A DNA stretch of 64,000 bases, taken from the NCBI GenBank assembly GCA_037131105.1, contig JBAXRQ010000001.1, positions 830,217 through 894,216 of the forward strand, given 5' to 3'. The notes under the pieces were generated by a model that was not told the origin of the DNA, searched no databases, and worked only from the letters and a program-made list of their open reading frames with translations. The translations under genes and the position numbers were made by a program. Positions 1-64,000 of the stretch are shown one piece after another. Position 1 is the first letter of the stretch. Each line of letters opens with the position of its first letter. The stretch is from a bacterium. Lineage in GTDB: Bacteria > Patescibacteriota > UBA1384 > CAILIB01.

Positions 1-76
1 CAAAACATCTTGGTCTCGGTGGAAAGCTCTACATGGACCTCAAGACCGATGACATACGTGAAGGGAAGAGAAGACA

Positions 77-577
77 TCAGGAAAGTACTCCAAGCTGATA
101 AAGCGCCTTGCGGAAGGTGGTCACCGTGACAGTGGCCTGCTGTGGGCTTACCTGGACGCCGACTTCGTGGGCCAGGGTGTTGCGCAGCTTGTGGGCATCC
201 CAGATCTCCTGGTAGAAGCTGTCGTTGAAGTGCCCCTTGAAGGCCCGTAGGCGGTCAGCCATGGTCTCGCCAGGAGCGCCCAGTACGCGCAGGGCGTTGT
301 CGAATATCTTGTCAGCCTCGGAGATGGCCTGGTGCTGACTGGCCGACTGCAGCACATGCAGCTCCACGTCCTGCCAAGCCTCAGCCAGACGGGCCAGCTC
401 GGCCTTACGAATGGAGTTACCGCCTTTAGATCCAGGCTTGCCAAAAAGACTACGGAAGATCCAGCCGATCACCTGGGCAAAGCCCACAATGAAGGCCTCC
501 ACGGCGGCCGTCTCGGCGGCCGGGCCGTTGTTTGAGTTTCGCTTGCGATTACGATGGTTGTAGGATGACTGAGCCAT
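77..577 (-). CDS. Hypothetical protein with HEPN-like Rx4H motif (AHKLRNTLAHE)
   Basis: 166-aa ORF. The C-terminal R-N-T-L-A-H-E stretch fits the HEPN Rx4-6H motif. No partner gene lies inside the window. Confidence 0.4.
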   Translation of the reverse strand: MAQSSYNHRNRKRNSNNGPAAETAAVEAFIVGFAQVIGWIFRSLFGKPGSKGGNSIRKAELARLAEAWQDVELHVLQSASQHQAISEADKIFDNALRVLGAPGETMADRLRAFKGHFNDSFYQEIWDAHKLRNTLAHEVGVQVSPQQATVTVTTFRKALYQLGVLS

Positions 578-1075
578 ATGGTCCTATGCTAGCAGGTTGT
601 AAGGAGAGGTTCCACTCTCTGTAGACGACTGTGCCGCCGCCCCAGGAGGGCAGCGGCACGAGAAACCACAATACATACACCGACTAAGGTGGGCTAACTA
701 CCAGAAAGGTGGCCAGTCCTGCCGCCATGGCCAACAGCAGCAGGATCTTAAAGGTTCGGCGATAGGTGGACCAGGACCCCCAGTTTACATAGGAGAAATA
801 CTCCCGAACACTGCGCACGACTACCTTCGGGAACGTCAGCAGGTTATACAAATAGTACCCAAGACTAATCATCTTACCCCTTTCAAAAGATCGTCACGTG
901 CTCTGGAAGGTAACTCGCACCCAGACAGCAAAGGCATACATCATTACGGCGATGCAACCTACGTCAACCCAAAATGCCCATGCTCTTTTCACAAAATGCC
1001 ACATCACCTATCTCTCCTTCCCTAATTGGAAACATGAGAGAAACTATAGCAGAGTTCTTCCTGACTGAAAAGGCC

Positions 1076-1747
1076 CTAAGGCTTGCTGATCTCGAAGCCA
1101 GTGATCTTAATCGGAGTAGTAGGCTTGTCATTCCCGTCGACCGGCACCGAGGCAAGGGCGGTCACTACCGCCATCGACTTGTCGTCGGCCACCTGGCCAA
1201 AGAGGGTGTACTTGTCAGGTGTAAGTGCGGACAACCCGCCGGCGGTCACGTCGTTGGTCACGATATAGAACTGACTGCCGTTCGTGCCGGGGCCGGCGTT
1301 GGCCATGCCGACGCTTCCCTTCTGATACTGGTGGGCGGTATTATTCTCATCCTTGAACTTAGCGCCATAGATGCTGGTGCCGCCGGTGCCGCTACCGGTA
1401 GGATCGCCGCCCTGGACCACAAAGTCCTTGATGACCCGGTGGAAGATAATGCCGTTGTAGTAGCCCCGCTTGCCTAGGGTGGCAAAGTTCATCACCGTCA
1501 TGGGGGTCTGGTCAGGGTACAGATCAATGGTGATAGCGCCCTTGTCGGTTTTCAGAATCACCTGGTGGGCCGAGACCGCGTCGCTCGGAGTGGCTCCCGG
1601 CGAGACGGCCGGGGTGGGCGTTGAGGTCGAAGAGGAGCCGGTGCTGCCGTAGTTGTCAGTTGAATCCGAGGAGCCTTTGTACATAAGAAGTGCGATTAGG
1701 GGTATGGCTAGAACTACGATGATGGCGATAAGCGTGGTGGGCTTCAT
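1076..1747 (-). CDS. ppiB: Peptidyl-prolyl cis-trans isomerase, cyclophilin type, membrane-anchored
   Basis: Cyclophilin signature HRVIKDFVVQGGDPTGSGTGG. N-terminal TM helix followed by a Ser/Thr/Pro-rich linker. Confidence 0.85.
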   Translation of the reverse strand: MKPTTLIAIIVVLAIPLIALLMYKGSSDSTDNYGSTGSSSTSTPTPAVSPGATPSDAVSAHQVILKTDKGAITIDLYPDQTPMTVMNFATLGKRGYYNGIIFHRVIKDFVVQGGDPTGSGTGGTSIYGAKFKDENNTAHQYQKGSVGMANAGPGTNGSQFYIVTNDVTAGGLSALTPDKYTLFGQVADDKSMAVVTALASVPVDGNDKPTTPIKITGFEISKP

Positions 1748-1756
1748 ACGGGTTAA

Positions 1757-3253
1757 TTACTGGTTAAGCAGGGGAGCCGGCTGTTTGTGCCACTCCGTCA
1801 CCTGCTGGTAAGCTGCCCCCACCTTTAGGATCTCCTCCTCACGAAACTTCCCGGCCATCAACTGCAGACCGACGGGCATACCGTCTACGAAGCCGCAGGG
1901 GACTGAGAGCCCGGAAATGACGCCGACGTTCACCGGGACCGTCAGCACGTCTTCCTTGTACATGGCGAGCGGATCACTGACCTTCTCCCCGATTTTGAAG
2001 GCAACGGCAGGGGAGACTGGTGCGGCCAAAACGTCCACCTTCTCAAAGGTCTCGGCAAACTCCTGGGCAATCACCGTTCGCACCCGTTCAGCCTCATTGT
2101 AATACTGGTCATAGTAGCCGGAAGACAATACGTGCGCGCCAAGGATGATACGCCGCTTCACCTCCGCCCCCAGGTACTCTCCCCTCGTCTTGGAGTAGAC
2201 GTCGTTGAGGCTAGTCCCCGCCTTTGGATCGTTCCTCTCGATGGACTGGCCGAAGTGGATGCCGTCGTACCGGGCCATATTTGAGGAGACCTCGGCAGGC
2301 ACTAGAATGTAATAGGCGGCAATGGCGTAGCGCAAATGCGGCAGGCTGACCTCGACGATCTCCGCGCCTTGGGCTTTCAAGACCTCGATCCCCTCTCGTA
2401 CTAGCTGCTCGCAGCGCGGATCCACCCCTTCACCGAAGAACTCTGCCGCCACTCCCACTCTCACACCCTTGAGAGGCTTTTCATTGTCCTTGAGAAGACT
2501 GAGATACGGCTTAACCGGCTCCGGAGAGGAGGTGGCATCCAGGGGATCGACGCCGGAAATGACCTCGAGCACCATGGCGGCATCGCGCACGGTCTTGGCA
2601 AGGACCCCGGTCTGGTCAAATGACGAGGCCATGGGCAGTTCACCGAAACGACTCACCCGCCCGTAGGTAGGACGAAGCCCGGTCACTCCGCAAAAGCCAG
2701 CGGGCTGGCGGATGGAGCCTCCCGTGTCAGTACCTATAGCAAACATACCGAAGTGGGCGGCCATGCTGGCAGCCGGTCCACCGCTGGAGCCTCCGGCGAC
2801 CCTTTCGAGGTTCCAGGGATTACGAGTAACGCCATAGTACGAGTTCTCGGTGGAGCCTCCCATGGTGAACTCATCAGTATTGGTCTTGCCAAGCAGTACG
2901 GCTCCGGCCTCGCAGAGCTTCCTGTAGACAGTAGCGTCGTAAGGAGCCTGCCAGTCCTCCAAGATGTGGGAGCTAGCTGTAGTAGGCGAGTCTTTAGTGG
3001 CATAGACGTCCTTGAGATTGTAGGGAATGCCGTCCAGAGGGCCTAGGGCTTTGCCTGCGGCGCGACGGGCGTCACTTTCGACCGCCTGGCGACGAGCAAG
3101 GTCTGCCTCCACCCTTACAAAGGCATTCACTTTTCCATCCAGCTTTTCAATCTGGGCCAGACAGGCTTTCGTTAACTCCACCGAAGTAAAGTGCCCAGCC
3201 ACAAGGCCGGCAGAGGCTTCCTCAACGGTAAGTAAATGAAGATTCTCAGACAT
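1757..3253 (-). CDS. gatA: Glu-tRNA(Gln)/Asp-tRNA(Asn) amidotransferase subunit A
   Basis: 498 aa with the amidase signature GGSSGG. Sits directly after gatC. Confidence 0.9.
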   Translation of the reverse strand: MSENLHLLTVEEASAGLVAGHFTSVELTKACLAQIEKLDGKVNAFVRVEADLARRQAVESDARRAAGKALGPLDGIPYNLKDVYATKDSPTTASSHILEDWQAPYDATVYRKLCEAGAVLLGKTNTDEFTMGGSTENSYYGVTRNPWNLERVAGGSSGGPAASMAAHFGMFAIGTDTGGSIRQPAGFCGVTGLRPTYGRVSRFGELPMASSFDQTGVLAKTVRDAAMVLEVISGVDPLDATSSPEPVKPYLSLLKDNEKPLKGVRVGVAAEFFGEGVDPRCEQLVREGIEVLKAQGAEIVEVSLPHLRYAIAAYYILVPAEVSSNMARYDGIHFGQSIERNDPKAGTSLNDVYSKTRGEYLGAEVKRRIILGAHVLSSGYYDQYYNEAERVRTVIAQEFAETFEKVDVLAAPVSPAVAFKIGEKVSDPLAMYKEDVLTVPVNVGVISGLSVPCGFVDGMPVGLQLMAGKFREEEILKVGAAYQQVTEWHKQPAPLLNQ

Positions 3254-3254
3254 A

Positions 3255-3578
3255 TCAGGCTCCAGTCACTTCCTCGCCGAGCACGGCACGCACTTCAATA
3301 AACGCCCCTTCACGGGCCGGGGCGCCGGCAAGTAGTGAGTCACGGGCCACCGTACGAGGATCGTCCTCACCCCGTACCACATCAGCTGCTAGCACATTGG
3401 TCATGCCGGTGACGCCCAGGGGCTGCTTCACCTTGGAAGTATCCACTTCGGAAAGCTGCTCGACATAGCCGACAATACCGGTCAGCTGACTAGCAAACCG
3501 CTCCTGCTCTTCACTGGAAAGTTCCAGCCGAGACAAGTGAGCTAAGTGCGAAATGTGATCTGAAGTAAGCTCTGACAT
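3255..3578 (-). CDS. gatC: Amidotransferase subunit C
   Basis: 107 aa. Typical GatC N-terminus and position immediately upstream of gatA. Confidence 0.8.
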   Translation of the reverse strand: MSELTSDHISHLAHLSRLELSSEEQERFASQLTGIVGYVEQLSEVDTSKVKQPLGVTGMTNVLAADVVRGEDDPRTVARDSLLAGAPAREGAFIEVRAVLGEEVTGA

Positions 3579-3656
3579 ATAGGTTTACTTTAGCAGGTCA
3601 GTGGATTGACTGCCAGCCATATACCGACTATTGTTGGTGGGTTCTAGGTTTTCCCG

Positions 3657-4166
3657 ATGGGAGAGGAGTTTTTTATGACACCATTAGCAGTGGCCGCCGC
3701 GGCGGCACCGGTAGCATTGATAGCAGGTTTTGTCCTTCGAAAGATAAGGACTCCGACCCAAGGACCTCACGTCTTCTCGGCGCACGCTCATCAGATCTAC
3801 GTCATCAATCTGTCGCAAAGCACGGCAGGAGGTACCGACATTCAGGTCAAACAGGTTAAGACGCTGCATACCATCCCCCGCACCCTCAAGGTGAGCCTTA
3901 GCGATCGGACGGCAGCATGCAGGATCACCGTCTCAACCCAAGACGCCATCAGGTACTGTCAGGGCCATCCCATGGGTGGCGACATGTCCGACGCGATAAT
4001 TGCCGGGATACGCCGACGGTTCAAAAGGTGTCCGTTTCTCCTGGATAAGAAATCTGACGGGTTCACAGAAGAGGGTTTTATGATCACCTACACCCTGGAA
4101 CCACTACCATCTGACCAAGCTAAGGCGGCTCTCACAATGCAGAGCCCACCGACTGGCCCCGCTTAA
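3657..4166 (+). CDS. Hypothetical protein with N-terminal TM helix
   Basis: 169-aa ORF divergent from gatC. No recognisable motif. Confidence 0.3.
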   Translation: MGEEFFMTPLAVAAAAAPVALIAGFVLRKIRTPTQGPHVFSAHAHQIYVINLSQSTAGGTDIQVKQVKTLHTIPRTLKVSLSDRTAACRITVSTQDAIRYCQGHPMGGDMSDAIIAGIRRRFKRCPFLLDKKSDGFTEEGFMITYTLEPLPSDQAKAALTMQSPPTGPA

Positions 4167-4218
4167 CAGAGATATCCCGAAAGAGGCGTCGTCGTCGAGA
4201 CGACGCCCTTTTCACGCC

Positions 4219-7031
<2,813 letters not shown>

Positions 7032-7136
7032 TCAGGATTCTATATAAATGTATCGACATTCTTGGCTCCACAATCTATAAAGACCTCAGCCACCGCGTAC
7101 ACATAGCGGAGGCGAATACAGATTCGGAGGTTTACC

Positions 7137-7910
7137 ATGGGTAAACAGACTAGGACAACGCTGTTGAAGAAGGGACCCTTTCTGGGGTCGGTCGCATGTG
7201 ATGACTGGACAGAATGGCAGTCGGCTTGGTCAACGACCAAGGATCTTACGTGCAAGGCCGCTCTGGTCAAACGGCTTGGCAGACAGATCAGCCAACCAGG
7301 CTTTGCAAAGTCCAGGAATGAAATCATCGAATGTCTTCTTGAGGTCGCCGAAAGGCTGTTCGAGGACCTCCAATTCGCTGACGGGATACTTTGGGAAAGC
7401 GACAAGCCGACCATAGTTGAGGCCCGCAATCTACTTGCCACAACCATTTTCACTACCGTCCAGTGCCTCGGATGGGACGACGATGACAATAAGCTCAGAG
7501 ACATCCACTTTGCTCAAGGAGAACGCATTAAGCGCATCCTGACGCTTCTCTCAAACGTTTCCTGCTTTTACAGAATGCCCGAATTGATCAAGAAGGATCA
7601 GTATCGCCGCCCCACGGAAGAGTTCCTTGGTCGTTTACTGGGAACACTCTGGGGAATGCATGAAGTACAGGTTTACGAGGCGGCTAGCCGCTGGCAACTA
7701 TGGCAGCTTCTCGACAAGTACCGCAACCGCGGCAGGACCACTCTCTACTCCTGCTTGCTTAAGCTCTTGGAAGAAACGGCCCCTTCGGAGGTCACCTCGC
7801 TCATGGAAGCATTCGGGAGCCAAAATAAGCCGACTGTAGAAATTGCTGCACAGCTCGTGCTATCTGCCGGCGCATCAGGGATAAAGGAGATACGTTTTCG
7901 CGAAAAATAG
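7137..7910 (+). CDS. Hypothetical protein
   Basis: 257-aa ORF on the opposite strand to the surrounding operons. No recognisable domain. Confidence 0.35.
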   Translation: MGKQTRTTLLKKGPFLGSVACDDWTEWQSAWSTTKDLTCKAALVKRLGRQISQPGFAKSRNEIIECLLEVAERLFEDLQFADGILWESDKPTIVEARNLLATTIFTTVQCLGWDDDDNKLRDIHFAQGERIKRILTLLSNVSCFYRMPELIKKDQYRRPTEEFLGRLLGTLWGMHEVQVYEAASRWQLWQLLDKYRNRGRTTLYSCLLKLLEETAPSEVTSLMEAFGSQNKPTVEIAAQLVLSAGASGIKEIRFREK

Positions 7911-7975
7911 CTCAAATCAGGCGATCATCAAAGAGCCGGACGGGAATTCCCGTCCGGCTCGACCTGTTTTTGTGC

Positions 7976-8875
7976 CTATAAATGCATCCCGCTGCCCTTT
8001 TGCAGCGCTTCGATCCGCTTCTCGATGGGCGGATGGGTATCGAACAGGCTGGCAAACCACATCCTGCCGTGCAGTGGATTGGCGAAGTACATATGGGCAC
8101 TCCCCTTGTTGGCCACTTCCAGCGGCTCCTCGTCCCCGCCTATCTTCTTCAGAGCTGAGATCAGCCCCTCAGGGTAGCGGGTAAGCAGCACTCCGTTGGC
8201 ATCAGCCATGAACTCCCGCTTACGGGAGATAGCCAGCTGGATCAGGGCGGCTGCTACCGGTGCCAGAATTGCCAGGGCTATGGCGATCACCATCAGAATG
8301 GCCCCGCCCTCACCGTTATTGTCCCGCCGTCTGCCGCCGCCAAACCACATGCTGCGCAGCATGATGTCGGAGATCAAAGCGATAAGCCCCGCCATCACCA
8401 TGACCAGACTCATCAGTCTGATGTCCTCATTTCCCACATGGGAGAGCTCGTGGGCCAGGACGCCGGCCAGCTCATTGTCATCCAGCTGCTGGATGGCCCC
8501 CAGGGTCACGGCGATAGACGAGTGCTTGGGATCCCTACCGGTGGCAAAGGCGTTCAGGGCCGTATCATTGATCAGGTAGAGCTTCGGCATGGGCAGGCCG
8601 GAAGTGATCGAGAGGTTCTCCACTATCTTATACACGTTGCCAAACTGGTTCTGGTCCAAAGGAATGGCCCGAGCCGTCAACAAGGCGATGGTATCTGAGT
8701 GAAAATAGGCCACCCAGCCCTGTATCACGCTCACCATCACCGCGAAGAGGAAGACAGCGCTGGAATCAAAGTAATAGGAAGCACCCCACCCTATGGCCCA
8801 GATCAGGGCTACATAGACAGAGAGGTAAACCCATGTCTTATTACGATTTGAGGATACTTGGGTGTAGAGGGTCAT
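7976..8875 (-). CDS. htpX: Zn-dependent protease HtpX (M48)
   Basis: HELSHV zinc motif and multiple TM segments. Confidence 0.85.
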   Translation of the reverse strand: MTLYTQVSSNRNKTWVYLSVYVALIWAIGWGASYYFDSSAVFLFAVMVSVIQGWVAYFHSDTIALLTARAIPLDQNQFGNVYKIVENLSITSGLPMPKLYLINDTALNAFATGRDPKHSSIAVTLGAIQQLDDNELAGVLAHELSHVGNEDIRLMSLVMVMAGLIALISDIMLRSMWFGGGRRRDNNGEGGAILMVIAIALAILAPVAAALIQLAISRKREFMADANGVLLTRYPEGLISALKKIGGDEEPLEVANKGSAHMYFANPLHGRMWFASLFDTHPPIEKRIEALQKGSGMHL

Positions 8876-8899
8876 ATGAGCGTCAGAACGCCCCCGAAA

Positions 8900-9460
8900 C
8901 TAGAACTCGACTTTGACCGGCTGCTTAGCGGCAGCCTCGTCAAGTACAAAGAGATCCTTCTTGGAAAAGCCGAGCATGCTGGCGAAGAGGCTGGTAGGCA
9001 GAGTCTGCAGCTTGGTATTGAAGTCACGCACGGTGGCGTTGTAGAAGCGACGGGCAGCCTCGATCTTGTTCTCTGTGTCGGTAAGCTCTGAAGACAGCTG
9101 CTGGAAGTTCGCCGTGGACTTCAGGTCGGGATAGTTCTCGGCGACGGCAAATACAGACCGCAGGGCGCCGGTCAGCATGTTCTCTGCCTTCTGCTGCTCA
9201 GCCAGTCCTTGTCCGCCGGCGGCGATGGCATTGGCACGGGCCTGGGTAACCTCTTCCAGAACACTCTTCTCCTGCTTCACATAGCCCTTTACCGACTCAA
9301 CCAGGTTAGGAATCAGGTCGTAGCGACGCTTCATCTGGACGTCGATGTCCGAAAGGGCCTCATCAGCCTGGTTGCGGGAAGCGATCAGACCATTGTAGCT
9401 GACAGCGACGAAGAGAAGTAGAAGAACAAGAACAGCGATGATGATATAGGTTGCGGTCAT
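8900..9460 (-). CDS. lemA: LemA family protein
   Basis: N-terminal TM plus the conserved LemA core (RRYDLIPNLVESVKGY). Confidence 0.85.
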   Translation of the reverse strand: MTATYIIIAVLVLLLLFVAVSYNGLIASRNQADEALSDIDVQMKRRYDLIPNLVESVKGYVKQEKSVLEEVTQARANAIAAGGQGLAEQQKAENMLTGALRSVFAVAENYPDLKSTANFQQLSSELTDTENKIEAARRFYNATVRDFNTKLQTLPTSLFASMLGFSKKDLFVLDEAAAKQPVKVEF

Positions 9461-9485
9461 ATGCTCCGATTATAGGTGGTAAATA

Positions 9486-11501
9486 TTAGAATCCGCTGTA
9501 AGGCTCAGAACTGTCAGTTGACGACGTATCCGTCGGACTATCGGTAGGCAGATCAGTAGGCTGGGCCGTAGGGGTAGGCGTTGGCGTGGGAGTAGCCTTT
9601 GCAGCCGGGACAGGCGTTGCCACCGCCACGGGAGCCGTTTGGTTGGTAACCTCGAAGTAGGCGAACGCCTTGCCCTTCTTGGCCTGGGCGTTGGTAGCGT
9701 CCTCCGCAAAGGCGTGCAGCGCATAGGCAGTACCATCCGAACTGTACTCATACCAGTAGGTATCTTTGAGGGGATCCACTGGCAGTTTTGACATGTACGT
9801 CGGCACCATGGCAGTAATCAGATCGGCACTAGCTCCGGTCTGAACCACGCCAGTTACCTTAGGATAAGCACCTGTCTTGGTTTTATACGCTTCCAGGGCT
9901 TTTTGCAAGTCATTCAGGTCGGCCTGACGCTGGGTATCTCGCTGGATGCCGGCGGTAGTGGCTGGAACCACTGGGAGCGGCGGTACCGCCGTAATGGCAC
10001 TTCCGGCCTTGGTTACTCCTTCGCCTGTAGGAACTATCACCACCGTACTTAGGTCATACGTACTGGGGATGTTGGTCAGGAGGATACCAAGCTGGGGAAT
10101 GAAGCCAGTGGCCTCCACCTGCTGTGGCACATTGACCGTGGAAGGTGTCAGCACGGCAGCCAGATTAGTGTCACTGGTTGCGGCTGGCAGAGCAGCATCC
10201 CATGACTTGTAATCATATGCCTCGGTCAGCTGGTAGCTACGCTGCTGGTAGCTGAACTTAATACTCAGGTCGGTATGCAAGGGCTGGGCGGTTTGCCATT
10301 GGTAATAGATGCCGAGAGTGGCAGTAGCGACGGTAGCTCCAGCAGGAAGAGAAACAGCCAACTTGCCACCATCCAGATTATAAGAATAATAAGCCACCTG
10401 CTGGCCCGCCATTTTCTGATAGGAAGTCTCCTTAGTAACTGCAGCGAGAAGCTGGGTCAGCGGCGCCGGCTGCAAGGCAGGGAAGAGTAGACTCTTAGGT
10501 ATACCGTCGGCCTTCACGCTCACCAGGGGATTGCCCGTGTTAGCCGGAAGATTAACCAGCCATTTGCCGTCAAATCCGGTCGCCTTCGTATTTAGATAGA
10601 TAGGCAGCTCAGCGGCAGTATCAATAGTAAGGCCAAGTTTGCCAGAGAGGCCGGCGGCCTTCAAGTCATAACGCAGCGGGTTGGCCGCAGTAATAGCAGT
10701 CTTAATAGTGCCAATGCTATTGCTGGCACTACCAGTATTTCCAGGCAGCGTACTTCCGCTGACCTCGCCTCCGACAATTGCAGTGGAGCCGTTCTCAAGA
10801 TAGGACTGTTTGCCGCCCACATAGGTAGCCGCCTTTCCAGCAACCGCCAAACCGTCGGGACTCAGGCCACTGGCCAGTGAATAGAAAATGGGTAATCGGC
10901 TCCCGCCCAGGGCCAGCACATAGCCCCCGCCCGAAAGCACCACCAGGGCAACGAACAAGCCAACACCGGCAATCAGGCCGATGGAAGGACGGTGGCGGGG
11001 TGGCACGGCTGCCGAAACGGGCGTAGTTGGAACGCCCCGAGGTACCGCCTGCGGTCTTAGTGCGCTTGTCGCTGGTACAATCCCCGGAGATACTGCAGGA
11101 TGCCCAGGCACGATAAGGGGAGGCCCGGCAGGGGCGGGTGCTGCCACCGGAGCAGTCACAGAAGCAGCGACAGGAGTAGTCACTGGGATAGCTGGTGGAG
11201 GCGAAGCAGGCGCCGAAGTACCCAGGCTACGTTTCTTCAGTACGTTCATCGGGCTTAGAGCAGCCAGCTCACGCTCATCGGCCTCCACGTCATCATCCAA
11301 AGGAGAAGATCCGGTAGATGCTGCCACAGGAGCAGTTACGGGGGGTGTTTCCGCAGGCATAGCTACGGGGACCGTCACAGGGACCGTCACCGGAATTGAG
11401 ATCGGTTGGCCAGGCACTACTGGAGTAGCTGGCACAGCCACTGGCACAGCAGGTGGAACGCTGCCGGGAGCCGCATCGGAAGACGATGGGAAAGGAGGCA
11501 T
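9486..11501 (-). CDS. Large Pro/Ala/Thr-rich membrane protein with embedded T2SS-GspG-like pseudopilin domain
   Basis: 671 aa. Low-complexity PVT repeats, one TM helix, and a C-proximal segment (DLQKALEAYKTKTGAYP...YWYEYSSDGTAYALHA) that resembles the GspG/type IV pilin globular domain. Confidence 0.55.
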   Translation of the reverse strand: MPPFPSSSDAAPGSVPPAVPVAVPATPVVPGQPISIPVTVPVTVPVAMPAETPPVTAPVAASTGSSPLDDDVEADERELAALSPMNVLKKRSLGTSAPASPPPAIPVTTPVAASVTAPVAAPAPAGPPLIVPGHPAVSPGIVPATSALRPQAVPRGVPTTPVSAAVPPRHRPSIGLIAGVGLFVALVVLSGGGYVLALGGSRLPIFYSLASGLSPDGLAVAGKAATYVGGKQSYLENGSTAIVGGEVSGSTLPGNTGSASNSIGTIKTAITAANPLRYDLKAAGLSGKLGLTIDTAAELPIYLNTKATGFDGKWLVNLPANTGNPLVSVKADGIPKSLLFPALQPAPLTQLLAAVTKETSYQKMAGQQVAYYSYNLDGGKLAVSLPAGATVATATLGIYYQWQTAQPLHTDLSIKFSYQQRSYQLTEAYDYKSWDAALPAATSDTNLAAVLTPSTVNVPQQVEATGFIPQLGILLTNIPSTYDLSTVVIVPTGEGVTKAGSAITAVPPLPVVPATTAGIQRDTQRQADLNDLQKALEAYKTKTGAYPKVTGVVQTGASADLITAMVPTYMSKLPVDPLKDTYWYEYSSDGTAYALHAFAEDATNAQAKKGKAFAYFEVTNQTAPVAVATPVPAAKATPTPTPTPTAQPTDLPTDSPTDTSSTDSSEPYSGF

Positions 11502-11503
11502 AC

Positions 11504-12802
11504 CTATTTGGTTAATATCTCTAGGGCCTTGCTGACCTGGGCATCAGTAGTACTGGTAGGGGTTCCGTCAGGCAGGGCTACGGTAACGTCGGGACTCAGC
11601 CCCTTGCCGTCGATGGTGACCCCGAGCGGTGTAAACCACTTGGCCACGGTTATTTTGACGCTACCCTTATTACTAAGCGGTACAACTTCCTGGGCACTGC
11701 CCTTGCCGAAGGTCTTGGTGCCAACCAGAGTAGCACGATGATAGTCACGCATAGCGCCGGCAAATATTTCCGAGGCAGAGGCACTGCCACCGTTTACCAG
11801 CACTACCATGGGTATCGTATCCAGTATAGGATCATCGCTGGCCGTATGCACGTCTTGGCTGCCATCTTTGAACTTCTCCACCACGGCCGTGCGCTCCTGT
11901 AAGCGAGAATCAGTTTCCGTCGGATGCCGAGGAATGACCCGTCCGATGGCCTCAACTGCCGAGTCCAGGTAGCCTCCAGGGTTGTCACGCAAGTCGATCA
12001 CTAGGCCCTTTTCATTCTTGGAAGCGGCGTCATGCAGGGCGGCGTCGAGTAGGCCGTTGGTATCACTACCGAACTGATTGACCTTGATATAGGCGAACTG
12101 CTTCTTGTCCCCCAGTGTACTGGAAGTGACGCTCTTAACCGTAATGGTATCGCGCACCAAAGAGACAAGTAGAGGCTTTTCAGCCCCGGCTCTGGCAATG
12201 GTCAACTTCACCGTACTGCCCTTCTCACCTCTGATAGCGTTAATAGCATCGTCGAAGCTCATGGCAGCCACTTTCTTATCCCCTATCTGCACAATGATAT
12301 CACCACCCTTCAGCCCCGCCTTCTGAGCAGGTGTACCATCAAGGGCCGACTCAATGGTAAGCAGGCCGTCCTTTACGTCAAGCTGGGCGCCAATACCTCC
12401 AAAATTACCCTGCAGATCAGACTGAAAGAGGGTATTTTGGCTCGGCGGAAAATAGACCGTGTACGGATCACCGAGGCCAGCCACCATACCTGAGATAGCC
12501 CCCTCCACCCGTTTATTGTCATTGGCGGTACCGTAATAGGTAGAGTCGATGGCATTCCAAGCCTGCCAAAACAGGCCAAGATCTGCCTGCTTGCTCTTGT
12601 CAGGATTCTTGCCATTCAGAATGTAGGCAGGGATGCCGGAGCTAGTGTAGCCCCGAGCCTTCAGGACCACTAGGCCGATGTAGATACCGGCGATCAGGCT
12701 GATCAGCACTAGGCCAAAAAGCAACCCCCCGCCCAGTAGGCGGCGGTGTAGACGATGGCGAGGAGCAGTAGGTATCGGGATCGGGGACGTGTCCTTGAGC
12801 AT
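11504..12802 (-). CDS. ctpA: Carboxyl-terminal processing protease (S41) with PDZ domain
   Basis: N-terminal TM, PDZ region (GGIGAQL) and S41 catalytic region. Confidence 0.85.
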   Translation of the reverse strand: MLKDTSPIPIPTAPRHRLHRRLLGGGLLFGLVLISLIAGIYIGLVVLKARGYTSSGIPAYILNGKNPDKSKQADLGLFWQAWNAIDSTYYGTANDNKRVEGAISGMVAGLGDPYTVYFPPSQNTLFQSDLQGNFGGIGAQLDVKDGLLTIESALDGTPAQKAGLKGGDIIVQIGDKKVAAMSFDDAINAIRGEKGSTVKLTIARAGAEKPLLVSLVRDTITVKSVTSSTLGDKKQFAYIKVNQFGSDTNGLLDAALHDAASKNEKGLVIDLRDNPGGYLDSAVEAIGRVIPRHPTETDSRLQERTAVVEKFKDGSQDVHTASDDPILDTIPMVVLVNGGSASASEIFAGAMRDYHRATLVGTKTFGKGSAQEVVPLSNKGSVKITVAKWFTPLGVTIDGKGLSPDVTVALPDGTPTSTTDAQVSKALEILTK

Positions 12803-12888
12803 ATGGGTTCATTATACGATGAAACTGGCTTCTGGCCAATGATTAATAAACCTAAGAAAAAGCTTTGGCCAGAATGAGGGGTTCTGTT

Positions 12889-13000
12889 TGTGAGCGCATT
12901 TCAAGGAAAAGACGAGCATCGAACCGAGGCGTACTCTTCTGTACGTCGAGGGAGAAGCGGAGGCTTTGACGCTGAAAGTCGCCGCAAGCAGAGGTCCTGG
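12889..13000 (+). repeat. Copy A of a ~115-nt conserved structured element (second copy at 54066..54182)
   Basis: Shares gcatttcaagg...accgaggcgtac-N6-gtacgt[ct]gaggga...gaaag.cgcc with copy B. The internal hairpin GGCGUAC/GUACGUC keeps pairing through a G·U wobble only on the plus strand. Confidence 0.5.
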
Positions 13001-14194
13001 TTATTTACCGGTGAGGTGACCGCAGAGGACGACCAGCCCATTATCCAGCTGCATAGCCCAGGCATTGCCATAACCGCCGTACCACGCATTCAGGATCACT
13101 CGTCCGTCCGCCGGCGCGTGCACCGCCTCACCGTATGGCCCCGCCAGGTCAATACCGGTATGCATGGACCCGCCATAGGCACCCGACTTCGCATAGCCGG
13201 TCCAGCCAAAGCCCTGGGTAATGATAAAGCTGCTGATCGGCCAGCTGAGTGTACCTTTGTTGACGTAGGGCTGCGGATTGACCGGCTGGTCATTCAGTCG
13301 GACCTCGAAGTGGACGTGAGGACCAGTTGAATTTCCGGTGCTTCCCTCATGTCCGATGATGTCGCCGCGGTGCACCCGGCCGCCCACTCCTGGACCGTTG
13401 ATAGCGCCTCCGATGCTGGCCTTCTTAATAGCGGCGCTCAAAGCAGCCGAGATCTGGTTCTCAATCTGCTGCTCCTGGATACGAGCAGCCTTAGCCTTAG
13501 CTTCCAACGCCGCTTCGGCCGCCGTGGCATTGTCCCGCAGCTGTGCCTGCTGGTCTTGGATATCAGCAAGGCTCACCTGCTGTTCCTGCTGGGCGTTCTG
13601 CTGGTCATTTAAGTCTTGGCTCTTCTTGACCAGCTGGTTGCGAACCCCCTCCACCTGCTTTTTGGAAGCAAGGTACTTGTCATTGACGCTGTCCAAAGAT
13701 TTCTTAAGCACCTGGAGCTCCTGCTGGTCCTGCTGCTTTTTGCTAATGGATTGGCTCGAGAAGAGGTTGAGATCGTCGGGATGGCCGACCCAATAGATAT
13801 AGAGGGCTCTTACCAGAGCGTTCTGCTGGTCTTTTACCGTCCGCATCTGTGCCTCCAAAGCGTCGACTTCTTGGTTCTTCTCATTAATCTGCGTCTGAGT
13901 GTCGCTCAGCTGCCCCCTAGTGGAGTCAATGCTCTCCTTTAGGACGCCGATCTGACCAGCCACCTGGGCAATCTTGTCAGTGGCCCTGTCCGCCAGGCTT
14001 TTCTTAGCATCTGCCTGCTGTTGGGCCTGCTGGGCCTGCTTCAAGAGGTCGAGCTGCTTCTGCTTCAGGGCGTCTACGGTACTAGCAGCGTGGGCAGTGG
14101 GCACAGAAGAGATATTCCGCACGGGAACCCCATAGGCCAGAGAGACCAGGGTCAGGACGGTGATGAGGGAGAGGGCACGGACTGGTACCTTCAT
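13001..14194 (-). CDS. Coiled-coil M23 (LytM) metallopeptidase, EnvC/RipC-like
   Basis: Signal peptide, a long Q/K-rich coiled coil, and a C-terminal HxxxD...HVHFEV LytM domain. Lies next to ftsEX. Confidence 0.85.
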   Translation of the reverse strand: MKVPVRALSLITVLTLVSLAYGVPVRNISSVPTAHAASTVDALKQKQLDLLKQAQQAQQQADAKKSLADRATDKIAQVAGQIGVLKESIDSTRGQLSDTQTQINEKNQEVDALEAQMRTVKDQQNALVRALYIYWVGHPDDLNLFSSQSISKKQQDQQELQVLKKSLDSVNDKYLASKKQVEGVRNQLVKKSQDLNDQQNAQQEQQVSLADIQDQQAQLRDNATAAEAALEAKAKAARIQEQQIENQISAALSAAIKKASIGGAINGPGVGGRVHRGDIIGHEGSTGNSTGPHVHFEVRLNDQPVNPQPYVNKGTLSWPISSFIITQGFGWTGYAKSGAYGGSMHTGIDLAGPYGEAVHAPADGRVILNAWYGGYGNAWAMQLDNGLVVLCGHLTGK

Positions 14195-14221
14195 ATGGTG
14201 AGATAGTATAGGTCGGAACTG

Positions 14222-15172
14222 CTACTCTTTCAGATAGCGGCGCACCGCCATTGAGCTGCAGAGTACGCCCAGCAGCAGCCCAACACCCAGCTGCAAGGCA
14301 AATAATTCCAAGAAAATGACATTCAGACCACCAGTATTGGTAATGCCCCCCAGGCTAGTGCCAAATAGATCGGTGACAAAATTTGAGGTCTGTGAGGAAA
14401 AGCTGGACTGCAGGAGGCTACGCAGCTGCAGCAGGAAGGCCCAGGAGAGCACACCCGATATCAGGGCTCCCAACACTCCGAAGAGCACACCTTCTATCAG
14501 GAAGGGACCTCGTATGAAGCCACGGGTGGCACCTACCAGACGCATTACCTCAATCTCCTCACGGCGGGCATAGATGGCCAGCCGGATAGTGTTGAGGATG
14601 ACTAGAATGGCAATCATTACGAAGAAACCTGTGAAGGAAAGGCCGAAGACCTTGAAGAAGTTGGTCAGCCTGACGTAGGTAGTAATCAGATCCTTGTTGT
14701 CCTGATAACTGGTTTTGTCCACCACCTGCTTGTAGCGGTCCTGACGGATAAAGCTATCAAACTGGTCGATCTGACCAGGATCCTTGAACCTGACATCAAT
14801 CTCACGGGGCAGCGGGTTGTTGTCGCTGGTGATGATACCCTTCAGACTCTCGATGTTTTTGAAGAAGGTGTCGAAACGGGCCCTCACGTCCTCCTTACTC
14901 AGATAGGTGCTCGCCGCCACTTCGGAGCGTGCCGTAACCTGGTCCCGCAACTGAGTAACGTCAGCATCACTGGCCGAATCCTTGATAAAGACATTATAGT
15001 CGATACGGTCGTTGAACTCCTGGTACTTCTTGTTGGCTACCACATCACCGACCGCGAAAATACTGATCGTAGTGATAGTCAGGGTCATCGTAATAATGGC
15101 GATGATCGAGAGCCAGATATTACGCCTGAACCCCTGGACCCCGTACAGCAGTATGCGGAAAATAGCATTCAT
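14222..15172 (-). CDS. ftsX: Cell division permease FtsX
   Basis: 316 aa, four TM segments and a large extracytoplasmic loop. Downstream of ftsE. Confidence 0.85.
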   Translation of the reverse strand: MNAIFRILLYGVQGFRRNIWLSIIAIITMTLTITTISIFAVGDVVANKKYQEFNDRIDYNVFIKDSASDADVTQLRDQVTARSEVAASTYLSKEDVRARFDTFFKNIESLKGIITSDNNPLPREIDVRFKDPGQIDQFDSFIRQDRYKQVVDKTSYQDNKDLITTYVRLTNFFKVFGLSFTGFFVMIAILVILNTIRLAIYARREEIEVMRLVGATRGFIRGPFLIEGVLFGVLGALISGVLSWAFLLQLRSLLQSSFSSQTSNFVTDLFGTSLGGITNTGGLNVIFLELFALQLGVGLLLGVLCSSMAVRRYLKE

Positions 15173-15333
15173 CGTTGGGTAGCGTTATTCTCAGAGACTT
15201 TGCATAGTCCTAAGGAATACTTTTGAGACGTATCCCGGAGGGATATGACTATATAGTTTTCCTTGAGTCGATCAGTATTCATTGGGACTATGTAAGGTCG
15301 ATTTTCATTGAGTCGAACAGCTATTTTTGGCAG

Positions 15334-16152
15334 TCATACTAAATATGTCCCTTTTTCCTGATCACTCACCACCTGACCCGCCCGCATCGTAATAACCCGC
15401 TTCTTCAGCGCGTCCACAATCTCGCGGTCATGAGTCGCCAACACCACCATGGTCCCCGACTTGTTGATCTTAAACAGCAGCTCGATGATTTCCCAGGTGT
15501 TCACAGGATCAAGGTTACCAGTCGGCTCGTCAGCGATCAGGATTTTCGGATCATGTACCAAGGCCCGGGCTATGGCCGCGCGCTGCTGCTCACCACCTGA
15601 CAGTTCGTTGGGGAAGCTGTCCGATTTGGAGGACATACCCACCGTCTCAAGCATGATACGCACCCGCTCGCGGATCTCACGGCGACTAACATTTGAGACT
15701 TCGAGGGCGAAGGCCACGTTCTCATAGACGGTCTTGGAAGGAAGCAGCTTGAAGTCCTGAAATACTATACCCACTTTGCGACGGTAATAGGGCAACTCGC
15801 GATCTCGCAATAGGGTAATATCTCTCCCTGCTACGATGATACGGCCTTCCTCGGGACGCTCCTGGAGAGTAATACATTTGATGAGGGTGGACTTGCCGGC
15901 ACCACTGGGTCCCACTACGCTCAAAAACTCTCCCTTATAAAACTTGAGGGAGACATGGTCGAGAACCAGATGATTCTCATAACTTTTGACAATGTCACGG
16001 AACTCAATGAGCACCGGACGAGAGGGGACTGTGTCGATGACTTTGGCACGCGGCTTAGCGCGACCCAAAACCCCTACCAGACGGCGATCTTTGGCGGCCG
16101 GCTTGGGAGTGGAAGCAGCAGGTTCTTTAACGGAAGCTTCTTCATCAGGCAT
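15334..16152 (-). CDS. ftsE: Cell division ATP-binding protein FtsE
   Basis: ABC ATPase with Walker [10 protein letters not shown] and signature LSGGEQQR. Confidence 0.9.
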
Positions 16153-16237
16153 GAACCCATACTAGCACGAGGAGGGGTAGACTTTCCAGTCTTGACGGAG
16201 CCAAAAAAGAAGCATTCTTGTTTACTGGAGCATAGTA

Positions 16238-16960
16238 CTACTCTCTTTCTAGGAAAGGTTGAACTAGTCCCCTCGCCTCATCAATATCCTTGACCCAAAT
16301 CAGGTCAGAATGCCGCCGCCACCAGGTGTACTGCCTCTTGATAAACTGATCAGTGGCTATGGCCGTTTTCTCGCGAGCTGCTTCCAAAGAAATCTCACCG
16401 ATCAAATAGGAGCTGAAGTATCGGTATTCAATACCACATGACCGCAGCCAGTCCGGACACACCCCCTCATCCAGCAATCCCTGCACCTCCTCGACTAGTC
16501 CTTGGTCAATCCGCTGATCTAACCTGACTCTGGCCCGGCGCTTCAGCTCGTCCCGGGGGATATCGATGGCCAGTTTCAATGACTGGTAGCGAGGCTTTTT
16601 TTCCTTGGTGCCGGGTCCTCCAAAGACATACCCTTCAAGTACCGATTCGGCATAGAGGCCGCTACCCCCGACGAGTATCGGCAACTTCTGCTCAACCAGC
16701 AGCCGATCGATCACTTCATAGGCCAACGCCTGGTAATCGCCCACCGTGATCTTTTCGCCTGGCTCCCGGATATCCAACAGGTGCTGGGGGACATCCAGGT
16801 CCTTCTCCTTGGCTGTGCCGATATCCATCCCTCTATATACCTGCTTGGCGTCGGCCGAGACGATCTCCCCACCGAATTCTTTTGCCAGAAAAGCGCCCAG
16901 GGCGGTCTTACCCGAGGCGGTAGGTCCAACGACAGCAATGATCTTAGGCAAGGTGGGCAT
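16238..16960 (-). CDS. miaA: tRNA dimethylallyltransferase
   Basis: P-loop GPTASGKT. The ORF track runs to 17131, but the conserved N-terminus starts at MPTLPKIIAV. Confidence 0.85.
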   Translation of the reverse strand: MPTLPKIIAVVGPTASGKTALGAFLAKEFGGEIVSADAKQVYRGMDIGTAKEKDLDVPQHLLDIREPGEKITVGDYQALAYEVIDRLLVEQKLPILVGGSGLYAESVLEGYVFGGPGTKEKKPRYQSLKLAIDIPRDELKRRARVRLDQRIDQGLVEEVQGLLDEGVCPDWLRSCGIEYRYFSSYLIGEISLEAAREKTAIATDQFIKRQYTWWRRHSDLIWVKDIDEARGLVQPFLERE

Positions 16961-17573
16961 GGTCGTTCCAGGAAACCAGTTTCCAGCCGGCCGTCGGGTC
17001 GTAACTAAACTCACTGATCCCGGTATTCCTGATTCCGGCATGCCAATATATAGAAGCATAGTCGGTAGGACCGTAACCGTCTCCGAGCAATACCTTCCCC
17101 AGCAGTACCTTGGTGAACAGCTCGTGACCAAAGGCCAGCACTGTCTCTTGTTGTAATGAAACCATAGAGGCCAGGCACTGCTCAGCCCGCTTATTCAGAT
17201 CGGCGAAATTCTCTTCGTCACTATGGTGCCATTCGAGATCGGCTACCCGCTCCCACATCTCGCTTACCACGGCAATGGCCTCAGGATCAGCATAAGCCTT
17301 CCCCACTAGAAGGCTGGGCTTGCCGCATTCGGCTAAGAGGTCAGTGGTAGTAACTGGCACATTCAAACGGGCGGCAGTAGGCTCAGCCGTCTGCATCGCT
17401 CGGACGAAGGGACTGGACAGAATAATAGTTGGTCGCAGATGTGCCAAAGCACCGACAAGTGTATCCGCCTGCTGAAATCCAAGCGCGGAGAGGGGAGTGT
17501 CCCACCGCTGATATACCTTGGCGGCTATGGAGTCAGTCTCCCCGTGCCTGACCATAATGACTCTCGTACTCAT
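16944..17573 (-). CDS. Histidine phosphatase family protein (phosphoglycerate-mutase-like)
   Basis: N-terminal RHG motif (VRHGET). Confidence 0.75.
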   Translation of the reverse strand: MSTRVIMVRHGETDSIAAKVYQRWDTPLSALGFQQADTLVGALAHLRPTIILSSPFVRAMQTAEPTAARLNVPVTTTDLLAECGKPSLLVGKAYADPEAIAVVSEMWERVADLEWHHSDEENFADLNKRAEQCLASMVSLQQETVLAFGHELFTKVLLGKVLLGDGYGPTDYASIYWHAGIRNTGISEFSYDPTAGWKLVSWNDHAHLA

Positions 17574-17672
17574 ATCCCTACCCTAGGCGAAATCCCGGTT
17601 CCACGCAAGAAACCACAGCAAGGAAACCGCCCTATGGCGGCTCCCTTATGTGTATCAGCATATTCCCCCTCT

Positions 17673-17816
17673 TTAGAGGTCCTCGTCGTAATAATCCTTG
17701 AAGTCGTCCAATGTCTCCACAGCCTTCCCCTCGGCTTCCTTAACCTTCTCCTTCACATCGTCTTTAGTTTCCTCATAGCGACGACGGGCCTTGTCAATTA
17801 CTTCATGTGTGGTCAT
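17673..17816 (-). CDS. Small acidic hypothetical protein (47 aa)
   Basis: ATG preceded by a perfect AAGGAGGAA Shine-Dalgarno. The longer 154-aa ORF in the track is an upstream extension with no RBS. Confidence 0.5.
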   Translation of the reverse strand: MTTHEVIDKARRRYEETKDDVKEKVKEAEGKAVETLDDFKDYYDEDL

Positions 17817-17883
17817 GAGATTCCTCCTTGGGTTAGCTTTGTAAAGTAGTGTTACTATACTGCGGCGGCAAAGGAGATGCCGT

Positions 17884-18168
17884 ATGCTGGCCCACGATCC
17901 GGGTACAGCTATTGACTTTTTCTCTGAAAAGAAGTTAACTAGTGTCATTTCGCAGGAGAGAGGAGCCATTTTGAAAAGCAAGCACCACGTCAAGCCCGAG
18001 CCCAGGAAAGGGTCCTTGGGCCATAGTTTGGCCATTATCTTGGCAGCAGTTTTCCTTGTCGGTATTTCCATCCTACTGATCATCCCCAAAGATCGGCTGG
18101 AACAATACCAGGAGTGGAGGCCGATAAGCCGGCTCATCCACCCCCCTTACTTCCACGACGGCCAATAG
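17884..18168 (+). CDS. Small membrane protein
   Basis: AAGGAG RBS, one TM helix, and an intrinsic terminator directly downstream. Confidence 0.5.
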   Translation: MLAHDPGTAIDFFSEKKLTSVISQERGAILKSKHHVKPEPRKGSLGHSLAIILAAVFLVGISILLIIPKDRLEQYQEWRPISRLIHPPYFHDGQ

Positions 18169-18187
18169 GCCATCGCACACCTTGGAC

Positions 18188-18220
18188 CGCCCGCAGATTG
18201 CTGCGGGCGTTTCTCGTTTA
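18188..18220 (+). terminator. Rho-independent terminator
   Basis: CGCCCGCAG-attg-CTGCGGGCG stem followed by a T-rich tract. Confidence 0.6.
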
Positions 18221-18318
18221 TTAGGGCCTGGTAGGAACGAAGGAGGATGGCTAACCGCATACATGTACCATAGTCAAACTGCATCCTTTCCGGTATAGTA
18301 AACTTCAGTCCGACCCCT

Positions 18319-18402
18319 GCCGGGGTGGTGGAATGGTAGACACGCTAGCCTTAGGAGCTAGTGCCGCAAGGCGTGAAGGTTCGAGTCCTTTCCCCGGTAC
18401 CA
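18319..18402 (+). tRNA. tRNA-Leu (anticodon TAG)
   Basis: Cloverleaf by eye. Acceptor GCCGGGG/CCCCGGU, anticodon loop CUUAGGA, long variable arm, T-loop GGTTCGAGTCC, encoded CCA. Confidence 0.85.
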
Positions 18403-18410
18403 AACAAAAG

Positions 18411-18436
18411 AGACCAACGTAGTTGGCCTTTTTTGT
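18411..18436. terminator. Weak bidirectional hairpin terminator
   Basis: GACCAAC-gta-GTTGGCC with T-runs on both strands. Sits between tRNA-Leu and the comEA stop. Confidence 0.35.
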
Positions 18437-18459
18437 TCCGCTTCATTAAAGTGACGCTA

Positions 18460-19134
18460 CTATACCGTCACCTTGTCCTTGAACTTGGCCAGGGTGGCCG
18501 GACCGATGCCTGATACATTTAGTAGATCGTCGGCCGACTTGTAAGGGCCGTTCTTTTCCCGGTAGGCCACTATGCGCTGGGCGTATGTGGGCCCGATGCC
18601 AGGCAAGGCGTCCAGCTGGACGGCCGTAGCAGTATTAATGTTGATCAGGCCGTTGTCTTGAGGAGTATCAGAGACTGGGCTACTAGTGATATCGATAGGG
18701 GAAGTATCTGCCGCATCCACACTCACGCCCGCCTGTCGCAAGGCTGCCAGCCACTCAGTCTGTCGCCTCTGTAAGAGCGCCCGGCCAGCCGCCACTTCGG
18801 AGGTGGCATTCTTCAGCTGGTCCTGAGCCGAGGCCACCGCGTCCTGCGAACGACTGATCTGCTGGCTCTGCCCGGCCACCTGCGCTTCAAGTCGGTTCAC
18901 CCGTTCTAGCAGCGTCTTCAGCGGATCGGCCGTCGGCGGGGGACTTGGCACGCTCTTTGCCACTTCTGGCAGTTGCTCCCCTAGCATCACATGTCGACCT
19001 TGAAAATAACCGTCTTCTGCCAACCCACGCAGCACCGGCACAAACCACACTGCCAGAGAGAGGAGGAGGGTAGCGCCCACCCCGGCTCCCCACCAGACAT
19101 ACTGCCGCTTCCTTAATACCGTAAGTACCCGCAT
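18460..19134 (-). CDS. comEA: ComEA-like DNA-binding competence protein (tandem HhH)
   Basis: TM anchor and C-terminal helix-hairpin-helix repeats (LPGIGPTYAQRIV...VSGIGPATLAKF). Confidence 0.75.
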   Translation of the reverse strand: MRVLTVLRKRQYVWWGAGVGATLLLSLAVWFVPVLRGLAEDGYFQGRHVMLGEQLPEVAKSVPSPPPTADPLKTLLERVNRLEAQVAGQSQQISRSQDAVASAQDQLKNATSEVAAGRALLQRRQTEWLAALRQAGVSVDAADTSPIDITSSPVSDTPQDNGLININTATAVQLDALPGIGPTYAQRIVAYREKNGPYKSADDLLNVSGIGPATLAKFKDKVTV

Positions 19135-19191
19135 ATACTGCCGTTACTGCTAGACCCTCCGACAATACGGCGGTCCAGCCCGGCCTTCAAC

Positions 19192-21234
19192 CTATTCCAA
19201 ACTGCCCCAGTCATTGGAATAGGCAGCTCCAGCGTACTCACGCAAAAACTCGGGATTCTTCATAATGTGTTCGTCCACCACTCCCTTCACCTTCCTCAGG
19301 AAATCGAGGTCAGTGAGTGAGGCCATACGGAAGTCGGGGAGTCCCGACTGCACATTTCCGGACAGCTCCCCCGGCCCGCGCAACGCAAGGTCCGCCTCCG
19401 CCACTTCGAATCCGCTCTGCGTTCGGGCCAAGGCCTGCATCCGCTGCTCGATCTTCTCCCCCCGCAGGGTAGGGCAGAGGAAGCAGTATGACTGGGCGGC
19501 ACCGCGGCCTACCCGGCCCCGGAACTGGTGCAGCTGGGCCAGGCCGAAATGCTCGGCTCCTTCTATAAGCATGACCGTGGCATTAGGCACGTCCACCCCC
19601 ACCTCAATGACAGAAGTAGCTACCAGAGTATTAATCTCCCCTCTAGCCATTCGCTCCATGATCTCCCGTTTCTGATTTCCTTTCAGCCGCCCGTGGATGG
19701 CTTCTATAGTACCAAGCTCAGGAAACTCCTTACGCAGCCGCTCCACCTCAGCCAGTACGGTCTTCTTCGACCGGGCTTCCTGTTCTTCTTCAGTCAATAT
19801 TACGAACTGGCCGTCCTCAGCCGCCGCCTTTCTGGGCTTCTCCTCGATTAGGGGACAGATGACGAATGCCTGGTGCCCAGCCTTGATCTCCTCAGCCACC
19901 ACCTTGTACATCTCGGCCCGCTGGTTGGGATGGATCACTTGCGTCTCAATAGGTAAGCGACCGGCGGGCTTTTCCGGCAGCACCGAAACCTCCAAGTCGC
20001 CATACAGGGCGAGAGCCAGCGTGCGAGGAATCGGCGTCGCCGTCATGGAAAGCAAATGCGGCGGCAGCTCCTGCTGGCCGCGCAATACTTGTCGCTGCTT
20101 CACTCCGAACCGGTGCTGCTCATCCACTACTACCAAAGCAAGACGGGGGAGACTCACCCCCTCCTGCAGCAAGGCATGGGTACCGACGATGATATCCGCC
20201 TCCTCTATGTCATCCTTCTGCGAGGCGGTGTACGTGGCCACCCTAGCCCCCGCCACCTTCAAAAGGCCCTGGATACTCTGGGAATGTTGCTTTGCCAGTA
20301 TCTCTGTAGGTGCTAATATTACGCTCTGGTAGCCTGATTTTGCCACCAAAGCAGCTACCAGGGCCGCAACGGCAGTCTTACCAGATCCCACATCGCCATT
20401 TACTAGGCGGGTCATGGGGTGGCCTTCGGCGAGATCCTTGGCCGCATCCCAAATGGCTCGCTTTTGGCCGTCAGTCAAAGAAAAGGGGAGAGACGCCACT
20501 ACTCGGCGTAGCCATTCGACATCAGTCTCAATGACGATGCCCTTTTCTACTTTCACCGAGGTGCGGGCGAGAGCCATGCGGGTAAAGAACCAGAATACTT
20601 CCTCAAATGCCAGCTGCGGTTTCAAGTTATCCACATCCTCTACTTTTTCTGGCTGATGAAGAGTCCTCAATAAATCCGACTGCTCACAAAGCCCGTGAGC
20701 GGCTCGAACGGCCTCGGGCAGGGCGCCAGTACCTAGGTCGGCGTTTTTCAAACACCAGTCAATGTACCCGCGCAGCATCCGCGAAGTGACTCCCTTGGTC
20801 TGCGCGTAAATTGCCAGGACGCGAGGGGAGTCTTCTATGATCGGCGACATCATCACCGTTTCGCCTTGGAAGCGTTCGGCGGTTCCGATCAGCAGCCACT
20901 GGCTCCCCGGCTGTAATTTTTCTTTTAAAAAACTTTGGTGAAACCAGCGGGCGAGTAGACGACCTCCTTCCCCGTCCTCAAAGACAACTTCCAGCATGGG
21001 AATATTTCTCGCCTTACTCCGTCTGGCGTTACTCGACACCACCGTCACCTCTGTTGCGGCAAGCCTACCATACGGCAAGCGCGAGACAGGTAACGGGTTA
21101 GAGGCATCCAAGTAATCGCGAGGAAACCACCTCAAAAGTTCGGTAATTGTTCGTATACCTAGACGATCGAGGTTTTCAGCGATTTTATCACCTACACCAG
21201 GTATTATTGTGACAGAGGCCTCTTGAGTAGTCAT
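19192..21234 (-). CDS. recG: ATP-dependent DNA helicase RecG
   Basis: 680 aa with wedge domain and SF2 helicase motifs (GDVGSGKT, DEQHRFG). Confidence 0.9.
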   Translation of the reverse strand: MTTQEASVTIIPGVGDKIAENLDRLGIRTITELLRWFPRDYLDASNPLPVSRLPYGRLAATEVTVVSSNARRSKARNIPMLEVVFEDGEGGRLLARWFHQSFLKEKLQPGSQWLLIGTAERFQGETVMMSPIIEDSPRVLAIYAQTKGVTSRMLRGYIDWCLKNADLGTGALPEAVRAAHGLCEQSDLLRTLHQPEKVEDVDNLKPQLAFEEVFWFFTRMALARTSVKVEKGIVIETDVEWLRRVVASLPFSLTDGQKRAIWDAAKDLAEGHPMTRLVNGDVGSGKTAVAALVAALVAKSGYQSVILAPTEILAKQHSQSIQGLLKVAGARVATYTASQKDDIEEADIIVGTHALLQEGVSLPRLALVVVDEQHRFGVKQRQVLRGQQELPPHLLSMTATPIPRTLALALYGDLEVSVLPEKPAGRLPIETQVIHPNQRAEMYKVVAEEIKAGHQAFVICPLIEEKPRKAAAEDGQFVILTEEEQEARSKKTVLAEVERLRKEFPELGTIEAIHGRLKGNQKREIMERMARGEINTLVATSVIEVGVDVPNATVMLIEGAEHFGLAQLHQFRGRVGRGAAQSYCFLCPTLRGEKIEQRMQALARTQSGFEVAEADLALRGPGELSGNVQSGLPDFRMASLTDLDFLRKVKGVVDEHIMKNPEFLREYAGAAYSNDWGSLE

Positions 21235-22364
21235 ATATCGATGGTCGTTACAATTCCTCCGCCCACCACTTTGTCACCATCGTAGAGTACTAGCGACTGA
21301 CCAGAGGCTACCGCCCACAGCGGCTCTGCTGTCTTCACTATCAAGCTCCCGTTGGACTCTACGACCTCCCCTACCCCCACCCGTCCCCTCTGCTGATAGC
21401 GAGACTGAGCAGTTAGGTTTGACTTATCAGAGCCATTATCAAACCACCAGCTTTCCAATCTGACACCACAGGTACTAAGCTGCGGATCCTGAGGATCCTC
21501 AGTCAGATACACTTTCTCAGCCTCCTTGTGCAGTACGTATACAGGAGGGACATCACGCCCGTTACGCAGAAACCGATAGGTGCCGTTGTCCATAAGCTCA
21601 CCGGCGCGCTCACCAATGGTGTGATACACAGTACCGGTATGCCGCCCGACCAAGCGCGCAGCAGCCAGTCGTTCCTTAAACGGCTGACCCTCAAACCGAT
21701 AGACCAGCTTCACCTCCCCTGCCCGGACCGGCAGGTGCTCGGCTAAGAACTTCTTTAAATCAATATGCCCGATGAAGCAGATGCCCTGGCTATCCTTCTT
21801 TTTGGCAGTTGGCAGTCCCAGCTCCTCAGCAAGCTTGCGCACCTCTGGTTTGGTCAGCTCCCCCACTGGAAACAGTGACTGCGAGATTTGCTCAGGAGTA
21901 AGGGTCCAGAGAAAATAACTCTGGTCTTTGTTCTCATCCAGGCCTCGCTGCAGATACCAGCGGCCATCCTCCTCCGTCCGGCGCACATAGTGTCCAGTGG
22001 CAATGAAGTCTGCCCCCTGTTTCTTAGCCTCATCCAGGAAGGCCTTGAACTTGATCTCCTTGTTGCACATGACATCAGGATTGGGAGTACGGCCGGCCTC
22101 GTATTCGCGCAGGAAATAGTCCACTACCACCTCCTTATACTCTCGTTCGAAGTTCACTGATCGGAACGGTATGCCCAGCTTCTCGCAGACGGCGGCGGCG
22201 TCAGCCTGATCCTCTTCCCAAGGGCAATCAGTCAGACCCTGGATACTGTCTGGCGACCAGTTCTTCATGAACATCCCCTCCACCTCAAAACCCTGCCGCT
22301 GCAAGAGTGCAGCCGCTACGGATGAGTCGACTCCGCCGGACATGGCCACAATGACCTTCGGCAT
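21231..22364 (-). CDS. mnmA: tRNA 2-thiouridylase
   Basis: PP-loop MSGGVDSS and 377 aa. Confidence 0.9.
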   Translation of the reverse strand: MPKVIVAMSGGVDSSVAAALLQRQGFEVEGMFMKNWSPDSIQGLTDCPWEEDQADAAAVCEKLGIPFRSVNFEREYKEVVVDYFLREYEAGRTPNPDVMCNKEIKFKAFLDEAKKQGADFIATGHYVRRTEEDGRWYLQRGLDENKDQSYFLWTLTPEQISQSLFPVGELTKPEVRKLAEELGLPTAKKKDSQGICFIGHIDLKKFLAEHLPVRAGEVKLVYRFEGQPFKERLAAARLVGRHTGTVYHTIGERAGELMDNGTYRFLRNGRDVPPVYVLHKEAEKVYLTEDPQDPQLSTCGVRLESWWFDNGSDKSNLTAQSRYQQRGRVGVGEVVESNGSLIVKTAEPLWAVASGQSLVLYDGDKVVGGGIVTTIDI

Positions 22365-22365
22365 A

Positions 22366-23154
22366 TTACAATTTAAAGAATCGTTCGGCGTTCTCAGTAG
22401 TGACCCGGTCCACTTCCTCTAGGGAAATCCCCTTCACGTCAGCCACACATTGTGCCACATTCCGTACGTACATAGGCTCGCAGCGAGTACCCCGGAACCC
22501 TTCTGGCGCCAGAAACGGCGAATCAGTCTCTAAGAGCATCTTCTCCAGCGGCACCATGTTCACTATCTCGCGCAAGGCCTCGTTCTTCTTATAGGTAATG
22601 ACCGCGGTAAAGGATATAAAGCAGCTTGCATCTAGCCAAGCCCGAGCCTCCTCCATCGTCCCTGTAAAGCAATGAATAACTGTAGGATGTCCTGGCGCCA
22701 GCTCACCGAGCATCCGGTGACAGTCCACAAAAGCCTCCCGACTGTGTATGATAAGCGGCAGTCCGTTCTTCACGGCAAGAGCTATCATGTCAGCAAACAC
22801 TTCCTGCTGTCTGAGCTTTCGCTGGGCGATCTCCTCGTCGGTCTTACAGTCTTCAAAATGATAATAATCCAGCCCGACCTCGCCCATCGCGACTACGCGT
22901 TTTTCGCCCTCCAACAGATCAGAAAAGACCTTTCTTTCAGCTTCCCCATAGGGGTCGATATGACAGGGGTGTAGGCCCACACAGCCGAAGATCCGCTCAT
23001 CACCAGCGGCCAAGTCCAGCGACGAGACGCTGTCCTCGAGGGTCGTCCCCGGCACCACAAAGCGCCCCACTCCGGCCTCTTCAGCCCGGGCCAGCACCCC
23101 TTCCAAATCCCCCAAGAGATCAGGGAAATTAAGATGGGTATGAGTGTCTATCAT
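22366..23154 (-). CDS. tatD: TatD family metal-dependent hydrolase
   Basis: N-terminal DTHTHL plus the conserved HxxE/D pattern. Confidence 0.85.
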   Translation of the reverse strand: MIDTHTHLNFPDLLGDLEGVLARAEEAGVGRFVVPGTTLEDSVSSLDLAAGDERIFGCVGLHPCHIDPYGEAERKVFSDLLEGEKRVVAMGEVGLDYYHFEDCKTDEEIAQRKLRQQEVFADMIALAVKNGLPLIIHSREAFVDCHRMLGELAPGHPTVIHCFTGTMEEARAWLDASCFISFTAVITYKKNEALREIVNMVPLEKMLLETDSPFLAPEGFRGTRCEPMYVRNVAQCVADVKGISLEEVDRVTTENAERFFKL

Positions 23155-24704
23155 GCAGGTTCGATACGTGGGAAGAGAATCACCGCTTCAGCGCCCAGAG
23201 CAGCGCCAGGCTGCAGCCGGCCCCACACCGACCCTACTTCCATACTCTTCCAGCCTTCATCACCTTCGGTAGCGTAGACCGACTTAGCGATCCGCTCAGC
23301 AGTCTCAGGCATAGCCGGGGCAATCATGACAACTACATTACGCAGGATCTCTAACAGCTCGTACAGCAGCTCCTCCAGGTCGGTCTTCTTGTCGGGATCC
23401 TTGGCCAGTACCCAGGGCTTCAGCTCGTCGATGCGCTTATTACAAAAGACAAGTAAATTATGGGCCTGCCGCAATGCCTGGTCGATCTTCAGCTCACCCA
23501 CCAGCCGGTGGTATTCACGCCAGGCTTCTTCTACAATCACCCGCTCCAGATTGTCCACCTGCTCGGGCGTCACGTTCGGCACCTTCCCCTCGGTATACTT
23601 CTGGCACATGGTCCAGACTCGACTGGCCAGATTACCCAGGTCATTGGCCAGGTCGGCGGTGTAGACCTCAAGCACGCGGCTGGAGGTATAGTCGGACTCG
23701 CCGGTAGTCGAAACCTCCTTCAGGAGATACCAGCGAACCGGGTCGGTACCAAACCGTTCCATCTCAGGGAACGGATCTACTACATTTCCGATGCTCTTGC
23801 TCATCTTCTGCCCCTGGGAGGTAAGAAAATCATGCACCAAGAGGCGCTTTGGTAGAGTCAGACCAGCCGACAGCAGCATTCCGGGCCACAGCAAGGCATG
23901 GAACCGTTGAATATCCTTGCCGACGCAGTGCAGGTCAGCCGGCCAAAACTCACCTAGCTGGATAGTGCCGTCCACCACCGTACCAGAGCCGGTCAGGTAA
24001 TTAGTAAGCGCATCGAACCAGACATACATGACCTGGGAATCATCATCAGGCACCGGCACACCCCAAGCCAGCTTACTCTTCTCTCGGGAGATTGAGACAT
24101 CCTGCAGACCCTTCTGCTCGACGAAGTTCAACATCTCCTTGAGCCGGTTCTGTGGCACCACCTCGTAGGCGCCGCTCTTCAGCAGCTCGACGATCTGACC
24201 CTGGTACTTGGAAAGGGCGAAGAAGTAGTTCTCCTCGTCGATCATCTCGATAAACTCAGGATTAACGCCTAGCGTCTTGGGGTCGGCCACCTCATCTACC
24301 ATACCTAGAAACTCCTCTTCCTTGACGTTGTACCAGGCCCGGTAGCTCTTCTTGTAAATGTCGCCGTTTGCCGCACAAGCCCGCCAGAGCGCCTGAGACA
24401 TGGCGATATGGTCCTCGTCTCCGGTAGAGATAAACCGGTCGTGACTGAGGCCCAGCGTTCCTGCCAACGTCTCAAAAATACCTGACTTTTCCGCCACAAA
24501 CGCCTCGACACTCTGCCCGGTCTTTTCAGCAGCCCGTTGGATCTTCAGTCCATGCACATCAACGCCGGTAAGAAACTTCACTGGGAATCCCATCTGGCGA
24601 TAATAGCGGGCCAGGAAATCAGCCTGCACCAGTTCTAGCGCATACCCTATATGAGGTGCAGCGTTCGGGTAGGCAATCGACGTGGTGATGTAGTACGGCT
24701 TCAT
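23151..24704 (-). CDS. metG: Methionyl-tRNA synthetase (short form)
   Basis: HIGH-region variant (APHIGYALE) and KMSKS. 517 aa. Confidence 0.9.
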   Translation of the reverse strand: MKPYYITTSIAYPNAAPHIGYALELVQADFLARYYRQMGFPVKFLTGVDVHGLKIQRAAEKTGQSVEAFVAEKSGIFETLAGTLGLSHDRFISTGDEDHIAMSQALWRACAANGDIYKKSYRAWYNVKEEEFLGMVDEVADPKTLGVNPEFIEMIDEENYFFALSKYQGQIVELLKSGAYEVVPQNRLKEMLNFVEQKGLQDVSISREKSKLAWGVPVPDDDSQVMYVWFDALTNYLTGSGTVVDGTIQLGEFWPADLHCVGKDIQRFHALLWPGMLLSAGLTLPKRLLVHDFLTSQGQKMSKSIGNVVDPFPEMERFGTDPVRWYLLKEVSTTGESDYTSSRVLEVYTADLANDLGNLASRVWTMCQKYTEGKVPNVTPEQVDNLERVIVEEAWREYHRLVGELKIDQALRQAHNLLVFCNKRIDELKPWVLAKDPDKKTDLEELLYELLEILRNVVVMIAPAMPETAERIAKSVYATEGDEGWKSMEVGSVWGRLQPGAALGAEAVILFPRIEPA

Positions 24705-25417
24705 GGCTGTTCGTAATAGATGGCTAGGGTGATCTCTCCTTTGATGGTAGCACGCTTGGACAAGTCTGACATGACCTCCTCAGGCGTGCCCCGCATGATC
24801 TCCTCGTAGAGCTTGGTGAGTTCGCGGCCGAGGCAGACCTGCAGCGGCATTTCCCACGTCATAAGCTCCCCCAGCAGCTTCACTATCCGCTCAGGCGACT
24901 CATAGAACACCACCGTGTCGCAAACCCCACTCTCCAGGGCTCCCTTCAGCTTCCCCATGAGCGTCTGGTGTCCTTTTTTCTTTGGCAAAAATCCTACGAA
25001 CAACGGCCGCATGGACGGGAATCCCGCCACACTCAAAATGGCCGGCAGGGCGCTGGCGCCGGGAATAGGAACTACCGAATATCCCAATGCAACGACCCTC
25101 GACACAAGATAGTTTCCGGGGTCAGAAACACCTGGAGAACCGGCATCGCTGACGTAAGCGACCGATTCGCCCTGCTTGAGCTTAAATAAAATGTCAGTAA
25201 TGATACGCTCCAAAAGACCCCTGTCAGCCGCCTCCCGGTAAGACGAAACCGAACGCTTGATGCCGTGCCTCTGCAGCATCCCCTGGGTCACCCGAGTGTC
25301 CTCGGCATAGAGGTGATTCACCTCTCCCAACACCTTCAAACCACGCAGGGTAAGGTCCTGCAGATTCCCTATCGGGGTGGCGACTACGTACAATGTAGAC
25401 CCTACTATTTCATTCAT
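24701..25417 (-). CDS. rsmI: 16S rRNA (cytidine1402-2'-O)-methyltransferase
   Basis: Tetrapyrrole-methylase fold motifs. 238 aa. Confidence 0.8.
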   Translation of the reverse strand: MNEIVGSTLYVVATPIGNLQDLTLRGLKVLGEVNHLYAEDTRVTQGMLQRHGIKRSVSSYREAADRGLLERIITDILFKLKQGESVAYVSDAGSPGVSDPGNYLVSRVVALGYSVVPIPGASALPAILSVAGFPSMRPLFVGFLPKKKGHQTLMGKLKGALESGVCDTVVFYESPERIVKLLGELMTWEMPLQVCLGRELTKLYEEIMRGTPEEVMSDLSKRATIKGEITLAIYYEQP

Positions 25418-26367
25418 TTGAATGGGTTGTTATACAACGTAATCCAGTCTTCGACGGTCAGTTCCTGGGCCCGCACCATGTCTTTGAATCCCAGCGTCTT
25501 GAAATATACAGATACCTCGACAGTCGTAATTCCGAGGATTCCAGCCACAACATTCTTCAATTGTTTACGCGGCTGGATGAAGTAACGGTGCACGAACTTG
25601 AGGAAGTCAGCCTCCTCCGCCGCCGGCAGAGCCCGCTCAGTACGCAGGGCCAGGTGAATCACAGCAGAATTCACTGCGGGAGGCGGTACGAAGCAGCTTG
25701 GGGCCACATCCCGCACAAACCGCACCTCGGCATAATACTGGGCCAGAACCGAGAGATACCCCCGGCCCGGCTTGGCAGCCCCGGCCGCCAACCTTTCGCC
25801 GATTTCCTTCTGCACCAAGAGTGTAAGGGAAGACGGCAGCACCCCCACTCCTCCTTCGAGAAACAGCCTCAGCAAGGGGGTCGTAATGTTGTACGGGATA
25901 TTCGCTACTACCTTGTAGGTTTCCAGGCCTTCTAGGGCCTTGTGAGCAGTCCTCAAAACGTCTCCGCCGACCACCTCTAGCTCGGGTAGGTCATTAGCTA
26001 AAATAGCCTGCATGTGGGGATCGTATTCGAAGGCTATCACCCGCTTGGCAACGGGCAGCAGCCGGCGGCTTAGCACGCCCAAGCCAGGCCCCACCTCCAC
26101 CACGATATCGGTAGGCGTAAGCTCGGCCGCTTCCACCACCGAGTCCAATACTGATGCGTCCACCAAAAAATGCTGACCCAACTTTTTGTTGGACCAGGCC
26201 CCAGCGGCCTTGAGTCGGGCGCGTACGGATTCGGGGGTAAGCATCTCCATGCCACCCACCATACACGAAAGTACCCTGGTTGGACAGATTGGCATTGACT
26301 CTCCTGCCTCACTTTGGTACTCTTCCGAACAAGCTGTAGAACAGCCGGCCCTATAGAACGGGGTCAT
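25414..26367 (-). CDS. rsmA: 16S rRNA adenine dimethyltransferase
   Basis: KsgA motifs LGQHFL and VVEVGPG. The true start is probably an internal Met, since the track ORF carries an N-terminal extension. Confidence 0.85.
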   Translation of the reverse strand: MTPFYRAGCSTACSEEYQSEAGESMPICPTRVLSCMVGGMEMLTPESVRARLKAAGAWSNKKLGQHFLVDASVLDSVVEAAELTPTDIVVEVGPGLGVLSRRLLPVAKRVIAFEYDPHMQAILANDLPELEVVGGDVLRTAHKALEGLETYKVVANIPYNITTPLLRLFLEGGVGVLPSSLTLLVQKEIGERLAAGAAKPGRGYLSVLAQYYAEVRFVRDVAPSCFVPPPAVNSAVIHLALRTERALPAAEEADFLKFVHRYFIQPRKQLKNVVAGILGITTVEVSVYFKTLGFKDMVRAQELTVEDWITLYNNPFK

Positions 26368-26400
26368 TCCTCCCTATAGAACGGGGAACAGGAGTTTGAC

Positions 26401-27255
26401 ATGTCGGATAAGAAACAGAATGAGGCCATATATTTTGGCCTCGGAGATCGGATTTACAGGTGGGAGCACGGACAGTTTTCACAGCCAACTAGGGTGACCG
26501 AGAGACCTGATACCGTCACGGGATTACTACTGCTAGAGAACGGCGATATCCTCGACTCCTGCAGAGACGGATCAGTGCGCTCTACCCTGAACGAAACGAC
26601 GCGAATAGAGTATGGGGGCCACGTAACCGGTATCCACCTCATACCCCGCAGACTTCAGCACCTGAAAGAAAGCGCTTCCCTGCCTATTCTGACAGTGCTC
26701 AATGCAAGCGGCGCAATCTACATACTCACCGATCATATGGTTATTAGTGAGAACAAAGGCTGCCGCAGCGGACTCTCGCAAAGCCTTGCCACCAACGACC
26801 AGATCATTTGGACCGAGGGCGGCGACGTGTACTGGGGACCTGATAAGAAAACGCCGATGTATTCGCGGAAGCAGAACGGGAGCACCGACTTTGCCAAGAT
26901 CATTCTCTCACCTGACGGAGAGCTTTTCTTTCGCCTAGTGCCCTCCGGTAGTGGGGGTGCCGAAAAGAAACAGCTCCTCATCAATAAGGATGGTCGGACC
27001 CTCTGGGAGCATGACTACCACGAACAAGGTAAAATCGTCCTAGCCGGGTTTTATCAGTGGGATGGAGAGCCCCACTTCTTTTTCGCCACGGGCAAGACGC
27101 GCGGACCAGCAAGCTGGAATCTCTACACCATTCCCAGCTATAGGTTCGGGCGCCAAGATCCCACCCTGATTACCGACGTCATCGGCCCCAAGCCGACGCA
27201 GTACGGAATGCCAAACCCATTCGTGGCAGTACCCCTTCCCAGGCGCGACGACTGA
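26401..27255 (+). CDS. Hypothetical protein, possible beta-propeller-like repeats
   Basis: 284 aa, Gly/Trp/Asp-rich repeats, no signal peptide. Confidence 0.35.
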   Translation: MSDKKQNEAIYFGLGDRIYRWEHGQFSQPTRVTERPDTVTGLLLLENGDILDSCRDGSVRSTLNETTRIEYGGHVTGIHLIPRRLQHLKESASLPILTVLNASGAIYILTDHMVISENKGCRSGLSQSLATNDQIIWTEGGDVYWGPDKKTPMYSRKQNGSTDFAKIILSPDGELFFRLVPSGSGGAEKKQLLINKDGRTLWEHDYHEQGKIVLAGFYQWDGEPHFFFATGKTRGPASWNLYTIPSYRFGRQDPTLITDVIGPKPTQYGMPNPFVAVPLPRRDD

Positions 27256-27328
27256 AACAGGCGCGCTAAGTAGTAACAAAGTGCCCCGCCAGCAAGCTGG
27301 CGGGGCACTTCTGCTTATTGCTATGGAA

Positions 27329-27664
27329 TTAGGCCCCGCTCCCTAGCGCGTAGAGCTCCTTCAGATCACCGATCATCTCCTGTACCGCCGCGAAATGCTT
27401 GTCAGCCTCAAGCTTCTGCTGCTCCACATACGAGTACAGCTCCTGCGGCTCGGTGGCCCGGAACAATGGTCGCTTGCCCTGCTCTACCAGATCAAACAGC
27501 CCCTTACTTCCCAACGTCTGAGCTACGTGATACGCAGTACCCCGGTCAATCCCAGCCTTACGAGCCAGCACCTGCATACTAGCAGGGCCGATGCGCAGAC
27601 TAGTTAGATAGAACTTGGACTCCTTCTCGGTAAGTCCCAGCGTCTCCAGGGTATTGACGAACAT
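27329..27664 (-). CDS. TrmB-like winged-HTH DNA-binding protein (N-domain only)
   Basis: Aligns with the N-terminal HTH of the two TrmB paralogs at 45730 and 47128 (LGLTEKESKFYLTSL...IDRGTAYHV). Confidence 0.55.
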   Translation of the reverse strand: MFVNTLETLGLTEKESKFYLTSLRIGPASMQVLARKAGIDRGTAYHVAQTLGSKGLFDLVEQGKRPLFRATEPQELYSYVEQQKLEADKHFAAVQEMIGDLKELYALGSGA

Positions 27665-27675
27665 AGGGACCGCTC

Positions 27676-27963
27676 TTACTGGCTTTGTGTCCCTTTATTA
27701 TGGGCCGGCTGTTTGGCCTTGTCAACAGAGAAAGATCGGCTCTTTTTAGGCCAGCGCAGCCACTTCCCCCAGCTCCTAGGCAATACCCCAGGGAAGAAGC
27801 GAAATGTCACCCATAGCCCCACATAGACGATGAGTAGGGCAATTATCAGGGAGATACCCAGGTTTTCCAGGCGAGCAAGTAGGGTCATATATACCCATTG
27901 CACCACAGATCCGACACTCAGACAACCCACAAAGAACGATGCCCCACCGTAAAGGCAGGGCAT
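27676..27963 (-). CDS. Small two-TM membrane protein
   Basis: 95-aa hydrophobic ORF abutting its neighbours in an operon-like arrangement. Confidence 0.3.
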   Translation of the reverse strand: MPCLYGGASFFVGCLSVGSVVQWVYMTLLARLENLGISLIIALLIVYVGLWVTFRFFPGVLPRSWGKWLRWPKKSRSFSVDKAKQPAHNKGTQSQ

Positions 27964-28401
27964 CTACTCGATAGGCTCGACATGGGGTACCTGGATGATA
28001 ACGGTTATCAGCCAGTCACCGGCAATCAGCATCTCGATCCCTGCGCTCTGCCAGCGTCTGCTGTATGAGATGCAGTGCATGACTCCTGGCGGGATCTTTT
28101 TCAGCTTCAGGGGAAGCTTATGTCCTTCGACTTCTGGCACTCCCACCATAGAGAGCCTCTTGGGCGGAAAGGGCACCAGTGGGCGCTCCTTCCAGATGTC
28201 CCAGGCCTGTTTCAACCAGTGACCCCTCCATTTTCTAGTCACGTAACAGAGCGAACCTGGCAATACCTGCTCCCTATCCACCGTCAGCTTGGTACCCCCC
28301 TTTCCCTTCATATCGGTCCAGCAGAGTCTCTCTACCCATTTCACCACGTCCTCCTGCGTGAGCAACTGGTCTGACAGGCTTAGCTCTAGTGTGTCCATCA
28401 A
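27964..28401 (-). CDS. Hypothetical protein
   Basis: 145-aa ORF, start-to-stop contiguous with the 27676 ORF. Confidence 0.3.
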   Translation of the reverse strand: MMDTLELSLSDQLLTQEDVVKWVERLCWTDMKGKGGTKLTVDREQVLPGSLCYVTRKWRGHWLKQAWDIWKERPLVPFPPKRLSMVGVPEVEGHKLPLKLKKIPPGVMHCISYSRRWQSAGIEMLIAGDWLITVIIQVPHVEPIE

Positions 28402-28517
28402 GCCATCACCTCCTTATGCGCTTAGGATACACCTGCCCCGCCGAAGGGACAACGCATTGACATCTTCCAGGTTATATGGTATAAATCTGACGAGATTTAG
28501 TTTCAGGAGGAACAGAA

Positions 28518-29036
28518 ATGTGCCAAAAAGGTTTGACACTGCGAAGCAGTACCCATGCCGGCGGCAACGTCTTCGAAAGGGGCTGCTGGCTTACCACGAG
28601 CACCCAGTCCCTGAGGGACATGCTCAGCAGACTCACCGGCATGCCGGACAGCGGGGAGACGGTAAGACAGCTCCAGGAAGCCATCGAGAGGCGTCAGCCC
28701 TGGCAGGAAGAGGCGAGAACCCTGCTGGGACGGGTATTCATGGATAGACAGCGTCCTGGCGACTATTATGACGCAGAGAGTGGCGAACAACCGATACCGT
28801 TGCTTTTTTTGCTTCGGATCGAGTGCTCCCAGTCTGGCCTCAGTGACCTACTCGAGGATTTGATAAAGGAACGGACTGACGAAATCACTGGAGAGGTCCA
28901 GGCGGTGATCCAGAAAGGAAAGGAGACCGACCTCGATCTTCTGCTTGCTGACTGCGATTACTTCGGGCTATTTGCCGATGACGAAGAGCTCCGCGCCTTC
29001 ATCGCCACACAAGTACATCACGAGCACATGGAGTAA
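28518..29036 (+). CDS. Hypothetical acidic protein
   Basis: 172-aa ORF preceded by GGAGGAAC. Confidence 0.35.
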   Translation: MCQKGLTLRSSTHAGGNVFERGCWLTTSTQSLRDMLSRLTGMPDSGETVRQLQEAIERRQPWQEEARTLLGRVFMDRQRPGDYYDAESGEQPIPLLFLLRIECSQSGLSDLLEDLIKERTDEITGEVQAVIQKGKETDLDLLLADCDYFGLFADDEELRAFIATQVHHEHME

Positions 29037-29087
29037 TCTTGCGCTCAAACCAAGGAAAAGGCCGGCCCTGCGCCGAGCCTTTTTTCG

Positions 29088-30068
29088 TTAGTCCGCCTTT
29101 TCAATCTTCACCTTCACCACGCCCGAACCGATAGAAGCGATCTGGGCGAAGGCGTCCTTTGAAAGGTCAATAACGCGTCCGCCCACATACGGTCCCCGGT
29201 CTGCGATGGTCACTACTACGCTTTTGCCATTGGCCAGGTTGGTCACCAGTACCCTTGTCCCCTTAGGCAGGGTCAGATGGGCGGCGGTCATAGCCGGGAC
29301 TCCCCCGTACCAACTGGCGCCGCCAGTGCCGTACAGTACCACGTGAGTGCCACGGCGGACGATCTTGGCCACCGGATCCTTGGTAATCGAATTATCCAGC
29401 AGCTTACGCGACACCTCAACGCCGTTCTCCCGTCGCACCAGATAGGTCTTGGCCCGGGTGCCGTTCACACCAGCCTGCTCCACCACCTGGGTGCCCTTGT
29501 CCATGGTCGCGTCGTCCTTGTACTGAGTCTCGTAGTCCACCGAGCTCTTTACCACCAGCTGGGTCTCAGCCACCCTGGTAATAGTAACGACAACAGGAGA
29601 GTCCCCCACGGCAATCTTGGCATCCTGGCTTGGGTCAACCTGGTCCTTCTCGCCGATATCGACATTCTGCTCCTTCAGGACATCACCGACAGTGGCACCC
29701 CAGCTGCGCACCAGGGTCTGGCTATTCCCGTCATTGATCATTACCGGTTGGGCCCGGTAGACCTCAATATGGCTGCCCAGACCGAGTCCCGGCTCAGGGA
29801 AGGCATAGACCTTGTCCTCGGGATAGATCTTCACGCCGAGAGCGCTCAGCATGTCAGCCGATGACGTGTACAAAAAGCTCCCCTGATATTCTTCAGGAGA
29901 GCGGTCGGTGGGCTGCCCGGCAAAAGTGAGATCGGTACTTGAAGCGGCCTCGGCAACGTCAGCGGATACGAAATACCCCTTGGTCACCAGGCGATAGCCG
30001 GCGGCAAGCGTCACGACGAGGATGAGCAGGGCACCCAGGATAGCCGTTCGTCGATTGGTCATATGCAC
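29088..30068 (-). CDS. DUF348/G5/RlpA-like (DPBB) domain cell-wall protein (YabE/Rpf-like)
   Basis: TM anchor and a C-terminal double-psi beta-barrel segment (GGASWYG...[11 protein letters not shown]). Confidence 0.65.
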
Positions 30069-30178
30069 TATTGTACGACGGGAAGGGCGCCCGTGTCCAC
30101 CGCCCCCCTATACGCAGAAGGAGCCGGGAACAAGTCCCGGCTCCAGCAATCTTCGCCTAAGCATAGTCGCACTTCCCA

Positions 30179-30406
30179 CTATGTCGACTGAATGGCTCGG
30201 CGATTGAGCAAACGGCGGCGCCTAGCCAACATTGCCTTGCGAGCCTTGAGATCGCAGTACGGGCAGGGCATATAGCCGGGTTCCCCGCCTGGAATCCTGT
30301 ACTCCTTAAGTCCGTGGCAAGTCTTGCACGGCGCCTTCTTCCTAGCTTTTCTCATTACATTCCTCCTCAAACCAAACTTCGTCCTACTCAGCCCTTCAGT
30401 TGACAC
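30179..30406 (-). CDS. Small basic zinc-ribbon protein
   Basis: CxxC...CxxC pair (CKTCHG...CPYC). The true start may be the internal MRKARKK. Confidence 0.35.
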   Translation of the reverse strand: MSTEGLSRTKFGLRRNVMRKARKKAPCKTCHGLKEYRIPGGEPGYMPCPYCDLKARKAMLARRRRLLNRRAIQST

Positions 30407-30454
30407 CGAATTGGGGCAACTATAGCAGTAGCCTGGAATCTGTCAATCAGTAAT

Positions 30455-32407
30455 TCAGATTTTTTCCCTCAGCTCCTCCGGTATCTCTTCAATGAACCGG
30501 GAGACGCTGTTACTCTGCATCAGCCCATACAGCCGCCGCTCGAAGGCGTATAGTAAGTACAGGCGGTCCTTGGCCCGGGTCATCGCCACGTAGGCCAGCC
30601 GCCGCTCCTCTTCCATCTCCTGCTTCTCCATCAGGCTACGGCTATGCGGGAAGATACCCTCCTCCATACCGGCCACAAACACCACCGGAAATTCCAGCCC
30701 CTTGGCGGCGTGCATAGTCATCAGGGTAATAGCCCCTTCGTGGCTCTCGTCGGCCAGCTTCTCCTGGCGCGACTCCACCTCCTGCACCAGGGCAACATTT
30801 TCCAGGAATTCTTCCAGGCTCTCAGCCCGTTCGGCCGCCGTCCGCAGTTCCCTGACGTTTTCCCAACGGCTCTCACCCTCAATGCTGCCGTCCAGCAGGT
30901 ACTCCTTGTAGCCCACCTTCTCGACCACGCAGTCGATCATGTCAGCCACTCCCTTGCCCTCGCAGCGCGCCTTGATCCCATCCAGCAAGTCGATAAATCC
31001 TGACACTTTCGGCGGCAATCCTCCCTTGTCGTTAAGGTCCAGGCCGCGCAGGCCTGACACCGTCTTGGCACCGATGCCCCGGGTGGGCACATTTACCACC
31101 CGCTCAAAGCTTACCCAGTCGTCCAGGTTATGCAGTAGTCGGAGATAGGCCAGCACGTCCTTGATCTCCTTCCGCTCATAGAACCGCACCCCGCCGACAA
31201 TCCGGTACGGGATATCGAAGCGCAGCATGGTCTCCTCAAGGCCGCGAGACTGGGCATTTGTCCGATATAAAATGACACAGTCGTCGTACGAGTGCACCCC
31301 CTTGGCGAATCCTCCCTTTACGAGCCCCTTTACTTCGCGAGCTATAAATTCGGATTCGTCCTTTTCGTTTAGACATTCTACAACGGTAATTGGCACGCCC
31401 ACCGGCCCCTCGGTCCAGAGCTTCTTGTCGCTCCTCTGCTCGTTCTTGGCAATGACCGCCTGGGCCGCATCAAGAATAGTTTGAGTAGAGCGATAGTTCT
31501 GCTCCAGCTTGATCACCGCCGCGTCAGGATAATCCCTCTCAAAGTCTAAAATATTTCGGAAATCAGCTCCTCTCCATGAATACACCGACTGCCAGTCATC
31601 CCCGATGACAAAGATATTGCCATGGCCTGCCGCCAATTGGCGGACCAACAGATACTGAGCCCGGTTGGTGTCCTGATACTCATCCACCATCACGTACTGG
31701 TAGCGCCCCTGGTACTGGGCCAGTATCTCAGGGTTCTGCTCGAACAGGTGCAGGGTCTTCAGCAGAATGTCGTCGAAGTCCATGGCATTGGCCTTGGTAA
31801 GCAGCGACTGGTACTTCTGGTAGACCAGGTGCACAGTCTGCTGCCAGGGCCCCATGGCAAACTGGCCGTATTGGCTAGGGGTCAGCATCTCGGTCTTAGC
31901 CCCGGAGATCTGAGAACGAATGGCGTGGGGGTTGTACTGCTTGGTATCCACCTTAAGCTCATCCATGGCCCGCTTCACCGCGGTCAGGGCATCACTCTCA
32001 TCAAAGATGACGAATGAGGAGGTCAGACCCAGCGCCACCTTGTTCAGCTCCCGCCGCAAGATACGGACGCAGACCGAATGGAACGTCCCCAACCACGGAA
32101 GGTTCAGATGAGCCGGATCGTCCACCCCCAATAACCTCCCAATCCTCTCCCGCATCTCACCGGCCGCCTTGTTGGTAAAGGTGACGCAGAGGATATTGAA
32201 GGGACTTACCTTCTTCTCACGCAACAGGTAGGCGAACCTGTGGGTCAATGCCTTGGTCTTGCCGCTGCCGGCTCCCGCCAAAATGAGGACCGGACCCTCG
32301 GTGGTGAGAACGGCCAGCTGCTGCTCGGCATTCAGGTTAGTGAGAAGCTCAGAAGTAGGTATAGGCATAGCCTTCCCACCATACAAGAAAGACCCCAAAA
32401 GGGGCAA
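30455..32407 (-). CDS. pcrA: UvrD/PcrA family ATP-dependent DNA helicase
   Basis: Walker A AGAGSGKT and SF1 motifs. 650 aa, with a short C-terminus. Confidence 0.85.
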   Translation of the reverse strand: MPLLGSFLYGGKAMPIPTSELLTNLNAEQQLAVLTTEGPVLILAGAGSGKTKALTHRFAYLLREKKVSPFNILCVTFTNKAAGEMRERIGRLLGVDDPAHLNLPWLGTFHSVCVRILRRELNKVALGLTSSFVIFDESDALTAVKRAMDELKVDTKQYNPHAIRSQISGAKTEMLTPSQYGQFAMGPWQQTVHLVYQKYQSLLTKANAMDFDDILLKTLHLFEQNPEILAQYQGRYQYVMVDEYQDTNRAQYLLVRQLAAGHGNIFVIGDDWQSVYSWRGADFRNILDFERDYPDAAVIKLEQNYRSTQTILDAAQAVIAKNEQRSDKKLWTEGPVGVPITVVECLNEKDESEFIAREVKGLVKGGFAKGVHSYDDCVILYRTNAQSRGLEETMLRFDIPYRIVGGVRFYERKEIKDVLAYLRLLHNLDDWVSFERVVNVPTRGIGAKTVSGLRGLDLNDKGGLPPKVSGFIDLLDGIKARCEGKGVADMIDCVVEKVGYKEYLLDGSIEGESRWENVRELRTAAERAESLEEFLENVALVQEVESRQEKLADESHEGAITLMTMHAAKGLEFPVVFVAGMEEGIFPHSRSLMEKQEMEEERRLAYVAMTRAKDRLYLLYAFERRLYGLMQSNSVSRFIEEIPEELREKI

Positions 32408-32412
32408 CCGAA

Positions 32413-32805
32413 CTACGGCTGTAGCCGAGTAACCCCCTTAAGCTTATCGAAGTCCTTGTCCCAGGAGTAAACAGGAATTTTTTCGTGAAGTGATAGTGCC
32501 GCTAGATACGCATCTACATAATCTATCGAACGACTACCAAAAAGCTCAAGAGCTGCATCGAGTAGCCTTAGATTCCCTTTCAGGGAAGGCGTCTCCAGAA
32601 GCAGTCGCAGTTGCCGCGCGAGGATCTTGCGCTCAACCTTGTAGTGGGACGAGAGCGTCCACACCACTTCGGCTAATACCGTATCAGGCAGCACAAGCTG
32701 AACGTCAGTCCTACTGAAAAGCTTCCATGCCGCCTCACTCTGAACCCTATTGTTCACGACCAGAAACCTGATCACCACATTAGAATCGAGCAGGGCAGCC
32801 GTCAT
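32413..32805 (-). CDS. vapC: PIN-domain toxin VapC
   Basis: 130 aa with N-terminal LLDSNVVI and conserved acidic residues. Overlaps the upstream antitoxin ORF. Confidence 0.75.
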   Translation of the reverse strand: MTAALLDSNVVIRFLVVNNRVQSEAAWKLFSRTDVQLVLPDTVLAEVVWTLSSHYKVERKILARQLRLLLETPSLKGNLRLLDAALELFGSRSIDYVDAYLAALSLHEKIPVYSWDKDFDKLKGVTRLQP

Positions 32806-33152
32806 TGCTTTCGACGTTTCTTTTCACGATCACTGACATGTGCAGCCAATGAAGCTTGGATATCCTCTTTCTTATCAGAGACCACGACAGCGAAAGGCGT
32901 TAGAGAGCCAAAGAGCTCATCCACCCTATCTTGCACAGGACGAATAAAAGCATGGCCATTTTCCCAGCCAATTTCAACCTGTTGGCCAGGCAATACCCCG
33001 AGATGGTTCCGCACCGACTTCGGTATGGTAACCTGGCCCTTGCTTGTGATAGAAGTAATACCTGATTTCATAGTATTACCGTATATCATATTCCTTACTT
33101 TTTCAAGTTTTTTTTCAGACAAACCGCTGTTTGCCCGGCCGAGAGCACCCAT
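32802..33152 (-). CDS. vapB: AbrB/SpoVT-type antitoxin VapB
   Basis: SpoVT/AbrB swapped-hairpin motif (ITSKGQVTIPKSVR). Overlaps vapC by 4 nt. The start is probably an internal Met. Confidence 0.65.
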   Translation of the reverse strand: MGALGRANSGLSEKKLEKVRNMIYGNTMKSGITSITSKGQVTIPKSVRNHLGVLPGQQVEIGWENGHAFIRPVQDRVDELFGSLTPFAVVVSDKKEDIQASLAAHVSDREKKRRKQ

Positions 33153-33185
33153 GGTACAGTCAGTCCATACTAGTCAGAACACCAG

Positions 33186-34319
33186 ATGGAACCAGAGACC
33201 CCTCCCAGCCCCACTCCCCAAACCGCTCCCAGTACAGGTTCAGGCCAATGGACAGTTTGGGTCTTTTTTCTCACCGTCGCAGGCTTTATCGTCCTACTCA
33301 TAGCCGTCCCCAGCGACTGGTGGATTACCCTGGGCTTCAGCTTCTTCATTCTGGTCCACCTGGCCGGCATACTCTACGTACCCACCCATGTCCTGCGTAC
33401 CGTCCACCGTATCAACCAAAAGCTCACTGACACGGTAATCCCAGTTATCTCCTACGATTCTCCTCAGAGCCTGGAGCCAGAGCTGTTACAAGCAGTACTC
33501 GAAGAGGATGCCAGTGAAGCCCAGACGGTCTGGAGCATTATCTGCGGACTCTTCTTTAAGGGCGCTCTCTTTTACACCAATGACGGCAGACTGCTCGCCA
33601 CTCCTGTCCAGCCCACCCTGCTACCAGCTGAAAAGACAGTCATGAGAGGACTGGCCGGACCCCACCCCAAGACCCCTTCGGAAGCCGCCCTTAATCTCTC
33701 CTACTTCACCAAGGGGATTGCCCTGGCAGTACGCCAGTCTCTGGACACCGGCAATTATTACGACCCTGAGGCCATCAGGATCCACCGGAGCTTCCACAGT
33801 ATCGCCCTATTCTTTTTCTCCTGGCCGTTGATAGTCCTGTTCTGTGCATTCGGCGGTGGCAGCTATACCAGTAGTATCGACAACCTCATCCCGCTCATGC
33901 TCTACGCCCTGGCCTTTACTCCTATTGCCTGGTTCTGCGGCGCCTTCTACTGGTACGGATTCAAACGCGAGCGCTTCCGTTCCCACCAGGGAGCTGTCTT
34001 GGACGATTTCTGCGTCGGCTTCAAAAAATACCTCACCGAAGTGGAGATAGCCACCTGCCAGGTTCGACCGGACCACGTTCCCTACATCATGGCCACCGAC
34101 CTCCTCCTTCTCGAGTGGAACGAAGTAGCCCGTAAACGAGACAATGACGGAAGCCTGGGAGTCTATACGGTACCCTGGTACCAGTCGGACCCACCCCTGG
34201 CCTACTCCCAGTTCACCACGTCACTGTTCAACCTTAGGAATGACCTACTCTCGGGTCTGGACACGGCCATCAACGAACGAGATCACCCAAAACCCCAGTA
34301 CAGCTCACACCTGGGATAG
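33186..34319 (+). CDS. Hypothetical polytopic membrane protein
   Basis: 377 aa with several hydrophobic helices. Confidence 0.4.
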   Translation: MEPETPPSPTPQTAPSTGSGQWTVWVFFLTVAGFIVLLIAVPSDWWITLGFSFFILVHLAGILYVPTHVLRTVHRINQKLTDTVIPVISYDSPQSLEPELLQAVLEEDASEAQTVWSIICGLFFKGALFYTNDGRLLATPVQPTLLPAEKTVMRGLAGPHPKTPSEAALNLSYFTKGIALAVRQSLDTGNYYDPEAIRIHRSFHSIALFFFSWPLIVLFCAFGGGSYTSSIDNLIPLMLYALAFTPIAWFCGAFYWYGFKRERFRSHQGAVLDDFCVGFKKYLTEVEIATCQVRPDHVPYIMATDLLLLEWNEVARKRDNDGSLGVYTVPWYQSDPPLAYSQFTTSLFNLRNDLLSGLDTAINERDHPKPQYSSHLG

Positions 34320-34322
34320 GCT

Positions 34323-34898
34323 CTATCTGTCCGGAAGGTATTTCTTGATGCTGCTAGCCTCCCGGTGCAGCCACCAGGCCGCCGCCACACCTATCACGGC
34401 CCCTGCCAGCACATCCGACGGATAATGCACCCCTGAGAATATCCTGCCCAGCCCCACCAGCACCGCCAGAATTACCGCACACCAGCCGCTCTTCTTGTAC
34501 CCTGAAAATACCAGGCTGAAAGCCAGGGCAAATGCCAGCATAGTATGCCCAGACGGGAAGCTGGCGGCATCCACCTTGAAGGTCATTGCCACCAGATCAG
34601 TGTGGGTAATAAACGGGCGAGGACGGGCCCAGACCACATTGATTACGCTCTTGAGAGCCGTCCCCAAGAGGGCCGACATAACCGCCAGCATCACCGCCTT
34701 CTTGGTGCCGTGCTTGCTCCCCTTGGCCTCAGGCAGCTCCCAGAGAATAATAAGCAGCACCGGCAATACGAAGATAAGTAGCTGGGCACAGAAGTAGACA
34801 AAGTCGTGCAGCCAGCCGTACTGGTTGGTAAGATTCACCGCATGTGAAAGCAGGCGGTAATCTATCCCCTGCAGAGAGGAAACCAGGTCATTGATCAT
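34323..34898 (-). CDS. PAP2 family phosphatase
   Basis: PAP2 motifs KxxxxxxRP...PSGH...SRxxxxxHxxxD (SFPSGHTM; SGVHYPSD). Confidence 0.8.
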   Translation of the reverse strand: MINDLVSSLQGIDYRLLSHAVNLTNQYGWLHDFVYFCAQLLIFVLPVLLIILWELPEAKGSKHGTKKAVMLAVMSALLGTALKSVINVVWARPRPFITHTDLVAMTFKVDAASFPSGHTMLAFALAFSLVFSGYKKSGWCAVILAVLVGLGRIFSGVHYPSDVLAGAVIGVAAAWWLHREASSIKKYLPDR

Positions 34899-34912
34899 GC
34901 CGTTATGGTATC

Positions 34913-35890
34913 ATGAAGGCCATGAAGATCTCCACCGCCACCAGCGACTATCTCGAGTATCTGCAGGTAGAACGCAACCGGTCCCCCAAGACCATCGTCG
35001 CCTACCGGCATTACCTGGAGCGCCTGATGGGCTGGCTGGGCAAGGACATTGAGATCGAGCAGCTTTCAGCTCAACAGGTTAGGAAATACCGGCTTTACCT
35101 TGCCCAGTTCGAGGACGAGTACGGCGAGCCCCTGACCCTGCGCACCCAGACCTACCACGTCATCGCCCTGCGCTCCTTGCTGCGCTACTGCATCAAGCGC
35201 GACCTCGCATGCCTCTCCCCTGACAAGATCGAACTGCCCAAACCCGAGGACCACGCCATCCAATACCTTTCGGCCGAAGACCTGGAGCGGTTACTTACCA
35301 TACCTGATACTTCCACTATGGGCGGCCTACGCGACCGGGCCCTGATGGAACTCCTCTTCTCTACTGGTTTGCGCGTGGCTGAGCTGACCGGACTGGACCG
35401 CCGTATGCTTTCTACTGAGACTGGAGAGATGCGAGTAATAGGCAAGGGACGCAAGGAGCGCATAGTCTTTATCTCTGATCGGGCCAAGGAGTGGATGCGG
35501 GCTTATCTCGACCGAAGGTCAGACACCTCTGAAGCGGCTTTCGTCGGCTACCGGGGCAAGGGCACCAGCGTCGACCCCTCTCCACAGGTTGAGGCTCAGG
35601 CCACCCGACTGACACCGCGCTCGGTGGATCGCCTGATTCAGAAGCATGCCTTGGAGGCTGGCATTGTAAAAAACGTTACTCCCCACTCCCTGCGCCACTC
35701 CTTCGCCACAGATCTGCTCTTAAACGGGGCAGACATCAGAAGCGTCCAGACTCTGCTCGGCCATGCCTCCATCACCACTACCCAGGTATATACCCACATA
35801 ACAAATCAGCGGCTGCGCGAGGTGCACAACCGCTTTCATGGCAAGGGGCTCGATAAGGACTCCCCAGAACAAGAAAAGCCCAAACCTTAG
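34913..35890 (+). CDS. xerC: Tyrosine recombinase XerC/XerD-like
   Basis: R...HxxR...Y catalytic pattern (HSLRHSFAT...LGHASITTTQVYTH) and an N-terminal SAM-like core-binding domain. Confidence 0.85.
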   Translation: MKAMKISTATSDYLEYLQVERNRSPKTIVAYRHYLERLMGWLGKDIEIEQLSAQQVRKYRLYLAQFEDEYGEPLTLRTQTYHVIALRSLLRYCIKRDLACLSPDKIELPKPEDHAIQYLSAEDLERLLTIPDTSTMGGLRDRALMELLFSTGLRVAELTGLDRRMLSTETGEMRVIGKGRKERIVFISDRAKEWMRAYLDRRSDTSEAAFVGYRGKGTSVDPSPQVEAQATRLTPRSVDRLIQKHALEAGIVKNVTPHSLRHSFATDLLLNGADIRSVQTLLGHASITTTQVYTHITNQRLREVHNRFHGKGLDKDSPEQEKPKP

Positions 35891-36135
35891 GAGGCCGGGC
35901 TTTCCAGCTGTTCAAATAATGGGACCGGGTTCGACAGGTTGTCGTTCTCGGTACTCACCTGGCCCTTGATCTTCTCGATCAGGTTCAGATGCTGGTCATG
36001 CTCCTGCATGAGCCGCTTGTTGCTGTATACGTTTATGGTGACGGTAGTAGCCATATTCTTTTCTTTTTGTGATGCTTTTGTTTTTGTAATTTCGACCGGT
36101 ATTTCCCGAATCGAAATTATATTAGTATAGGCCAA
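35887..36135 (-). CDS. Small hypothetical protein
   Basis: 82-aa ORF. Probably a shorter product starting at MATTVTIN. Confidence 0.25.
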   Translation of the reverse strand: MAYTNIISIREIPVEITKTKASQKEKNMATTVTINVYSNKRLMQEHDQHLNLIEKIKGQVSTENDNLSNPVPLFEQLESPAS

Positions 36136-36237
36136 TCGGACCGAAAAGTCAAGTCCCTAGTCTCTTCAAACGAGAAACGCAGCCGCCGGGTGGCGACTGC
36201 GCTCGTACGAATCCTTCACACGTTCCGTTCCTCGCTC

Positions 36238-36858
36238 CTAGCGGGGTAACAGAGCACCAACCTGATAGCGGTGCCCCCTCAGCATTTTACTGAGAGTGGG
36301 CATGGCATTGTGCTGCAGCCAGACGACCTGTTTTACATTCAGCATAAAGCCCTGCTCTGTCACACTCACCGCTGGAGTACCCAGGCGTAGCTTAGCTACA
36401 GTGGCCAATGCCTCAGGATTAACGAAATCCGGATCCATGTAGCCGCGAAAGCCCGGCTTGCTTACCTCCAGGTTTGGGTTGCAACAAAGATAGTAGGCTG
36501 CAGTTGCCACCTCATCCACCGTAAACGTAAACCACTTGGTCGACGGCTTGTTCTTCCTGCAAAAGCGGACTGCATAGACATGCCGCTTATCATGGTTACC
36601 GATGACCTCGATAGTCGGTTTGCCCCACTTGTACATCTCGGCAACACTCGACTGCGTGACGTCCGCATAGGCATCGGCATGAGAGCCTTTGTAGCCTGGA
36701 AGCCGCTTGGCGAACAGAGTGTGCAGCTCCCTCCCCAGGTCATCAGGTACCACGAACCCCTGATTAAGCAGATCTTTGCAGACCTTGCCAACGACAGTTG
36801 CATCGTACGCCGCGTAGAGCTTTGGGCTCACCGGCGCCTTAACTAACGCTTTGGTCAT
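36238..36858 (-). CDS. Hypothetical protein
   Basis: 206-aa ORF containing VIGNHD. I could not assign a family. Confidence 0.35.
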   Translation of the reverse strand: MTKALVKAPVSPKLYAAYDATVVGKVCKDLLNQGFVVPDDLGRELHTLFAKRLPGYKGSHADAYADVTQSSVAEMYKWGKPTIEVIGNHDKRHVYAVRFCRKNKPSTKWFTFTVDEVATAAYYLCCNPNLEVSKPGFRGYMDPDFVNPEALATVAKLRLGTPAVSVTEQGFMLNVKQVVWLQHNAMPTLSKMLRGHRYQVGALLPR

Positions 36859-37028
36859 GATTCATCCTCTCCCGTATAGACTGAGACGGTTATACCAGGT
36901 GATTCTTAACCTGTCAATCTGTAAATAAATGTGCGGCTTGACTAACAAATAATAAAAAGTTACTCTCCGAGCATGTTGCAGAGGACTTGACCACCTAGGC
37001 GACATAAGAACAAGGAAGGGAAGAGATA

Positions 37029-37571
37029 ATGACCACCGTTGACAACACCACACCAGGAGCAGTCGCACCAGCAGGACGAGTAGCAGACAACGTACCGCTC
37101 TGCTTCCTCCATGAGGATGATCCCGCTGCCTATTTTGGCGCATGCGAGGGAAAATTGACCACTCTCCCACCGCATCCGAAGACAGGACAGGTTATAACCT
37201 GTTGCACCGCCCACCGGACTAACGCCGACACCAAGCTCTCCAACACGGCTGAATATCTGGCCGAACGAAGCCTGCACATGGAGGCAATTCCCCAGGACGC
37301 CCCTACCCAACCCTGCAAGCTGACCACCTGCGGAGCTGACGCGTCCTACGTCATCGGAAACCCCAAAAGCAGGACTGACCACCCCTGCTGCAGCAACCAC
37401 ATTAAGCAAGTCGCCGATTTGCACGGGATGGTTGCACATACCCGCATCGCACCTTGCGACTACGGAACTGAGCTGATCCAGCTCCCCCCTTCAGAAGAAG
37501 TCTTGAGAAGTGGGATTCCCCTCGTCGACCCCCATACGGAGGCTCAAAACGCCAACTGGCTTTACAGCTGA
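37029..37571 (+). CDS. Cys-rich hypothetical protein
   Basis: 180-aa ORF with about 10 Cys, including CC pairs. Confidence 0.3.
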   Translation: MTTVDNTTPGAVAPAGRVADNVPLCFLHEDDPAAYFGACEGKLTTLPPHPKTGQVITCCTAHRTNADTKLSNTAEYLAERSLHMEAIPQDAPTQPCKLTTCGADASYVIGNPKSRTDHPCCSNHIKQVADLHGMVAHTRIAPCDYGTELIQLPPSEEVLRSGIPLVDPHTEAQNANWLYS

Positions 37572-37821
37572 TCAGTTGCCAGCACTCAAACCCATCCACC
37601 CGGAGCAAGGACCCCACGTCCTTGCTCCGTTTGGCGTCTTGAGGGCTACAACCTGGAGATTGCGCTCCCCCCTCTCTTCTGATATAGTAACGAGGCCATT
37701 GGTGACAGTATCTGTGACTCCGTCCTAAGCCAAGGACCCTGTCACCCTATCGAATCAAAGCCAACTACGAGGCCCCGTTTATCTGCCGGGAGTCTCACCC
37801 CACTAGTATTTTTGTATACTC

Positions 37822-38379
37822 ATGAAAGTAGGCGCTACCAAACAGTACGAATTGACCTTTATCCTCGGTGAGAAGACCACTCCCGAGTCCGGCATCAAGA
37901 AGACCGAGGCAGTAAAGAAGCTGGTCACCGACCAGAAGGGCGTTGTCACCAAAGAAGAGCTCTGGGGACGTCGCGAGCTTGCCTACCAGATCGGTAGCAA
38001 CCGCAGCGGTTTCTACGTTACCCTCTGGCTGGACATTGACGGCGAAGGCCTCAAGAACCTGCAGAAGGAAATGAGCTTCGATGCTGACATCATCAGATTC
38101 CTGGCCACCATCGCCTACACCACCGCCCAGCCTGGTACCCTGTACCCCGTTGTGGAAGGTGACGAGAAGAGCGAGAAGCCAGCCGGTGAGACCCCCCGCA
38201 AGGAGAAGGAGTCCACCTCAGTTTCCGCTGAAGAGATGCTCCGCAGCCACTCCGCTCCTGCCAAGACCGAAAAGCCTTCCAAGAAGGCCAAGGACACCAG
38301 CGAGGACCTTCCAGAGGAAGAGCGCCTGGAGAAGCTGGACACGGTACTGGAAGAGATGCTCAAGGACGAGCTGGAGTAA
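37822..38379 (+). CDS. rpsF: 30S ribosomal protein S6 with acidic C-terminal extension
   Basis: YELTFIL motif at the N-terminus. First gene of an rpsF-ssb-rpsR operon. Confidence 0.9.
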   Translation: MKVGATKQYELTFILGEKTTPESGIKKTEAVKKLVTDQKGVVTKEELWGRRELAYQIGSNRSGFYVTLWLDIDGEGLKNLQKEMSFDADIIRFLATIAYTTAQPGTLYPVVEGDEKSEKPAGETPRKEKESTSVSAEEMLRSHSAPAKTEKPSKKAKDTSEDLPEEERLEKLDTVLEEMLKDELE

Positions 38380-38409
38380 GACCCACCTTATCGGTTTAAG
38401 CCCCGACCC

Positions 38410-38934
38410 ATGCTAAACCTGAATCACATCGAGGTTATCGGCAATCTGACCAAGGATCCCGAGCTCCGCTATACCCCGAACAACCAGGCAGTCTGCTCCA
38501 TCAGCGTCGCGACCAACCGTCGTTACCGGGACCAGAACAACAACTGGGTGGACTCCCCGCCGGAGTACCACGATATCGTGATTTGGGGCCAGCTGGGAGA
38601 GCGCTGCAACCAGGTATTGCACAAGGGCGAGCGTATCTTCGTCAGCGGCCGCCTGCAGACCCGCTCCTGGGAAGCCCAGGACGGCAGCAAGCGCTACAAG
38701 ACCGAGATCGTGGCAGACAGCATCATCGGGCCAGACCAGGTCAACAAGAACCTGGGCAATGCAGGCGACAGCCTAGGCAATACCGGCTTTTCCTCTTCAG
38801 CTGCCGCCGGAGCCCCTGACTTCGCCGCCGAACCGGTAGCCGGAGGCGCCAAGCCCACCCCTGCCAAGGCAGCCCCCAAGAAGGCAGCCGGACCCTCAGA
38901 CGAGGAAATCAACATCGACGACATCCCATTCTAA
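38410..38934 (+). CDS. ssb: Single-stranded DNA-binding protein
   Basis: OB fold (HIEVIGNLTKDPELRYT), Gly-rich tail and an acidic DDIPF C-terminus. Confidence 0.9.
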   Translation: MLNLNHIEVIGNLTKDPELRYTPNNQAVCSISVATNRRYRDQNNNWVDSPPEYHDIVIWGQLGERCNQVLHKGERIFVSGRLQTRSWEAQDGSKRYKTEIVADSIIGPDQVNKNLGNAGDSLGNTGFSSSAAAGAPDFAAEPVAGGAKPTPAKAAPKKAAGPSDEEINIDDIPF

Positions 38935-38946
38935 CCAAGACGTTTC

Positions 38947-39198
38947 ATGGCAATGCAACCAAACAAGAAGGTATCCAAGGGCGGCTATCCCACTAACCGG
39001 AAGCGCCGCGCTCAGATCACCCGCAAGGTGACCGAGATCGACCACAAGAACCTGGCCCTGATCAAGCGCTACACCAGCGAGTTCGGCCAGATCGAGAGCC
39101 GCAAGCGGACCGGCAACGCCCCCGCTACCCAGCGCATGCTGGCCACCGCCATCAAGCGGGCCCGCATCCTCGCTTTGCTTCCCTTCGTTAAGAGATAG
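38947..39198 (+). CDS. rpsR: 30S ribosomal protein S18
   Basis: 83 aa with the conserved S18 core. Confidence 0.9.
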   Translation: MAMQPNKKVSKGGYPTNRKRRAQITRKVTEIDHKNLALIKRYTSEFGQIESRKRTGNAPATQRMLATAIKRARILALLPFVKR

Positions 39199-39289
39199 CT
39201 TCCATCTTACAACACCTTAAACGAGGTATCGTTCACAATAGGGCCATCCGGACCTGCCGAAGTCTCATAGAGGGAGGACCAGGGACCAA

Positions 39290-39871
39290 TTGGGAACGAT
39301 ACGAGTGCCCATGATAGGTATTACTGATCTCAAAACTGGTGTAGCTATTGACCTGGAGGGCGATCCTTATGTGGTCATGAACTACCAGCACAGCAAGATG
39401 GGCCGCGGCGGAGCCGTTATGCGCACCAAGCTGCGCAACCTGCGTACCGGCGCCCTGGTGGACATCACCTTCAAAGGTAGCGACAAGTTCGAAGAGGCCG
39501 ACCTTGACCGCCGGGCCTCATCCTTCCTGTACAGCGAAGGCACCGACTCTGTTTTCATGGACTCTACCTCCTTTGAACAGTACTCACTGTCTGCCGAGGT
39601 AGTAGGCGACAAGTCTCGGTTCCTCCGTGAGGGCAGCGAGGTGCTAATCCTGTTCTACCAGGACCAGCCCGTCAGTATCGACCTCCCCATTAAGATGGAG
39701 TTCGAGATCACCCACACCGAGCCAGGCGTCAAAGGTGACACCGCCCAGGGAGGCTCAAAGCCTGCTACTCTGGATACCGGCGCCACTATCACCGTCCCCC
39801 TCTTCGTAAAAACCGGCGACATGATCCGGGTAAATACCGTCGAAGGCACCTACGTCGAACGCGTTCGGTAG
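39290..39871 (+). CDS. efp: Elongation factor P
   Basis: KOW and OB domains. The start is probably the internal Met at 39311 (MIGITDLKTG). Confidence 0.9.
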   Translation: MGTIRVPMIGITDLKTGVAIDLEGDPYVVMNYQHSKMGRGGAVMRTKLRNLRTGALVDITFKGSDKFEEADLDRRASSFLYSEGTDSVFMDSTSFEQYSLSAEVVGDKSRFLREGSEVLILFYQDQPVSIDLPIKMEFEITHTEPGVKGDTAQGGSKPATLDTGATITVPLFVKTGDMIRVNTVEGTYVERVR

Positions 39872-39983
39872 CTAGCTCCAGTCGCTTTGTTTGAGCAAAG
39901 GCAGTCCGATACCATCGGGCTGCTTTTGTTTTTCGACAAATCAGTGATGTATACTAAATGAGACTATATGTAGCAAGGAGGAC

Positions 39984-40895
39984 ATGATTGGACTAGGAAG
40001 CTTATTTGGCAAGGGAGCGCCCGATCCGGCCGCCGTCCCCGCTCCGCCACCACCACCAGCTCCCGCCGCACCCGTGGCAGACGTTTCCGCGACGGACTCC
40101 AGTCCACGTGTTCTTGATATCTCCGGTGCCGCTCCCATGGCCCCCGCGCCTTCGGCCCCTACCGAAGATACCGCGTCCATTCCCGCTCCCGAACCTGTCG
40201 TAGCGGCCCCCGTAGTTGAGGAGGCTCCCGCTCCCGAGCCAGCTTCAGACCTTCCAGATATGAGCACTCCCCTGGTAGAAGCCGCCCCTGAGCCCATCGT
40301 GGAAGCACCCGCTACTGATGCGAGTCCGGCACCCAGTAGTATCTCCAACTTCATGGAGAGCATGGACCTCTCTGACAAAACAACCTCAGTCGAAACTCCT
40401 GGCGCTTCAATGAGCGCTGACGACACCGAGCCTCTTTCAGTTGGACCTATCGGGGAACTTTCCTTTGATGCACCAGCCGCCAGTACTTCGGCCGACTCAG
40501 ATACGACTACCTCAGACGACCAGAAGCCAGTTGACGAGTACAAGGAAGAGACCGACGAGACCCCAGTTACCGGTAGCGAGGAGAGCAGCCAGTCCTCAGC
40601 TTTGCCAGCAGACGATGCCCAGGGTTCGTTCCCCCAGACAGTTACTCAGCAGGTTGAATCCATCCTGCGTCAGAACGTAGATAACGAGCAGCAGGCTATC
40701 GGTGATGAAGAGAAGGCACTGAGCCAGCACCGCGAGGCCCTTGAGAAGCAGAAGGCAGACCTAGAAGAGAAGAAGAAGCAGATTGCTGACGAAGAAGAAG
40801 GTGTAAAGAAGCAAGAAGACGACCTCGGCCAGCGCCACCAGCGTTTGGACGCCAGAAAGGATAGGATTCAGAAGATTTTGCAGGACCTTCAGTAG
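39984..40895 (+). CDS. Pro/Ala-rich low-complexity protein with C-terminal coiled coil
   Basis: 303 aa with PAPAP repeats and a charged heptad-like C-terminus. Confidence 0.35.
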   Translation: MIGLGSLFGKGAPDPAAVPAPPPPPAPAAPVADVSATDSSPRVLDISGAAPMAPAPSAPTEDTASIPAPEPVVAAPVVEEAPAPEPASDLPDMSTPLVEAAPEPIVEAPATDASPAPSSISNFMESMDLSDKTTSVETPGASMSADDTEPLSVGPIGELSFDAPAASTSADSDTTTSDDQKPVDEYKEETDETPVTGSEESSQSSALPADDAQGSFPQTVTQQVESILRQNVDNEQQAIGDEEKALSQHREALEKQKADLEEKKKQIADEEEGVKKQEDDLGQRHQRLDARKDRIQKILQDLQ

Positions 40896-40993
40896 CAATG
40901 AACTGAGATGGAAGCGGACCACGAGGTCCGCTTCTTTAGTATTGACAGCTCTTGCTATAATCAAGGCACCCCGGTAGTGGAAGGAGGAAGCTA

Positions 40994-41518
40994 ATGAATC
41001 ACCGTTATTTCGCTGAAGCAGCCGACAGTGTCGGCACATGCACCCTGACAGGAGCAGACAACGGGAGGGCCGGCCATCTGAGCATGCCCTGTATGGCAGA
41101 CTTCTATGTCGGCCAGACCCATGCACTGGAAGCCCTCATAGATCGCTTCTGGATCTTGGCTCACCCACATTCAGAGGAGACATGCGAAGCGGACCACACC
41201 CGCGTCGTGTTGCCCACCCTTTACGAATGCATGGTCCAGGCTATTATGCCTGTCGCCACCGTCCTTCTCAGCGGCGCTGCCTGTCCGCCCAAGGGACTGG
41301 CCCAAGAACACCTGCAGCAGATGGCCATTACCCTTCTGCGGCTCGCCGACGTAAAGCGCCACTTGCTGTGGGCCATGGACCTTGAGGAAGGAGCTAGCCT
41401 CGAAACCCTCGAAGGAACCAAGTCCAAACCCAACTGCTTTGACAGACTACCCGACCAACTGGTCAATCATCTCAACCCAGCCTTCCTTGCCCAGGCAATG
41501 GATAAGACCCCTATCTAG
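40994..41518 (+). CDS. Hypothetical protein
   Basis: 174-aa ORF preceded by GGAAGGAGGAAG. Confidence 0.35.
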   Translation: MNHRYFAEAADSVGTCTLTGADNGRAGHLSMPCMADFYVGQTHALEALIDRFWILAHPHSEETCEADHTRVVLPTLYECMVQAIMPVATVLLSGAACPPKGLAQEHLQQMAITLLRLADVKRHLLWAMDLEEGASLETLEGTKSKPNCFDRLPDQLVNHLNPAFLAQAMDKTPI

Positions 41519-41594
41519 GTGGCTCGCCATCCAGACTACACAAAAGAACCCGACCCCCAGAGGGGTCGGGTTCAATCGTTCTCTCAGAAAAAAC

Positions 41595-43244
<1,650 letters not shown>

Positions 43245-43250
43245 TTAGGG

Positions 43251-43550
43251 CTACTTCTTCTTTTCTACCACGCCGAGAATGTCGCCGGAGTCCAATATAT
43301 AGAGCTCCTCGCCGTCGATCTTTACCTCGGTAGGACCGTACTTGGTAAACATCACTACCTGCCCTTCCTTGATGCCTAGGTCGGCAAAGGATACCAGGGT
43401 GCCGTCGATATATTTGCCGGTGCCTACGGCCAGTACAGTGCCTTCCTGGGGCTTCTCCTGGGCGGAATCAGGCAGAACGATGCCGGACTTGGTTACCTCC
43501 TCCTTATTCAGAGGCTTGACCAGAATGTGGTCGCCAATGGGACGTAGCAT
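43251..43550 (-). CDS. groS: Co-chaperonin GroES
   Basis: Start at MLRPIGD with AAGGAG 6 nt upstream. The track ORF carries a 13-aa extension. Confidence 0.9.
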   Translation of the reverse strand: MLRPIGDHILVKPLNKEEVTKSGIVLPDSAQEKPQEGTVLAVGTGKYIDGTLVSFADLGIKEGQVVMFTKYGPTEVKIDGEELYILDSGDILGVVEKKK

Positions 43551-43594
43551 ACGCGCTCCTTCATTACGGATGAATATAAGGTTATACAATGAAA

Positions 43595-43623
43595 AGTGTA
43601 AAGACTTGTTTACACCCCGTCAA
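43595..43623 (-). promoter_or_regulatory. Putative sigma70-type promoter of groES-groEL overlapped by palindrome GTGTAAA-N6-TTTACAC
   Basis: Minus-strand TTGACG, 17-nt spacer, TACACT. The perfect 7-bp inverted repeat at 43596..43615 lies across the spacer and -10, as an operator would. It is not CIRCE-like. Confidence 0.45.
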
Positions 43624-43783
43624 GTCCATATGAATACAACAAGGAACTGACGGGGTGTCCTAAGAACATCCAGCGGCTATATTCCGAAGTTCGAAGGAAC
43701 ATCTTGTCAATCTTCCTTTTCTGTAGCTTATTTTCGATAAGTCTCCTTGCAGTCTATACAATGTCAACTTTATTTTCCATTTT

Positions 43784-43816
43784 AAAAACCGCCGTACCCG
43801 AAGGTCGTGCGGTTTT
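43784..43816 (-). terminator. Hairpin terminator (copy 1 of a duplicated 33-nt hairpin)
   Basis: AAAACCGC...CCCGAAGG...GCGGTTTT located 3' of the 43874 gene. A near-identical copy sits at 46504..46536. Confidence 0.55.
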
Positions 43817-43873
43817 AAGATTCCTGTCTTTCCAGAATGTCAGAGGTTGACGCACCTCCTTGCGCCGGAAAAA

Positions 43874-44368
43874 CTAGTTTCTCCATATGACTACGTCGTA
43901 CAGCACGCAGCCGTTGGGCAGGCTGATAGCGTTGCGCCGCTGATCAACCGTTAGCAAGGCCTCTATGCAGGCCTGCACCCTTTCGGGTTCGCCGGAAAGG
44001 TGGAACAGGAGGCCGCTACCCCCGCTGTCGACATGCTCACTTCGCACGTACCGAGGAGTCTCGGTCCAGCAGCGGAACTGGACGCCTTGACGTGCCAGCG
44101 TGAAGCTGAGTCTTGGAATGAACTTGACTTCGAATCCCAAGACCTTGCTCATGAGCTCGCAAGCCCGTAGTCTTTCTTCGTCCGAAGAATTCTGGCACTG
44201 CTCGCCAAGACCGATGAGCTCCTTGAGGACCTCCACCTGCTTGTCCTCCGAAAAGGTGCGCAGGGCCTTGTTGAAGGCCTGGTTCTTTCCATTGCCAACC
44301 TCCACATACTGCTGCTTCTTGGGCAAATTGGCAGCTGCAAAAACGGCTTCAATGTGCGGTGTGTTCAT
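43874..44368 (-). CDS. Hypothetical protein
   Basis: I chose the start at MNTPHIEA, which has an AAGGAA RBS. The track ORF is 20 codons longer. Confidence 0.35.
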   Translation of the reverse strand: MNTPHIEAVFAAANLPKKQQYVEVGNGKNQAFNKALRTFSEDKQVEVLKELIGLGEQCQNSSDEERLRACELMSKVLGFEVKFIPRLSFTLARQGVQFRCWTETPRYVRSEHVDSGGSGLLFHLSGEPERVQACIEALLTVDQRRNAISLPNGCVLYDVVIWRN

Positions 44369-44511
44369 GTCATTCCTTTTCTTCTCTCTGTTACTGTCCT
44401 CGCGGTACAGTGCCCTAGAAGATTTCAAAAGTACGAACCTTTGAGCGTTATCGGCTCAGGGTGGGTGGAGTGGGCTTATGCAGCCCACCCACACCTGAAA
44501 CGACACCTGCC

Positions 44512-44850
44512 TTACATTTCCTTCCCATCCTTCGGTTCGTAACGCCACTCAACCCCCGGAGTCCGAGGCACGTACTGGCAGGGATCATCCAAGCGCGAAA
44601 CCCAAGGCCACGAGCGATCCCTCCAGCGACCTCCTGGCTTCTCCTCCATAAATGGCTGAGAAGTGCTGACAATAACCAGCTTCAGGTCGTGGTCTTTGGC
44701 AAAATCCTGCACTTCGCGGAGCTTACTGCCGTCACGTGAGCTTAGAGCGCAATAGGGACAGACGACGCGCAGAACCAGCTCCCCAGATCTCGTGATCTCT
44801 GCCGGAATTGCCATCCATCCTTTCGCGCTCTCTTTCAAAAATAGTTCCAT
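44512..44850 (-). CDS. Hypothetical protein
   Basis: 112-aa ORF in the same operon as the REC-only gene. Confidence 0.3.
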   Translation of the reverse strand: MELFLKESAKGWMAIPAEITRSGELVLRVVCPYCALSSRDGSKLREVQDFAKDHDLKLVIVSTSQPFMEEKPGGRWRDRSWPWVSRLDDPCQYVPRTPGVEWRYEPKDGKEM

Positions 44851-45016
44851 GATGTCTCTCCTACTTCCTCTCGCCTCCCGTTTCCGGTGGGGCTTAAGTG
44901 AAGCTCACTCCAAATGTCTAAACCTGTCGAGCCAAATCGGCTCAGGGCAGGTGAGGTAAGTCCTAAGACTCAACCGCACCTGAGACGATGACCGTTCTCG
45001 GTCAGCGAGCCAGACA

Positions 45017-45469
45017 TTACAGGCTCATCTTCCTCTGGGCCTCTTCTAATATCTCGACCCAGTTCCTCGCTTCCTTTTGTCCATCATCAGAGATGAAAAC
45101 AACAGGCGGATTGGGCATATCCATTCCTAATCTGACCCATCCCATGAGCGCCGGAATTTCCGTCCTATGGTGGTCGAGATTACTACAGACCGCCACCGGA
45201 ATCCCCAAGCAGCATGCCTTCAGCGCGATGACGAGCCCAAGGGGCTGCTCAATCGTGCGGCGCTCCGGAGTCGTCCTGTTGGCATCCATCATTTCGCCAG
45301 GCGGCATCATCATATCGGTCATGATCAGGTCTGCCTTCTTACCAGTGGCCAGAAAATTGAGAAGACCACTTCCCGGTCCATCGAATATCACCACCTCATG
45401 GCCGCAGCCGCGAAGCAGTTCAGCGCTCTGCTGGTTTTCAACTTTGTCGTCTATCACTAAGATCTTCAT
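45017..45469 (-). CDS. Stand-alone receiver (REC) domain protein, atypical
   Basis: MKILVIDD N-terminus and a DLIMTDMMMP phospho-acceptor region. No output domain. Confidence 0.55.
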   Translation of the reverse strand: MKILVIDDKVENQQSAELLRGCGHEVVIFDGPGSGLLNFLATGKKADLIMTDMMMPPGEMMDANRTTPERRTIEQPLGLVIALKACCLGIPVAVCSNLDHHRTEIPALMGWVRLGMDMPNPPVVFISDDGQKEARNWVEILEEAQRKMSL

Positions 45470-45729
45470 GTTGATTCCCCTGTCTTCCTCTGTAATCCTC
45501 TCTTGCGAGTCGGTGTCTGGAAGATTTTCTAAAAGTTCATGTCCCGATGAGCGGCCTGGATTTCTCCTCCCCTCTCATCGTGACGGCAGCATTGTAGCAC
45601 TGAAAACCTATTTCGTCAAGTACTTAGTCGATAAATACGAATTATCTAAAAATCATTAACAGATCGCGATATGGATACTTTCAGGTATATATGCTATAGT
45701 TCTACTATATCGACGAAATTTTAAACGAT

Positions 45730-46491
45730 ATGCAACAAGCAGACATTCTCATCAAAAACCTGGGTCTGACCGACAAGGAAGCGGCGGTCTACATGGCCAT
45801 TCTTGAGCTCGGCACCAGCACCATCCAGCCTATCGCCACCCAGTCGGGCATCAAGCGCACCTCCATCTACTACTTCATTGACCACCTGGTGGAGCTGGGC
45901 CTGGTCGAGCAGGCCAAGATCAGAAACCGCAAGCATTATTCAGCCCTCCCCCCTGAGAATATGGTTAGCCTGCAGAAGCAGCGTCTGAGCGAGCTCGAGG
46001 AAATGCTCCCGGAGTTCAAGAGCTTCTATAATGTCTCGGCCAGCAAGCCCCGCATCAGCTATTACGAAGGCACCACCCAGCTGCAGAATATTCTTCTGGA
46101 GGAGCTGAAGTGCAAGGAGGTCTGGTACATATGGCCCACCAAGCTTGCCGTAGACATGGTAGGAGGCCCGGAATTCATGCAGAAGCTGTTCCGCCAGCTG
46201 GTGGACAAAAAGATCAAGGTAAAGGTCATTAGGTTCCATGACCAGGAGGTACATTTCCCAGGTTCGATAGGCGGCGGCGTCGAGAAGATACGCGAGATAC
46301 GCTATGCCAAGCCTGGGATGACCTTCCCCCTGGCTATCGGCATATATGACAGCGGCAAGGTGGGCTTCCTCAGCTCGAAGAAGGAAGGGTTCGGCATTAT
46401 GATCGAAAGCCGTGAGCTCTATGACGCTATGTGCCTGCTGTTCAATATCTTCTGGGAGCAGACGGACGTAGTAGAGGGCGCCGAGGGCTAA
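45730..46491 (+). CDS. TrmB-family transcriptional regulator (paralog 1)
   Basis: N-terminal wHTH plus a TrmB-type C-terminal domain. AT-rich promoter region upstream. Confidence 0.65.
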   Translation: MQQADILIKNLGLTDKEAAVYMAILELGTSTIQPIATQSGIKRTSIYYFIDHLVELGLVEQAKIRNRKHYSALPPENMVSLQKQRLSELEEMLPEFKSFYNVSASKPRISYYEGTTQLQNILLEELKCKEVWYIWPTKLAVDMVGGPEFMQKLFRQLVDKKIKVKVIRFHDQEVHFPGSIGGGVEKIREIRYAKPGMTFPLAIGIYDSGKVGFLSSKKEGFGIMIESRELYDAMCLLFNIFWEQTDVVEGAEG

Positions 46492-46503
46492 CAATGCTAA
46501 AGC

Positions 46504-46536
46504 AAAAACCGCACTACCCGAAGGTCGTGCGGTTTT
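46504..46536. terminator. Bidirectional hairpin terminator (copy 2)
   Basis: Same 33-nt hairpin as 43784..43816, placed between convergent genes. Confidence 0.55.
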
Positions 46537-46578
46537 GGACTCCTGCCACTCTAGAACACTTCTCACCAACCTATAGCC

Positions 46579-46977
46579 CTAAAGGTTGACCCCATACCAC
46601 GGCCTGGCCTTAAAGAACTCACGCACCTCCTCGCTAACTTTTTCACCAACCTGATCTATCAGGCTCTTTGCCACCTTTCCGGCCTCTTCGCGTAGGTCCT
46701 CTGGGACTGATTTACCCAAGGAAGATGAAAAGCCTGAAATAACACCCTTCATATTAACTGTCCCCCCGCCTTTTCTCTTTACCTTCAAACCCTTTTTGCC
46801 ATGTGCAGCAGCAAATTCAAGTGCATAACTCAGTATCTCTGTGTGCACATATTTGGAGGAACCAATACCCACCACCAGCTCACCGTCAGAAAGCTCTGCC
46901 ACAACAACCTTTGCGCCATCGCCAAAGGCCATTTCCGTCCACAAGGACTTTTTATTCAACAGACTGAAACCAATCAT
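46579..46977 (-). CDS. Hypothetical protein
   Basis: 132-aa ORF between the two TrmB paralogs. Confidence 0.35.
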   Translation of the reverse strand: MIGFSLLNKKSLWTEMAFGDGAKVVVAELSDGELVVGIGSSKYVHTEILSYALEFAAAHGKKGLKVKRKGGGTVNMKGVISGFSSSLGKSVPEDLREEAGKVAKSLIDQVGEKVSEEVREFFKARPWYGVNL

Positions 46978-47127
46978 GCTAGCACCCGCTTTTCAAAGGA
47001 TCACCTCAGGTCTCCCCTCAGTGTCGGGAGCATCCTAGCACAATTATTCATAATTGTCAATAACTAAGACTTTTTATATAAGATATATATTGAATATTAT
47101 TATAATATCGTCTATTATATAGACTAT

Positions 47128-47889
47128 ATGGATAAAGAATCCCTCCTCTCCGAGATCGGCCTCAGTGACAAAGAGACCAAGACCTACCTGGCCATTCTTG
47201 AGCTGGGCAGCAGCACCATCAAGCCCATCGCCCTGCGCTCAGGCATCAAGCGCACCTCCATCTATAACTTCATTGACCGCCTGGTTGAGCTGGGCCTCAT
47301 CACCCAGACCGTAGTACGAGGCCGCACCCATTACCAAGCCCTTCCTCCTTCGCACCTGGCCGACCTGCAGAGAGAGCGCCTACACCGGGTAGAATCAATA
47401 CTGCCGGAGCTTACCAGCCTGTTTAACCTGAACTCCTCCAAGCCCCGCATGCACTACTATGAGGGCCCCGAGCAGATGAAGAATATCGTCCGAGAAGAGC
47501 TCTCCTGCACCAAGGAAGCCCTCTACATCTGGCCCAGCGCCGAAAGCACCGAGATGATCGGCGGGAAGCGGTTCATGACCGACATCGACAAGCAGCGCAT
47601 AGAGCGCGGAGTACGCATTCGTACCATTCGCATGCACGACCAGACCGAGCATCTCTTTGAGACGTCAGCCCACGGCACCGCCTTACTTCGGGAAGTACGG
47701 TTCGCACCTGAGAATGAGAACTATAAGATGGGAATGGGAATCTACGACACTGGCAATGTCAGCTTCTTCAGCTCAAAGGAGGAGGGCTTCGGCATCCTTA
47801 TCGAGAGTAAGGAGCTCAGCGCCATGCTGCGAAGCCTGTTCGAACTGCTTTGGCAGGTGTCCACCCCCGCCAAGCCAGGACAGGGGTAG
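47128..47889 (+). CDS. TrmB-family transcriptional regulator (paralog 2)
   Basis: 253 aa, the same length and architecture as 45730..46491. About 55-60% identical to it by eye. Confidence 0.65.
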   Translation: MDKESLLSEIGLSDKETKTYLAILELGSSTIKPIALRSGIKRTSIYNFIDRLVELGLITQTVVRGRTHYQALPPSHLADLQRERLHRVESILPELTSLFNLNSSKPRMHYYEGPEQMKNIVREELSCTKEALYIWPSAESTEMIGGKRFMTDIDKQRIERGVRIRTIRMHDQTEHLFETSAHGTALLREVRFAPENENYKMGMGIYDTGNVSFFSSKEEGFGILIESKELSAMLRSLFELLWQVSTPAKPGQG

Positions 47890-47948
47890 GCTAAAACCCT
47901 TACTTTTTTAAGCTGGTTATTGTATAGTGATTCCACAAAAGCACTCCC

Positions 47949-48242
47949 ATGAACAAAGCCCTTTCCCTCACCTTCAGCCTCCCCCTTTCCATCTTCAAGG
48001 AAGACGGCGTGTTCGTTGCGCATACGCCGGCACTAGACATCTCAACCTGCGGTGACAGCGTAGAAGAGGCAAAGAAAAGCTTTGAGGAGCTAGTGGTACT
48101 GTTCATTCAAGAACTGGAAAGAAAAGGCACCACCGACGAAGTCCTCACCTCTATGGGCTGGGTCAAGGCCAACAAGGTCTGGGCACCGCCCGTTGAAGTG
48201 CACCACGAGATGCAGACTTTCAGCGTCCCTGTGCCGGCGTAA
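47949..48242 (+). CDS. hicB: HicB-like antitoxin (UPF0150)
   Basis: FVAHTPALDISTCGDSVEEAKKSFEELV matches the HicB N-domain consensus. Confidence 0.65.
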   Translation: MNKALSLTFSLPLSIFKEDGVFVAHTPALDISTCGDSVEEAKKSFEELVVLFIQELERKGTTDEVLTSMGWVKANKVWAPPVEVHHEMQTFSVPVPA

Positions 48243-48481
48243 TGTCCTCACGGCTCACCCCGATAAACGTTCTCAGGTTTGAGAAGTTCCTTGCTTCAGT
48301 TGGCTGCACCTTCGTAAGACAGGCCGGCAGCCACCGAGTCTTTGAGAAGGCAGGGCTTGCCAGGCCGGTTATCGTTCCCCGCCACTGCGCAGAGCTCCCT
48401 CCTTTTATCATTCGAAATAACCTCAGGACGCTAGGAATCAGCCTCGAGGAATATCAGAAGGCCATCAGGAAACTAAAATAG
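48242..48481 (+). CDS. hicA: HicA-like mRNA-interferase toxin
   Basis: 79 aa with the YcfA/HicA motif (GSHRVF). Shares 1 nt with the hicB stop. Confidence 0.65.
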   Translation: MSSRLTPINVLRFEKFLASVGCTFVRQAGSHRVFEKAGLARPVIVPRHCAELPPFIIRNNLRTLGISLEEYQKAIRKLK

Positions 48482-48506
48482 CCCGCTGCATGCGGGCTAT
48501 TTTAGT
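48479..48506 (+). terminator. Rho-independent terminator after hicA
   Basis: TAGCCCGC-tgca-GCGGGCTA followed by TTTTAG. Confidence 0.6.
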
Positions 48507-48980
48507 AATTAAAAAGAGCGGTTCACATTTCTACACGTGGATCAAATGTTTTTTAAATCCTGTGTGTGATACCGCTCTTTTTCAGCACAGACACGTTCCC
48601 GATGTTTCCAAGCGAGACATTACGTCTGACTTAGAATGGTTGCCATCTGGCTGTTGTGTCTTGCTCACCTGCTCTATAAAGGTACAAAATGTCTTGACTC
48701 TCTTTCTGTATTTCTCAGCAGGTCTCACAAGCACTTCACGCCGTTTCTCTTCTCTATCTCTTCCTACTCATCTCGTGTCGAGGAACCTTGTAATATCATC
48801 CCTCAACAAAGCTATTATACGTTTTGTAGGGCTTCCCGTCAATGACCTGGGGCCCCTTTCTAACCTGTAGATGCCCTAAAAACACTGCTGTAGCCGCTTT
48901 TTCAAATATTTCCTGGCTCCGCTGTAATATGCCCTACTTTTTCTACCAGAGTAGCTTTATTAGAGCCCTCGAGGGTGCTG

Positions 48981-51665
48981 CTATTCATTACTGGGGAAGG
49001 CCTGGTTAGCCAATGTCTCAAAGCGTCCAAACTGTAACCGGGCCAGCAACTTGGCATCCCCAGTCGGGCCGTTACGGTGCTTCCTCACCATCACTTCCAT
49101 GAGGTTGTTCTGCTCGTCCTTGTTATAGTAGTCGTCGCGATACAGGAACATCACCACGTCAGCGTCCTGCTCAATCGAATTGTGGACGACGATGTCATTG
49201 GCAACAAAGTTATGAGTTCCGGGAACTGTTGCGTCAAACACTTCTTCTACTGCCAGCGGAGTAATACTAGTAATTTCATCCCAATACAGATCGGAGTCAG
49301 CCAAGACCCCAAGATAACGACTACCGACTATCTGTGCAATTCGTCCTAGCCGCTCCCTGCTCACTCCGCTCTTAAACAAGGCTGATCCGGCGTAGGACAT
49401 TCCCATACTTGCCTGTACGGCTCTCCAGCTCAGCCCTGACGCCACTTTGGCCGGGATGATCAGCTGTTCCCAGATTGAAAGGTCGAGGGTATCGGTATTA
49501 GGATTGCCTTTTAAGCCAGCAAGCAACTCCTTGCACTGGCTAACGTTCTCTCCCCTGCGGCCATGACAGCCAACAGCGGCGAGAAATATTTCCTGGTTTG
49601 CCTTGCCTTGCACTTCTACATGATAACTTGGACGAAACGTCTTAGCTCCCTTGACCTGGGGAACCTGACGAAGGGTAGCCTGCATTCCCACCCGTAATAA
49701 TAGATGCTGCACCTGTTCCGCTAGAATCGGGCTAGTAGTAGCATAGTATATCGAGACCTTGTCCCTGGCTACGGACAGACATCCGTCAGTTGCCCACAAG
49801 TGATGCAGGAAGAGGGCTACCTGGGAATTTGAACAGCTGAAGAGACTGGCCGGCAGCTTTTTCTCATAGGAACGCGCCAATCCCAACCCCTCAGATTCCA
49901 ACCACTTTAGAAACGGATGCTTCTTACCTCTGGCATTACGATACGGACTAGGAAGATACAGATGATACCAGCTCTTCTGAGCAACCTGACGAGGCTTAAT
50001 CCCGTAAAGTATTGCAGTGGCATAGGCTACCGCTTCGATATTAGCTGGGTCATTACTCGTGTAATGCACCGGCTGGTGAGATACGTAGCACCCATCCCCC
50101 ACCATATGGGCCAGGAATGTCAGCTGTTCATCGCTATAAGAGGTGTTATCGGCAAGATTGCTAGGGAACTGACGTGGCAGGGCTAGTTTCTCGCCAATCT
50201 TAAGATTATCGAGGGATTGCCATTCAGTATACGTCTTGAACTTATGGTTAGCAGAGGCTTTGATCGTCCTACCGGAGCGGAACTTCAGCTCATATGTCTG
50301 CTTATAACCACTGGAGAATACTTTGGAAGCCGTCTTACGAACAATCTTATACTCCTCATCCATGCTCCACACCGGCACGTTAGTCTGACCTACCAGATCT
50401 TTGATCATTACGCGCTCACCAGTATCAGCTCTCTGGATAAGGGTATCGCCGGTCAAACAGCCACTTTCTCTTAGGTCCGACAGCAGCGGCCGCTTGTCCG
50501 GGCGCGACTCCACCGCACGGGAGAGCTGCGACAGGGCGATCACCGGACAGTTGATCTCTCGGGCCAGGGCCTTTAACGAGCGGGAGATTTCCGAGACTTC
50601 CTGTACACGGTTGTCGCTATTGCCTTTCGCGGTTCCCTCCATGAGCTGCAGGTAGTCCAATACTATGAGGTCAAGACCGTACTCAGCCTGCAGACGTCGA
50701 GCCTTGGCGCGAACCTCCATGATATTGGCCGAAGGGGTATCGTCGATGAACAGGTTGGCTTCGGCAAGTATTCCGTAGGCCTCGTTCAGGTTACGGAAGT
50801 CCTCGTCATTCAGCTTGCCGTTACGCAGCTTCCAGCTGTCGATCTGGCCAATAGAGGAAATGAGACGATCCACCAGCTGCTCCTTGGACATTTCCAGGGA
50901 GAAGATGCCCACCGACTTCTTCTGTTGCACGGCCACGTTCTGGGCGATCTGCAGGGCGAAGGCCGTTTTTCCCATCGAAGGACGGGCGGCCAGGATGATC
51001 AGGTCAGACTGCTGCAGGCCACCCAGGATATTGTCTATGTGCTTGTAGCCGGTCGAAAGGCCGCGCATAGTCCCATCCTGCTTGGACAAGGCATCCAGCC
51101 GCTCGAAGCTGTCGGCCAGGATGCTGCGGACCGGGATGAAGTTCTGCTTGAGGAAGCGCTGGGTGACGGCAAACAAGGCCTGCTCGGCCTGGTCCAGAAT
51201 GACGCTTGACGGCTCGTCCTCACGGAAGCCCAGCTCGCTGATCGAGCCGGCCGCGGAGATAAGGCGGCGCAGCATGGCCTTCTCCCGGACGATCTGGGCG
51301 TAATGCTGGACATTGGTGGCAGAGGCCACTGAGCTCACCAGGCTGGAAAGCTTGGCCGGGCCCCCTATCTGGTCCAGCTTCTTCACCCGGGCCAGCTCGT
51401 CGGCCACCGTCACCAGGTCGATGGGCACCCGCTTCTCTGAGAGAACCACCATGGCCTCGTAGATCGCCGCGTGGTCAGGGCGGTAGAAGTCGACGGCAGA
51501 CAGTATGTCGATGACCTTCAACATCGCCTCCACATCGAGAAGCAAGGCCCCGATAGTGGAGACCTCGGCGTCGATGTTCTGCGGGGGCATCCGGCCGGCC
51601 ACCTGGTGAGGGGTCAGCGACGGGGCCTCCTGCTGGTAGTTCTGACGAGAACCAGTGCGGGCCAT
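48981..51665 (-). CDS. dnaB: Replicative DNA helicase DnaB interrupted by an intein
   Basis: 894 aa. Exteins carry the DnaB motifs (ARPSMGKT; DLRESG|SIEQDAD). The insert lies at the canonical DnaB intein site. Confidence 0.9.
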   Translation of the reverse strand: MARTGSRQNYQQEAPSLTPHQVAGRMPPQNIDAEVSTIGALLLDVEAMLKVIDILSAVDFYRPDHAAIYEAMVVLSEKRVPIDLVTVADELARVKKLDQIGGPAKLSSLVSSVASATNVQHYAQIVREKAMLRRLISAAGSISELGFREDEPSSVILDQAEQALFAVTQRFLKQNFIPVRSILADSFERLDALSKQDGTMRGLSTGYKHIDNILGGLQQSDLIILAARPSMGKTAFALQIAQNVAVQQKKSVGIFSLEMSKEQLVDRLISSIGQIDSWKLRNGKLNDEDFRNLNEAYGILAEANLFIDDTPSANIMEVRAKARRLQAEYGLDLIVLDYLQLMEGTAKGNSDNRVQEVSEISRSLKALAREINCPVIALSQLSRAVESRPDKRPLLSDLRESGCLTGDTLIQRADTGERVMIKDLVGQTNVPVWSMDEEYKIVRKTASKVFSSGYKQTYELKFRSGRTIKASANHKFKTYTEWQSLDNLKIGEKLALPRQFPSNLADNTSYSDEQLTFLAHMVGDGCYVSHQPVHYTSNDPANIEAVAYATAILYGIKPRQVAQKSWYHLYLPSPYRNARGKKHPFLKWLESEGLGLARSYEKKLPASLFSCSNSQVALFLHHLWATDGCLSVARDKVSIYYATTSPILAEQVQHLLLRVGMQATLRQVPQVKGAKTFRPSYHVEVQGKANQEIFLAAVGCHGRRGENVSQCKELLAGLKGNPNTDTLDLSIWEQLIIPAKVASGLSWRAVQASMGMSYAGSALFKSGVSRERLGRIAQIVGSRYLGVLADSDLYWDEITSITPLAVEEVFDATVPGTHNFVANDIVVHNSIEQDADVVMFLYRDDYYNKDEQNNLMEVMVRKHRNGPTGDAKLLARLQFGRFETLANQAFPSNE
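49179..50459 (-). mobile_element. DnaB intein (427 aa) with LAGLIDADG homing-endonuclease domain
   Basis: Begins with Cys (CLTGDTLI) and ends ...VVHN before the +1 Ser. Two LAGLIDADG-like blocks (LAHMVGDGCY, LHHLWATDGC). Coordinates come from the ORF track and are ±2 nt. Confidence 0.8.
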
Positions 51666-51681
51666 GGGGATTCGATTGAGA

Positions 51682-52647
51682 TTAGATCAGACCGACGGCG
51701 CTTTTGACTCGCTCCAGGGTAGCGTTAGCAATCTGGTTCGCCTTGGCATTCCCCTCTTTGATCACATCCTCTAGGTAATCAGGCTTAGCGTCAAGCTCGG
51801 CCTTGCGGGCTCGGATAGGCTCCAGGAAGCTGTTGATGTTGGCGGCCAGGATATCCTTTGATTCTTTATAGGTGATAGTACCGGCCCGGTAGCGTGATTC
51901 GAGCTCCCCTAGCTGATCGGGACTGAACTGGCGATGGAAGGCAAAGAGTAGGTCCTTTTCGGGATCCTTAGGGTCGGTAGGACCGGCCGAATCAGTGGTG
52001 ATCTTCATGACCTTCTTCGTCACCTCCTCGGCCGAGTCAAACAGGCCGATGGTATTGCCATAGCTCTTACTCATCTTCCTACCGTCTAGGCCCGGCAGCA
52101 GACCAGCCTCGGTAGCGATCATCCCCTCAGCTATCTTGAAAGTATTCCCGAAGAGATGGTTGAAGCTTCCGGCGAGGTCGGACATGATCTCAATATGCTG
52201 CTGTTGATCCTTTCCAACAGGCACAAAATCAGGTTCATACAGCAGGATGTCAGCCGCCATGAGGATGGGGTAGGTGAAGAGCCCGACGTTGGGATTCTTG
52301 CCGTTAGCCAAGGCGTCCTTGTAGGCATGCGACCGCTCCAGAAGACCGAAGGGGGCGATGGACCCAAGGATCTGGGCCAGCTCCGAGTGGGCAGCTACGG
52401 CCGACTGCTGCCACAGGGTCACCTTTGAGGGGTCAAGGCCGACCGCCAGCCAGGCAGAACTAATAGTACGGATCCCCGCCCTGAGGGTCTCGGCGTCATG
52501 GATCTGGTTAAGCGCATGCAGGTCTGCCACGAAGACGAAGAGATCGTACTCGTGCTGCAGGTCGACGAACGGTTTCATGGCCCCCAGGTAGTTACCCAGG
52601 TGGATGTTGCCAGTCGGTACGATGCCGGTAAGAAGTCGCTTGCTCAT
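51682..52647 (-). CDS. trpS: Tryptophanyl-tRNA synthetase
   Basis: HIGH-like (TGNIHLGNY) and KMSKS motifs. 321 aa. Confidence 0.9.
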   Translation of the reverse strand: MSKRLLTGIVPTGNIHLGNYLGAMKPFVDLQHEYDLFVFVADLHALNQIHDAETLRAGIRTISSAWLAVGLDPSKVTLWQQSAVAAHSELAQILGSIAPFGLLERSHAYKDALANGKNPNVGLFTYPILMAADILLYEPDFVPVGKDQQQHIEIMSDLAGSFNHLFGNTFKIAEGMIATEAGLLPGLDGRKMSKSYGNTIGLFDSAEEVTKKVMKITTDSAGPTDPKDPEKDLLFAFHRQFSPDQLGELESRYRAGTITYKESKDILAANINSFLEPIRARKAELDAKPDYLEDVIKEGNAKANQIANATLERVKSAVGLI

Positions 52648-52727
52648 AGTGTCTCTATGCTAGCAGAAGGTATTCGACCCCACCAGTGGCCCCGGCCAGA
52701 TGATGGTCAGGGCACTTGCTCGACGAG

Positions 52728-54041
52728 TTAGGGGGTCAGCCGGTTCACACCGCGGTGCAGGTAGGTCACTTCCCTGATATTCTCAGTGTTGAACATCTTC
52801 ATCATCATGCGGACCGGTCCGATTCCGGCGCCACCGTGAGGTGGGCAGCCGTACTTGAAGAAGTCGAGATAGGTGCCAATGGACGCCTCTGTCAGCCCCT
52901 TGTCCAGAGCCTGCTTCTTAAGAACCTCGTAGCGATGCTCACGCTGGGCACCGGTAGTGATCTCTACCCCGTTCCACATCAAGTCAAAGCCTCTAGTGAT
53001 GCCGGGCCGGTCCTCGTACCGCATGTGGTAGAAAGCGCGACTCTCGATAGGATACTCCGTAACGAATACGAACTCGTGGCCATGTTTCTCCATGATGACC
53101 TCGGAAAGCTTCTTCTCTTCCTCAGGGTTGAGGTCGCCGACTTTGTCGCTCTTGATGTCAAACGGCTTGAGCAGCTCCTTGGCCTCGGCCAGGGTTACCC
53201 GGGGAAACGGCAGCGTAGGCACCACCAGCTCGCGACCGAACAGCTCCTTGATCTTCTCCCCGTGCCGCTCCTTGATCGTAGTGAGCACAGAGGCGATCAT
53301 TCCTTCAAGGTTGGCAGCGATGTCCTCATGAGAGTCAATGAACGACATCTCGAAGTCATAGCCGGTGAACTCGGTGGCATGCCGGGTGGTGAATGAGGGC
53401 TCAGCCCGGAACACCGGCCCGACCTCAAATACCTTCTCAAAGCCGGAGGCCATAGCCATCTGCTTGTAGAACTGGGGAGACTGGGCCAGATAGGCCTTGC
53501 CGCCGAAGTAGTCGACGGTGAAGAGCTCAGCTCCGGACTCGCTCGGAGCGCTCATGAACTTGGGCGAGTGGATTTCCAAGAAGCCCTTTTCCAGGAAGTA
53601 CTTCATGAACGCCTCCTCAAAGGTGGTCCAGACCTGGAAGATTAGTAGGTTTTTGGGCTTCCTCAGGTCCAGCCAGCGGTAGTCCAGGCGCAGCGACTGG
53701 TCGGTCTCCCCTTCACCCTTCTCAACTACGGGAATAGGCAGCTCAGGGGCGGCGGCAGAGAGCACCTCGACGCTTTCAACCTGGATCTCAGCCCCGCCGG
53801 GAGCCTGGGGAGCGGCCACTGCCACACCCTCGACGACGATCACCGATTCCAAGGAGATATCCTCAGCAGCGGCAAAGACGGCCTCATGCTCCTTGCTGAC
53901 CACGCACTGGATGGTGCCAGTGACGTCGCGCAGGATAAGGAACTGGATCTTGCTCTGGCGGCGGGCGGTCTGCAAAAAGCCCATCAGGCGGACTTTCTCT
54001 CCAGGCTTGGAGCCGGCCTGGGCGGTATAGGTTCGTTCCAT
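52728..54041 (-). CDS. aspS: Aspartyl-tRNA synthetase, archaeal/eukaryal type (likely non-discriminating)
   Basis: 437-aa class II aaRS with an N-terminal OB and motif 3 (GGAGIGPVRMMM). Co-occurs with gatCAB. Confidence 0.75.
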   Translation of the reverse strand: MERTYTAQAGSKPGEKVRLMGFLQTARRQSKIQFLILRDVTGTIQCVVSKEHEAVFAAAEDISLESVIVVEGVAVAAPQAPGGAEIQVESVEVLSAAAPELPIPVVEKGEGETDQSLRLDYRWLDLRKPKNLLIFQVWTTFEEAFMKYFLEKGFLEIHSPKFMSAPSESGAELFTVDYFGGKAYLAQSPQFYKQMAMASGFEKVFEVGPVFRAEPSFTTRHATEFTGYDFEMSFIDSHEDIAANLEGMIASVLTTIKERHGEKIKELFGRELVVPTLPFPRVTLAEAKELLKPFDIKSDKVGDLNPEEEKKLSEVIMEKHGHEFVFVTEYPIESRAFYHMRYEDRPGITRGFDLMWNGVEITTGAQREHRYEVLKKQALDKGLTEASIGTYLDFFKYGCPPHGGAGIGPVRMMMKMFNTENIREVTYLHRGVNRLTP

Positions 54042-54065
54042 AAAGGTGGGATTAGCGAGACTAGC

Positions 54066-54182
54066 GCGTTTGGATGCATTTCAAGGAAGGATTGAGTATT
54101 TGACCGAGGCGTACTCGCTGGTACGTTGAGGGAAAAACGGAAATCCTGACGAAGAAAGGCGCCAAACGCGTAGGACCGGGGA
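54066..54182 (+). repeat. Copy B of the conserved structured element
   Basis: Aligns with 12889..13000 at roughly 70% identity with conserved blocks. The hairpin GGCGUAC/GUACGUU needs two G·U wobbles on the plus strand. Confidence 0.5.
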
Positions 54183-54554
54183 AATAAAAATGCCCTCGCA
54201 CAATTACTCGAAAGTAATCATGTAAGGGCGACGTTAATCGCGGTGCCACCTTACTTCACTCCTGGCGGAGCCTTGTTTACGCTGTAACGGGCGCTCCCGA
54301 GGGGGTCTAGTATCCGCAGGAGCGGAGTTCTTCCCCTGGCTCAGCGGTGTCAGCCGCCTCAATGCCTATGCAAAGAGTATGGCAGAACCTGGAAAGGAGG
54401 GCAAGTGAGCTGGATTACAAACGTTTACAGCCCTGCCAAAGACCGCTATACTCATCCCAATGACCTCATACTCCTCTTTTAGCTTTTGCTGGCAGTCCCA
54501 CCTCCTTCTTCAGAAGCGAGCCCTGTTTTAGTACCAGTCTAAACCAGAAGACAG

Positions 54555-54585
54555 CGCCCGCTCCTGAAGCGGGTGTTTTGTTTTC
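54555..54585 (+). terminator. Rho-independent terminator closing an ORF-free ~500-nt interval
   Basis: CGCCCGC-tcctgaa-GCGGGTG stem followed by TTTTGTTTT. Confidence 0.55.
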
Positions 54586-54612
54586 GGCAAGGCACATCTT
54601 GGAATTTGAAAG

Positions 54613-55410
54613 GTGGATCGCATGAAACGCGCATTCGCGCCTAGCCTTCGAGGCTTACTAGATACGACAAGTAGTAAAATGCTGGCAGAGACGGCACCAT
54701 GGGTCCGACACGGACTAGAGCGCAGGCTGGACAGCGGCATTTTGAGGCTAGTCTCGGTATTCTCACCGGACTATTCCCGAGCAGCCGATCGGATTACCTG
54801 CAGTACACGAGTGAATGACGGACTCCCCTATGGCGCCCAGACACATCTAAATCTGGTAGCAGAAATGAGGGAGACCCTCGCCCAGTACGGGATTGACCTG
54901 GAATACAGCATTACCCTGACTGACGGAGACGTAGAATTTCCCAGGGTAATGCACCAGGTGGCCGACGGTGACGGTGAGCAGTTCCTGGATAACTGCCAGC
55001 AGAGCTGCCATGCCTTGGGCGAGGAAGCAGAGAGACTGGGTCTGAGGGTAACGATCTGTGGACGCCACAGCGTCATATTTCCTACCTGGTACAAGGTCTA
55101 CGACAAGTTGGTGTCGGAGCTTGGCAGACAGGTGGAGGCCGACCCCAGCCTCTCGGCCCGACTTGGCTGCTTCGCAAGCCGCAGGCTAAGTCTCTATAGG
55201 GACATGGGGGCCTGGGACCTCAGCGTAGGATGCTCGCAGGAAATGCTGATTAGGCAATGGGCCCAGTGCATGACCTGGGGCGAATGCTCAAGTCGGGACA
55301 TCGGGGCTGACATAGTGACGCTTGGCCACGCCACCCCTGTGCTGGACATGCTGAATCATCCCCTGGTCCGCAAGGGAAGGGAACGCATCCCTTTGCTAAG
55401 GATCAGATAA
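54613..55410 (+). CDS. Hypothetical protein
   Basis: 265-aa ORF preceded by GAAAGGTGGA. No recognisable family. Confidence 0.35.
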   Translation: MDRMKRAFAPSLRGLLDTTSSKMLAETAPWVRHGLERRLDSGILRLVSVFSPDYSRAADRITCSTRVNDGLPYGAQTHLNLVAEMRETLAQYGIDLEYSITLTDGDVEFPRVMHQVADGDGEQFLDNCQQSCHALGEEAERLGLRVTICGRHSVIFPTWYKVYDKLVSELGRQVEADPSLSARLGCFASRRLSLYRDMGAWDLSVGCSQEMLIRQWAQCMTWGECSSRDIGADIVTLGHATPVLDMLNHPLVRKGRERIPLLRIR

Positions 55411-55521
55411 CGAATCGTGTATGTGCACCATCCCCGCCCCGCCATTTCCAAGGAAGTGGCGGGGATGTTTTTTGGCTTACGAGAAGGGGAAAATGTGGTA
55501 CGTTGGTATAAATTCTCTATC

Positions 55522-56301
55522 ATGTCCACCTCTAAAGAACATACTCCCGGTGAAAAAATACGCGAGCTCCGTAAGGAGAGAGCTCTTTCTATTGAGGCAC
55601 TGGCCAATGAAGCGGGCATAACAGCGGTGGCACTAAGTAATATCGAGACAAAACAAGCACATCCACAGCGCAACACCCTTCTAAAGCTGATAAGGTGCTT
55701 GGAAAATGTACTGTCACTTTTACCAAGTATCAGAAGAAGCCTGGTGTACTCCTATGGTTATACCGACGTCTACGACGCCCCAACCCCTCCTGAAATAACC
55801 ACGGCGATAACTGCCTGGGAACTCCAGTTCAAGAACACCTCCTTCCCCGCCTATGTCATCGATATGACGATGAAAATTCACACGGCAAACCGTGCCATGC
55901 TAGGTCTCATGGACGAATCTGGCCAAGCTCGCACAGACCTCTGGGTATACGACCTAATTTTCTCCCCACCCCTTAAAAAGGGGCTACGGTTAGAAGGCAC
56001 CTATCAACTAACCTATAACTTGGTGGCATACATCTGGTTTGATCATCAGCCCTATTTTCGAGAATCCTGGTGGCAGGAAAGCCTTCTTAAAGGCCGTAAG
56101 AAGTACCCTCTTTTCGGAGAACTAATCGATGGCTTCTCCAGTGGTACACTCCCATTGCCGGAACTTGAGACCATGGAACCAGTCACCTTCACACTTGCTG
56201 ACGGAAGCAAGCTCACTTATGGCATACTCTCGGCAAATGTAGTTGAAGATCCACGGTTTAGAAGTATCCAATTCATCCCTATGGGCCACGAAAAGATATA
56301 G
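55522..56301 (+). CDS. MmyB-like transcriptional regulator (XRE HTH + MmyB-like C-domain), paralog 1
   Basis: HTH_XRE (GEKIRELRKERALSIEALANEAGITAVALSNIE) and a C-domain with KYPLFGEL. The track ORF starts at 55417; I prefer the internal Met. Confidence 0.6.
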   Translation: MSTSKEHTPGEKIRELRKERALSIEALANEAGITAVALSNIETKQAHPQRNTLLKLIRCLENVLSLLPSIRRSLVYSYGYTDVYDAPTPPEITTAITAWELQFKNTSFPAYVIDMTMKIHTANRAMLGLMDESGQARTDLWVYDLIFSPPLKKGLRLEGTYQLTYNLVAYIWFDHQPYFRESWWQESLLKGRKKYPLFGELIDGFSSGTLPLPELETMEPVTFTLADGSKLTYGILSANVVEDPRFRSIQFIPMGHEKI

Positions 56302-56377
56302 TGGACTTTATGGACGCTATCGTTAGCTGATGGGAGGATTGTTGTAAGGCTCATGCAACATTAGAAATCTTCTCGCC

Positions 56378-56764
56378 ATGATGAGAGACCACCTCACCAC
56401 CATCCAAGACCTTAAGGACCTTACCCAGAGGTTTAAAAAGGAGCGAAACTGGGGCGCCAACCACACCCCAAAGAATCTGGCCGTTTCCATCGCCATCGAA
56501 GGAGCCGAGCTAATGGAGCACTTCCAATGGGAGGATGTGATCAGACCTGACTCAAGACTCGAAATAAAACAGGAACTAGCCGATGTGGTGATTTACTGTC
56601 TATTTTTTGCACAGGCAAGCAGGATTGATTTAGCAAAAGCGATTGAAGAAAAGATGGCTCATAACGCTCGTAAGTATCCTGTTGAGCTTTTTAAGGGAGA
56701 GGGTGGAACAAATGAGGATTATTACAGAATAAAACGCGGATATCGCCAGAAACAACATGTGTAG
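56378..56764 (+). CDS. MazG-like nucleotide pyrophosphohydrolase
   Basis: EExxE-type helical NTP-PPase core (IEGAELMEHF...ELADVVIY). Confidence 0.65.
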   Translation: MMRDHLTTIQDLKDLTQRFKKERNWGANHTPKNLAVSIAIEGAELMEHFQWEDVIRPDSRLEIKQELADVVIYCLFFAQASRIDLAKAIEEKMAHNARKYPVELFKGEGGTNEDYYRIKRGYRQKQHV

Positions 56765-56796
56765 CTTCCTGGCTCGACTACTGCCAATGTGGTACG

Positions 56797-57621
56797 TTGG
56801 AAAAAACTTACCCAGATATGGCAGTAGCCCTGTTCCTCACATCAGGAGAAAAGATACGCGAGCTCCGTAAGGAACGCGGCCTTTCTATTGAGGCACTGGC
56901 CAATGAAGCGGGCATAACAGCGGTGGCACTAAGTAATATCGAGCTGAAGTCAGCCGCTCCGCAGCGCTCAACCATACTCAAGCTTCTTGACTGCCTCGAC
57001 TCAACACTTCCCATACCCGTGGAGAAACGTCGCGAGATTACCGATGCCTTTGGCTACATAGATATACCTGGCGTCCCCAACCAGCACGATATCGACAAAG
57101 CAGTACAGGCATGGCAAAAGCCATTCAAAAACACACCCTATCCAGCCTATATTCTTGACCGCGTTCAGCGCATCCATGACTGGAACGATCAAATGCTGGC
57201 CTTCATCGGTGAGGACATACAAGACCTGAAGGGCAGGACCATATTCGACCTGCTATTCGACGGGCGTTCCCGCGGCGTGGTGAATCTGGTCAATGAAGAG
57301 GAAGTAGTCACAAAGATGGTCAGGCACATGCGCAAGGAGTACAGGCCCTATATGGATGAGGAATGGTGCAAGCAATGCCTGGCAGATGCCCGGGCAAAGT
57401 ACCCTCTCTTTGGCGAGCTGTTTGACACTCTCCCCGACGAAGGCTCTCCCGCCCTTGACCTAAGGGCTACCGGCCCGATCATTCTCCGGGACAAGGAAGG
57501 CCACACCCTTCATTTTCAAATAGTAGGTATCGACCTCATAAGCGACCCCCGCTTCGGCGTGGTGCAGTACATCCCCCTGGATAAGGAGACTGCCCAGATC
57601 CTCACCAACCTCTTCAGCTAA
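56797..57621 (+). CDS. MmyB-like transcriptional regulator, paralog 2
   Basis: Same architecture as 55522..56301. Shares an identical ~64-nt HTH-coding tract with it. Confidence 0.6.
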   Translation: MEKTYPDMAVALFLTSGEKIRELRKERGLSIEALANEAGITAVALSNIELKSAAPQRSTILKLLDCLDSTLPIPVEKRREITDAFGYIDIPGVPNQHDIDKAVQAWQKPFKNTPYPAYILDRVQRIHDWNDQMLAFIGEDIQDLKGRTIFDLLFDGRSRGVVNLVNEEEVVTKMVRHMRKEYRPYMDEEWCKQCLADARAKYPLFGELFDTLPDEGSPALDLRATGPIILRDKEGHTLHFQIVGIDLISDPRFGVVQYIPLDKETAQILTNLFS

Positions 57622-57754
57622 ACGCGGAACGATTCCTAACGGCTATATTGACATTTCCCAGGTTACGTGCTACTATGCATCCGCCCATTAAACCTGAGTG
57701 AAGTAGATCGCAGGCGCCACCATGGCGCCAGATCAGATTTGAAAGGACAGAAAA

Positions 57755-58726
57755 GTGAGACTTGCAACTTGCAGTCTAATGCTCGCGCTGTTTCTGATGG
57801 CGAATGTCGCCCAGTCACAGCAGATCGACCCGTCGTTCCCCCTTTTGGGAAAGACGTACGGACCGGCCGGGATCTATATTCCGGACGCAGTGGGGATTTC
57901 AAACACCTCTCTGAACCCAGCCCGGCAGATGTCAATCACCGACATCTCTGCGAATAACCAGGTTGTTGAAGGCGATTTTGGTCGACTCAGCCTGGCCAAC
58001 AGCAACGCCGACTGGGAAATCGGCAATTACAGCTTCGTCAGCAAAGACCGTCGGGCAGTGGGACGCATTTCCTGGAACCACTTCACGGTGGGCCACGGGA
58101 TAATACCCGCGACAGATCCGGCCGAGATCGCCATGCGCGGAGACGCCTGGGAGCTGATAGGCGCATACCGCGTCAATAAGCACCTCGACGTTGGCGGCGC
58201 GATAGTTCCCGAGGACGCCACCCACTCCAGTCTGCAGCTCCAGGGTCAGACCCTGGCTTCAGGAGGCAGCAGGTCGCAGCGTCAGGGCCGAGTAGGCGCC
58301 TACTACCATGCTGGCAAGCTGGGTCTGGGTTACGAAGCAGGCTGGGAACGAGGTGTCGTTAGTAGCAGCATTCTTGGCAACGCACCGGTCAGCTCCGGAT
58401 ATAACCAGGATCACACCACCTACGGTGCCTCCTGGAGCCCGAAGCTGGGAACGACGGCGTTCTATAACCGCCAACGTTTCAACCTCAAGAATGAAGCGCT
58501 GGGCCTCGTGACCAAGACGGACTATTGGGGCGTCCAGCAGGCGCTCAGCCGCAAGGTAATCGCCCAGATTGCCCGCTCGGACAAGGCCACCGCACTTTCA
58601 GCAACCTGGTTGCCGGACGACCGCTATGGCCTGAACGTTTCATATACCAACAGGGCGTTCAGCACCTCGGAAGCAGCTTATGGCAAGGGCAACCTTACAT
58701 TCGTGAGCCTGTGGAAGAGCTTCTGA
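57755..58726 (+). CDS. Secreted Gly/Ser/Tyr-rich beta-barrel-like (porin-like) protein ending in Phe
   Basis: Signal peptide (ANVAQS|QQ). Amphipathic beta-strand-like composition. C-terminal ...TFVSLWKSF. Confidence 0.4.
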   Translation: MRLATCSLMLALFLMANVAQSQQIDPSFPLLGKTYGPAGIYIPDAVGISNTSLNPARQMSITDISANNQVVEGDFGRLSLANSNADWEIGNYSFVSKDRRAVGRISWNHFTVGHGIIPATDPAEIAMRGDAWELIGAYRVNKHLDVGGAIVPEDATHSSLQLQGQTLASGGSRSQRQGRVGAYYHAGKLGLGYEAGWERGVVSSSILGNAPVSSGYNQDHTTYGASWSPKLGTTAFYNRQRFNLKNEALGLVTKTDYWGVQQALSRKVIAQIARSDKATALSATWLPDDRYGLNVSYTNRAFSTSEAAYGKGNLTFVSLWKSF

Positions 58727-58870
58727 ACACACCAACCAAAGACAGAACGGATAAGGAGGGTCCGGAAGGGACGAGGCATCTGCCCCGTCCCTTTGACGTT
58801 TTAGCCTTAAAAACAACGTCCTCGGATAACCGATAATTTTAATAATTTCGTAATTATTATTACAACAATT

Positions 58871-58907
58871 TAACCTGATTGACAGGTTAAATAAACTATG
58901 CTACTAT
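58871..58907 (+). promoter_or_regulatory. Consensus sigma70 promoter (TTGACA-17-TACTAT) overlapped by palindrome TAACCTG-N5-CAGGTTA
   Basis: -35 at 58879..58884 and -10 at 58902..58907. The inverted repeat at 58871..58889 covers the -35. AAGGAGG RBS, then the GTG start at 58938. Confidence 0.55.
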
Positions 58908-58937
58908 CTACGCAACTTTGACAAGGAGGCACATCCC

Positions 58938-59564
58938 GTGAAGACGTTACTGGAAACAGACAACGGGATGTGCGTGGTTCAAGCCACCACAGCTCCCGAA
59001 GTCGAAGAACTGATCAGGCTTTTCGAAAAGATCGCCGAAGAGCAACACTGGCAGCCAGGGGACCAGCTACGCGCCTACCCCGAGTCCTCTATTCACTTCG
59101 GACTTATGGCCGGCACAAGTTTTATCGGCGGCCTACAGCTCGTTCTGGGAGGAAACAGTAAGGAAGGTATGCCCTGCCTCACCGTATGGCCAGAACTTGA
59201 CCTGAGATACCAAACCGATGTTGCTGACATTGCCTTGCTTGCTCTCGATGAAAAACATCGCGGGCAAAACGAGCTCTTCTGGCCACTCTGCATAGAAATG
59301 TGGAGATACTGTGAACGGGCAGGAATCACTCGGCTGATGGTTGAGGCAACACGTGAGAAGCAAGTGCTGTACAGGCGGTTCGGATGGCCCCTCAAGGCTG
59401 CCGGCGAAGTCCGACTCCATTGGGGAGAACCCTGCCAGCCCTGTTGGATGACCACAGCAGAAATCAATACAGAAATGGCGACAAAAAGTTCGCGAGGGAG
59501 CCTAAAATATGCCACCATCTTTTCCCTGATGCACCGCATCAGGGACTCTGACGAACGACCCTAG
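58938..59564 (+). CDS. GNAT-fold acyltransferase, autoinducer-synthase/N-acyl-amino-acid-synthase-like
   Basis: 208 aa with a LuxI/FeeM-like sequence pattern (IRLFEKIAEEQHW ... RLMVEATREKQVLYRRFGW). Family assignment is tentative. Confidence 0.45.
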   Translation: MKTLLETDNGMCVVQATTAPEVEELIRLFEKIAEEQHWQPGDQLRAYPESSIHFGLMAGTSFIGGLQLVLGGNSKEGMPCLTVWPELDLRYQTDVADIALLALDEKHRGQNELFWPLCIEMWRYCERAGITRLMVEATREKQVLYRRFGWPLKAAGEVRLHWGEPCQPCWMTTAEINTEMATKSSRGSLKYATIFSLMHRIRDSDERP

Positions 59565-59582
59565 CAAGTCGTTCGTTTTTGG
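59551..59582 (+). terminator. Rho-independent terminator
   Basis: ACGAACGAC-cctagcaa-GTCGTTCGT followed by TTTTGGTTT. Overlaps the stop codon. Confidence 0.6.
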
Positions 59583-59635
59583 TTTACGATAATAGTGCCT
59601 AGTTTACTCCCCCTAATCCGAAACGAGGTATCCCT

Positions 59636-60481
59636 ATGGCAAAGAATGTCTCCAGAATCCTGAGTACCGCTGTAAGTCCGTACGACGAGTACTGCACGGG
59701 TTTTGGCATGCTTCCAGAAAGCACGTACATCACCACTCCTCTTATCGCAACCGGCGTCGCAGACATTGAATGCGCCCACGGCGGCTCAGACATACTAGAC
59801 AAGATTGTTTCCTTCGACCGTGCCGAAGGTGAATACGCCAATATCACTCAGACCAACATGGTCACCGTATCCTCATTCAACGGCATAAACGGCGCCATTC
59901 TTGGCTACGATTTTCTCAAGCAGAACATTCGCCCCTATCATCTTGTCGATCCTGAGAAGTATCCAAATGTCTATGACGCTGAGCCCCTCTTTAAGGCAAC
60001 CCAGGCGCTCTATGGCACCATAAAGGAAAAGCACTTCCCCATTGCCCCAGGCCAGCATATCCTTTGCGCCTATAAGAGCCTCTACAAGAACGGCCCCTGC
60101 ATGATGTACGGCGCCCTTGCCATTGCTATCGCCAAGGACCGTGAGCACAACGCCGATCTTTACATGGAGGATCACGGAACAGTCCTCGCAACCCATAGCC
60201 GAGAGGCAAATCTGGAGCAGCAAACCACCATTATCGAAAGCCTGCTGCTTTCAGTAAAGCGTATTTCTGAAAACCTGAACGTGGAGTATGAAAAAATCTT
60301 CATTGGCTTCAAGTGTAAGAACGTTCAGTCTGGCCAGGTTGGCTGTGTGATTACGGCCGCCCCCTATATTCATCTTGCCAAGAATGCAATCCCTAAAGGG
60401 GATATTCCAGCGCTTGAACATATGAGTCTTTCTGACTGGCAAAGCCAGGTCAGTGGCTCATATATGAACCAACCCGCCTGA
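59636..60481 (+). CDS. hdcA: Pyruvoyl-dependent histidine decarboxylase proenzyme homolog (HdcA family)
   Basis: Block-wise match to Lactobacillus 30a HdcA as I recall it (IVSFDRAE, NMVTVSSFNG serinolysis site at Ser79-Ser80, ILGYDFL, ITAAPYIHL). Confidence 0.75.
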   Translation: MAKNVSRILSTAVSPYDEYCTGFGMLPESTYITTPLIATGVADIECAHGGSDILDKIVSFDRAEGEYANITQTNMVTVSSFNGINGAILGYDFLKQNIRPYHLVDPEKYPNVYDAEPLFKATQALYGTIKEKHFPIAPGQHILCAYKSLYKNGPCMMYGALAIAIAKDREHNADLYMEDHGTVLATHSREANLEQQTTIIESLLLSVKRISENLNVEYEKIFIGFKCKNVQSGQVGCVITAAPYIHLAKNAIPKGDIPALEHMSLSDWQSQVSGSYMNQPA

Positions 60482-60492
60482 CACACTAAGGT

Positions 60493-62700
60493 ATGGCCTA
60501 TCTCATCACAGGCCTCTATTGCTTCTGCCTAGCCTTTCTAGTGGCTTCAGCGCTATTTATCTATTTCAAAAACTCGAAGTCTTGGCTGAACCGCTATTTC
60601 CTGCTCTTAAGTGTCTCAATATTCGCATGGCTACTCACCCTCTACTTTTTTGATCGGCAGGCAGATTCATCCCTATTAACTCTCCTGGGCCGCGCCAACT
60701 TTACTTCAGCCGCCTTCATCGTCCTCTTTAATTATCTTTTCACTCCCCAGGTAGTAGGAGAACGCTCAAAGTGGACATGGCTGCTTGTGGCAGAGACCGT
60801 CATCCTTGCGGGCCTTACACAGTTTACAGGACTTATTGACCATAGTGAGCACCTAAAGGATGGCCAGCACATCACCCAGTTTGGTCCTCTTTTTCCATTC
60901 TATATCGTCCATATCGTCGTATACGTCCTCGTGGCGCTCTACCTTACCTTTTTCGCCTACAGGAAGGTCAAGGCAGCCGTTCGTAGCCAGCTCAACATCA
61001 TCGGATTCGGTGTGTTTCTCATGGCAGGCATAGCCATCTTCACCAATATCATTCTCCCCTACGGATATAACTTTTTTGACTTTCAAGAGGTAGGAGCACT
61101 TTCAACCACCTTCTTCCTCCTTGCAATAGCGTACGCCATTAGCGCCCATCACCTGTTTGATATCAGAGTAATCATCAAGAGAACGGTAATCTACACCGGT
61201 CTCCTGATCTTTGCCCTGCTGACATACAGCATGGTCATCTTCTTCTTTACCAACCTGTTCGGCGGCAATGGAAGCGCCTTTGACACCCGCAACTTCCTGG
61301 TAAACCTCCTCGCCGCCGGCCTCATCGCCGTAGGCTACGACCCACTGCGCCGCACCCTGGAGGACAAGACCGACTCCTTCCTCTTCAAGAAGGAATACGA
61401 GGAGCAGGCCGTACTGAACGAACTGGGCCGCAAGCTAAACGACGTAGTCGCCCTGGACGAGGCGCTTGACCTGATGATGCAGACCATTGTGAAGGTCTTC
61501 CACCTTCACCACGCTGTCACCTTTGTCTTCCAGCCGGCTGAAAACAGCGAGGTGGCCATCAAGCGGATCAAGCAGATCGGCTACACCAGCATGAACCACG
61601 TCTACCTGAACGACGACGACTTCACCATCAGCTACTTTAGTAGCCATCCTGGCGTCACCCGCCTCGACGTGCTGAACCAAGAGACTGAGGAGGAAAAGCG
61701 CCGTTTCAGCAATCTAAGCAATGGCAATACCAAGAGCCTTCCCAAAGAGACCAGTCACCTGATCCGCCAGCATGCTATCAAAGTAGCCGTCGCCAAGAAG
61801 CTTACTGATCTAAGCGCCGCCCTGGCTATTCCTCTTCACCTGAACCAGCAGCCCATCGGCCTTATCCTGCTTTCGGACAAACTCTCTGGCGACACCTTTT
61901 CCCCTGAGGACGTGACCCTTCTAGATACCATGGCTACCCAGGCCATCTCCTCCATCCAGAAGGCTAAGCTCTACGAAGGTGATCAGATGAAGAGCGAATT
62001 CGTCTCTATCGCCTCTCACGAGCTATTAACCCCGGTCTCTGCCATGGAAGGCTACCTCTCCATGATCTTGGATGAGAACATGGGTAAGGTGGACGCCCAG
62101 GCTCGCAACTATCTGGATAAGGTCTATATCTCTTCCAAGCGCCTCTCCGCCCTGGTTAAGGACCTGCTCTCCGTCTCACGTATCGAAGCTGGCCGCATGA
62201 AGATGGAACCCCAGTCACTAGACATGAATAAGCTTATCCATGACACCATGGACCAGTTGAAATTCCTGGCTGAGAACAAGAAGCTCAAGATGACCTACAA
62301 GGCTGCCGACAAGGCCCTACCCCCTGTCTGGGCTGACTCTGACCGTACCATGCAGGTATTGGTCAACCTGGTAAGCAATGCCATCAAGTACACTCCAAAG
62401 GGTGACATCGTCATTACCGCTAGCCACAGCCTGCAGCCCACCCCTCATGTCCAGGTTTCAGTCACTGATACCGGCCTCGGTATCAGCAAAGCTGCTCAAG
62501 CCCACCTCTTCGAGAAGTTCTACCGCGTCGCCACCCCGCAGACCACCGGTATCGTCGGCACCGGCCTAGGTCTCTATATCACCAAGTCGATCATTGAGAT
62601 GATGGGCGGGGTCATGACCCTGAAGAGTACCGAGGGCAAGGGCAGCACCTTCAGCTTTACCCTGCCCACCTTTAAGGTGGAGAAGTCCAGGCCAGAGTAA
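60493..62700 (+). CDS. 7TM-GAF sensor histidine kinase
   Basis: N-terminal 7 TM helices, a central GAF-like region, HisKA (SIASHELLTPVS) and HATPase_c (GTGLGLYITKSIIEMMGG). Confidence 0.85.
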   Translation: MAYLITGLYCFCLAFLVASALFIYFKNSKSWLNRYFLLLSVSIFAWLLTLYFFDRQADSSLLTLLGRANFTSAAFIVLFNYLFTPQVVGERSKWTWLLVAETVILAGLTQFTGLIDHSEHLKDGQHITQFGPLFPFYIVHIVVYVLVALYLTFFAYRKVKAAVRSQLNIIGFGVFLMAGIAIFTNIILPYGYNFFDFQEVGALSTTFFLLAIAYAISAHHLFDIRVIIKRTVIYTGLLIFALLTYSMVIFFFTNLFGGNGSAFDTRNFLVNLLAAGLIAVGYDPLRRTLEDKTDSFLFKKEYEEQAVLNELGRKLNDVVALDEALDLMMQTIVKVFHLHHAVTFVFQPAENSEVAIKRIKQIGYTSMNHVYLNDDDFTISYFSSHPGVTRLDVLNQETEEEKRRFSNLSNGNTKSLPKETSHLIRQHAIKVAVAKKLTDLSAALAIPLHLNQQPIGLILLSDKLSGDTFSPEDVTLLDTMATQAISSIQKAKLYEGDQMKSEFVSIASHELLTPVSAMEGYLSMILDENMGKVDAQARNYLDKVYISSKRLSALVKDLLSVSRIEAGRMKMEPQSLDMNKLIHDTMDQLKFLAENKKLKMTYKAADKALPPVWADSDRTMQVLVNLVSNAIKYTPKGDIVITASHSLQPTPHVQVSVTDTGLGISKAAQAHLFEKFYRVATPQTTGIVGTGLGLYITKSIIEMMGGVMTLKSTEGKGSTFSFTLPTFKVEKSRPE

Positions 62701-63266
62701 TTACGCCCCTACGGGGATATCCCGGGAACGCAGAAACTCGGCCGCTTCCTTACGGGTCACCGACTTATTGGCAGTCAGCCTGATAATAAAGGGCTCGACA
62801 CCGTCTATCGTGGCTAGTCGAAGGGCGTACAGTCCAGAGATCATTTCATTGGCCTACACCTCTTCCAGCCTGTCGGCAAGATCCTCTACTCTAGAGTATT
62901 GTTTGAAGGCCAGACCTGAATCAAAATCAAGATCACGGTCTTCGTTAATCTCAAGACTGAAGAGTTTCATAGCGCTGAAAGTGACCTGGTTTTCATAAGA
63001 GTGCCAACCCCAAGCGAATCAGTGGCCCATTCAAGGACCTCCCCTTCCGAAATCAGCTTGGGCAAATATACTACGAAGACGGTGTCCACATTGTCCATAG
63101 TGCCAATTTCAATTACCCCCTCAGATAGAGCCAGACTAGTCCGAGCCATACGCAAGGCCTCGAAAAGATCACCCTCGTAAGGCTTTTCAAGATAGAAGAT
63201 CGCACGCTTTTCTGTCTGAAAAAAGGTAGGCATGGTAAAAGTTACTTGAATAATAGCATAAGCCAA
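62701..63266 (-). pseudogene. Fragmented gene (three consecutive reading-frame pieces)
   Basis: A 99-aa ORF followed, across one frameshift and one stop, by 38-aa and 50-aa coding-like pieces. Confidence 0.3.
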
Positions 63267-63346
63267 GGATAGATAACAAGTAAGCTTTCCAGTTGCGAAA
63301 ATTTTTCCAAGAGCCTACTATGATCCTAGATTACTAACCTGCCCCT

Positions 63347-63739
63347 ATGCCTGCAGAAGGAACCACCATATTGCTAGCTGAAGACGACATCATCCTGGCC
63401 GAGCTCTACACTGAGCGCCTTAAGCAGGAGGGATTCAACGTATTGCACGCCGCTGACGGCGAGGCCGCCCTGAAGTTCGTCAAGGAGGACCATCCTGCCC
63501 TGGTTATCCTGGACATCATGATGCCGAAAATGAACGGACTCGATGTACTAAAGCAGATGAAAGAGGACCCTGCTACTAAGAACATCCCGATAATCGTGGT
63601 CACCGCCCTGGTTCAGGAGATCGAGAAGATCAGCAAGATGATGACCCAGGCCGACGCCTACATCGTGAAGTCCGAAGTACTACCCGGAGAGATCATTGAG
63701 CAGGTCAAGAAGCGCTTGGAGGCAGTCCAGGCCGCCTGA
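63347..63739 (+). CDS. Stand-alone response-regulator receiver (CheY-like)
   Basis: EDD...ILDIMMPKMNGLDV...K pattern with no output domain. Confidence 0.8.
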   Translation: MPAEGTTILLAEDDIILAELYTERLKQEGFNVLHAADGEAALKFVKEDHPALVILDIMMPKMNGLDVLKQMKEDPATKNIPIIVVTALVQEIEKISKMMTQADAYIVKSEVLPGEIIEQVKKRLEAVQAA

Positions 63740-63923
63740 GAGAGAACCTTAGGATCTCCATTCCAAACTGACTCGCCCTATTCCTGTCTGCAGATCATTC
63801 AGGGATCGTCCCCGTATCACACGATACACCTCCTCACCCTTCATGCTCTTCGACAAGGACTAAGGCGAGTCCGTTGGTAAAAGAGATCCCTAAGATCCTC
63901 TCCTACTCCCCAACGCGAAAGAG

Positions 63924-63955
63924 GGGCCTTCAGACACTTTCTGGAGGCCCTTTTT
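63924..63955 (+). terminator. Rho-independent terminator
   Basis: GGGCCTTCAGA-cactt-TCTGGAGGCCC followed by TTTTT. Confidence 0.5.
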
Positions 63956-64000
63956 GTGTGGCGCCGCGGGCGCATTTTAGGTATGATGCGGATATGACCT

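What the first reader, a model, noticed from the sequence alone, without database searches (positions are those of the whole stretch)
57755..58726. Porin-like secreted beta-barrel candidate ending in aromatic Phe
The ORF has a signal peptide, Gly/Ser/Tyr-rich alternating segments and a terminal ...SLWKSF, which are features of outer-membrane beta-barrels. If the host is a monoderm CPR-type cell, as the other genes suggest, an OMP-like protein would be unexpected. It may instead be an S-layer or secreted beta-rich protein.
Basis: inference. Interest (0 to 1): 0.5.

Follow-up and report, generated by a model that had tools for sequence, protein, structure and literature searches.

The report
FadL-type membrane barrel in CPR bacterium
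A bacterium from a group thought to have only one membrane natively encodes a confidently predicted outer-membrane-type fatty-acid-channel (FadL-like) barrel, always next to the same small set of enzyme and sensor genes, which raises the question of which membrane this protein sits in.

The parts
57648..57676 (+). Sigma-70-type promoter-like site TTGACA-17 nt-(TG)cTACTAT, 79 nt upstream of the GTG start
   Evidence: 10 of 12 matches, with the TG extension. The pattern TTGACA-N17-TACTAT occurs only twice in 64 kb, here and before the FeeM-like gene; 0.15 matches are expected by chance. Orthologues in L004, L005, L090 and L009 also have their own near-consensus promoter.
57713..57729 (+). 7-nt inverted repeat GGCGCCA-N3-TGGCGCC in the 5' leader. 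It could be an RNA hairpin or an operator; its function is unknown.
   Evidence: It is not conserved upstream of the orthologues.
57742..57747 (+). Ribosome-binding site AAAGGA, 7 nt before the GTG start
   Evidence: Sequence read. Similar sites precede the orthologues.
57755..58726 (+). ORF for the 323-aa precursor of a compact FadL/TodX-type beta-barrel (mature protein about 302 aa)
57755..57817 (+). Sec signal peptide (aa 1-21), with predicted cleavage VAQS|QQ
   Evidence: Family-wide AxA|Q site in alignment A1; the only strongly hydrophobic 19-mer lies at the N-terminus.
57818..57952 (+). N-terminal hatch-like segment (aa 22-66; short helices 28-35, 37-40 and 55-64) with conserved PDA...NPA
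   Evidence: AF2 secondary structure. HHalign aligns it in register with the FadL hatch.
57914..57922 (+). Invariant N54-P55-A56, which is mature positions 33-35, the same numbering as E. coli FadL N33-P34-A35
   Evidence: Invariant in 28 of 28 sequences; positions computed; aligned on the FadL NPA.
57959..58720 (+). Fourteen beta-strands (aa 69-322) forming the barrel
58721..58723 (+). C-terminal Phe323, the terminal aromatic residue typical of BAM-assembled barrels
   Evidence: 24 of 34 family members end in F, W or Y.
58766..58793 (+). 13-nt inverted repeat (AAGGGACGAGGCA / TGCCCCGTCCCTT) 40 nt after the stop codon, followed by TTTGACGTTTT. This is a terminator-like hairpin.
   Evidence: 92% complementary. 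The simple terminator scan did not call it because the T-run is interrupted.
58879..58907 (+). Second copy of the same promoter architecture, upstream of the FeeM-like gene
58938..59564 (+). FeeM-like (GNAT-fold) N-acyl amino acid synthase candidate, 208 aa
   Evidence: Pfam PF21926, E 7.9e-6, 26.2 bits against a cut-off of 27. The 39%-identical orthologue in L090 has a FeeM hit on record. GNAT genes occupy the same position in L006 and L009.
59636..60481 (+). Pyruvoyl-dependent decarboxylase of the histidine-decarboxylase type, 281 aa, with the Ser79-Ser80 self-cleavage site conserved
   Evidence: Pfam HDC 2.1e-48. TIGR00541 scores 157 bits, below the equivalog cut-off of 347. It aligns to both chains of Lactobacillus 30a HDC.
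60493..62700 (+). Sensor histidine kinase: HisKA_7TM N-terminal region, GAF, HisKA and HATPase domains (735 aa)
   Evidence: Orthologues lie next to the barrel in L002, L005, L090, L091 and L098.
63347..63739 (+). Single-domain response regulator (130 aa)
   Evidence: Response regulators occur in 6 family loci.
55417..56301 (+). HTH regulator paralogous to the MmyB-like regulator (294 aa)
   Evidence: HTH_3 and HTH_19. It is 42% identical to 56797-57621 and 40% identical to an L005 MmyB-like gene.
56797..57621 (+). MmyB-like transcription regulator (HTH plus MLTR ligand-binding domain), directly upstream of the barrel gene
   Evidence: PF17765, 3.8e-10. Orthologues in L005 are 55% and 45% identical.

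Best explanation
The ORF encodes a Sec-exported, compact member of the FadL/TodX superfamily, about 302 aa when mature. It is a monomeric 14-stranded transmembrane beta-barrel whose lumen is closed by an N-terminal hatch carrying the NPA motif.

By analogy with FadL and TodX, it most likely works as an energy-independent conduit that lets one small hydrophobic or amphipathic compound cross an outer lipid layer. The substrate would bind, the hatch would rearrange, and the substrate would pass on, possibly laterally through the barrel wall.

The gene has its own strong promoter. In CPR-type genomes it is embedded in a conserved module made of a pyruvoyl-dependent amino-acid decarboxylase, a GNAT/FeeM-type N-acyltransferase, a 7TM-GAF histidine kinase and a response regulator. 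The cargo is therefore probably a fatty acid, or an amine-derived or N-acylated metabolite that this module makes, takes up or senses.

Shown here: the gene and its family, the signal peptide, the fold class, remote homology to FadL including the NPA motif, membrane-barrel sequence features, native status in a CPR genome, and the gene linkage.

Inferred: channel activity, the nature of the ligand, and above all the membrane it sits in. That could be an unrecognised outer membrane of this CPR lineage or the outer membrane of a diderm host cell. The location is unresolved.
For: Fold:
- AF2 on a 28-sequence alignment gives pLDDT 93.1 and pTM 0.85, with 14 strands and an N-terminal helical segment.
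- The top 17 Foldseek PDB hits are all FadL, TodX, TbuX or CymD.

Sequence homology:
- HHalign of the family profile against an 8-sequence FadL/OMPP1 profile gives probability 96.2%, E 2.2e-9 and 296 aligned columns, with NPA on NPA.
- Controls against OmpF/OmpC and OmpG give 1.2% and 3.3%.
- NPA is invariant and sits at mature positions 33-35, as in E. coli FadL. FadL NPA mutants were made for structural study (PDB titles).

Membrane-barrel features:
- The period-2 hydrophobic pattern has z = 4.1.
- The window protein is hydrophobic at 82% of 67 conserved hydrophobic strand columns and charged at 3%. An Armatimonadota member scores 93%.
- The C-terminal residue is aromatic in 24 of 34 members.
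- The only Pfam signals seen in more than one family member are outer-membrane barrel families: Porin_4 in 7 of 28 and OMP_b-brl in 2; Toluene_X, DUF2490 and Opacity each hit one member.

Native gene:
- GC 58.6% and GC3 70% match housekeeping genes. ENA and Logan contigs are 100% identical to the window.

Linkage:
- Pyruvoyl decarboxylase in 6 of 11 distinct loci, orthologous 7TM kinase in 6 of 11, GNAT/FeeM in 4 of 11, response regulator in 6 of 11.
- The same promoter architecture occurs only before the barrel gene and the FeeM-like gene.

Background: CPR depend on their hosts for fatty acids and interact with diderm as well as monoderm hosts (bioRxiv 10.1101/2024.03.08.584096).
Against: - No Pfam or NCBIfam model, including PF03349 Toluene_X, matches the query. 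Only 1 of 28 members touches Toluene_X, at E 0.01.
- HHalign against the single E. coli FadL sequence is not significant.
- The HHalign control profiles were shallower than the FadL profile, so the specificity contrast is imperfect.
Barrel closure, the hatch lying inside the lumen, the S3 kink or lateral opening, and a continuous hydrophobic belt are inferred from structural alignment and sequence pattern, not inspected.
- The protein is about 120 residues shorter than FadL and lacks the long extracellular loops that form FadL's substrate-binding sites.
- FadL-like barrels can also serve as protein partners (BamG, PorV) rather than small-molecule channels.
- CPR are thought to lack an outer membrane and BAM, and no other OMP-like gene or OM-biogenesis gene was seen in the 64-kb window or in the fetched flanks of relatives. 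So the membrane needed for this mechanism has not been demonstrated.
- The FeeM assignment in the window is just below Pfam's threshold, and single-sequence AF2 of that protein failed (pLDDT 32).
- Both decarboxylase types score below their equivalog cut-offs, so their substrates are unknown.
Confidence: 0.6

Rival explanations
1. It is an amino-acid or amine diffusion pore that serves the neighbouring pyruvoyl decarboxylase, like the chlamydial AaxA porin in the aaxABC arginine:agmatine exchange cluster. Substrate amino acid would enter and the product amine would leave through the barrel.
For: The barrel lies within one to three genes of a pyruvoyl-dependent decarboxylase in 6 of 11 loci. 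In L002 the two genes overlap. A porin plus pyruvoyl ArgDC plus transporter cluster is documented in Chlamydia (PMC2720952, PMC8503770). A small EamA-type transporter gene sits in the module in L091.
Against: The fold is specifically FadL/TodX-like, with a hatch and the NPA motif. It is not an open 16-18-strand porin. FadL-type channels are known for hydrophobic cargo (established knowledge). No APC-type amino-acid:amine antiporter (the AaxC equivalent) occurs in any of the loci. The module also contains acyltransferases and a sensor kinase, which Aax systems lack.
Confidence: 0.18
2. It is a FadL-fold barrel used as a structural or adaptor subunit of an envelope machine, as BamG is in the Bacteroidota BAM complex or PorV in type IX secretion. 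It would not act as a small-molecule channel.
Against: No BAM or T9SS component, and no conserved surface-protein partner, is linked to it in any of the 11 loci. The transport-associated NPA motif is invariant.
Confidence: 0.1
3. It is a secreted soluble or S-layer-type beta-rich protein of a monoderm cell. In this view the barrel prediction is over-interpreted.
For: CPR are regarded as monoderm, with surface layers. No BamA could be checked.
Against: The model is very confident, and its best matches are exclusively integral outer-membrane barrels. About 67 conserved hydrophobic strand positions are almost never charged. The C-terminal aromatic residue is conserved. No SLH or S-layer domain was found. 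Distant members are encoded by diderm Armatimonadota.
Confidence: 0.05
4. The gene does not belong to a CPR cell. It would be contaminating or mis-assembled DNA from a diderm bacterium, or a very recent horizontal acquisition with no function in this host.
For: Distant family members carry Armatimonadota and Acidobacteriota names, so a diderm source for the family exists.
Against: The gene lies inside a 949-kb contig, between CPR-type housekeeping genes. Two other assemblies are 100% identical across the junctions. Its GC and GC3 equal those of GroEL, LigA and AspRS. Seven further loci with small-genome-type housekeeping neighbours carry orthologues in the same module, three of them syntenic with TrpRS/TyrRS or AspRS genes. 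The Armatimonadota loci lack the module.
Confidence: 0.03

Closest known systems
FadL / TodX / TbuX / CymD outer-membrane channels for hydrophobic compounds (Pfam PF03349, OMPP1/FadL/TodX; PDB 1t16, 3brz, 3bry, 6z34)
   Different: The mature protein is about 120 residues shorter, with much shorter loops. It is not recognised by PF03349 or by any NCBIfam model. It is encoded in a CPR genome rather than a classical diderm. It is linked to a decarboxylase, acyltransferase and 7TM-kinase module rather than to fatty-acid or aromatic-degradation genes. The S3 kink and lateral opening could not be checked.
BamG (FadL-like subunit of Bacteroidota BAM complexes; PDB 9hj3_F, 9n2d_B, 9hjm_F) and PorV (type IX secretion; 6h3i_F)
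   Different: Those proteins work as partners of protein machines in Bacteroidota outer membranes. No BAM or T9SS genes are linked to the barrel here.
Chlamydial aaxABC cluster (AaxA porin, AaxB pyruvoyl arginine decarboxylase, AaxC antiporter)
   Same: An outer-membrane barrel gene is genetically coupled to a pyruvoyl-dependent amino-acid decarboxylase in a reduced-genome, host-dependent bacterium (PMC2720952, PMC8503770).
   Different: The barrel here is FadL-type and not an open porin. There is no AaxC-like antiporter. The module has extra acyltransferase, sensor-kinase and response-regulator genes. Sequence similarity to AaxA was not tested.
Classical general porins (OmpF/OmpC, Pfam Porin_1 and Porin_4)
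   Same: Both are secreted beta-barrels with a terminal Phe. Seven of 28 family members give weak Porin_4 hits, the best at E 1.2e-5.
   Different: The barrel has 14 strands, not 16, and has a hatch domain. HHalign against OmpF/OmpC gives 1.2%. Foldseek TM-scores to the porins are about 0.3.

Membership tests
FadL/TodX/OMPP1 superfamily | Monomeric barrel of 14 antiparallel beta-strands | tested here: met
FadL/TodX/OMPP1 superfamily | N-terminal hatch domain of about 40 residues preceding strand 1 and plugging the lumen | tested here: inconclusive
   A segment of about 45 residues (aa 22-66) with short helices precedes strand 1, and HHalign aligns it in register with the FadL hatch. Whether it lies inside the lumen could not be inspected, because model coordinates are not exposed.
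FadL/TodX/OMPP1 superfamily | Conserved NPA motif in the hatch (FadL N33-P34-A35) | tested here: met
   N54-P55-A56 is invariant in 28 of 28 sequences. This is mature positions 33-35, and it aligns on the FadL NPA.
FadL/TodX/OMPP1 superfamily | Sequence match to the curated family model (Pfam PF03349 Toluene_X) above threshold | tested here: not met
   The query has no Pfam hit at E <= 10. Only 1 of 28 members hits Toluene_X, at E 0.01.
FadL/TodX/OMPP1 superfamily | Detectable remote homology by profile-profile comparison | tested here: met
   HHalign of A1 against A5 (8 FadL/OMPP1 proteins at 23-38% identity): probability 96.2%, E 2.2e-9, 296 columns. Controls: OmpF/OmpC 1.2%, OmpG 3.3%. The control profiles were shallower.
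FadL/TodX/OMPP1 superfamily | Inward kink in strand S3 giving a lateral opening in the barrel wall | not testable with these tools
   This needs model coordinates. DSSP shows strand 3 (101-116) as continuous, which neither proves nor excludes a kink.
FadL/TodX/OMPP1 superfamily | Transport of long-chain fatty acids or other hydrophobic compounds | not testable with these tools
   Only indirect context is available: a FeeM-like N-acyl synthase and MmyB-like regulators nearby.
BAM-assembled outer-membrane proteins | C-terminal beta-signal ending in an aromatic residue | tested here: met
   The query ends in F323. Across the family the last residue is F in 17, W in 6 and Y in 1 of 34. The -3 position in the query is Lys rather than a hydrophobic residue, so the motif is imperfect.
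BAM-assembled outer-membrane proteins | The host encodes BamA/Omp85 and has an outer membrane | not testable with these tools
   Only 64 kb of the 949-kb contig is visible. No Omp85, Lpt, Lol, Tol-Pal or other OMP-like gene was seen in the window or in the fetched flanks of relatives. The literature regards CPR as lacking an outer membrane.
Classical general porins (Porin_1/Porin_4) | 16- or 18-strand trimeric barrel without a plug, matching the porin models | tested here: not met
   The barrel has 14 strands and a hatch. The query has no Porin hit. HHalign against OmpF/OmpC gives 1.2%. Foldseek TM-score is about 0.3.
AaxA-type porin-decarboxylase systems | Porin gene clustered with a pyruvoyl decarboxylase and an amino-acid:amine antiporter | tested here: not met
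   The decarboxylase linkage is present in 6 of 11 loci, but no antiporter occurs in any locus.
S-layer / SLH surface proteins | SLH or another S-layer anchoring or lattice domain | tested here: not met
   No such Pfam or NCBIfam domain was found in the query or in any of the 28 members.

The most novel reading that the evidence does not exclude
A clade of CPR/Patescibacteria, a group regarded as single-membraned, uses a genuine outer-membrane-type barrel. One possibility is that these cells keep or build a second lipid membrane, with some Omp85-like insertase, that nobody has recognised. The other is that the epibiont exports the FadL-like channel and plants it in the outer membrane of a diderm host, to siphon fatty acids or lipid-like signals under the control of the linked 7TM sensor kinase. 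I would put roughly two-thirds of this probability on the first version and one-third on the second.
Probability: 0.35. Interest if true: 0.9.

Novelty: new variant of a known kind. Interest (0 to 1): 0.68.

Why it matters
CPR/Patescibacteria are treated as monoderm in envelope-evolution schemes and in models of how these epibionts feed on their hosts. This gene is native, conserved and probably well expressed, and its product has the sequence and fold features of a lipid-embedded FadL-type barrel. That is hard to reconcile with a cell that has no outer membrane and no BAM machinery.

The finding gives a concrete, testable handle on several questions:
- Screen the same MAGs for Omp85, Lpt and Lol genes.
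- Localise the protein by proteomics or cryo-ET.
- Test it in E. coli.

FadL channels carry fatty acids, and CPR cannot make their own lipids, so the protein is also a candidate for the long-sought route of lipid acquisition. Its fixed association with a pyruvoyl decarboxylase, an N-acyltransferase and a 7TM sensor kinase defines a previously undescribed gene module.

If the genome turns out to encode BamA, the result bears on whether and when CPR lost the outer membrane. If it does not, it points to BAM-independent insertion or to insertion into the host's membrane.

Tried and rejected
1. Word-indexed protein searches with the single protein and with the family alignment returned only the self-hit and two members. 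The exhaustive phmmer search was needed to find the family.
With the single protein it found nothing in the GTDB genomes.
3. The afdb50 fold library was unavailable.
4. Profile search of PDB sequences gave only chance-level hits.
5. HHalign against single FadL or OmpG sequences was uninformative. A diverse FadL profile had to be built from plasmid records.
6. A simple even/odd parity analysis of whole strands gave weak contrast because of register shifts. It was replaced by per-position and best-window analyses with shuffles and a leave-one-out test.
7. GroEL was too conserved for taxonomy: 69% to Uhrbacteria but 66% to Ruminococcaceae. RecG resolved it.
8. The IMG/VR scan gave one 27% match over 109 residues, lying in a 472-aa ORF with no N-terminal signal peptide. 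I judged it spurious, so there is no evidence of phage origin.
9. A CAGGTT/AACCTG motif is shared by the two promoters. I rejected it as an operator because the 7-mer occurs 20 times in the window and is absent upstream of the orthologues.
10. AF2 of the FeeM-like neighbour failed.
11. The weak NCBIfam TRAP-TAXI hit (E 0.049, residues 4-70) covers the signal peptide and was dismissed.
12. Rfam found no known RNA element in the barrel gene's leader.
Full report
**Observation.** The ORF is at 57755-58726 on the + strand, 323 aa, with a GTG start and an AAAGGA ribosome-binding site 7 nt upstream.
- NCBI annotates a shorter version starting at an internal ATG (315 aa, MEI6478281.1, "MAG: hypothetical protein WCO52_04840 [bacterium]", on a 949,156-bp contig).
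- An ENA gene call (P0155) uses the GTG start. The homologue alignment shows the usual M-R/K n-region followed by a canonical AxA|Q signal-peptidase site.
- The composition is Ala/Gly/Ser-rich, with 4.3% Tyr and 2.5% Trp. The only hydrophobic stretch of helix length is the signal peptide.

**A real but unannotated family.**
- Pfam and NCBIfam give nothing for the query.
- The word-indexed search finds only the protein itself.
- Exhaustive phmmer over 1.84 billion cluster representatives finds 33 proteins. Nearly all are 322-349 aa and match end to end, down to about 23% identity.
- The alignment (A1) has invariant N54-P55-A56, G147, R179-x-G181, Q262 and G310, plus a conserved PDA about 8 residues before the NPA.
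- The last residue is F, W or Y in 24 of 34 members.

**Fold.**
- AlphaFold2 with A1 gives pLDDT 93.1 and pTM 0.85. It predicts fourteen long strands between residues 69 and 322, preceded by a roughly 45-residue segment with short helices.
- There is then a gap to CymA (18.9), OmpG (18.4), autotransporter barrels and PorV (17.3).
- The top 17 Foldseek hits are all TbuX, CymD, TodX or FadL.
I could not inspect the coordinates.

**Sequence-level link to FadL.**
- HHalign of A1 against the single E. coli FadL sequence is not significant.
- I therefore built a profile of eight FadL/OMPP1 proteins at 23-38% identity, taken from E. coli K-12 and annotated plasmid records.
- HHalign of A1 against this profile gives 96.2% probability, E 2.2e-9 and 296 aligned columns. 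It runs in register from the signal peptide through the hatch, with the family NPA on the FadL NPA.
- With cleavage after S21, the NPA is at mature residues 33-35, the same numbering as FadL N33-P34-A35. The PDB holds FadL mutants N33A, P34A and delta-NPA (titles). That these mutations abolish transport is from my own knowledge of the FadL literature.
- Controls against OmpF/OmpC and OmpG give 1.2% and 3.3%, though those profiles are shallower.
- Scanning all 28 members against Pfam, the only families hit by more than one member are outer-membrane barrel families: Porin_4 in 7 and OMP_b-brl in 2. Toluene_X, Opacity, DUF2490 and a few unrelated families each hit one member.

**Is it still a membrane barrel in the CPR proteins?**
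- Conserved hydrophobic positions alternate with period 2 in all 14 strands. No within-strand shuffle out of 2000 reached the observed value (z = 4.1).
- In a leave-one-out test the window protein is hydrophobic at 82% of 67 conserved hydrophobic strand columns, at 12% of conserved polar columns, and charged at only 3% of the former.
- These values are like those of a member from a diderm phylum (P0023, 93%).
- That is about five conserved hydrophobic positions per strand, as expected for a lipid-exposed belt. Assigning these columns to the outer face is an inference.

**Host.**
- The window carries ordinary housekeeping genes: GatA, LigA, FtsEX, MetRS, RecG, GroEL, an intein-containing DnaB, TrpRS/TyrRS and AspRS/AsnRS.
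- It also carries features common in monoderm and CPR genomes: a G5-DPBB protein, ComEA, large pilin-like proteins and TrmB regulators.
- GroEL is too conserved to decide: 69% to a Ca. Uhrbacteria MAG but 66% to Clostridia.
- For RecG, apart from one MAG labelled Verrucomicrobiae at 50%, the relatives named to phylum are all CPR: "Patescibacteria group bacterium" at 62% and 61%, then Berkelbacteria, Doudnabacteria and further Patescibacteria at 41-44%.
- A T-box leader precedes the AspRS/AsnRS gene.
- I found no paper linking FadL, BamA or beta-barrels to Patescibacteria.

**The gene is native.**
- Its GC (58.6%) and GC3 (70%) match GroEL, LigA and AspRS.
- A 92-kb ENA contig and a Logan contig are 100% identical to the window across the gene and its neighbours.
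- An IMG/VR scan gave only a spurious hit.

**Gene neighbourhood.** I obtained 11 distinct loci for family members and clustered their ORFs.
- A pyruvoyl-dependent decarboxylase lies within one to three genes in 6 loci. It is the HDC type (281 aa) in the window and L090, and the PvlArgDC type (about 160 aa) in L002, L004, L006 and L091.
- An orthologous HisKA_7TM(-GAF) histidine kinase of 600-770 aa is present in 6 loci: the window, L002, L005 (64% identical), L090, L091 and L098.
- Response regulators are present in 6 loci.
- A FeeM-like or GNAT acyltransferase is present in 4 loci: the window, L090, L006 and L009.
- The window's decarboxylase aligns to both chains of Lactobacillus 30a histidine decarboxylase and keeps the Ser-Ser self-cleavage site (S79-S80). 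It scores below the equivalog cut-off, so its substrate is open.
- L005, L090 and L098 also share TrpRS/TyrRS or AspRS synteny with the window.
- MmyB-like regulators, whose ligand-binding domain I recall binds fatty-acid-like ligands, sit directly upstream in the window and nearby in L005.
- The barrel gene has its own near-consensus promoter (TTGACA-17-TGcTACTAT) and a terminator-like hairpin.
- That promoter pattern occurs only twice in 64 kb, the second time before the FeeM-like gene, against 0.15 expected. Orthologues also carry their own strong promoters.

**The family is not CPR-only.** One distant cluster (P0023, 27% identity) contains proteins that NCBI names from Armatimonadota and Acidobacteriota MAGs. 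There the gene stands alone among glycoside-hydrolase and PEP-CTERM genes, without the module. L099 (P0013) also lacks the module. This supports the view that the family is a genuine outer-membrane protein family. It also leaves open whether the CPR clade acquired it horizontally or kept it from a diderm ancestor.

**Mechanism.** The best-supported reading is a compact FadL-type passive channel for a hydrophobic or amphipathic small molecule. It is functionally tied to a decarboxylase, acyltransferase and sensor-kinase module, so the candidate cargo is a fatty acid or an N-acyl or amine-derived metabolite. Rivals:
- An AaxA-like amino-acid/amine pore. There is a precedent for porin plus pyruvoyl ArgDC in Chlamydia (PMC2720952, PMC8503770). 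But the fold is wrong for an open porin and no antiporter is present.
- A BamG- or PorV-like adaptor. No partner genes are linked.
- A soluble or S-layer protein. This is contradicted by the fold and the sequence features.
- Contamination. This is contradicted by the assembly, composition and synteny evidence.

**What remains open.** It is unknown which membrane holds the protein. No other OMP-like protein (signal peptide, no TM helix, aromatic C-terminus) and no OM-biogenesis gene appears in the window or the fetched flanks. The only other hits to that filter are two L002 surface proteins ending in TGNY. The other 885 kb of the genome could not be searched, so the BamA test is still to be done. 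CPR epibionts are reported to interact with both monoderm and diderm hosts and to depend on them for fatty acids (bioRxiv 10.1101/2024.03.08.584096). Both an unrecognised outer membrane and insertion into a host outer membrane therefore remain live possibilities.

**Verdict.** The OMP-like interpretation is supported and sharpened to a new, compact subfamily of the FadL/TodX superfamily, in an unexpected host and with a new conserved gene context. I rate it a new variant of a known kind, interest 0.68.

Noticed in passing
window 54221-54371 (-): There is a T-box leader match (Rfam RF00230, 46 bits, E 7.5e-8, below the gathering score of 93, full model length) directly upstream of the class II AspRS/AsnRS gene (52728-54041, -). 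This looks like a T-box riboswitch in a CPR genome.
   Followed up: no
window 48981-51665 (-): The DnaB replicative helicase is interrupted by an intein with a LAGLIDADG homing-endonuclease domain. The helicase C-terminal domain is split into two matched stretches.
   Followed up: no
window 57648-57676 and 58879-58907 (+): The exact promoter architecture TTGACA-N17-TACTAT, both copies with TGC before the -10 element, occurs only twice in 64 kb even with one mismatch allowed (0.15 expected). The copies lie in front of the barrel gene and the FeeM-like gene, which suggests co-regulation.
   Followed up: partly
window 55417-56301, 56378-56764 and 56797-57621 (+): Two paralogous HTH regulators (42% identical, one with a clear MmyB-like ligand-binding domain) flank a MazG-like pyrophosphohydrolase just upstream of the barrel. 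Two orthologues occur in the syntenic locus L005.
   Followed up: partly
window 57755 vs 57779: The NCBI record starts the protein at an internal ATG (315 aa). That removes the charged n-region of the signal peptide. The GTG start (323 aa), used by the ENA gene call, fits the homologues and the ribosome-binding site better.
   Followed up: yes
window 59636-60481 (+); L090 11021-11866; L002, L004, L006, L091: Two different types of pyruvoyl-dependent decarboxylase occupy the same module in different lineages: the HDC type (281 aa) and the PvlArgDC type (about 160 aa). Both score below their equivalog cut-offs, so the substrate may be neither histidine nor arginine.
   Followed up: partly
window 9486-11501 (-): A 671-aa protein has only a C-terminal T2SSG/pilin-like domain match (residues 524-605). 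It is an unusually large pilin-like protein of the kind often seen in CPR.
   Followed up: no
L002 1657-2370 and 2455-3504 (+): Two secreted proteins ending in ...TGNY lie next to a WxLIP_PGBD protein and a 1119-aa unknown protein. This resembles a Gram-positive-type WxL surface cluster, about 6 kb upstream of that contig's barrel gene.
   Followed up: no
L009 1162-2916: In this locus the barrel is followed by a ThiF-like enzyme, a GNAT and a fragment with weak Peptidase_C39 similarity, instead of the decarboxylase/kinase module. This may be a peptide-modification or peptide-export context.
   Followed up: no
P0057: A RecG protein 50% identical to the window's is labelled "Verrucomicrobiae bacterium" (MAG TPA), while the other named relatives are labelled Patescibacteria/CPR or just "bacterium". 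The label may be a taxonomic misassignment.
   Followed up: no
window 54613-55410 (+): This 265-aa ORF (called as 262 aa in the ENA contig) lies between the T-box/AspRS region and the first HTH regulator. It has no Pfam or NCBIfam match.
   Followed up: no

What the first reader, a model, noticed from the sequence alone, without database searches (positions are those of the whole stretch)
58871..58907. Near-consensus promoter with a perfect 7-bp inverted repeat over the -35 in front of the GNAT-like gene
TTGACA-17-TACTAT is rarely this close to consensus. TAACCTG-N5-CAGGTTA overlapping the -35 looks like a repressor or activator site. The adjacent MmyB-like XRE regulators are candidate binders.
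Basis: seen in the sequence. Interest (0 to 1): 0.5.

Follow-up and report, generated by a model that had tools for sequence, protein, structure and literature searches.

The report
Promoter with operator-like palindrome over -35
This is a well-formed housekeeping-type promoter overlapped by a perfect 25-bp palindrome, in front of a signal-synthase-like gene of an uncultured Armatimonadota bacterium; it is an ordinary kind of regulatory site, but its half-site recurs inside four other promoters nearby, so a wider regulator is more likely than a private switch.

Summary
TTGACA (58879-58884), a 17-nt spacer and TG-c-TACTAT (58899-58907) lie 59 nt before the GTG of a FeeM/LuxI-like N-acyl synthase gene. 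The inverted repeat has 10-bp perfect arms (ATTTAACCTG-ATTGA-CAGGTTAAAT, 58868-58892), not 7. Local chance of such a repeat is 0.2-0.5%. The promoter is supported because 12 of 17 orthologous loci keep ATTGAC-17/18-TGC-TAnnnT before the same gene. "Rarely this close to consensus" is overstated: 15 sites in the window score 10/12 or better, and an identical one lies 1.2 kb upstream. The full palindrome is unique in about 74 kb and absent from orthologues. Its half-site is not unique: CAGGYTA sits in or just after the -35 of 5 of the 10 ATTGACA sites (5 versus 0.09 in shuffles). The neighbouring promoter also carries a 13/15 copy of the left arm plus spacer. The best reading is an operator for a dimeric helix-turn-helix repressor that occludes the -35 and belongs to a multi-promoter regulon. 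The MmyB-like proteins remain candidates only: the adjacency is not conserved and no copy precedes their own genes. This is a new member of a known kind, of modest interest. The conserved synthase-decarboxylase-kinase-receiver cassette downstream is the more intriguing feature.

The parts
58766..58793 (+). Terminator-like G+C-rich hairpin after the upstream 323-aa gene, followed by TTTGACGTTTT. It marks the start of an independent regulatory region.
   Evidence: 13-nt arms, 92% complementary; the 58-nt region folds at -25.5 kcal/mol, z = -2.75.
58826..58867 (+). AT-rich tract directly upstream of the -35 (UP-element-like; inferred).
   Evidence: Sequence; 58810-58915 is 28% G+C against about 55% for the window.
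58868..58892 (.). Perfect palindrome ATTTAACCTG-ATTGA-CAGGTTAAAT, centre 58880 (about -34 from the inferred start); putative operator.
   Evidence: folds as a 10-bp stem, z = -5.7.
58879..58884 (+). -35 hexamer TTGACA (6/6).
58899..58907 (+). Extended -10, TG-c-TACTAT (4/6 plus TG).
   Evidence: the same TGC-TAnnnT is found in orthologous promoters.
58914..58914 (+). Inferred transcription start (A, 7 nt after the -10), giving a 24-nt leader. Not measured.
   Evidence: Inference from the usual -10 to start distance; sequence.
58923..58929 (+). Ribosome-binding site AAGGAGG, 8 nt before the GTG.
   Evidence: AAGGAGG is the most widespread intergenic 7-mer in the window.
58929..58973 (+). 11-bp perfect stem (GCACATCCCGT / ACGGGATGTGC) enclosing the last SD base and the GTG start; a possible translation-limiting hairpin.
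   Evidence: the leader fold is -23.8 kcal/mol, z = -2.96.
58938..59564 (+). FeeM/LuxI-like N-acyl synthase gene (GNAT superfamily), the gene served by the promoter.
   Evidence: Pfam FeeM 26.2 bits against a cut-off of 27; AF2 pLDDT 92; best PDB fold hits are FeeM 2g0b, TM 0.69-0.78, then LasI and BjaI; the N-terminus aligns with orthologues.
59523..59576 (+). Two tandem hairpins at the end of the gene, the second followed by TTTTTGG; a likely partial terminator before the decarboxylase gene.
   Evidence: -31 kcal/mol, z = -6.25.
59636..60481 (+). Pyruvoyl-type histidine decarboxylase homologue.
   Evidence: Pfam HDC 2.1e-48; follows the synthase in 13 related loci.
60493..62700 (+). Sensor histidine kinase with a 7TM N-terminal region.
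   Evidence: Pfam HisKA_7TM, HisKA, HATPase_c; conserved third gene of the cassette.
63347..63739 (+). Stand-alone receiver-domain response regulator with no DNA-binding domain.
   Evidence: Pfam Response_reg only; the same gene follows the kinase in L031.
57648..57701 (+). Neighbouring promoter P1 (TTGACA-17-TACTAT with TG) of the 323-aa porin-like gene. It has CAGGTTA in the spacer (57659-57665) and ATTAAACCTGAGTGA (57687-57701), a 13/15 match to the left arm plus spacer of the palindrome.
   Evidence: chance 3.5e-4.
28457..28485 (+). Promoter-like site P4, TTGACA-tcttc-CAGGTTA-tatgg-TATAAA, before the 172-aa gene 28518-29036.
30419..30446 (-). Promoter P5, TTGACA-gattc-CAGGCTA-ctgc-TATAGT (11/12 with TG), before a 58-aa CxxC...CxxC ORF (30179-30355).
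36889..36917 (-). Promoter-like site P3, TTGACAGGTTAA-gaatcacctgg-TATAAC, before the 206-aa gene 36238-36858. It shares the 14-mer GATTGACAGGTTAA with the finding.
37187..37202 (.). 16-bp perfect palindrome ACAGGTTA-TAACCTGT: the same heptamers in the opposite (everted) arrangement, inside ORF 37029-37571.
55417..56301 (+). XRE-type HTH protein, paralogue of the MmyB-like gene (42% identity, near-identical HTH stretch); candidate binder only.
56797..57621 (+). MmyB-like regulator (XRE HTH plus MLTR_LBD); candidate binder only.

Best explanation
The site is a strong housekeeping (sigma-70/SigA-type) promoter with an extended -10. It transcribes the FeeM/LuxI-like N-acyl synthase gene. Through a leaky tandem-hairpin terminator it probably also transcribes the histidine decarboxylase and sensor kinase genes. 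The 25-bp perfect palindrome spans about -46 to -22 and contains the -35 hexamer. It is most likely the operator of a dimeric helix-turn-helix repressor. When bound, that repressor would keep sigma region 4 off the -35; release by a signal would switch the cassette on. The half-site (A)CAGGTTA also lies inside four other promoters in the window, and the left arm plus spacer recurs just downstream of the neighbouring promoter. The binder is therefore probably a regulator with several targets in this organism, not a private switch of this gene. Shown: the sequence features, their statistics, the conservation of the promoter architecture, and the recurrence of the half-site. Inferred: the transcription start, protein binding, repression rather than activation, and the identity of the protein. 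The nearby MmyB-like XRE proteins are possible binders, at roughly one chance in four or five.
For: Promoter: 6/6 -35, 17-nt spacer, TG-extended -10. Such sites are enriched 3.6-fold over shuffles, and 26-fold when TG is required. The site lies between a terminator-like hairpin and an RBS-preceded start. 12 of 17 orthologous loci keep ATTGAC-17/18-TGC-TAnnnT before the orthologous gene. Operator: the 10+10 perfect IR has a local chance of 0.2-0.5%. It is the only A+T-rich IR of >=10 bp in the window; the other nine have G+C-rich stems, most of them terminator-like. The AACCTG/CAGGTT cores are 11 bp apart centre to centre, one helical turn, as expected for HTH dimers including MmyB-like ones (PMC3406030). 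Recurrence: CAGGYTA lies within or just after TTGACA in 5 promoters against 0.087 in shuffles, maximum 1 in 300. It is the only 7-mer recurring at least 3 times at offsets 4-12 from the start of TTGACA sites. 7 of 20 heptamers fall in the 11.6% non-coding fraction, p = 0.005. The P1 15-mer is a 13/15 match, p = 3.5e-4. P2 and P3 share a 14-mer. Repression is favoured because the core promoter is already near consensus, with an AT-rich upstream tract, and the site is centred on the -35 rather than upstream of it (inference). The closest syntenic relative, L031, also has a long palindrome (17/18, 36 bp) over its core promoter.
Against: There are no expression or binding data. The full palindrome occurs only once in the window, in 9.7 kb beyond it, and in 30 related loci. 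It is not conserved in orthologues; these share 38-62% protein identity, so loss of an operator sequence is uninformative. The heptamers occur in only two fixed registers relative to the -35 (offsets 4 and 11). They also occur in inconsistent pair arrangements: inverted N5, everted N0, and about 24 nt apart. That is unusual for a single dimeric factor and could instead reflect promoter-module ancestry or a polymerase-related preference. No regulator gene is linked to the site by conserved synteny.
Confidence: 0.55

Rival explanations
1. The palindrome is the site of an activator used for positive feedback (autoinduction). This would resemble a lux box overlapping the -35 of a luxI-type synthase promoter. 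A factor responding to the cassette's own product, directly or through the 7TM kinase and receiver, would bind it and recruit RNA polymerase.
For: The gene downstream has the FeeM/AHL-synthase fold and is followed by a conserved sensor kinase and receiver. MmyB, the founder of the MmyB-like family, is a ligand-dependent activator whose relatives bind amphiphilic acyl ligands (PMC3406030). The arms contain ACCTG/CAGGT, as the Vibrio fischeri lux box does (from memory, not tested).
Against: The -35 is a perfect TTGACA and the -10 is TG-extended, so no activator is needed. The centre is near -34, not -41.5/-42.5. The spacing is CTG-N5-CAG, not CTG-N10-CAG. No LuxR-type protein or DNA-binding response regulator is encoded in the window. 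In three other promoters the heptamer lies in the spacer, a repressor-like position.
Confidence: 0.15
2. The adjacent MmyB-like XRE proteins (55417-56301, 56797-57621) are the binders. They would act as ligand-controlled regulators of P1 and of this promoter.
For: They are the nearest HTH proteins, and P1 lies directly after the second one. The two paralogues have near-identical HTH stretches. XRE-family genes accompany the cassette in most lineages: small divergent XREs in about 15 loci. An MmyB-like dimer is expected to read a palindrome with about 10 bp between half-sites, and its ligand pocket fits an acyl chain (PMC3406030).
Against: The adjacency is not conserved. Homologues at 52-55% identity sit beside AsnRS, thymidylate synthase and guanylate kinase genes without the cassette. 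L031 has the cassette next to tRNA-synt_1b with no XRE. No AACCTG/CAGGTT lies between 54387 and 57658, so there is no autoregulatory copy before their own genes, although XRE proteins are usually autoregulated (PMC12565409). Heptamer-bearing promoters lie 20-30 kb away.
Confidence: 0.22
3. No dedicated factor exists. CAGGYTA next to TTGACA would be a lineage-specific promoter feature (polymerase or sigma preference, or descent from shared promoter modules), and the second, inverted copy before this gene would be fortuitous.
For: The heptamer occupies only two exact registers: offset 11 in three promoters and offset 4 in two. Pair arrangements are inconsistent. About 0.67 chance IRs of this size are expected somewhere in 64 kb.
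Against: The spacer is not normally read sequence-specifically, and two registers 7 bp apart do not fit one polymerase contact. The left arm plus spacer recurs downstream of P1's start, where polymerase recognition is irrelevant. The same heptamers form a perfect 16-bp palindrome inside an ORF. The chance that a random IR lands on one of the five TG-extended promoters is about 0.003 (inference). The motif was not seen next to TTGAC in about 130 kb from other Armatimonadota.
Confidence: 0.12
4. The palindrome acts as a nucleic-acid structure (terminator, cruciform or recombination site) rather than as a protein operator.
For: It folds as a 10-bp stem at -10.7 kcal/mol, z = -5.7.
Against: The stem is A+T-rich with no U-tract after it on either strand. 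The upstream gene already has a G+C-rich hairpin. It lies upstream of the inferred start, so it is not in this gene's mRNA. Rfam finds nothing here. There is no repeat partner or mobile-element gene nearby.
Confidence: 0.03

Closest known systems
Operators of XRE/Cro-cI-type repressors overlapping a sigma-70 promoter (lambda, 434 and P22 repressors; DdrO with its RDRM palindrome in Deinococcus)
   Same: Dyad-symmetric site of about 20-25 bp with half-sites one helical turn apart, lying on the core promoter. In the DdrO case one XRE protein also serves many promoters (PMC12565409).
   Different: The sequence is unrelated to any motif I can name. No regulator gene is divergently adjacent here, although one is in most orthologous loci. 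The other four promoters carry single heptamers rather than full palindromes.
lux box / LuxR-LuxI autoinduction promoters
   Same: A palindrome overlapping the -35 of the promoter of an acyl-transfer signal-synthase-fold gene. The arms contain ACCTG/CAGGT (lux-box sequence recalled from memory).
   Different: CTG-N5-CAG rather than CTG-N10-CAG. The centre is near -34 rather than -42.5. The -35 is consensus, so no activator is needed. No LuxR-type gene is present.
NarL/NarP heptamer sites (7-2-7 inverted pairs plus isolated heptamers in varied arrangements)
   Same: A 7-bp unit occurs once as a tight inverted pair and elsewhere singly or in other orientations and spacings within promoters.
   Different: This is an analogy from memory only. 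The sequence differs, the pair is 7-5-7, and the only response regulator in the window lacks a DNA-binding domain.
MmyB 'B-boxes' of the methylenomycin cluster
   Same: Pseudo-palindromic sites proposed for an MmyB-type XRE regulator that controls a small-molecule pathway (PMC3406030).
   Different: MmyB is an activator. The B-box sequence could not be retrieved from the held library, so no comparison was possible. Linkage of the MmyB-like genes to this cassette is not conserved.

Membership tests
Sigma-70 (housekeeping) promoter with extended -10 | -35 hexamer close to TTGACA | tested here: met
   TTGACA, 6/6, at 58879-58884.
Sigma-70 (housekeeping) promoter with extended -10 | Spacer of 17 +/- 1 nt and a -10 of form TAnnnT | tested here: met
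   17 nt; TACTAT, 4/6, with A2 and T6.
Sigma-70 (housekeeping) promoter with extended -10 | TG one base upstream of the -10 | tested here: met
   TG at 58899-58900. TG-bearing near-consensus sites: 5 in the window against 0.19 in shuffles.
Sigma-70 (housekeeping) promoter with extended -10 | Placed upstream of a gene, and conserved at the orthologous position | tested here: met
   59 nt before the GTG, after a terminator-like hairpin. 12 of 17 orthologous loci have ATTGAC-17/18-TGC-TAnnnT, though 94-107 nt before the start.
Sigma-70 (housekeeping) promoter with extended -10 | A transcript 5' end 5-9 nt after the -10 | not testable with these tools
   No RNA data are available; the start at 58914 is inferred.
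Repressor operator overlapping a core promoter | Dyad symmetry beyond chance | tested here: met
   10+10 perfect IR; 0.18-0.48% of local shuffles reach it.
Repressor operator overlapping a core promoter | Half-site centres about one helical turn apart | tested here: met
   AACCTG centre at 58874.5 and CAGGTT centre at 58885.5, 11 bp apart.
Repressor operator overlapping a core promoter | Overlap with the -35, spacer or -10 | tested here: met
   The palindrome 58868-58892 contains the whole -35 and 8 nt of the spacer.
Repressor operator overlapping a core promoter | Further copies of the site in the genome, or conservation in relatives | tested here: inconclusive
   The full palindrome is unique in about 74 kb and absent from orthologues. 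Half-sites recur in 4 other promoters and a 13/15 copy lies in P1.
Repressor operator overlapping a core promoter | A protein that binds it | not testable with these tools
   Needs EMSA, footprinting or pull-down.
lux box (LuxR-type quorum-sensing site) | 18-20 bp palindrome with CTG-N10-CAG, centred near -42.5 | tested here: not met
   CTG-N5-CAG, centre near -34. The lux-box consensus is taken from memory.
lux box (LuxR-type quorum-sensing site) | A LuxR-type regulator encoded nearby | tested here: not met
   None was found among about 56 window proteins scanned against Pfam.
lux box (LuxR-type quorum-sensing site) | Controls a LuxI-type synthase gene | tested here: inconclusive
   The fold is closest to FeeM (TM 0.69-0.78), with LasI and BjaI next. 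It is the same superfamily but not a LuxI orthologue.
MmyB-like regulator target (B-box) | Sequence match to known B-boxes | not tested
   The B-box sequence was not retrievable from the held papers.
MmyB-like regulator target (B-box) | Conserved linkage of the regulator gene and the target | tested here: not met
   Homologues in L025-L027 lack the cassette. L031 has the cassette without the regulator.
Intrinsic terminator | G+C-rich stem followed by a U-tract | tested here: not met
   The stem has 3 G-C pairs of 10 and no T-run follows. It is not listed by the terminator scan.

The most novel reading that the evidence does not exclude
The heptamer (A)CAGGTTA may be the recognition unit of an undescribed multi-target regulator of an uncultured Armatimonadota lineage. 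Its strongest site, the perfect palindrome, would gate a conserved four-gene cassette: FeeM/LuxI-like N-acyl synthase, pyruvoyl histidine decarboxylase, 7TM sensor kinase and single-domain receiver. That cassette could make and sense an N-acyl-histamine-type signal, which would be a new kind of cell-cell signalling circuit.
Probability: 0.2. Interest if true: 0.65.

Novelty: new member of a known kind. Interest (0 to 1): 0.35.

Why it matters
Taken alone, this is a textbook arrangement: a strong promoter with a dyad-symmetric site on its -35. Its value is practical. It gives a defined 25-bp probe and a short list of co-marked promoters (57648, 28457, 30446, 36917) with which to fish out a regulator in a phylum that has almost no experimental genetics. 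It also marks the control point of a conserved synthase-decarboxylase-kinase-receiver cassette. The chemistry of that cassette (an acyl transferase of the AHL-synthase fold next to a histamine-forming enzyme and a membrane sensor) suggests an undescribed signalling system.

Tried and rejected
(1) Further copies of the full palindrome. With up to 3-4 mismatches or variable spacers I found only weak, intragenic chance-level hits in the window, 30 loci and 9.7 kb beyond the window.
(2) Phylogenetic footprinting. The three contigs holding the identical protein are 100% identical upstream, so they are uninformative. The next relatives share at most 62% protein identity and lack the palindrome.
(3) MmyB-like linkage. 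The contexts of three homologues showed no cassette and no motif.
(4) Known RNA families. Rfam gave nothing above threshold in 57400-60000, only a sub-threshold RNA-OUT hit (23 bits against 41), and only a tRNA in the whole window.
(5) PDB by sequence for the synthase family gave no hit; the fold search was needed.
(6) Literature. I found nothing on FeeM together with histidine decarboxylase, on Armatimonadota promoters, or giving the B-box sequence.
(7) One contig look-up failed, probably because of a wrong start codon, so the 5' side of the window could not be extended.
(8) I compared the motif from memory with sigma-B, sigma-54, DtxR/IdeR, LexA, IHF and Dcm-site patterns and rejected each on spacing or sequence. 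None of these comparisons is a tested result.
(9) A mobile-promoter duplication was rejected because similarity between the promoters stops at 14-19 nt.

Full report
**Observation.** The sequence is as described, and better. TTGACA lies at 58879-58884, followed by a 17-nt spacer and TACTAT at 58902-58907. A TG lies one base before the -10, giving an extended -10, TGcTACTAT. The inverted repeat is not 7 bp but 10 bp and perfect: ATTTAACCTG (58868-58877), ATTGA, CAGGTTAAAT (58883-58892). The -35 hexamer is built from the last four spacer bases and the first two bases of the right arm.

**Setting.**
- Upstream, the 323-aa gene ends at 58726 and is followed by a G+C-rich hairpin (58766-58793).
- A 28% G+C tract runs up to the -35.
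- Downstream, AAGGAGG (58923-58929) precedes a GTG at 58938 by 8 nt.
- The N-terminus of the encoded protein aligns with its orthologues.
- Taking a start near 58914 (inferred), the leader is 24 nt and the palindrome spans about -46 to -22, centred near -34.

**More than chance?**
- Perfect inverted repeats of 10 bp or more (spacer <=12) number 10 in the window, against 0.67 +/- 0.79 in dinucleotide shuffles. The other nine have G+C-rich stems, most of them terminator-like hairpins at gene ends.
- Only 0.18% of shuffles of the 211-nt intergenic region, and 0.48% of shuffles of its AT-rich core, contain such a repeat.
- The promoter match is good but not rare here. 15 sites in the window score at least 10/12 (4.2 +/- 2.1 in shuffles). 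Five of them have TG (0.19 in shuffles), and three score 11/12.
- An identical TTGACA-17-TACTAT with TG lies 1.2 kb upstream at 57648-57676.
- This enrichment shows that the organism uses canonical -35/-10 signals, which makes the prediction credible.

**The gene and its relatives.**
- The product matches Pfam FeeM at 26.2 bits, just under the cut-off of 27.
- An AlphaFold model built on 14 homologues (pLDDT 92) is closest to FeeM (2g0b, TM 0.69-0.78). The AHL synthases LasI and BjaI also rank among the top hits, alongside generic GNAT acetyltransferases.
- "GNAT-like" is therefore right; FeeM/LuxI-like N-acyl synthase is more precise.
- The identical protein occurs on metagenome contigs. Homologues (41 clusters) fall in Armatimonadota MAGs: Abditibacteriia, Chthonomonas and others.
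- In 13 related loci the synthase is followed by a pyruvoyl-type histidine decarboxylase; in 11 of these the fetched DNA also shows the 7TM sensor kinase behind it. In L031, as in the window, a single-domain receiver follows the kinase.

**Is the promoter conserved?** Yes in architecture. 12 of 17 orthologous loci have ATTGAC(A)-17/18-TGC-TAnnnT before the synthase gene. Their leaders are longer (94-107 nt). Part of that leader (CGCAAYCTGACAAC) is still recognisable in the window's short leader (CGCAACTTTGACAAG).

**Is the palindrome conserved?** No. None of those loci has a dyad over the -35. Eight carry a different conserved element, CGTCCCTCAAC, directly upstream of it. Most orthologous loci have a small (about 80-105 aa) divergent XRE-family gene upstream, with its own palindromes 36-60 nt further upstream of the -35. 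That gene is missing in the window. The closest syntenic relative, L031, also lacks an adjacent XRE. It has its own 36-bp palindrome (17/18) lying over a TTGTAC-18-TATAGT promoter. In the loci examined, only the two cassette versions without the neighbouring XRE gene carry a large dyad on the core promoter.

**Is the palindrome unique?** As a whole, yes. It was found nowhere else in the window, in 9.7 kb beyond it, or in the fetched loci. Its parts are not unique.
- CAGGYTA lies within or just after the -35 in five of the ten ATTGACA sites of the window. These are:
  - P1 at 57648 (+), before the porin-like gene;
  - P4 at 28457 (+), before a 172-aa gene;
  - P5 at 30446 (-), before a 58-aa CxxC ORF;
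  - P3 at 36917 (-), before a 206-aa gene;
  - the finding itself (P2).
- The count is 5, against 0.087 in 300 shuffles (maximum 1). CAGGTTA is the only 7-mer recurring three or more times at offsets 4-12 from the start of the 25 TTGACA sites.
- Seven of the 20 heptamers lie in the 11.6% non-coding fraction (p = 0.005). CAGGTTA ranks fifth among 7-mers by number of intergenic segments, behind the ribosome-binding site (AAGGAGG), CAAGGAA, the -35 motif (ATTGACA) and CTTAGGA.
- P2 and P3 share the 14-mer GATTGACAGGTTAA.
- P1 also carries ATTAAACCTGAGTGA at 57687-57701, just after its presumed start. This is a 13/15 match to the left arm plus spacer and the best match in the window (p = 3.5e-4 in shuffles of that intergenic region).
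- The same heptamers form a perfect 16-bp palindrome in the opposite arrangement at 37187-37202.
- The motif was not seen next to TTGAC in about 130 kb from other Armatimonadota.

**Mechanism.** I read the site as the operator of a dimeric helix-turn-helix repressor.
- The core half-sites are 11 bp apart, one helical turn.
- The site covers the -35, so a bound protein would exclude sigma region 4.
- Repression is favoured over activation because the core promoter is already near consensus and has an AT-rich upstream tract. Activator-dependent promoters typically lack a good -35 (established knowledge; inference here).
- The recurrence of the heptamer in other promoters, in repressor-like positions, points to a factor with several targets. 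The extended 15-nt match suggests that P1 and this promoter are the most tightly co-regulated pair.
- Caveats: the heptamers occupy just two exact registers (offsets 4 and 11 from the -35 start), and their pair arrangements vary. One dimeric factor does not easily explain this. It leaves room for a polymerase-related or promoter-ancestry explanation.

**Who binds?** The window encodes five candidate DNA-binding regulators: two MmyB-like/XRE paralogues, two TrmB-like proteins and one AbrB/MazE-like protein. It encodes no LuxR-type protein and no DNA-binding response regulator.

For the MmyB-like proteins:
- they are close by, and P1 lies directly behind one of them;
- XRE-family genes accompany the cassette elsewhere;
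- the MltR structure predicts a palindromic target with about 10 bp between reading heads and a pocket for an acyl-chain ligand (PMC3406030).

Against them:
- their nearest homologues lie in housekeeping contexts without the cassette;
- L031 has the cassette without them;
- no half-site precedes their own genes, although XRE proteins are commonly autoregulated (PMC12565409);
- three marked promoters lie 20-30 kb away.

I put this assignment at about 0.2.

**Comparison with known systems.**
- It works like a classical repressor operator on a sigma-70 promoter.
- It resembles a lux box in context, being a dyad on the -35 of a synthase of the AHL-synthase fold. It fails the lux-box criteria that were tested: spacing, position and presence of a LuxR-type gene.
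- The mix of one tight inverted pair and scattered single heptamers recalls NarL sites, by analogy only.
- It is not an intrinsic terminator, and no Rfam family matches.

**Verdict.** It is a new member of a known kind and of modest interest in itself. The recurrent heptamer and the conserved synthase-decarboxylase-kinase-receiver cassette are the leads worth following.

Noticed in passing
window 58938-63739; loci L009-L021, L030, L031: A conserved cassette: FeeM/LuxI-like N-acyl synthase, pyruvoyl histidine decarboxylase, 7TM sensor histidine kinase and (window, L031) a single-domain receiver. It was found only in Armatimonadota MAGs and metagenomes. The gene content suggests synthesis and sensing of an N-acyl-histamine-type signal. 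No paper in the held library links FeeM with histidine decarboxylase.
   Followed up: partly
L004, L011-L015, L017, L021: the 11-15 nt directly upstream of the -35: Eight orthologous loci share CGTCCCTCAAC(C/T)C abutting ATTGACA, although their spacers and leaders differ. It is probably a binding site of another factor. It is absent at that position in the window, where a degenerate AACGTCCTCGGATAACC lies about 55 nt upstream of the -35.
   Followed up: partly
L010, L013, L015-L017, L021 leaders; window 58910-58925: The orthologous genes have 94-107-nt leaders. They begin GGGGCATTC and contain a conserved CGCAAYCTGACAAC. The window keeps only a shortened version (CGCAACTTTGACAAG). This may be a leader RNA element.
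   Followed up: no
window 58929-58973: An 11-bp perfect stem (GCACATCCCGT / ACGGGATGTGC) encloses the last SD base and the GTG start codon of the synthase gene. The leader fold is -23.8 kcal/mol, z = -2.96. It may limit translation.
   Followed up: partly
window 59523-59576: Two tandem strong hairpins lie at the 3' end of the synthase gene. The second spans the stop codon and is followed by TTTTTGG (-31 kcal/mol, z = -6.25). This is probably a partial terminator that sets the synthase:decarboxylase ratio.
   Followed up: partly
L031 6949-6984: A 36-bp palindrome, TTTAACTAATTAAGACTA|TAGTCTAAATTAGTTAAA (17/18), lies centred on the -10 of the promoter-like site before the orthologous synthase gene in the closest syntenic relative. 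Its outer TTTAAC/GTTAAA match the outer bases of the window palindrome.
   Followed up: partly
window 37187-37202: A perfect 16-bp palindrome, ACAGGTTATAACCTGT, is made of the same heptamers in everted order. It lies 160 nt inside ORF 37029-37571 (no Pfam match), next to the heptamer-bearing promoter P3.
   Followed up: partly
window 55417-56301 and 56797-57621; 56779-56827: The two XRE/MmyB-like paralogues are 42% identical overall but share a near-identical HTH stretch (GEKIRELRKER.LSIEALANEAGITAVALSNIE), which suggests gene conversion or a shared target. A 9-bp inverted repeat, CTACTGCCA...TGGCAGTAG, brackets the start region of the second gene.
   Followed up: no
window 30120-30446 (- strand): Promoter P5 (11/12 with TG) drives a 58-aa ORF with two CxxC pairs (30179-30355), followed by a perfect 10-bp hairpin (30120-30144). 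This lies upstream of a G5/DPBB cell-wall hydrolase-like gene that has its own promoter-like site.
   Followed up: no
window 48981-51665 (- strand): The replicative helicase DnaB is interrupted by an intein with a LAGLIDADG homing-endonuclease domain. The L031 orthologue (472 aa) has no intein.
   Followed up: no
window 45730-47889: Two TrmB-family regulator paralogues lie in tandem. A very AT-rich segment with a TG-extended promoter (47060-47032, - strand) lies between them.
   Followed up: no
window 52728-58726 compared with L031 and L025: Relative to L031, where tRNA-synt_1b is directly divergent from the cassette, the window has about 6 kb inserted before the cassette: AsnRS, a 265-aa gene, XRE, MazG-like, MmyB-like and a porin-like gene. 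In L025 the AsnRS and MmyB-like genes sit in a different neighbourhood.
   Followed up: partly

What the first reader, a model, noticed from the sequence alone, without database searches (positions are those of the whole stretch)
59636..60481. HdcA-type pyruvoyl enzyme with intact Ser-Ser serinolysis site in an unusual host and context
The residues around the self-cleavage site (NMVTVSS|FNG, Ser79-Ser80) and several blocks match the Gram-positive pyruvoyl histidine decarboxylase as I recall it. That family is rare outside Firmicutes. Here it sits in a genome fragment with CPR-like traits, immediately upstream of a sensor kinase (11-nt gap).
Basis: partly seen in the sequence, partly recalled or inferred. 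Interest (0 to 1): 0.6.

Follow-up and report, generated by a model that had tools for sequence, protein, structure and literature searches.

The report
Pyruvoyl decarboxylase inside conserved signalling cassette
The gene is a real, apparently intact relative of the pyruvoyl-type histidine decarboxylase, but it belongs to a separate branch that in uncultured bacteria almost always sits between an acyltransferase and a membrane sensor (usually a kinase), which points to an undescribed unit that may make and sense an acylated amine rather than to the acid-stress enzyme of lactic acid bacteria.

Summary
ORF 59636-60481 (+, 281 aa) matches Pfam HDC (E=2e-48) and PDB 1PYA. It keeps Ser79-Ser80 and the aligned equivalents of Ile59, Tyr62 (Phe here), Asp63, Glu66, Phe83, Lys155 and Glu197. 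It is not an HdcA orthologue: it scores 157 bits against the 347-bit equivalog cutoff, is 30-31% identical to true HdcA, has no antiporter, hdcB or hisS nearby, and lies across a 99%-bootstrap split from canonical HdcA. GroEL places the host in Patescibacteria/CPR. The kinase adjacency is not incidental. Of 37 related loci with adequate flanks, 33 carry both an acyltransferase-type partner (FeeM-like, as here at 58938-59564, or an unannotated "PPWNE" family) and a protein with the same 7TM input domain, usually fused to a histidine kinase; a receiver-only response regulator follows in nine of the 54 loci. One metagenomic protein fuses the PPWNE partner to the decarboxylase. Best reading (inferred, about 0.45): the enzyme makes an amine, probably histamine; the acyltransferase N-acylates it; the membrane domain senses the product. 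Caveats: FeeM-like plus 7TM pairs also occur without a decarboxylase or kinase domain, no chemistry was tested, and the PPWNE fold is unresolved. No description of the cassette was found in the searchable literature.

The parts
58879..58907 (+). Promoter-like site TTGACA-17 nt-(TG)TACTAT, about 30 nt upstream of the FeeM-like gene. An identical hexamer pair occurs at 57648-57676, ahead of the 323-aa secreted protein.
   Evidence: Consensus scan and the sequence read. This is a consensus match only; function was not shown.
58938..59564 (+). FeeM-like GNAT-fold acyltransferase, 208 aa, GTG start with an AAGGAGG Shine-Dalgarno sequence. It is the proposed N-acylating enzyme of the cassette.
   Evidence: Pfam FeeM PF21926 scores 26.2 bits, just under the 27-bit cutoff. 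The AF2 model has pLDDT 94.9. The best PDB fold match is FeeM 2G0B (E=3e-9, TM 0.69/0.78), followed by generic GNATs and the AHL synthases LasI and BjaI. The subfamily has 41 proteins in 5.8 billion, 12 of which share their longest-contig length with an HDC homologue. It is adjacent to the HDC in 16 of the 37 loci with adequate flanks, and in further contig-end loci.
59550..59577 (+). Hairpin of 10 base pairs followed by a T-run. The FeeM-like stop codon (59562-59564) lies in its loop. It may be a terminator or attenuator between the FeeM-like gene and the HDC.
   Evidence: Pattern match only. In related loci the two genes overlap or abut without such a gap.
59636..60481 (+). Pyruvoyl-dependent decarboxylase proenzyme of the HDC family, 281 aa. 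The predicted beta chain is residues 1-79 and the alpha chain residues 80-281. No signal peptide.
59870..59875 (+). Codons for Ser79-Ser80, the predicted serinolysis site. Ser80 would become the pyruvoyl group.
   Evidence: It aligns to Ser81-Ser82 of 1PYA and is invariant in all 35 aligned family members. Cleavage itself was not tested.
60493..62700 (+). Sensor histidine kinase, 735 aa. The N-terminal membrane domain (about residues 1-290; HisKA_7TM at 12-224, followed by further hydrophobic segments at about 226-255 and 266-282, giving about 9 TM in all) is followed by a GAF-like region, HisKA (499-567) and HATPase_c (615-726).
   Evidence: Pfam and hydropathy. The membrane domain is homologous across 46 partner proteins, with conserved F36, W46, G66, R67, N69, T112, E119, G131, G173, N185, P189, Y214 and A215. 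It lies immediately downstream of the HDC in 33 of 37 loci.
63347..63739 (+). Receiver-only response regulator of 130 aa with no output domain, the probable cognate partner of the kinase.
   Evidence: Pfam Response_reg E=2e-23. Homologous receiver-only genes directly follow the kinase in L003/4, L013, L014, L017, L020, L061 and L065. In the window it is separated from the kinase by 646 nt that carry small minus-strand ORFs.
55417..57621 (+). Two paralogous HTH regulators (55417-56301 and 56797-57621), with a MazG-like gene between them. The second has an MmyB-like ligand-binding domain. Whether they belong to the cassette is uncertain.
   Evidence: Related FeeM-type cassettes instead have a small XRE-type HTH gene transcribed divergently. 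Only L011 has an MLTR-like neighbour.

Best explanation
The ORF encodes a self-processing pyruvoyl decarboxylase of the HDC family. It is the middle gene of a conserved cassette: acyltransferase, then decarboxylase, then a 7TM/9TM sensor kinase, sometimes followed by a receiver-only response regulator. Proposed mechanism: (1) the proenzyme cleaves between Ser79 and Ser80, giving an N-terminal pyruvoyl group on the alpha chain; (2) it decarboxylates a free amino acid in the cytoplasm, most probably histidine to histamine, because the aligned equivalents of all HdcA ligand-binding and catalytic residues are kept; (3) the FeeM-like GNAT enzyme transfers an acyl group, probably from an acyl carrier protein or similar thioester, onto the new primary amine, giving an N-acyl amine. 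Acylation has to come after decarboxylation, because a pyruvoyl enzyme needs a free alpha-amino group to form its Schiff base; (4) this amphiphilic product partitions into membranes and is bound by the polytopic N-terminal domain of the adjacent kinase, which signals through the receiver-only regulator. That would make the cassette a synthase-plus-receptor circuit of the autoinducer kind. Shown here: family membership, conserved residues, the fold of the acyltransferase, conservation of the cassette, and one gene fusion. Inferred: cleavage, substrate, acyl donor, product, ligand-receptor relationship and output.
For: The enzyme looks intact. Pfam HDC E=2e-48. The alignment to 1PYA keeps Ser81-Ser82, Phe83, Ile59, Asp63, Glu66, Lys155 and Glu197, with Tyr62 replaced by Phe and Phe195 by Tyr. 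The roles of these residues are given in PMC8465708 and by my own knowledge of Gallagher et al. 1989. They are invariant or nearly so across 29 kinase-linked homologues.

The cassette is conserved. There are 54 distinct loci from GTDB genomes and metagenomes, of which 37 have adequate flanks. Of those 37, 33 have both an acyltransferase-type partner (16 FeeM-like, 17 'PPWNE') and the 7TM protein, typically with gaps of -17 to +50 nt or overlapping stop and start codons. Three have neither, and they are phylogenetic or identity outliers. Genes outside the cassette differ between loci. The taxa span CPR, Armatimonadota, Actinomycetota and Gammaproteobacteria.

Phylogeny agrees with context. The kinase-linked sequences plus one archaeal sequence separate from canonical and proteobacterial HDCs with 99% bootstrap support, and the FeeM-type subclade has 100%.

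A Rosetta-stone fusion exists: P0251 is PPWNE partner plus HDC in one ORF.

The FeeM-like model (pLDDT 94.9) matches FeeM best, then the AHL synthases LasI and BjaI among GNATs. [quoted passage not shown]

The one flank-complete FeeM-plus-HDC locus without a 7TM gene (L052) is a lipid-type cluster with FadL, a second NAS and an aminotransferase-fold enzyme.

The membrane domain has short loops and conserved polar residues. From my own knowledge, this is typical of receptors for hydrophobic signals such as LuxN, CqsS and AgrC.

No antiporter, HdcB or HisRS is present.
Against: No chemistry was tested. Substrate, cleavage, acyl donor and product are all inferences.

FeeM-like plus 7TM pairs occur in five contigs without any decarboxylase and without a kinase domain. 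Two HDC loci (L009, L036) have a 7TM-only protein. A receptor with no output domain fits a sensing model poorly, and leaves open that the membrane domain is an exporter, an immunity protein or an enzymatic partner.

The second partner family (PPWNE) has no Pfam or PDB match. It shows only a weak profile-profile link to the GNAT core (probability 13%), and its AF2 model failed. 'Acyltransferase' is therefore unproven for about half of the cassettes.

The window's FeeM-like protein scores just below the Pfam cutoff (26.2 against 27 bits).

From my own knowledge, CPR bacteria usually lack fatty-acid synthesis, so the acyl donor is unclear. A simple motif scan of the 64-kb window found no ACP-like ORF.

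A terminator-like hairpin lies between the FeeM-like gene and the HDC in the window.

The loci were retrieved with patterns derived from this clade, so the sample is biased towards it.
Confidence: 0.45

Rival explanations
1. It is a membrane-lipid or antibiotic module. The decarboxylase and acyltransferase make an N-acyl amine, or another aminolipid, that acts as a membrane constituent, surfactant or antimicrobial. The 7TM/9TM protein is its exporter, insertase or immunity factor. Where that protein is fused to a kinase, it reports on product load or membrane state rather than acting as a cell-to-cell signal receptor.
For: Stand-alone 7TM proteins without a kinase domain pair with FeeM-like genes in five contigs and with FeeM-like plus HDC in L009 and L036. 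L052 places the FeeM-like gene and the HDC in a cluster with FadL, a second NAS and an aminotransferase-fold enzyme. From my own knowledge of the Brady-lab eDNA work, FeeM-type products (long-chain N-acyl tyrosines) were first found as antibiotics. Several minimal modules lie in mobile-element contexts.
Against: In 31 of the 33 complete cassettes the 7TM domain is the N-terminal input domain of a full histidine kinase. A receiver gene follows in nine loci, which is the architecture of a sensor. The 7TM domain matches a Pfam family defined on kinase N-termini. No transporter or enzyme family matches it.
Confidence: 0.2
2. It is an amine homeostasis or detoxification module. The kinase senses external histidine, histamine or pH. 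The decarboxylase consumes histidine, and the acyltransferase simply acetylates, and so inactivates, the resulting histamine.
For: The histidine-binding residues are conserved. From my own knowledge, GNAT enzymes commonly N-acetylate biogenic amines. The two-component system is adjacent.
Against: No histidine/histamine antiporter or other transporter is conserved in the cassette, so there is neither proton-motive nor pH benefit. The position aligned to Asp53 of the HdcA pH switch is Ser51 (role from PMC8465708). The acyltransferase's closest fold is the long-chain, carrier-protein-dependent FeeM, with AHL synthases also among the hits, and not the amine acetyltransferases. FeeM-like plus 7TM pairs exist without any decarboxylase.
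Confidence: 0.15
3. It is a classical HdcA. The enzyme serves acid resistance and energy generation by histidine/histamine exchange, as in lactic acid bacteria, and was simply transferred into a CPR genome. The neighbours are unrelated.
For: The catalytic machinery is the same and NCBI annotates it as 'histidine decarboxylase, pyruvoyl type'.
Against: It falls well below the equivalog cutoff and is 30-31% identical to HdcA. It lies across a 99%-bootstrap split from the canonical sequences. No hdcC/P, hdcB or hisS is found within 10 kb on either side. The neighbours are conserved across phyla.
Confidence: 0.05
4. The cassette logic is the same but the substrate differs. The enzyme decarboxylates another amino acid or an amino-acid derivative, for example a side-chain-acylated basic amino acid, so the product is not histamine-based.
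For: Identity to characterised HdcA is only about 30%. Tyr62 is Phe and Phe195 is Tyr, Leu or Met within the clade. No member of this clade has been characterised.
Against: Asp63, which binds the imidazole in HdcA, together with Ile59, Glu66, Ser81 and Phe83, is invariant across the clade and shared with true HdcA.
Confidence: 0.15

Closest known systems
HdcA, the pyruvoyl-dependent histidine decarboxylase of Lactobacillus saerimneri 30a (PDB 1PYA/1HQ6) and of Tetragenococcus, L. reuteri and others
   Same: Same Pfam family (PF02329). The Ser-Ser serinolysis site is in the same position. The aligned equivalents of Ile59, Asp63, Glu66, Phe83, Lys155 and Glu197 are kept.
   Different: Identity is 30-31%. 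The score is less than half the equivalog cutoff. It is about 30 residues shorter (281 against 311-316 aa). Ser replaces Asp53 of the pH switch. There is no antiporter, HdcB or HisRS operon. It belongs to a separate clade.
FeeM N-acyl amino acid synthase (PDB 2G0B) and LuxI-type AHL synthases (LasI 1RO5, BjaI 5W8A)
   Same: The upstream partner has the same GNAT-derived fold. FeeM is the best structural match and the AHL synthases are among the top hits. The canonical CoA P-loop motif Q/R-x-x-G-x-G/A is absent from the sequence, which reads ...EKHRGQNELF... (my reading; the motif is from PMC11685415).
   Different: Sequence identity is 14-16%. The Pfam score is just under threshold. There is no NCBIfam match. 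It is partnered with a decarboxylase, so the likely acceptor is an amine rather than an amino acid or SAM. No carrier-protein gene is adjacent.
Synthase plus membrane-kinase receptor pairs of quorum sensing, such as LuxM/LuxN, CqsA/CqsS and AgrBD/AgrC (named from my own knowledge; not tested here)
   Same: The genes for making a small hydrophobic or amphiphilic molecule lie next to a polytopic histidine kinase with short loops. The arrangement is operon-like and includes a response regulator.
   Different: The enzymes are different (pyruvoyl decarboxylase plus GNAT). The membrane domain is different (HisKA_7TM). The regulator is receiver-only. Some versions lack the kinase domain entirely. No signal molecule has been demonstrated.
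Pyruvoyl-dependent arginine decarboxylase (PvlArgDC/AaxB, PF01862)
   Same: It is a distant relative of the same superfamily. There is a weak secondary Pfam hit at E=1.5e-6 over residues 135-245.
   Different: The match is much weaker than to HDC. TIGR00286 scores only 18.5 bits against a cutoff of 107.

Membership tests
Pfam PF02329 (pyruvoyl histidine decarboxylase family) | Full-length profile match above the gathering score | tested here: met
   165.4 bits against 25, profile positions 7-289 of 294.
Pfam PF02329 (pyruvoyl histidine decarboxylase family) | Ser-Ser serinolysis pair at the beta/alpha chain boundary (Ser81-Ser82 in 1PYA) | tested here: met
   Ser79-Ser80 align to the C-terminus of the beta chain and the N-terminus of the alpha chain. 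The pair is invariant in the clade.
Pfam PF02329 (pyruvoyl histidine decarboxylase family) | Catalytic and ligand-binding residues Ile59, Tyr62, Asp63, Glu66, Phe83, Lys155 and Glu197 | tested here: met
   The window has I57, F60 (a Tyr-to-Phe change), D61, E64, F81, K147 and E178. Residue roles come from PMC8465708; the roles of Glu197 and Lys155 come from my own knowledge.
Pfam PF02329 (pyruvoyl histidine decarboxylase family) | Autocatalytic cleavage to a pyruvoyl enzyme, and decarboxylase activity | not testable with these tools
   This needs protein expression, mass spectrometry and an enzyme assay.
HdcA orthologue (NCBIfam TIGR00541 equivalog; histamine-secreting system) | Score above the curated equivalog cutoff | tested here: not met
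   157.3 bits against 346.65.
HdcA orthologue (NCBIfam TIGR00541 equivalog; histamine-secreting system) | Clustered with a histidine/histamine antiporter (hdcP/hdcC), usually also hdcB and hisS | tested here: not met
   None of these is found within 10 kb on either side. They are present in the Tetragenococcus and L. reuteri reference loci. The antiporter is required by the published definition (PMC8465708).
HdcA orthologue (NCBIfam TIGR00541 equivalog; histamine-secreting system) | Asp53-Asp198 pH-regulating pair | tested here: not met
   The Asp198 equivalent is kept (D179), but the Asp53 position is Ser51 in the HMMER alignment. The alignment in this loop contains a gap, so this is a weak test.
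HdcA orthologue (NCBIfam TIGR00541 equivalog; histamine-secreting system) | Groups phylogenetically with characterised HdcA | tested here: not met
   It lies across a 99%-bootstrap split from Tetragenococcus and L. reuteri HdcA and from the proteobacterial copies. The tree is NJ only.
FeeM / N-acyl amino acid synthase family (PF21926), for the upstream partner | Profile match above the gathering score | tested here: inconclusive
   26.2 bits against a 27-bit cutoff, E=8e-6. Most homologues carry a precomputed PF21926 hit.
FeeM / N-acyl amino acid synthase family (PF21926), for the upstream partner | FeeM/LuxI-like GNAT fold | tested here: met
   The AF2 model has pLDDT 94.9. The top Foldseek hits are six chains of 2G0B, at E=3e-9 to 5e-8 and TM up to 0.78.
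FeeM / N-acyl amino acid synthase family (PF21926), for the upstream partner | Acyl-carrier-protein-dependent N-acylation of an amino compound | not testable with these tools
   This needs an enzyme assay. No ACP gene was found in the window by motif scan.
Two-component sensor kinase with HisKA_7TM input (PF16927) | HisKA_7TM, HisKA and HATPase_c domains above their cutoffs | tested here: met
   41.7 against 28.6, 59.3 against 26.9, and 95.4 against 26.4 bits.
Autoinducer synthase-receptor system (functional class) | The product of the adjacent enzymes is the ligand of the kinase, with density-dependent signalling | not testable with these tools
   Only genomic association is available: 33 of 37 loci and one fusion.

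The most novel reading that the evidence does not exclude
A previously undescribed chemical signalling system is widespread in CPR/Patescibacteria, Armatimonadota, Actinomycetota and other uncultured lineages. In it, a dedicated pyruvoyl decarboxylase and an acyltransferase make an N-acyl histamine-type molecule, or a related acylated amine, that is detected by a dedicated roughly 9-TM receptor domain. That domain is usually fused to a histidine kinase. This would be a new autoinducer class and would give the HisKA_7TM domain a proposed ligand class.
Probability: 0.3. Interest if true: 0.85.

Novelty: new variant of a known kind. Interest (0 to 1): 0.7.

Why it matters
The pyruvoyl HDC family has only been studied as a histamine-producing, acid-stress and food-spoilage enzyme coupled to an antiporter. 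The data here show a separate branch of the family, represented by 50 of the 54 loci retrieved with this clade's patterns, that is tied to an acyltransferase-type gene and a conserved polytopic membrane domain. That points to a biosynthetic or signalling role. If the product is an acylated amine sensed by the kinase, this would add a new signal chemistry. It would also suggest a ligand class for the uncharacterised HisKA_7TM input domain. And it would be a rare concrete lead on how CPR bacteria, which are mostly uncultured and from my own knowledge often episymbiotic, sense their neighbours. The cassette is small, three or four genes, and can be tested directly by heterologous expression. It is also a caution for annotation, because 'histidine decarboxylase, pyruvoyl type' is being propagated to proteins that fail the equivalog test.

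Tried and rejected
1. Companion-B ('PPWNE') fold. Pfam was run on 10 and then on 20 members with no significant hit. A PDB profile search gave only sub-threshold acetyltransferase hits at E=0.58 and 0.96. hhalign against the FeeM-like family gave 1% probability with small alignments and 13% with deeper ones. Prediction through the natural fusion P0251 gave pLDDT below 50 for that half. The fold remains unresolved.

2. A PDB sequence search with the FeeM-like profile found nothing. Only the fold search worked.

3. Known defence systems: PADLOC gave no hit for the FeeM-like protein, the HDC or the 7TM protein, and only generic kinase and receiver hits otherwise.

4. Literature: five searches combining pyruvoyl/HDC with histidine kinase, N-acyl, HisKA_7TM, N-acyl histamine, Patescibacteria and NAS plus quorum sensing found no description of this cassette. 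The library does not cover most subscription journals.

5. Rfam on the window found only one tRNA and no riboswitch near the cassette.

6. The Rhizobium plasmid hit (L041) could not be turned into a clean ORF and was dropped.

7. The idea that the host might be Armatimonadota, because the nearest GTDB-labelled cassettes are, was rejected for the window after the GroEL search. It implies either horizontal transfer of the FeeM-type cassette between the two groups or binning errors.

8. The 323-aa upstream protein has no Pfam, NCBIfam or PDB match.
Full report
THE OBSERVATION

The ORF at 59636-60481 on the plus strand (281 aa, ATG start, preceded by a GAGG Shine-Dalgarno sequence) is real. It matches Pfam PF02329 (HDC) over almost the whole profile at E=2.1e-48, scoring 165 bits against a 25-bit cutoff. 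It also matches both chains of the Lactobacillus 30a enzyme in the PDB (1PYA/1HQ6). The alpha chain matches at E=8e-18 and the beta chain at E=8.5e-5, and the boundary between the chains falls precisely at Ser79|Ser80. The next ORF, 60493-62700, begins 11 nt later. It is a sensor histidine kinase with HisKA_7TM, a GAF-like region, HisKA and HATPase_c.

IS IT HdcA?

In the HMMER alignment to 1PYA, and in a 35-sequence alignment I built, the window protein keeps the equivalents of the following residues: Ile59 (I57), Asp63 (D61), Glu66 (E64), Ser81-Ser82 (S79-S80), Phe83 (F81), Lys155 (K147) and Glu197 (E178). Tyr62 is Phe and Phe195 is Tyr.

A published survey (PMC8465708) lists Ser81/Ser82 as the cleavage pair, Ile59 as the pocket lid, Tyr62/Asp63 as the ligand-binding residues, and Asp53-Asp198 as the pH switch. 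That Glu197 is the proton donor and that Lys155 lies nearby is from my own knowledge of Gallagher et al. 1989. By sequence, then, the protein looks like an active pyruvoyl decarboxylase with a histidine-type pocket.

It nevertheless fails every test of orthology with HdcA:
- It scores 157 bits against the 346.65-bit cutoff of the NCBIfam equivalog TIGR00541.
- It is 30-31% identical to Tetragenococcus and L. reuteri HdcA.
- Ser51 sits at the Asp53 position of the pH switch.
- It has none of the hdcC (antiporter), hdcB or hisS neighbours seen in reference plasmids.

The same protein is already deposited in NCBI as 'MAG: histidine decarboxylase, pyruvoyl type [bacterium]' on a 949-kb contig.

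HOST

The window's GroEL (41595-43232, minus strand) is 84% identical to a protein named 'Patescibacteria group bacterium'. The named hits at about 69-70% are mostly Berkelbacteria, Uhrbacteria and Patescibacteria. Several related contigs are 0.5-1 Mb long. The rest of the window holds housekeeping genes: GatA-like amidase, LigA, RecG, MetRS, UvrD, GroEL, a DnaB with an intein, TrpRS, and a pilin-like protein. A CPR host is therefore supported.

The claim that the family is rare outside Firmicutes needs qualifying. The whole family has only 348 representatives among 1.84 billion cluster representatives. Yet relatives occur in GTDB genomes labelled Armatimonadota, CPR3, Shapirobacteria, Saccharibacteria, Parcubacteria, Levyibacteriota, Nealsonbacteria, Actinomycetota, Gammaproteobacteria and a Methanophagales archaeon. 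They also occur on alphaproteobacterial plasmids.

THE MAIN RESULT: A CONSERVED CASSETTE

Neighbourhood look-ups for three homologues of 54-63% identity showed the same three co-directional, tightly spaced genes. These are a FeeM-like protein, the HDC-like protein and a HisKA_7TM kinase, set in otherwise unrelated surroundings.

I then fetched 30 loci from GTDB species representatives and 24 from metagenome contigs. I called ORFs in six frames and searched them with the window proteins and with profiles built from the hits. This gave 54 distinct HDC loci, of which 37 have at least 900 nt upstream and 1200 nt downstream. Among those 37:
- 33 have both an acyltransferase-type partner and a protein with the homologous 7TM domain.
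- 3 have neither (L021, L033, L063).
- 1 has only the FeeM-like gene (L052).

The kinase usually starts between -17 and +50 nt from the HDC stop. In Actinomycetota it is convergent, on the opposite strand, but still immediately adjacent.

A receiver-only response regulator (121-141 aa where an ORF is cleanly defined) follows the kinase in the window, L003/4, L013, L014, L017, L020, L061 and L065.

An NJ tree separates the kinase-linked sequences plus the archaeal one from the second group with 99% bootstrap support. That group comprises Tetragenococcus, L. reuteri, Salipiger, Methylocystis and the kinase-less gammaproteobacterial L021. The FeeM-type subclade, which contains the window, has 100% support. 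The kinase-linked group excluding the archaeon has only 55%. The archaeal copy has lost Lys155 and Glu197. Gene context and phylogeny therefore agree.

THE PARTNERS

Two partner families occur.

(a) The FeeM-like family is the one in the window, at 58938-59564. Its Pfam FeeM score is 26.2 bits, just under the 27-bit cutoff. It has no PDB sequence match. An AF2 model built from 37 homologues has pLDDT 94.9. Its best PDB fold matches are six chains of FeeM (2G0B, E=3e-9, TM up to 0.78), followed by generic GNATs and the AHL synthases LasI and BjaI. FeeM is a carrier-protein-dependent GNAT that makes long-chain N-acyl amino acids (PMC11685415). This subfamily has only 41 members in the 5.8-billion-protein collection, and 12 of them share their longest-contig length with an HDC homologue.

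(b) In CPR, Actinomycetota and Gammaproteobacteria the upstream gene is instead an unannotated family of 186-337 aa. It carries an F(A/G)EPPWNE(S)W motif and a DE·AI···FRGG···L·RP·LE···G···WT block, and some members have a zinc-ribbon insertion. It has no Pfam or PDB match. A profile-profile comparison aligns that block to the β4-α3-β5-α4 core of the FeeM-like family, but with only 13% probability. One metagenomic protein, P0251 (483 aa), is a single-ORF fusion of this partner (residues 6-186, E=2e-44) with the HDC (209-478, E=3e-103). This is Rosetta-stone evidence that the two act together. An AF2 model of the fusion was confident only for the HDC half.

THE MEMBRANE DOMAIN

Hydropathy finds about eight clear hydrophobic segments in the first 255 residues of the window kinase, and I read one more at about 266-282 from the sequence. 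The positively charged loops suggest an N-out, C-in topology with short loops (the topology is my inference). Across 46 partner proteins the domain is well conserved, including polar positions R67, N69, T112, E119, N185, Y214, D223 and R225.

Testing from the acyltransferase side gave a surprise. Five distant FeeM-like genes (about 40% identity; P0078, P0082, P0087, P0090, P0094) have no HDC nearby. Instead they are followed by a stand-alone HisKA_7TM protein of 305-341 aa. In four of the five it follows directly; in L069 two small minus-strand ORFs and about 1 kb intervene. This protein aligns end-to-end with the kinase's membrane domain and stops at the cytoplasmic linker. In the four contigs whose DNA could be read, a small XRE-type HTH gene is transcribed divergently upstream.

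The same divergent HTH precedes many full FeeM-type cassettes, but not the window's. L009 and L036 combine the FeeM-like gene and the HDC with a 7TM-only protein. The 7TM domain is thus the most constant element. The kinase output is usual but not obligatory.

THE EXCEPTION, L052

The only flank-complete FeeM-plus-HDC locus without a 7TM gene is a lipid-type cluster. It contains an aminotransferase class I/II fragment, a PQ-loop-like 3-TM protein with a zinc ribbon and a PW·E motif, a FadL/Toluene_X outer-membrane fatty-acid channel, and a genuine PF21926 NAS. This supports a lipidic product for the FeeM-like/HDC pair.

MECHANISM

The best-supported reading has four steps:
1. The proenzyme self-cleaves at Ser79|Ser80.
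2. It decarboxylates a free amino acid, probably histidine because Asp63 and the rest of the pocket are invariant.
3. The acyltransferase N-acylates the resulting amine. The order follows from established pyruvoyl chemistry: the substrate's alpha-amino group must be free to form the Schiff base.
4. The amphiphilic product is recognised in the membrane by the 7TM/9TM domain, which in the window drives a histidine kinase and a receiver-only regulator.

This resembles synthase-plus-membrane-kinase pairs such as LuxM/LuxN or CqsA/CqsS (from my own knowledge), but with different enzymes and a different receptor domain.

Only the following are shown: family membership, residue conservation, the acyltransferase fold, cassette conservation, and the fusion. 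Everything chemical is inferred. I give the full model about 0.45.

The main rival, at about 0.2, is that the product is a membrane lipid or antimicrobial and the 7TM protein is its exporter or immunity partner. The kinase-less versions fit that reading better. A detoxification or homeostasis reading gets about 0.15, and a classical acid-stress HdcA about 0.05. Both are disfavoured by the absence of any transporter, by the FeeM/LuxI-type fold, and by the phylogeny. Independently of which of these models is right, the substrate may not be histidine (about 0.15).

LOCAL DETAILS IN THE WINDOW

Identical promoter-like elements, ATTGACA-N17-TGCTACTAT, precede the 323-aa secreted protein (57648-57676) and the FeeM-like gene (58879-58907). 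A 10-bp hairpin with a T-run straddles the FeeM-like stop codon (59550-59577). It may be an attenuator ahead of the HDC. These are pattern matches only.

NOVELTY

I found no paper describing this association, and PADLOC has no match. The published GTDB survey of pyruvoyl HDCs required an adjacent antiporter, so it would have excluded this branch. The enzyme is a new subfamily of a known family. The cassette is a new variant of the known 'synthase next to its sensor' theme, with components not previously linked.

LIMITS

- The loci were retrieved with patterns from this clade.
- The tree is NJ only.
- Taxon labels of MAGs may include binning errors.
- The literature library lacks most subscription journals.
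- No experiment was possible.

Noticed in passing
window 57755-58726 (+): A 323-aa protein with an N-terminal signal peptide, alternating beta-strand-like patterns and a C-terminal ...LWKSF. It looks like an outer-membrane beta-barrel, which would be unexpected in a CPR bacterium. It has no Pfam, NCBIfam or PDB match. It shares an identical promoter-like element with the FeeM-like gene. It was not found next to other cassettes.
   Followed up: partly
window 55417-56301 and 56797-57621 (+), with a MazG-like gene between them: Two paralogous HTH regulators lie just upstream of the cassette, and the second has an MmyB-like ligand-binding domain. From my own knowledge, MmyB-like domains have been linked to lipid-like ligands. 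Only one other locus (L011, CPR3) has a similar neighbour.
   Followed up: partly
L066, L067, L068, L069 and the contig of P0094: A minimal module recurs: a FeeM-like gene and a stand-alone 7TM protein of 305-341 aa, with no decarboxylase and no kinase domain. In the four loci whose DNA was read (L066-L069), a small XRE-type HTH gene is transcribed divergently upstream. In L069 the 7TM gene lies about 1 kb downstream, beyond two small minus-strand ORFs. The modules often sit among mobile-element or conflict genes (MobA/ArdC, integrase, resolvase, CHAT, caspase-like peptidase C14, Fic, PIN).
   Followed up: partly
P0251 (metagenomic protein, 483 aa): A single-ORF fusion of the 'PPWNE' partner with the HDC-like decarboxylase. 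P0250, P0263 and P0310 are HDC-family proteins with N-terminal signal peptides (twin-arginine-like in P0250), which suggests secreted or periplasmic members of the family.
   Followed up: partly
L052 3594-8857: The FeeM-like gene and the HDC are embedded in a lipid-type cluster. It holds an aminotransferase I/II fragment (AONS/CqsA-like by eye), a 3-TM PQ-loop-like protein with a zinc ribbon, a FadL/Toluene_X gene (apparently frameshifted), and a second, genuine FeeM-family NAS.
   Followed up: partly
window 48981-51665 (-): The DnaB helicase is interrupted by an intein with a LAGLIDADG homing-endonuclease domain. The orthologue in the related contig L003 has no intein.
   Followed up: no
window 62701-63233 (-): Three small ORFs on the opposite strand (47, 38 and 88 aa) fill the 646-nt gap between the kinase and the response regulator. 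They have no family match. In related loci the regulator follows the kinase directly.
   Followed up: partly
L028 (GTDB MAG labelled 'uncultured Paludibacter sp.') against L005/L006: The kinase ORF of L028 gives exactly the same scores as that of L005/L006, which come from a different sample. The FeeM-type cassette is found both in a Patescibacteria lineage (the window, by GroEL) and in MAGs labelled Armatimonadota. This implies horizontal transfer or binning errors.
   Followed up: no
L033 5998-6867 (Methanophagales archaeon): An archaeal HDC-family member keeps the Ser-Ser site and Asp63, but Ser replaces Lys155 and Gln replaces Glu197. It has no kinase or acyltransferase neighbour. It may be a catalytically altered relative.
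   Followed up: no
window 9486-11501 (-): A 670-aa protein whose only recognisable part is a C-terminal T2SSG/pilin-like domain. In the related contig L003, type IV pilus genes (pilMNO, T2SSE/F) lie next to the cassette.
   Followed up: no
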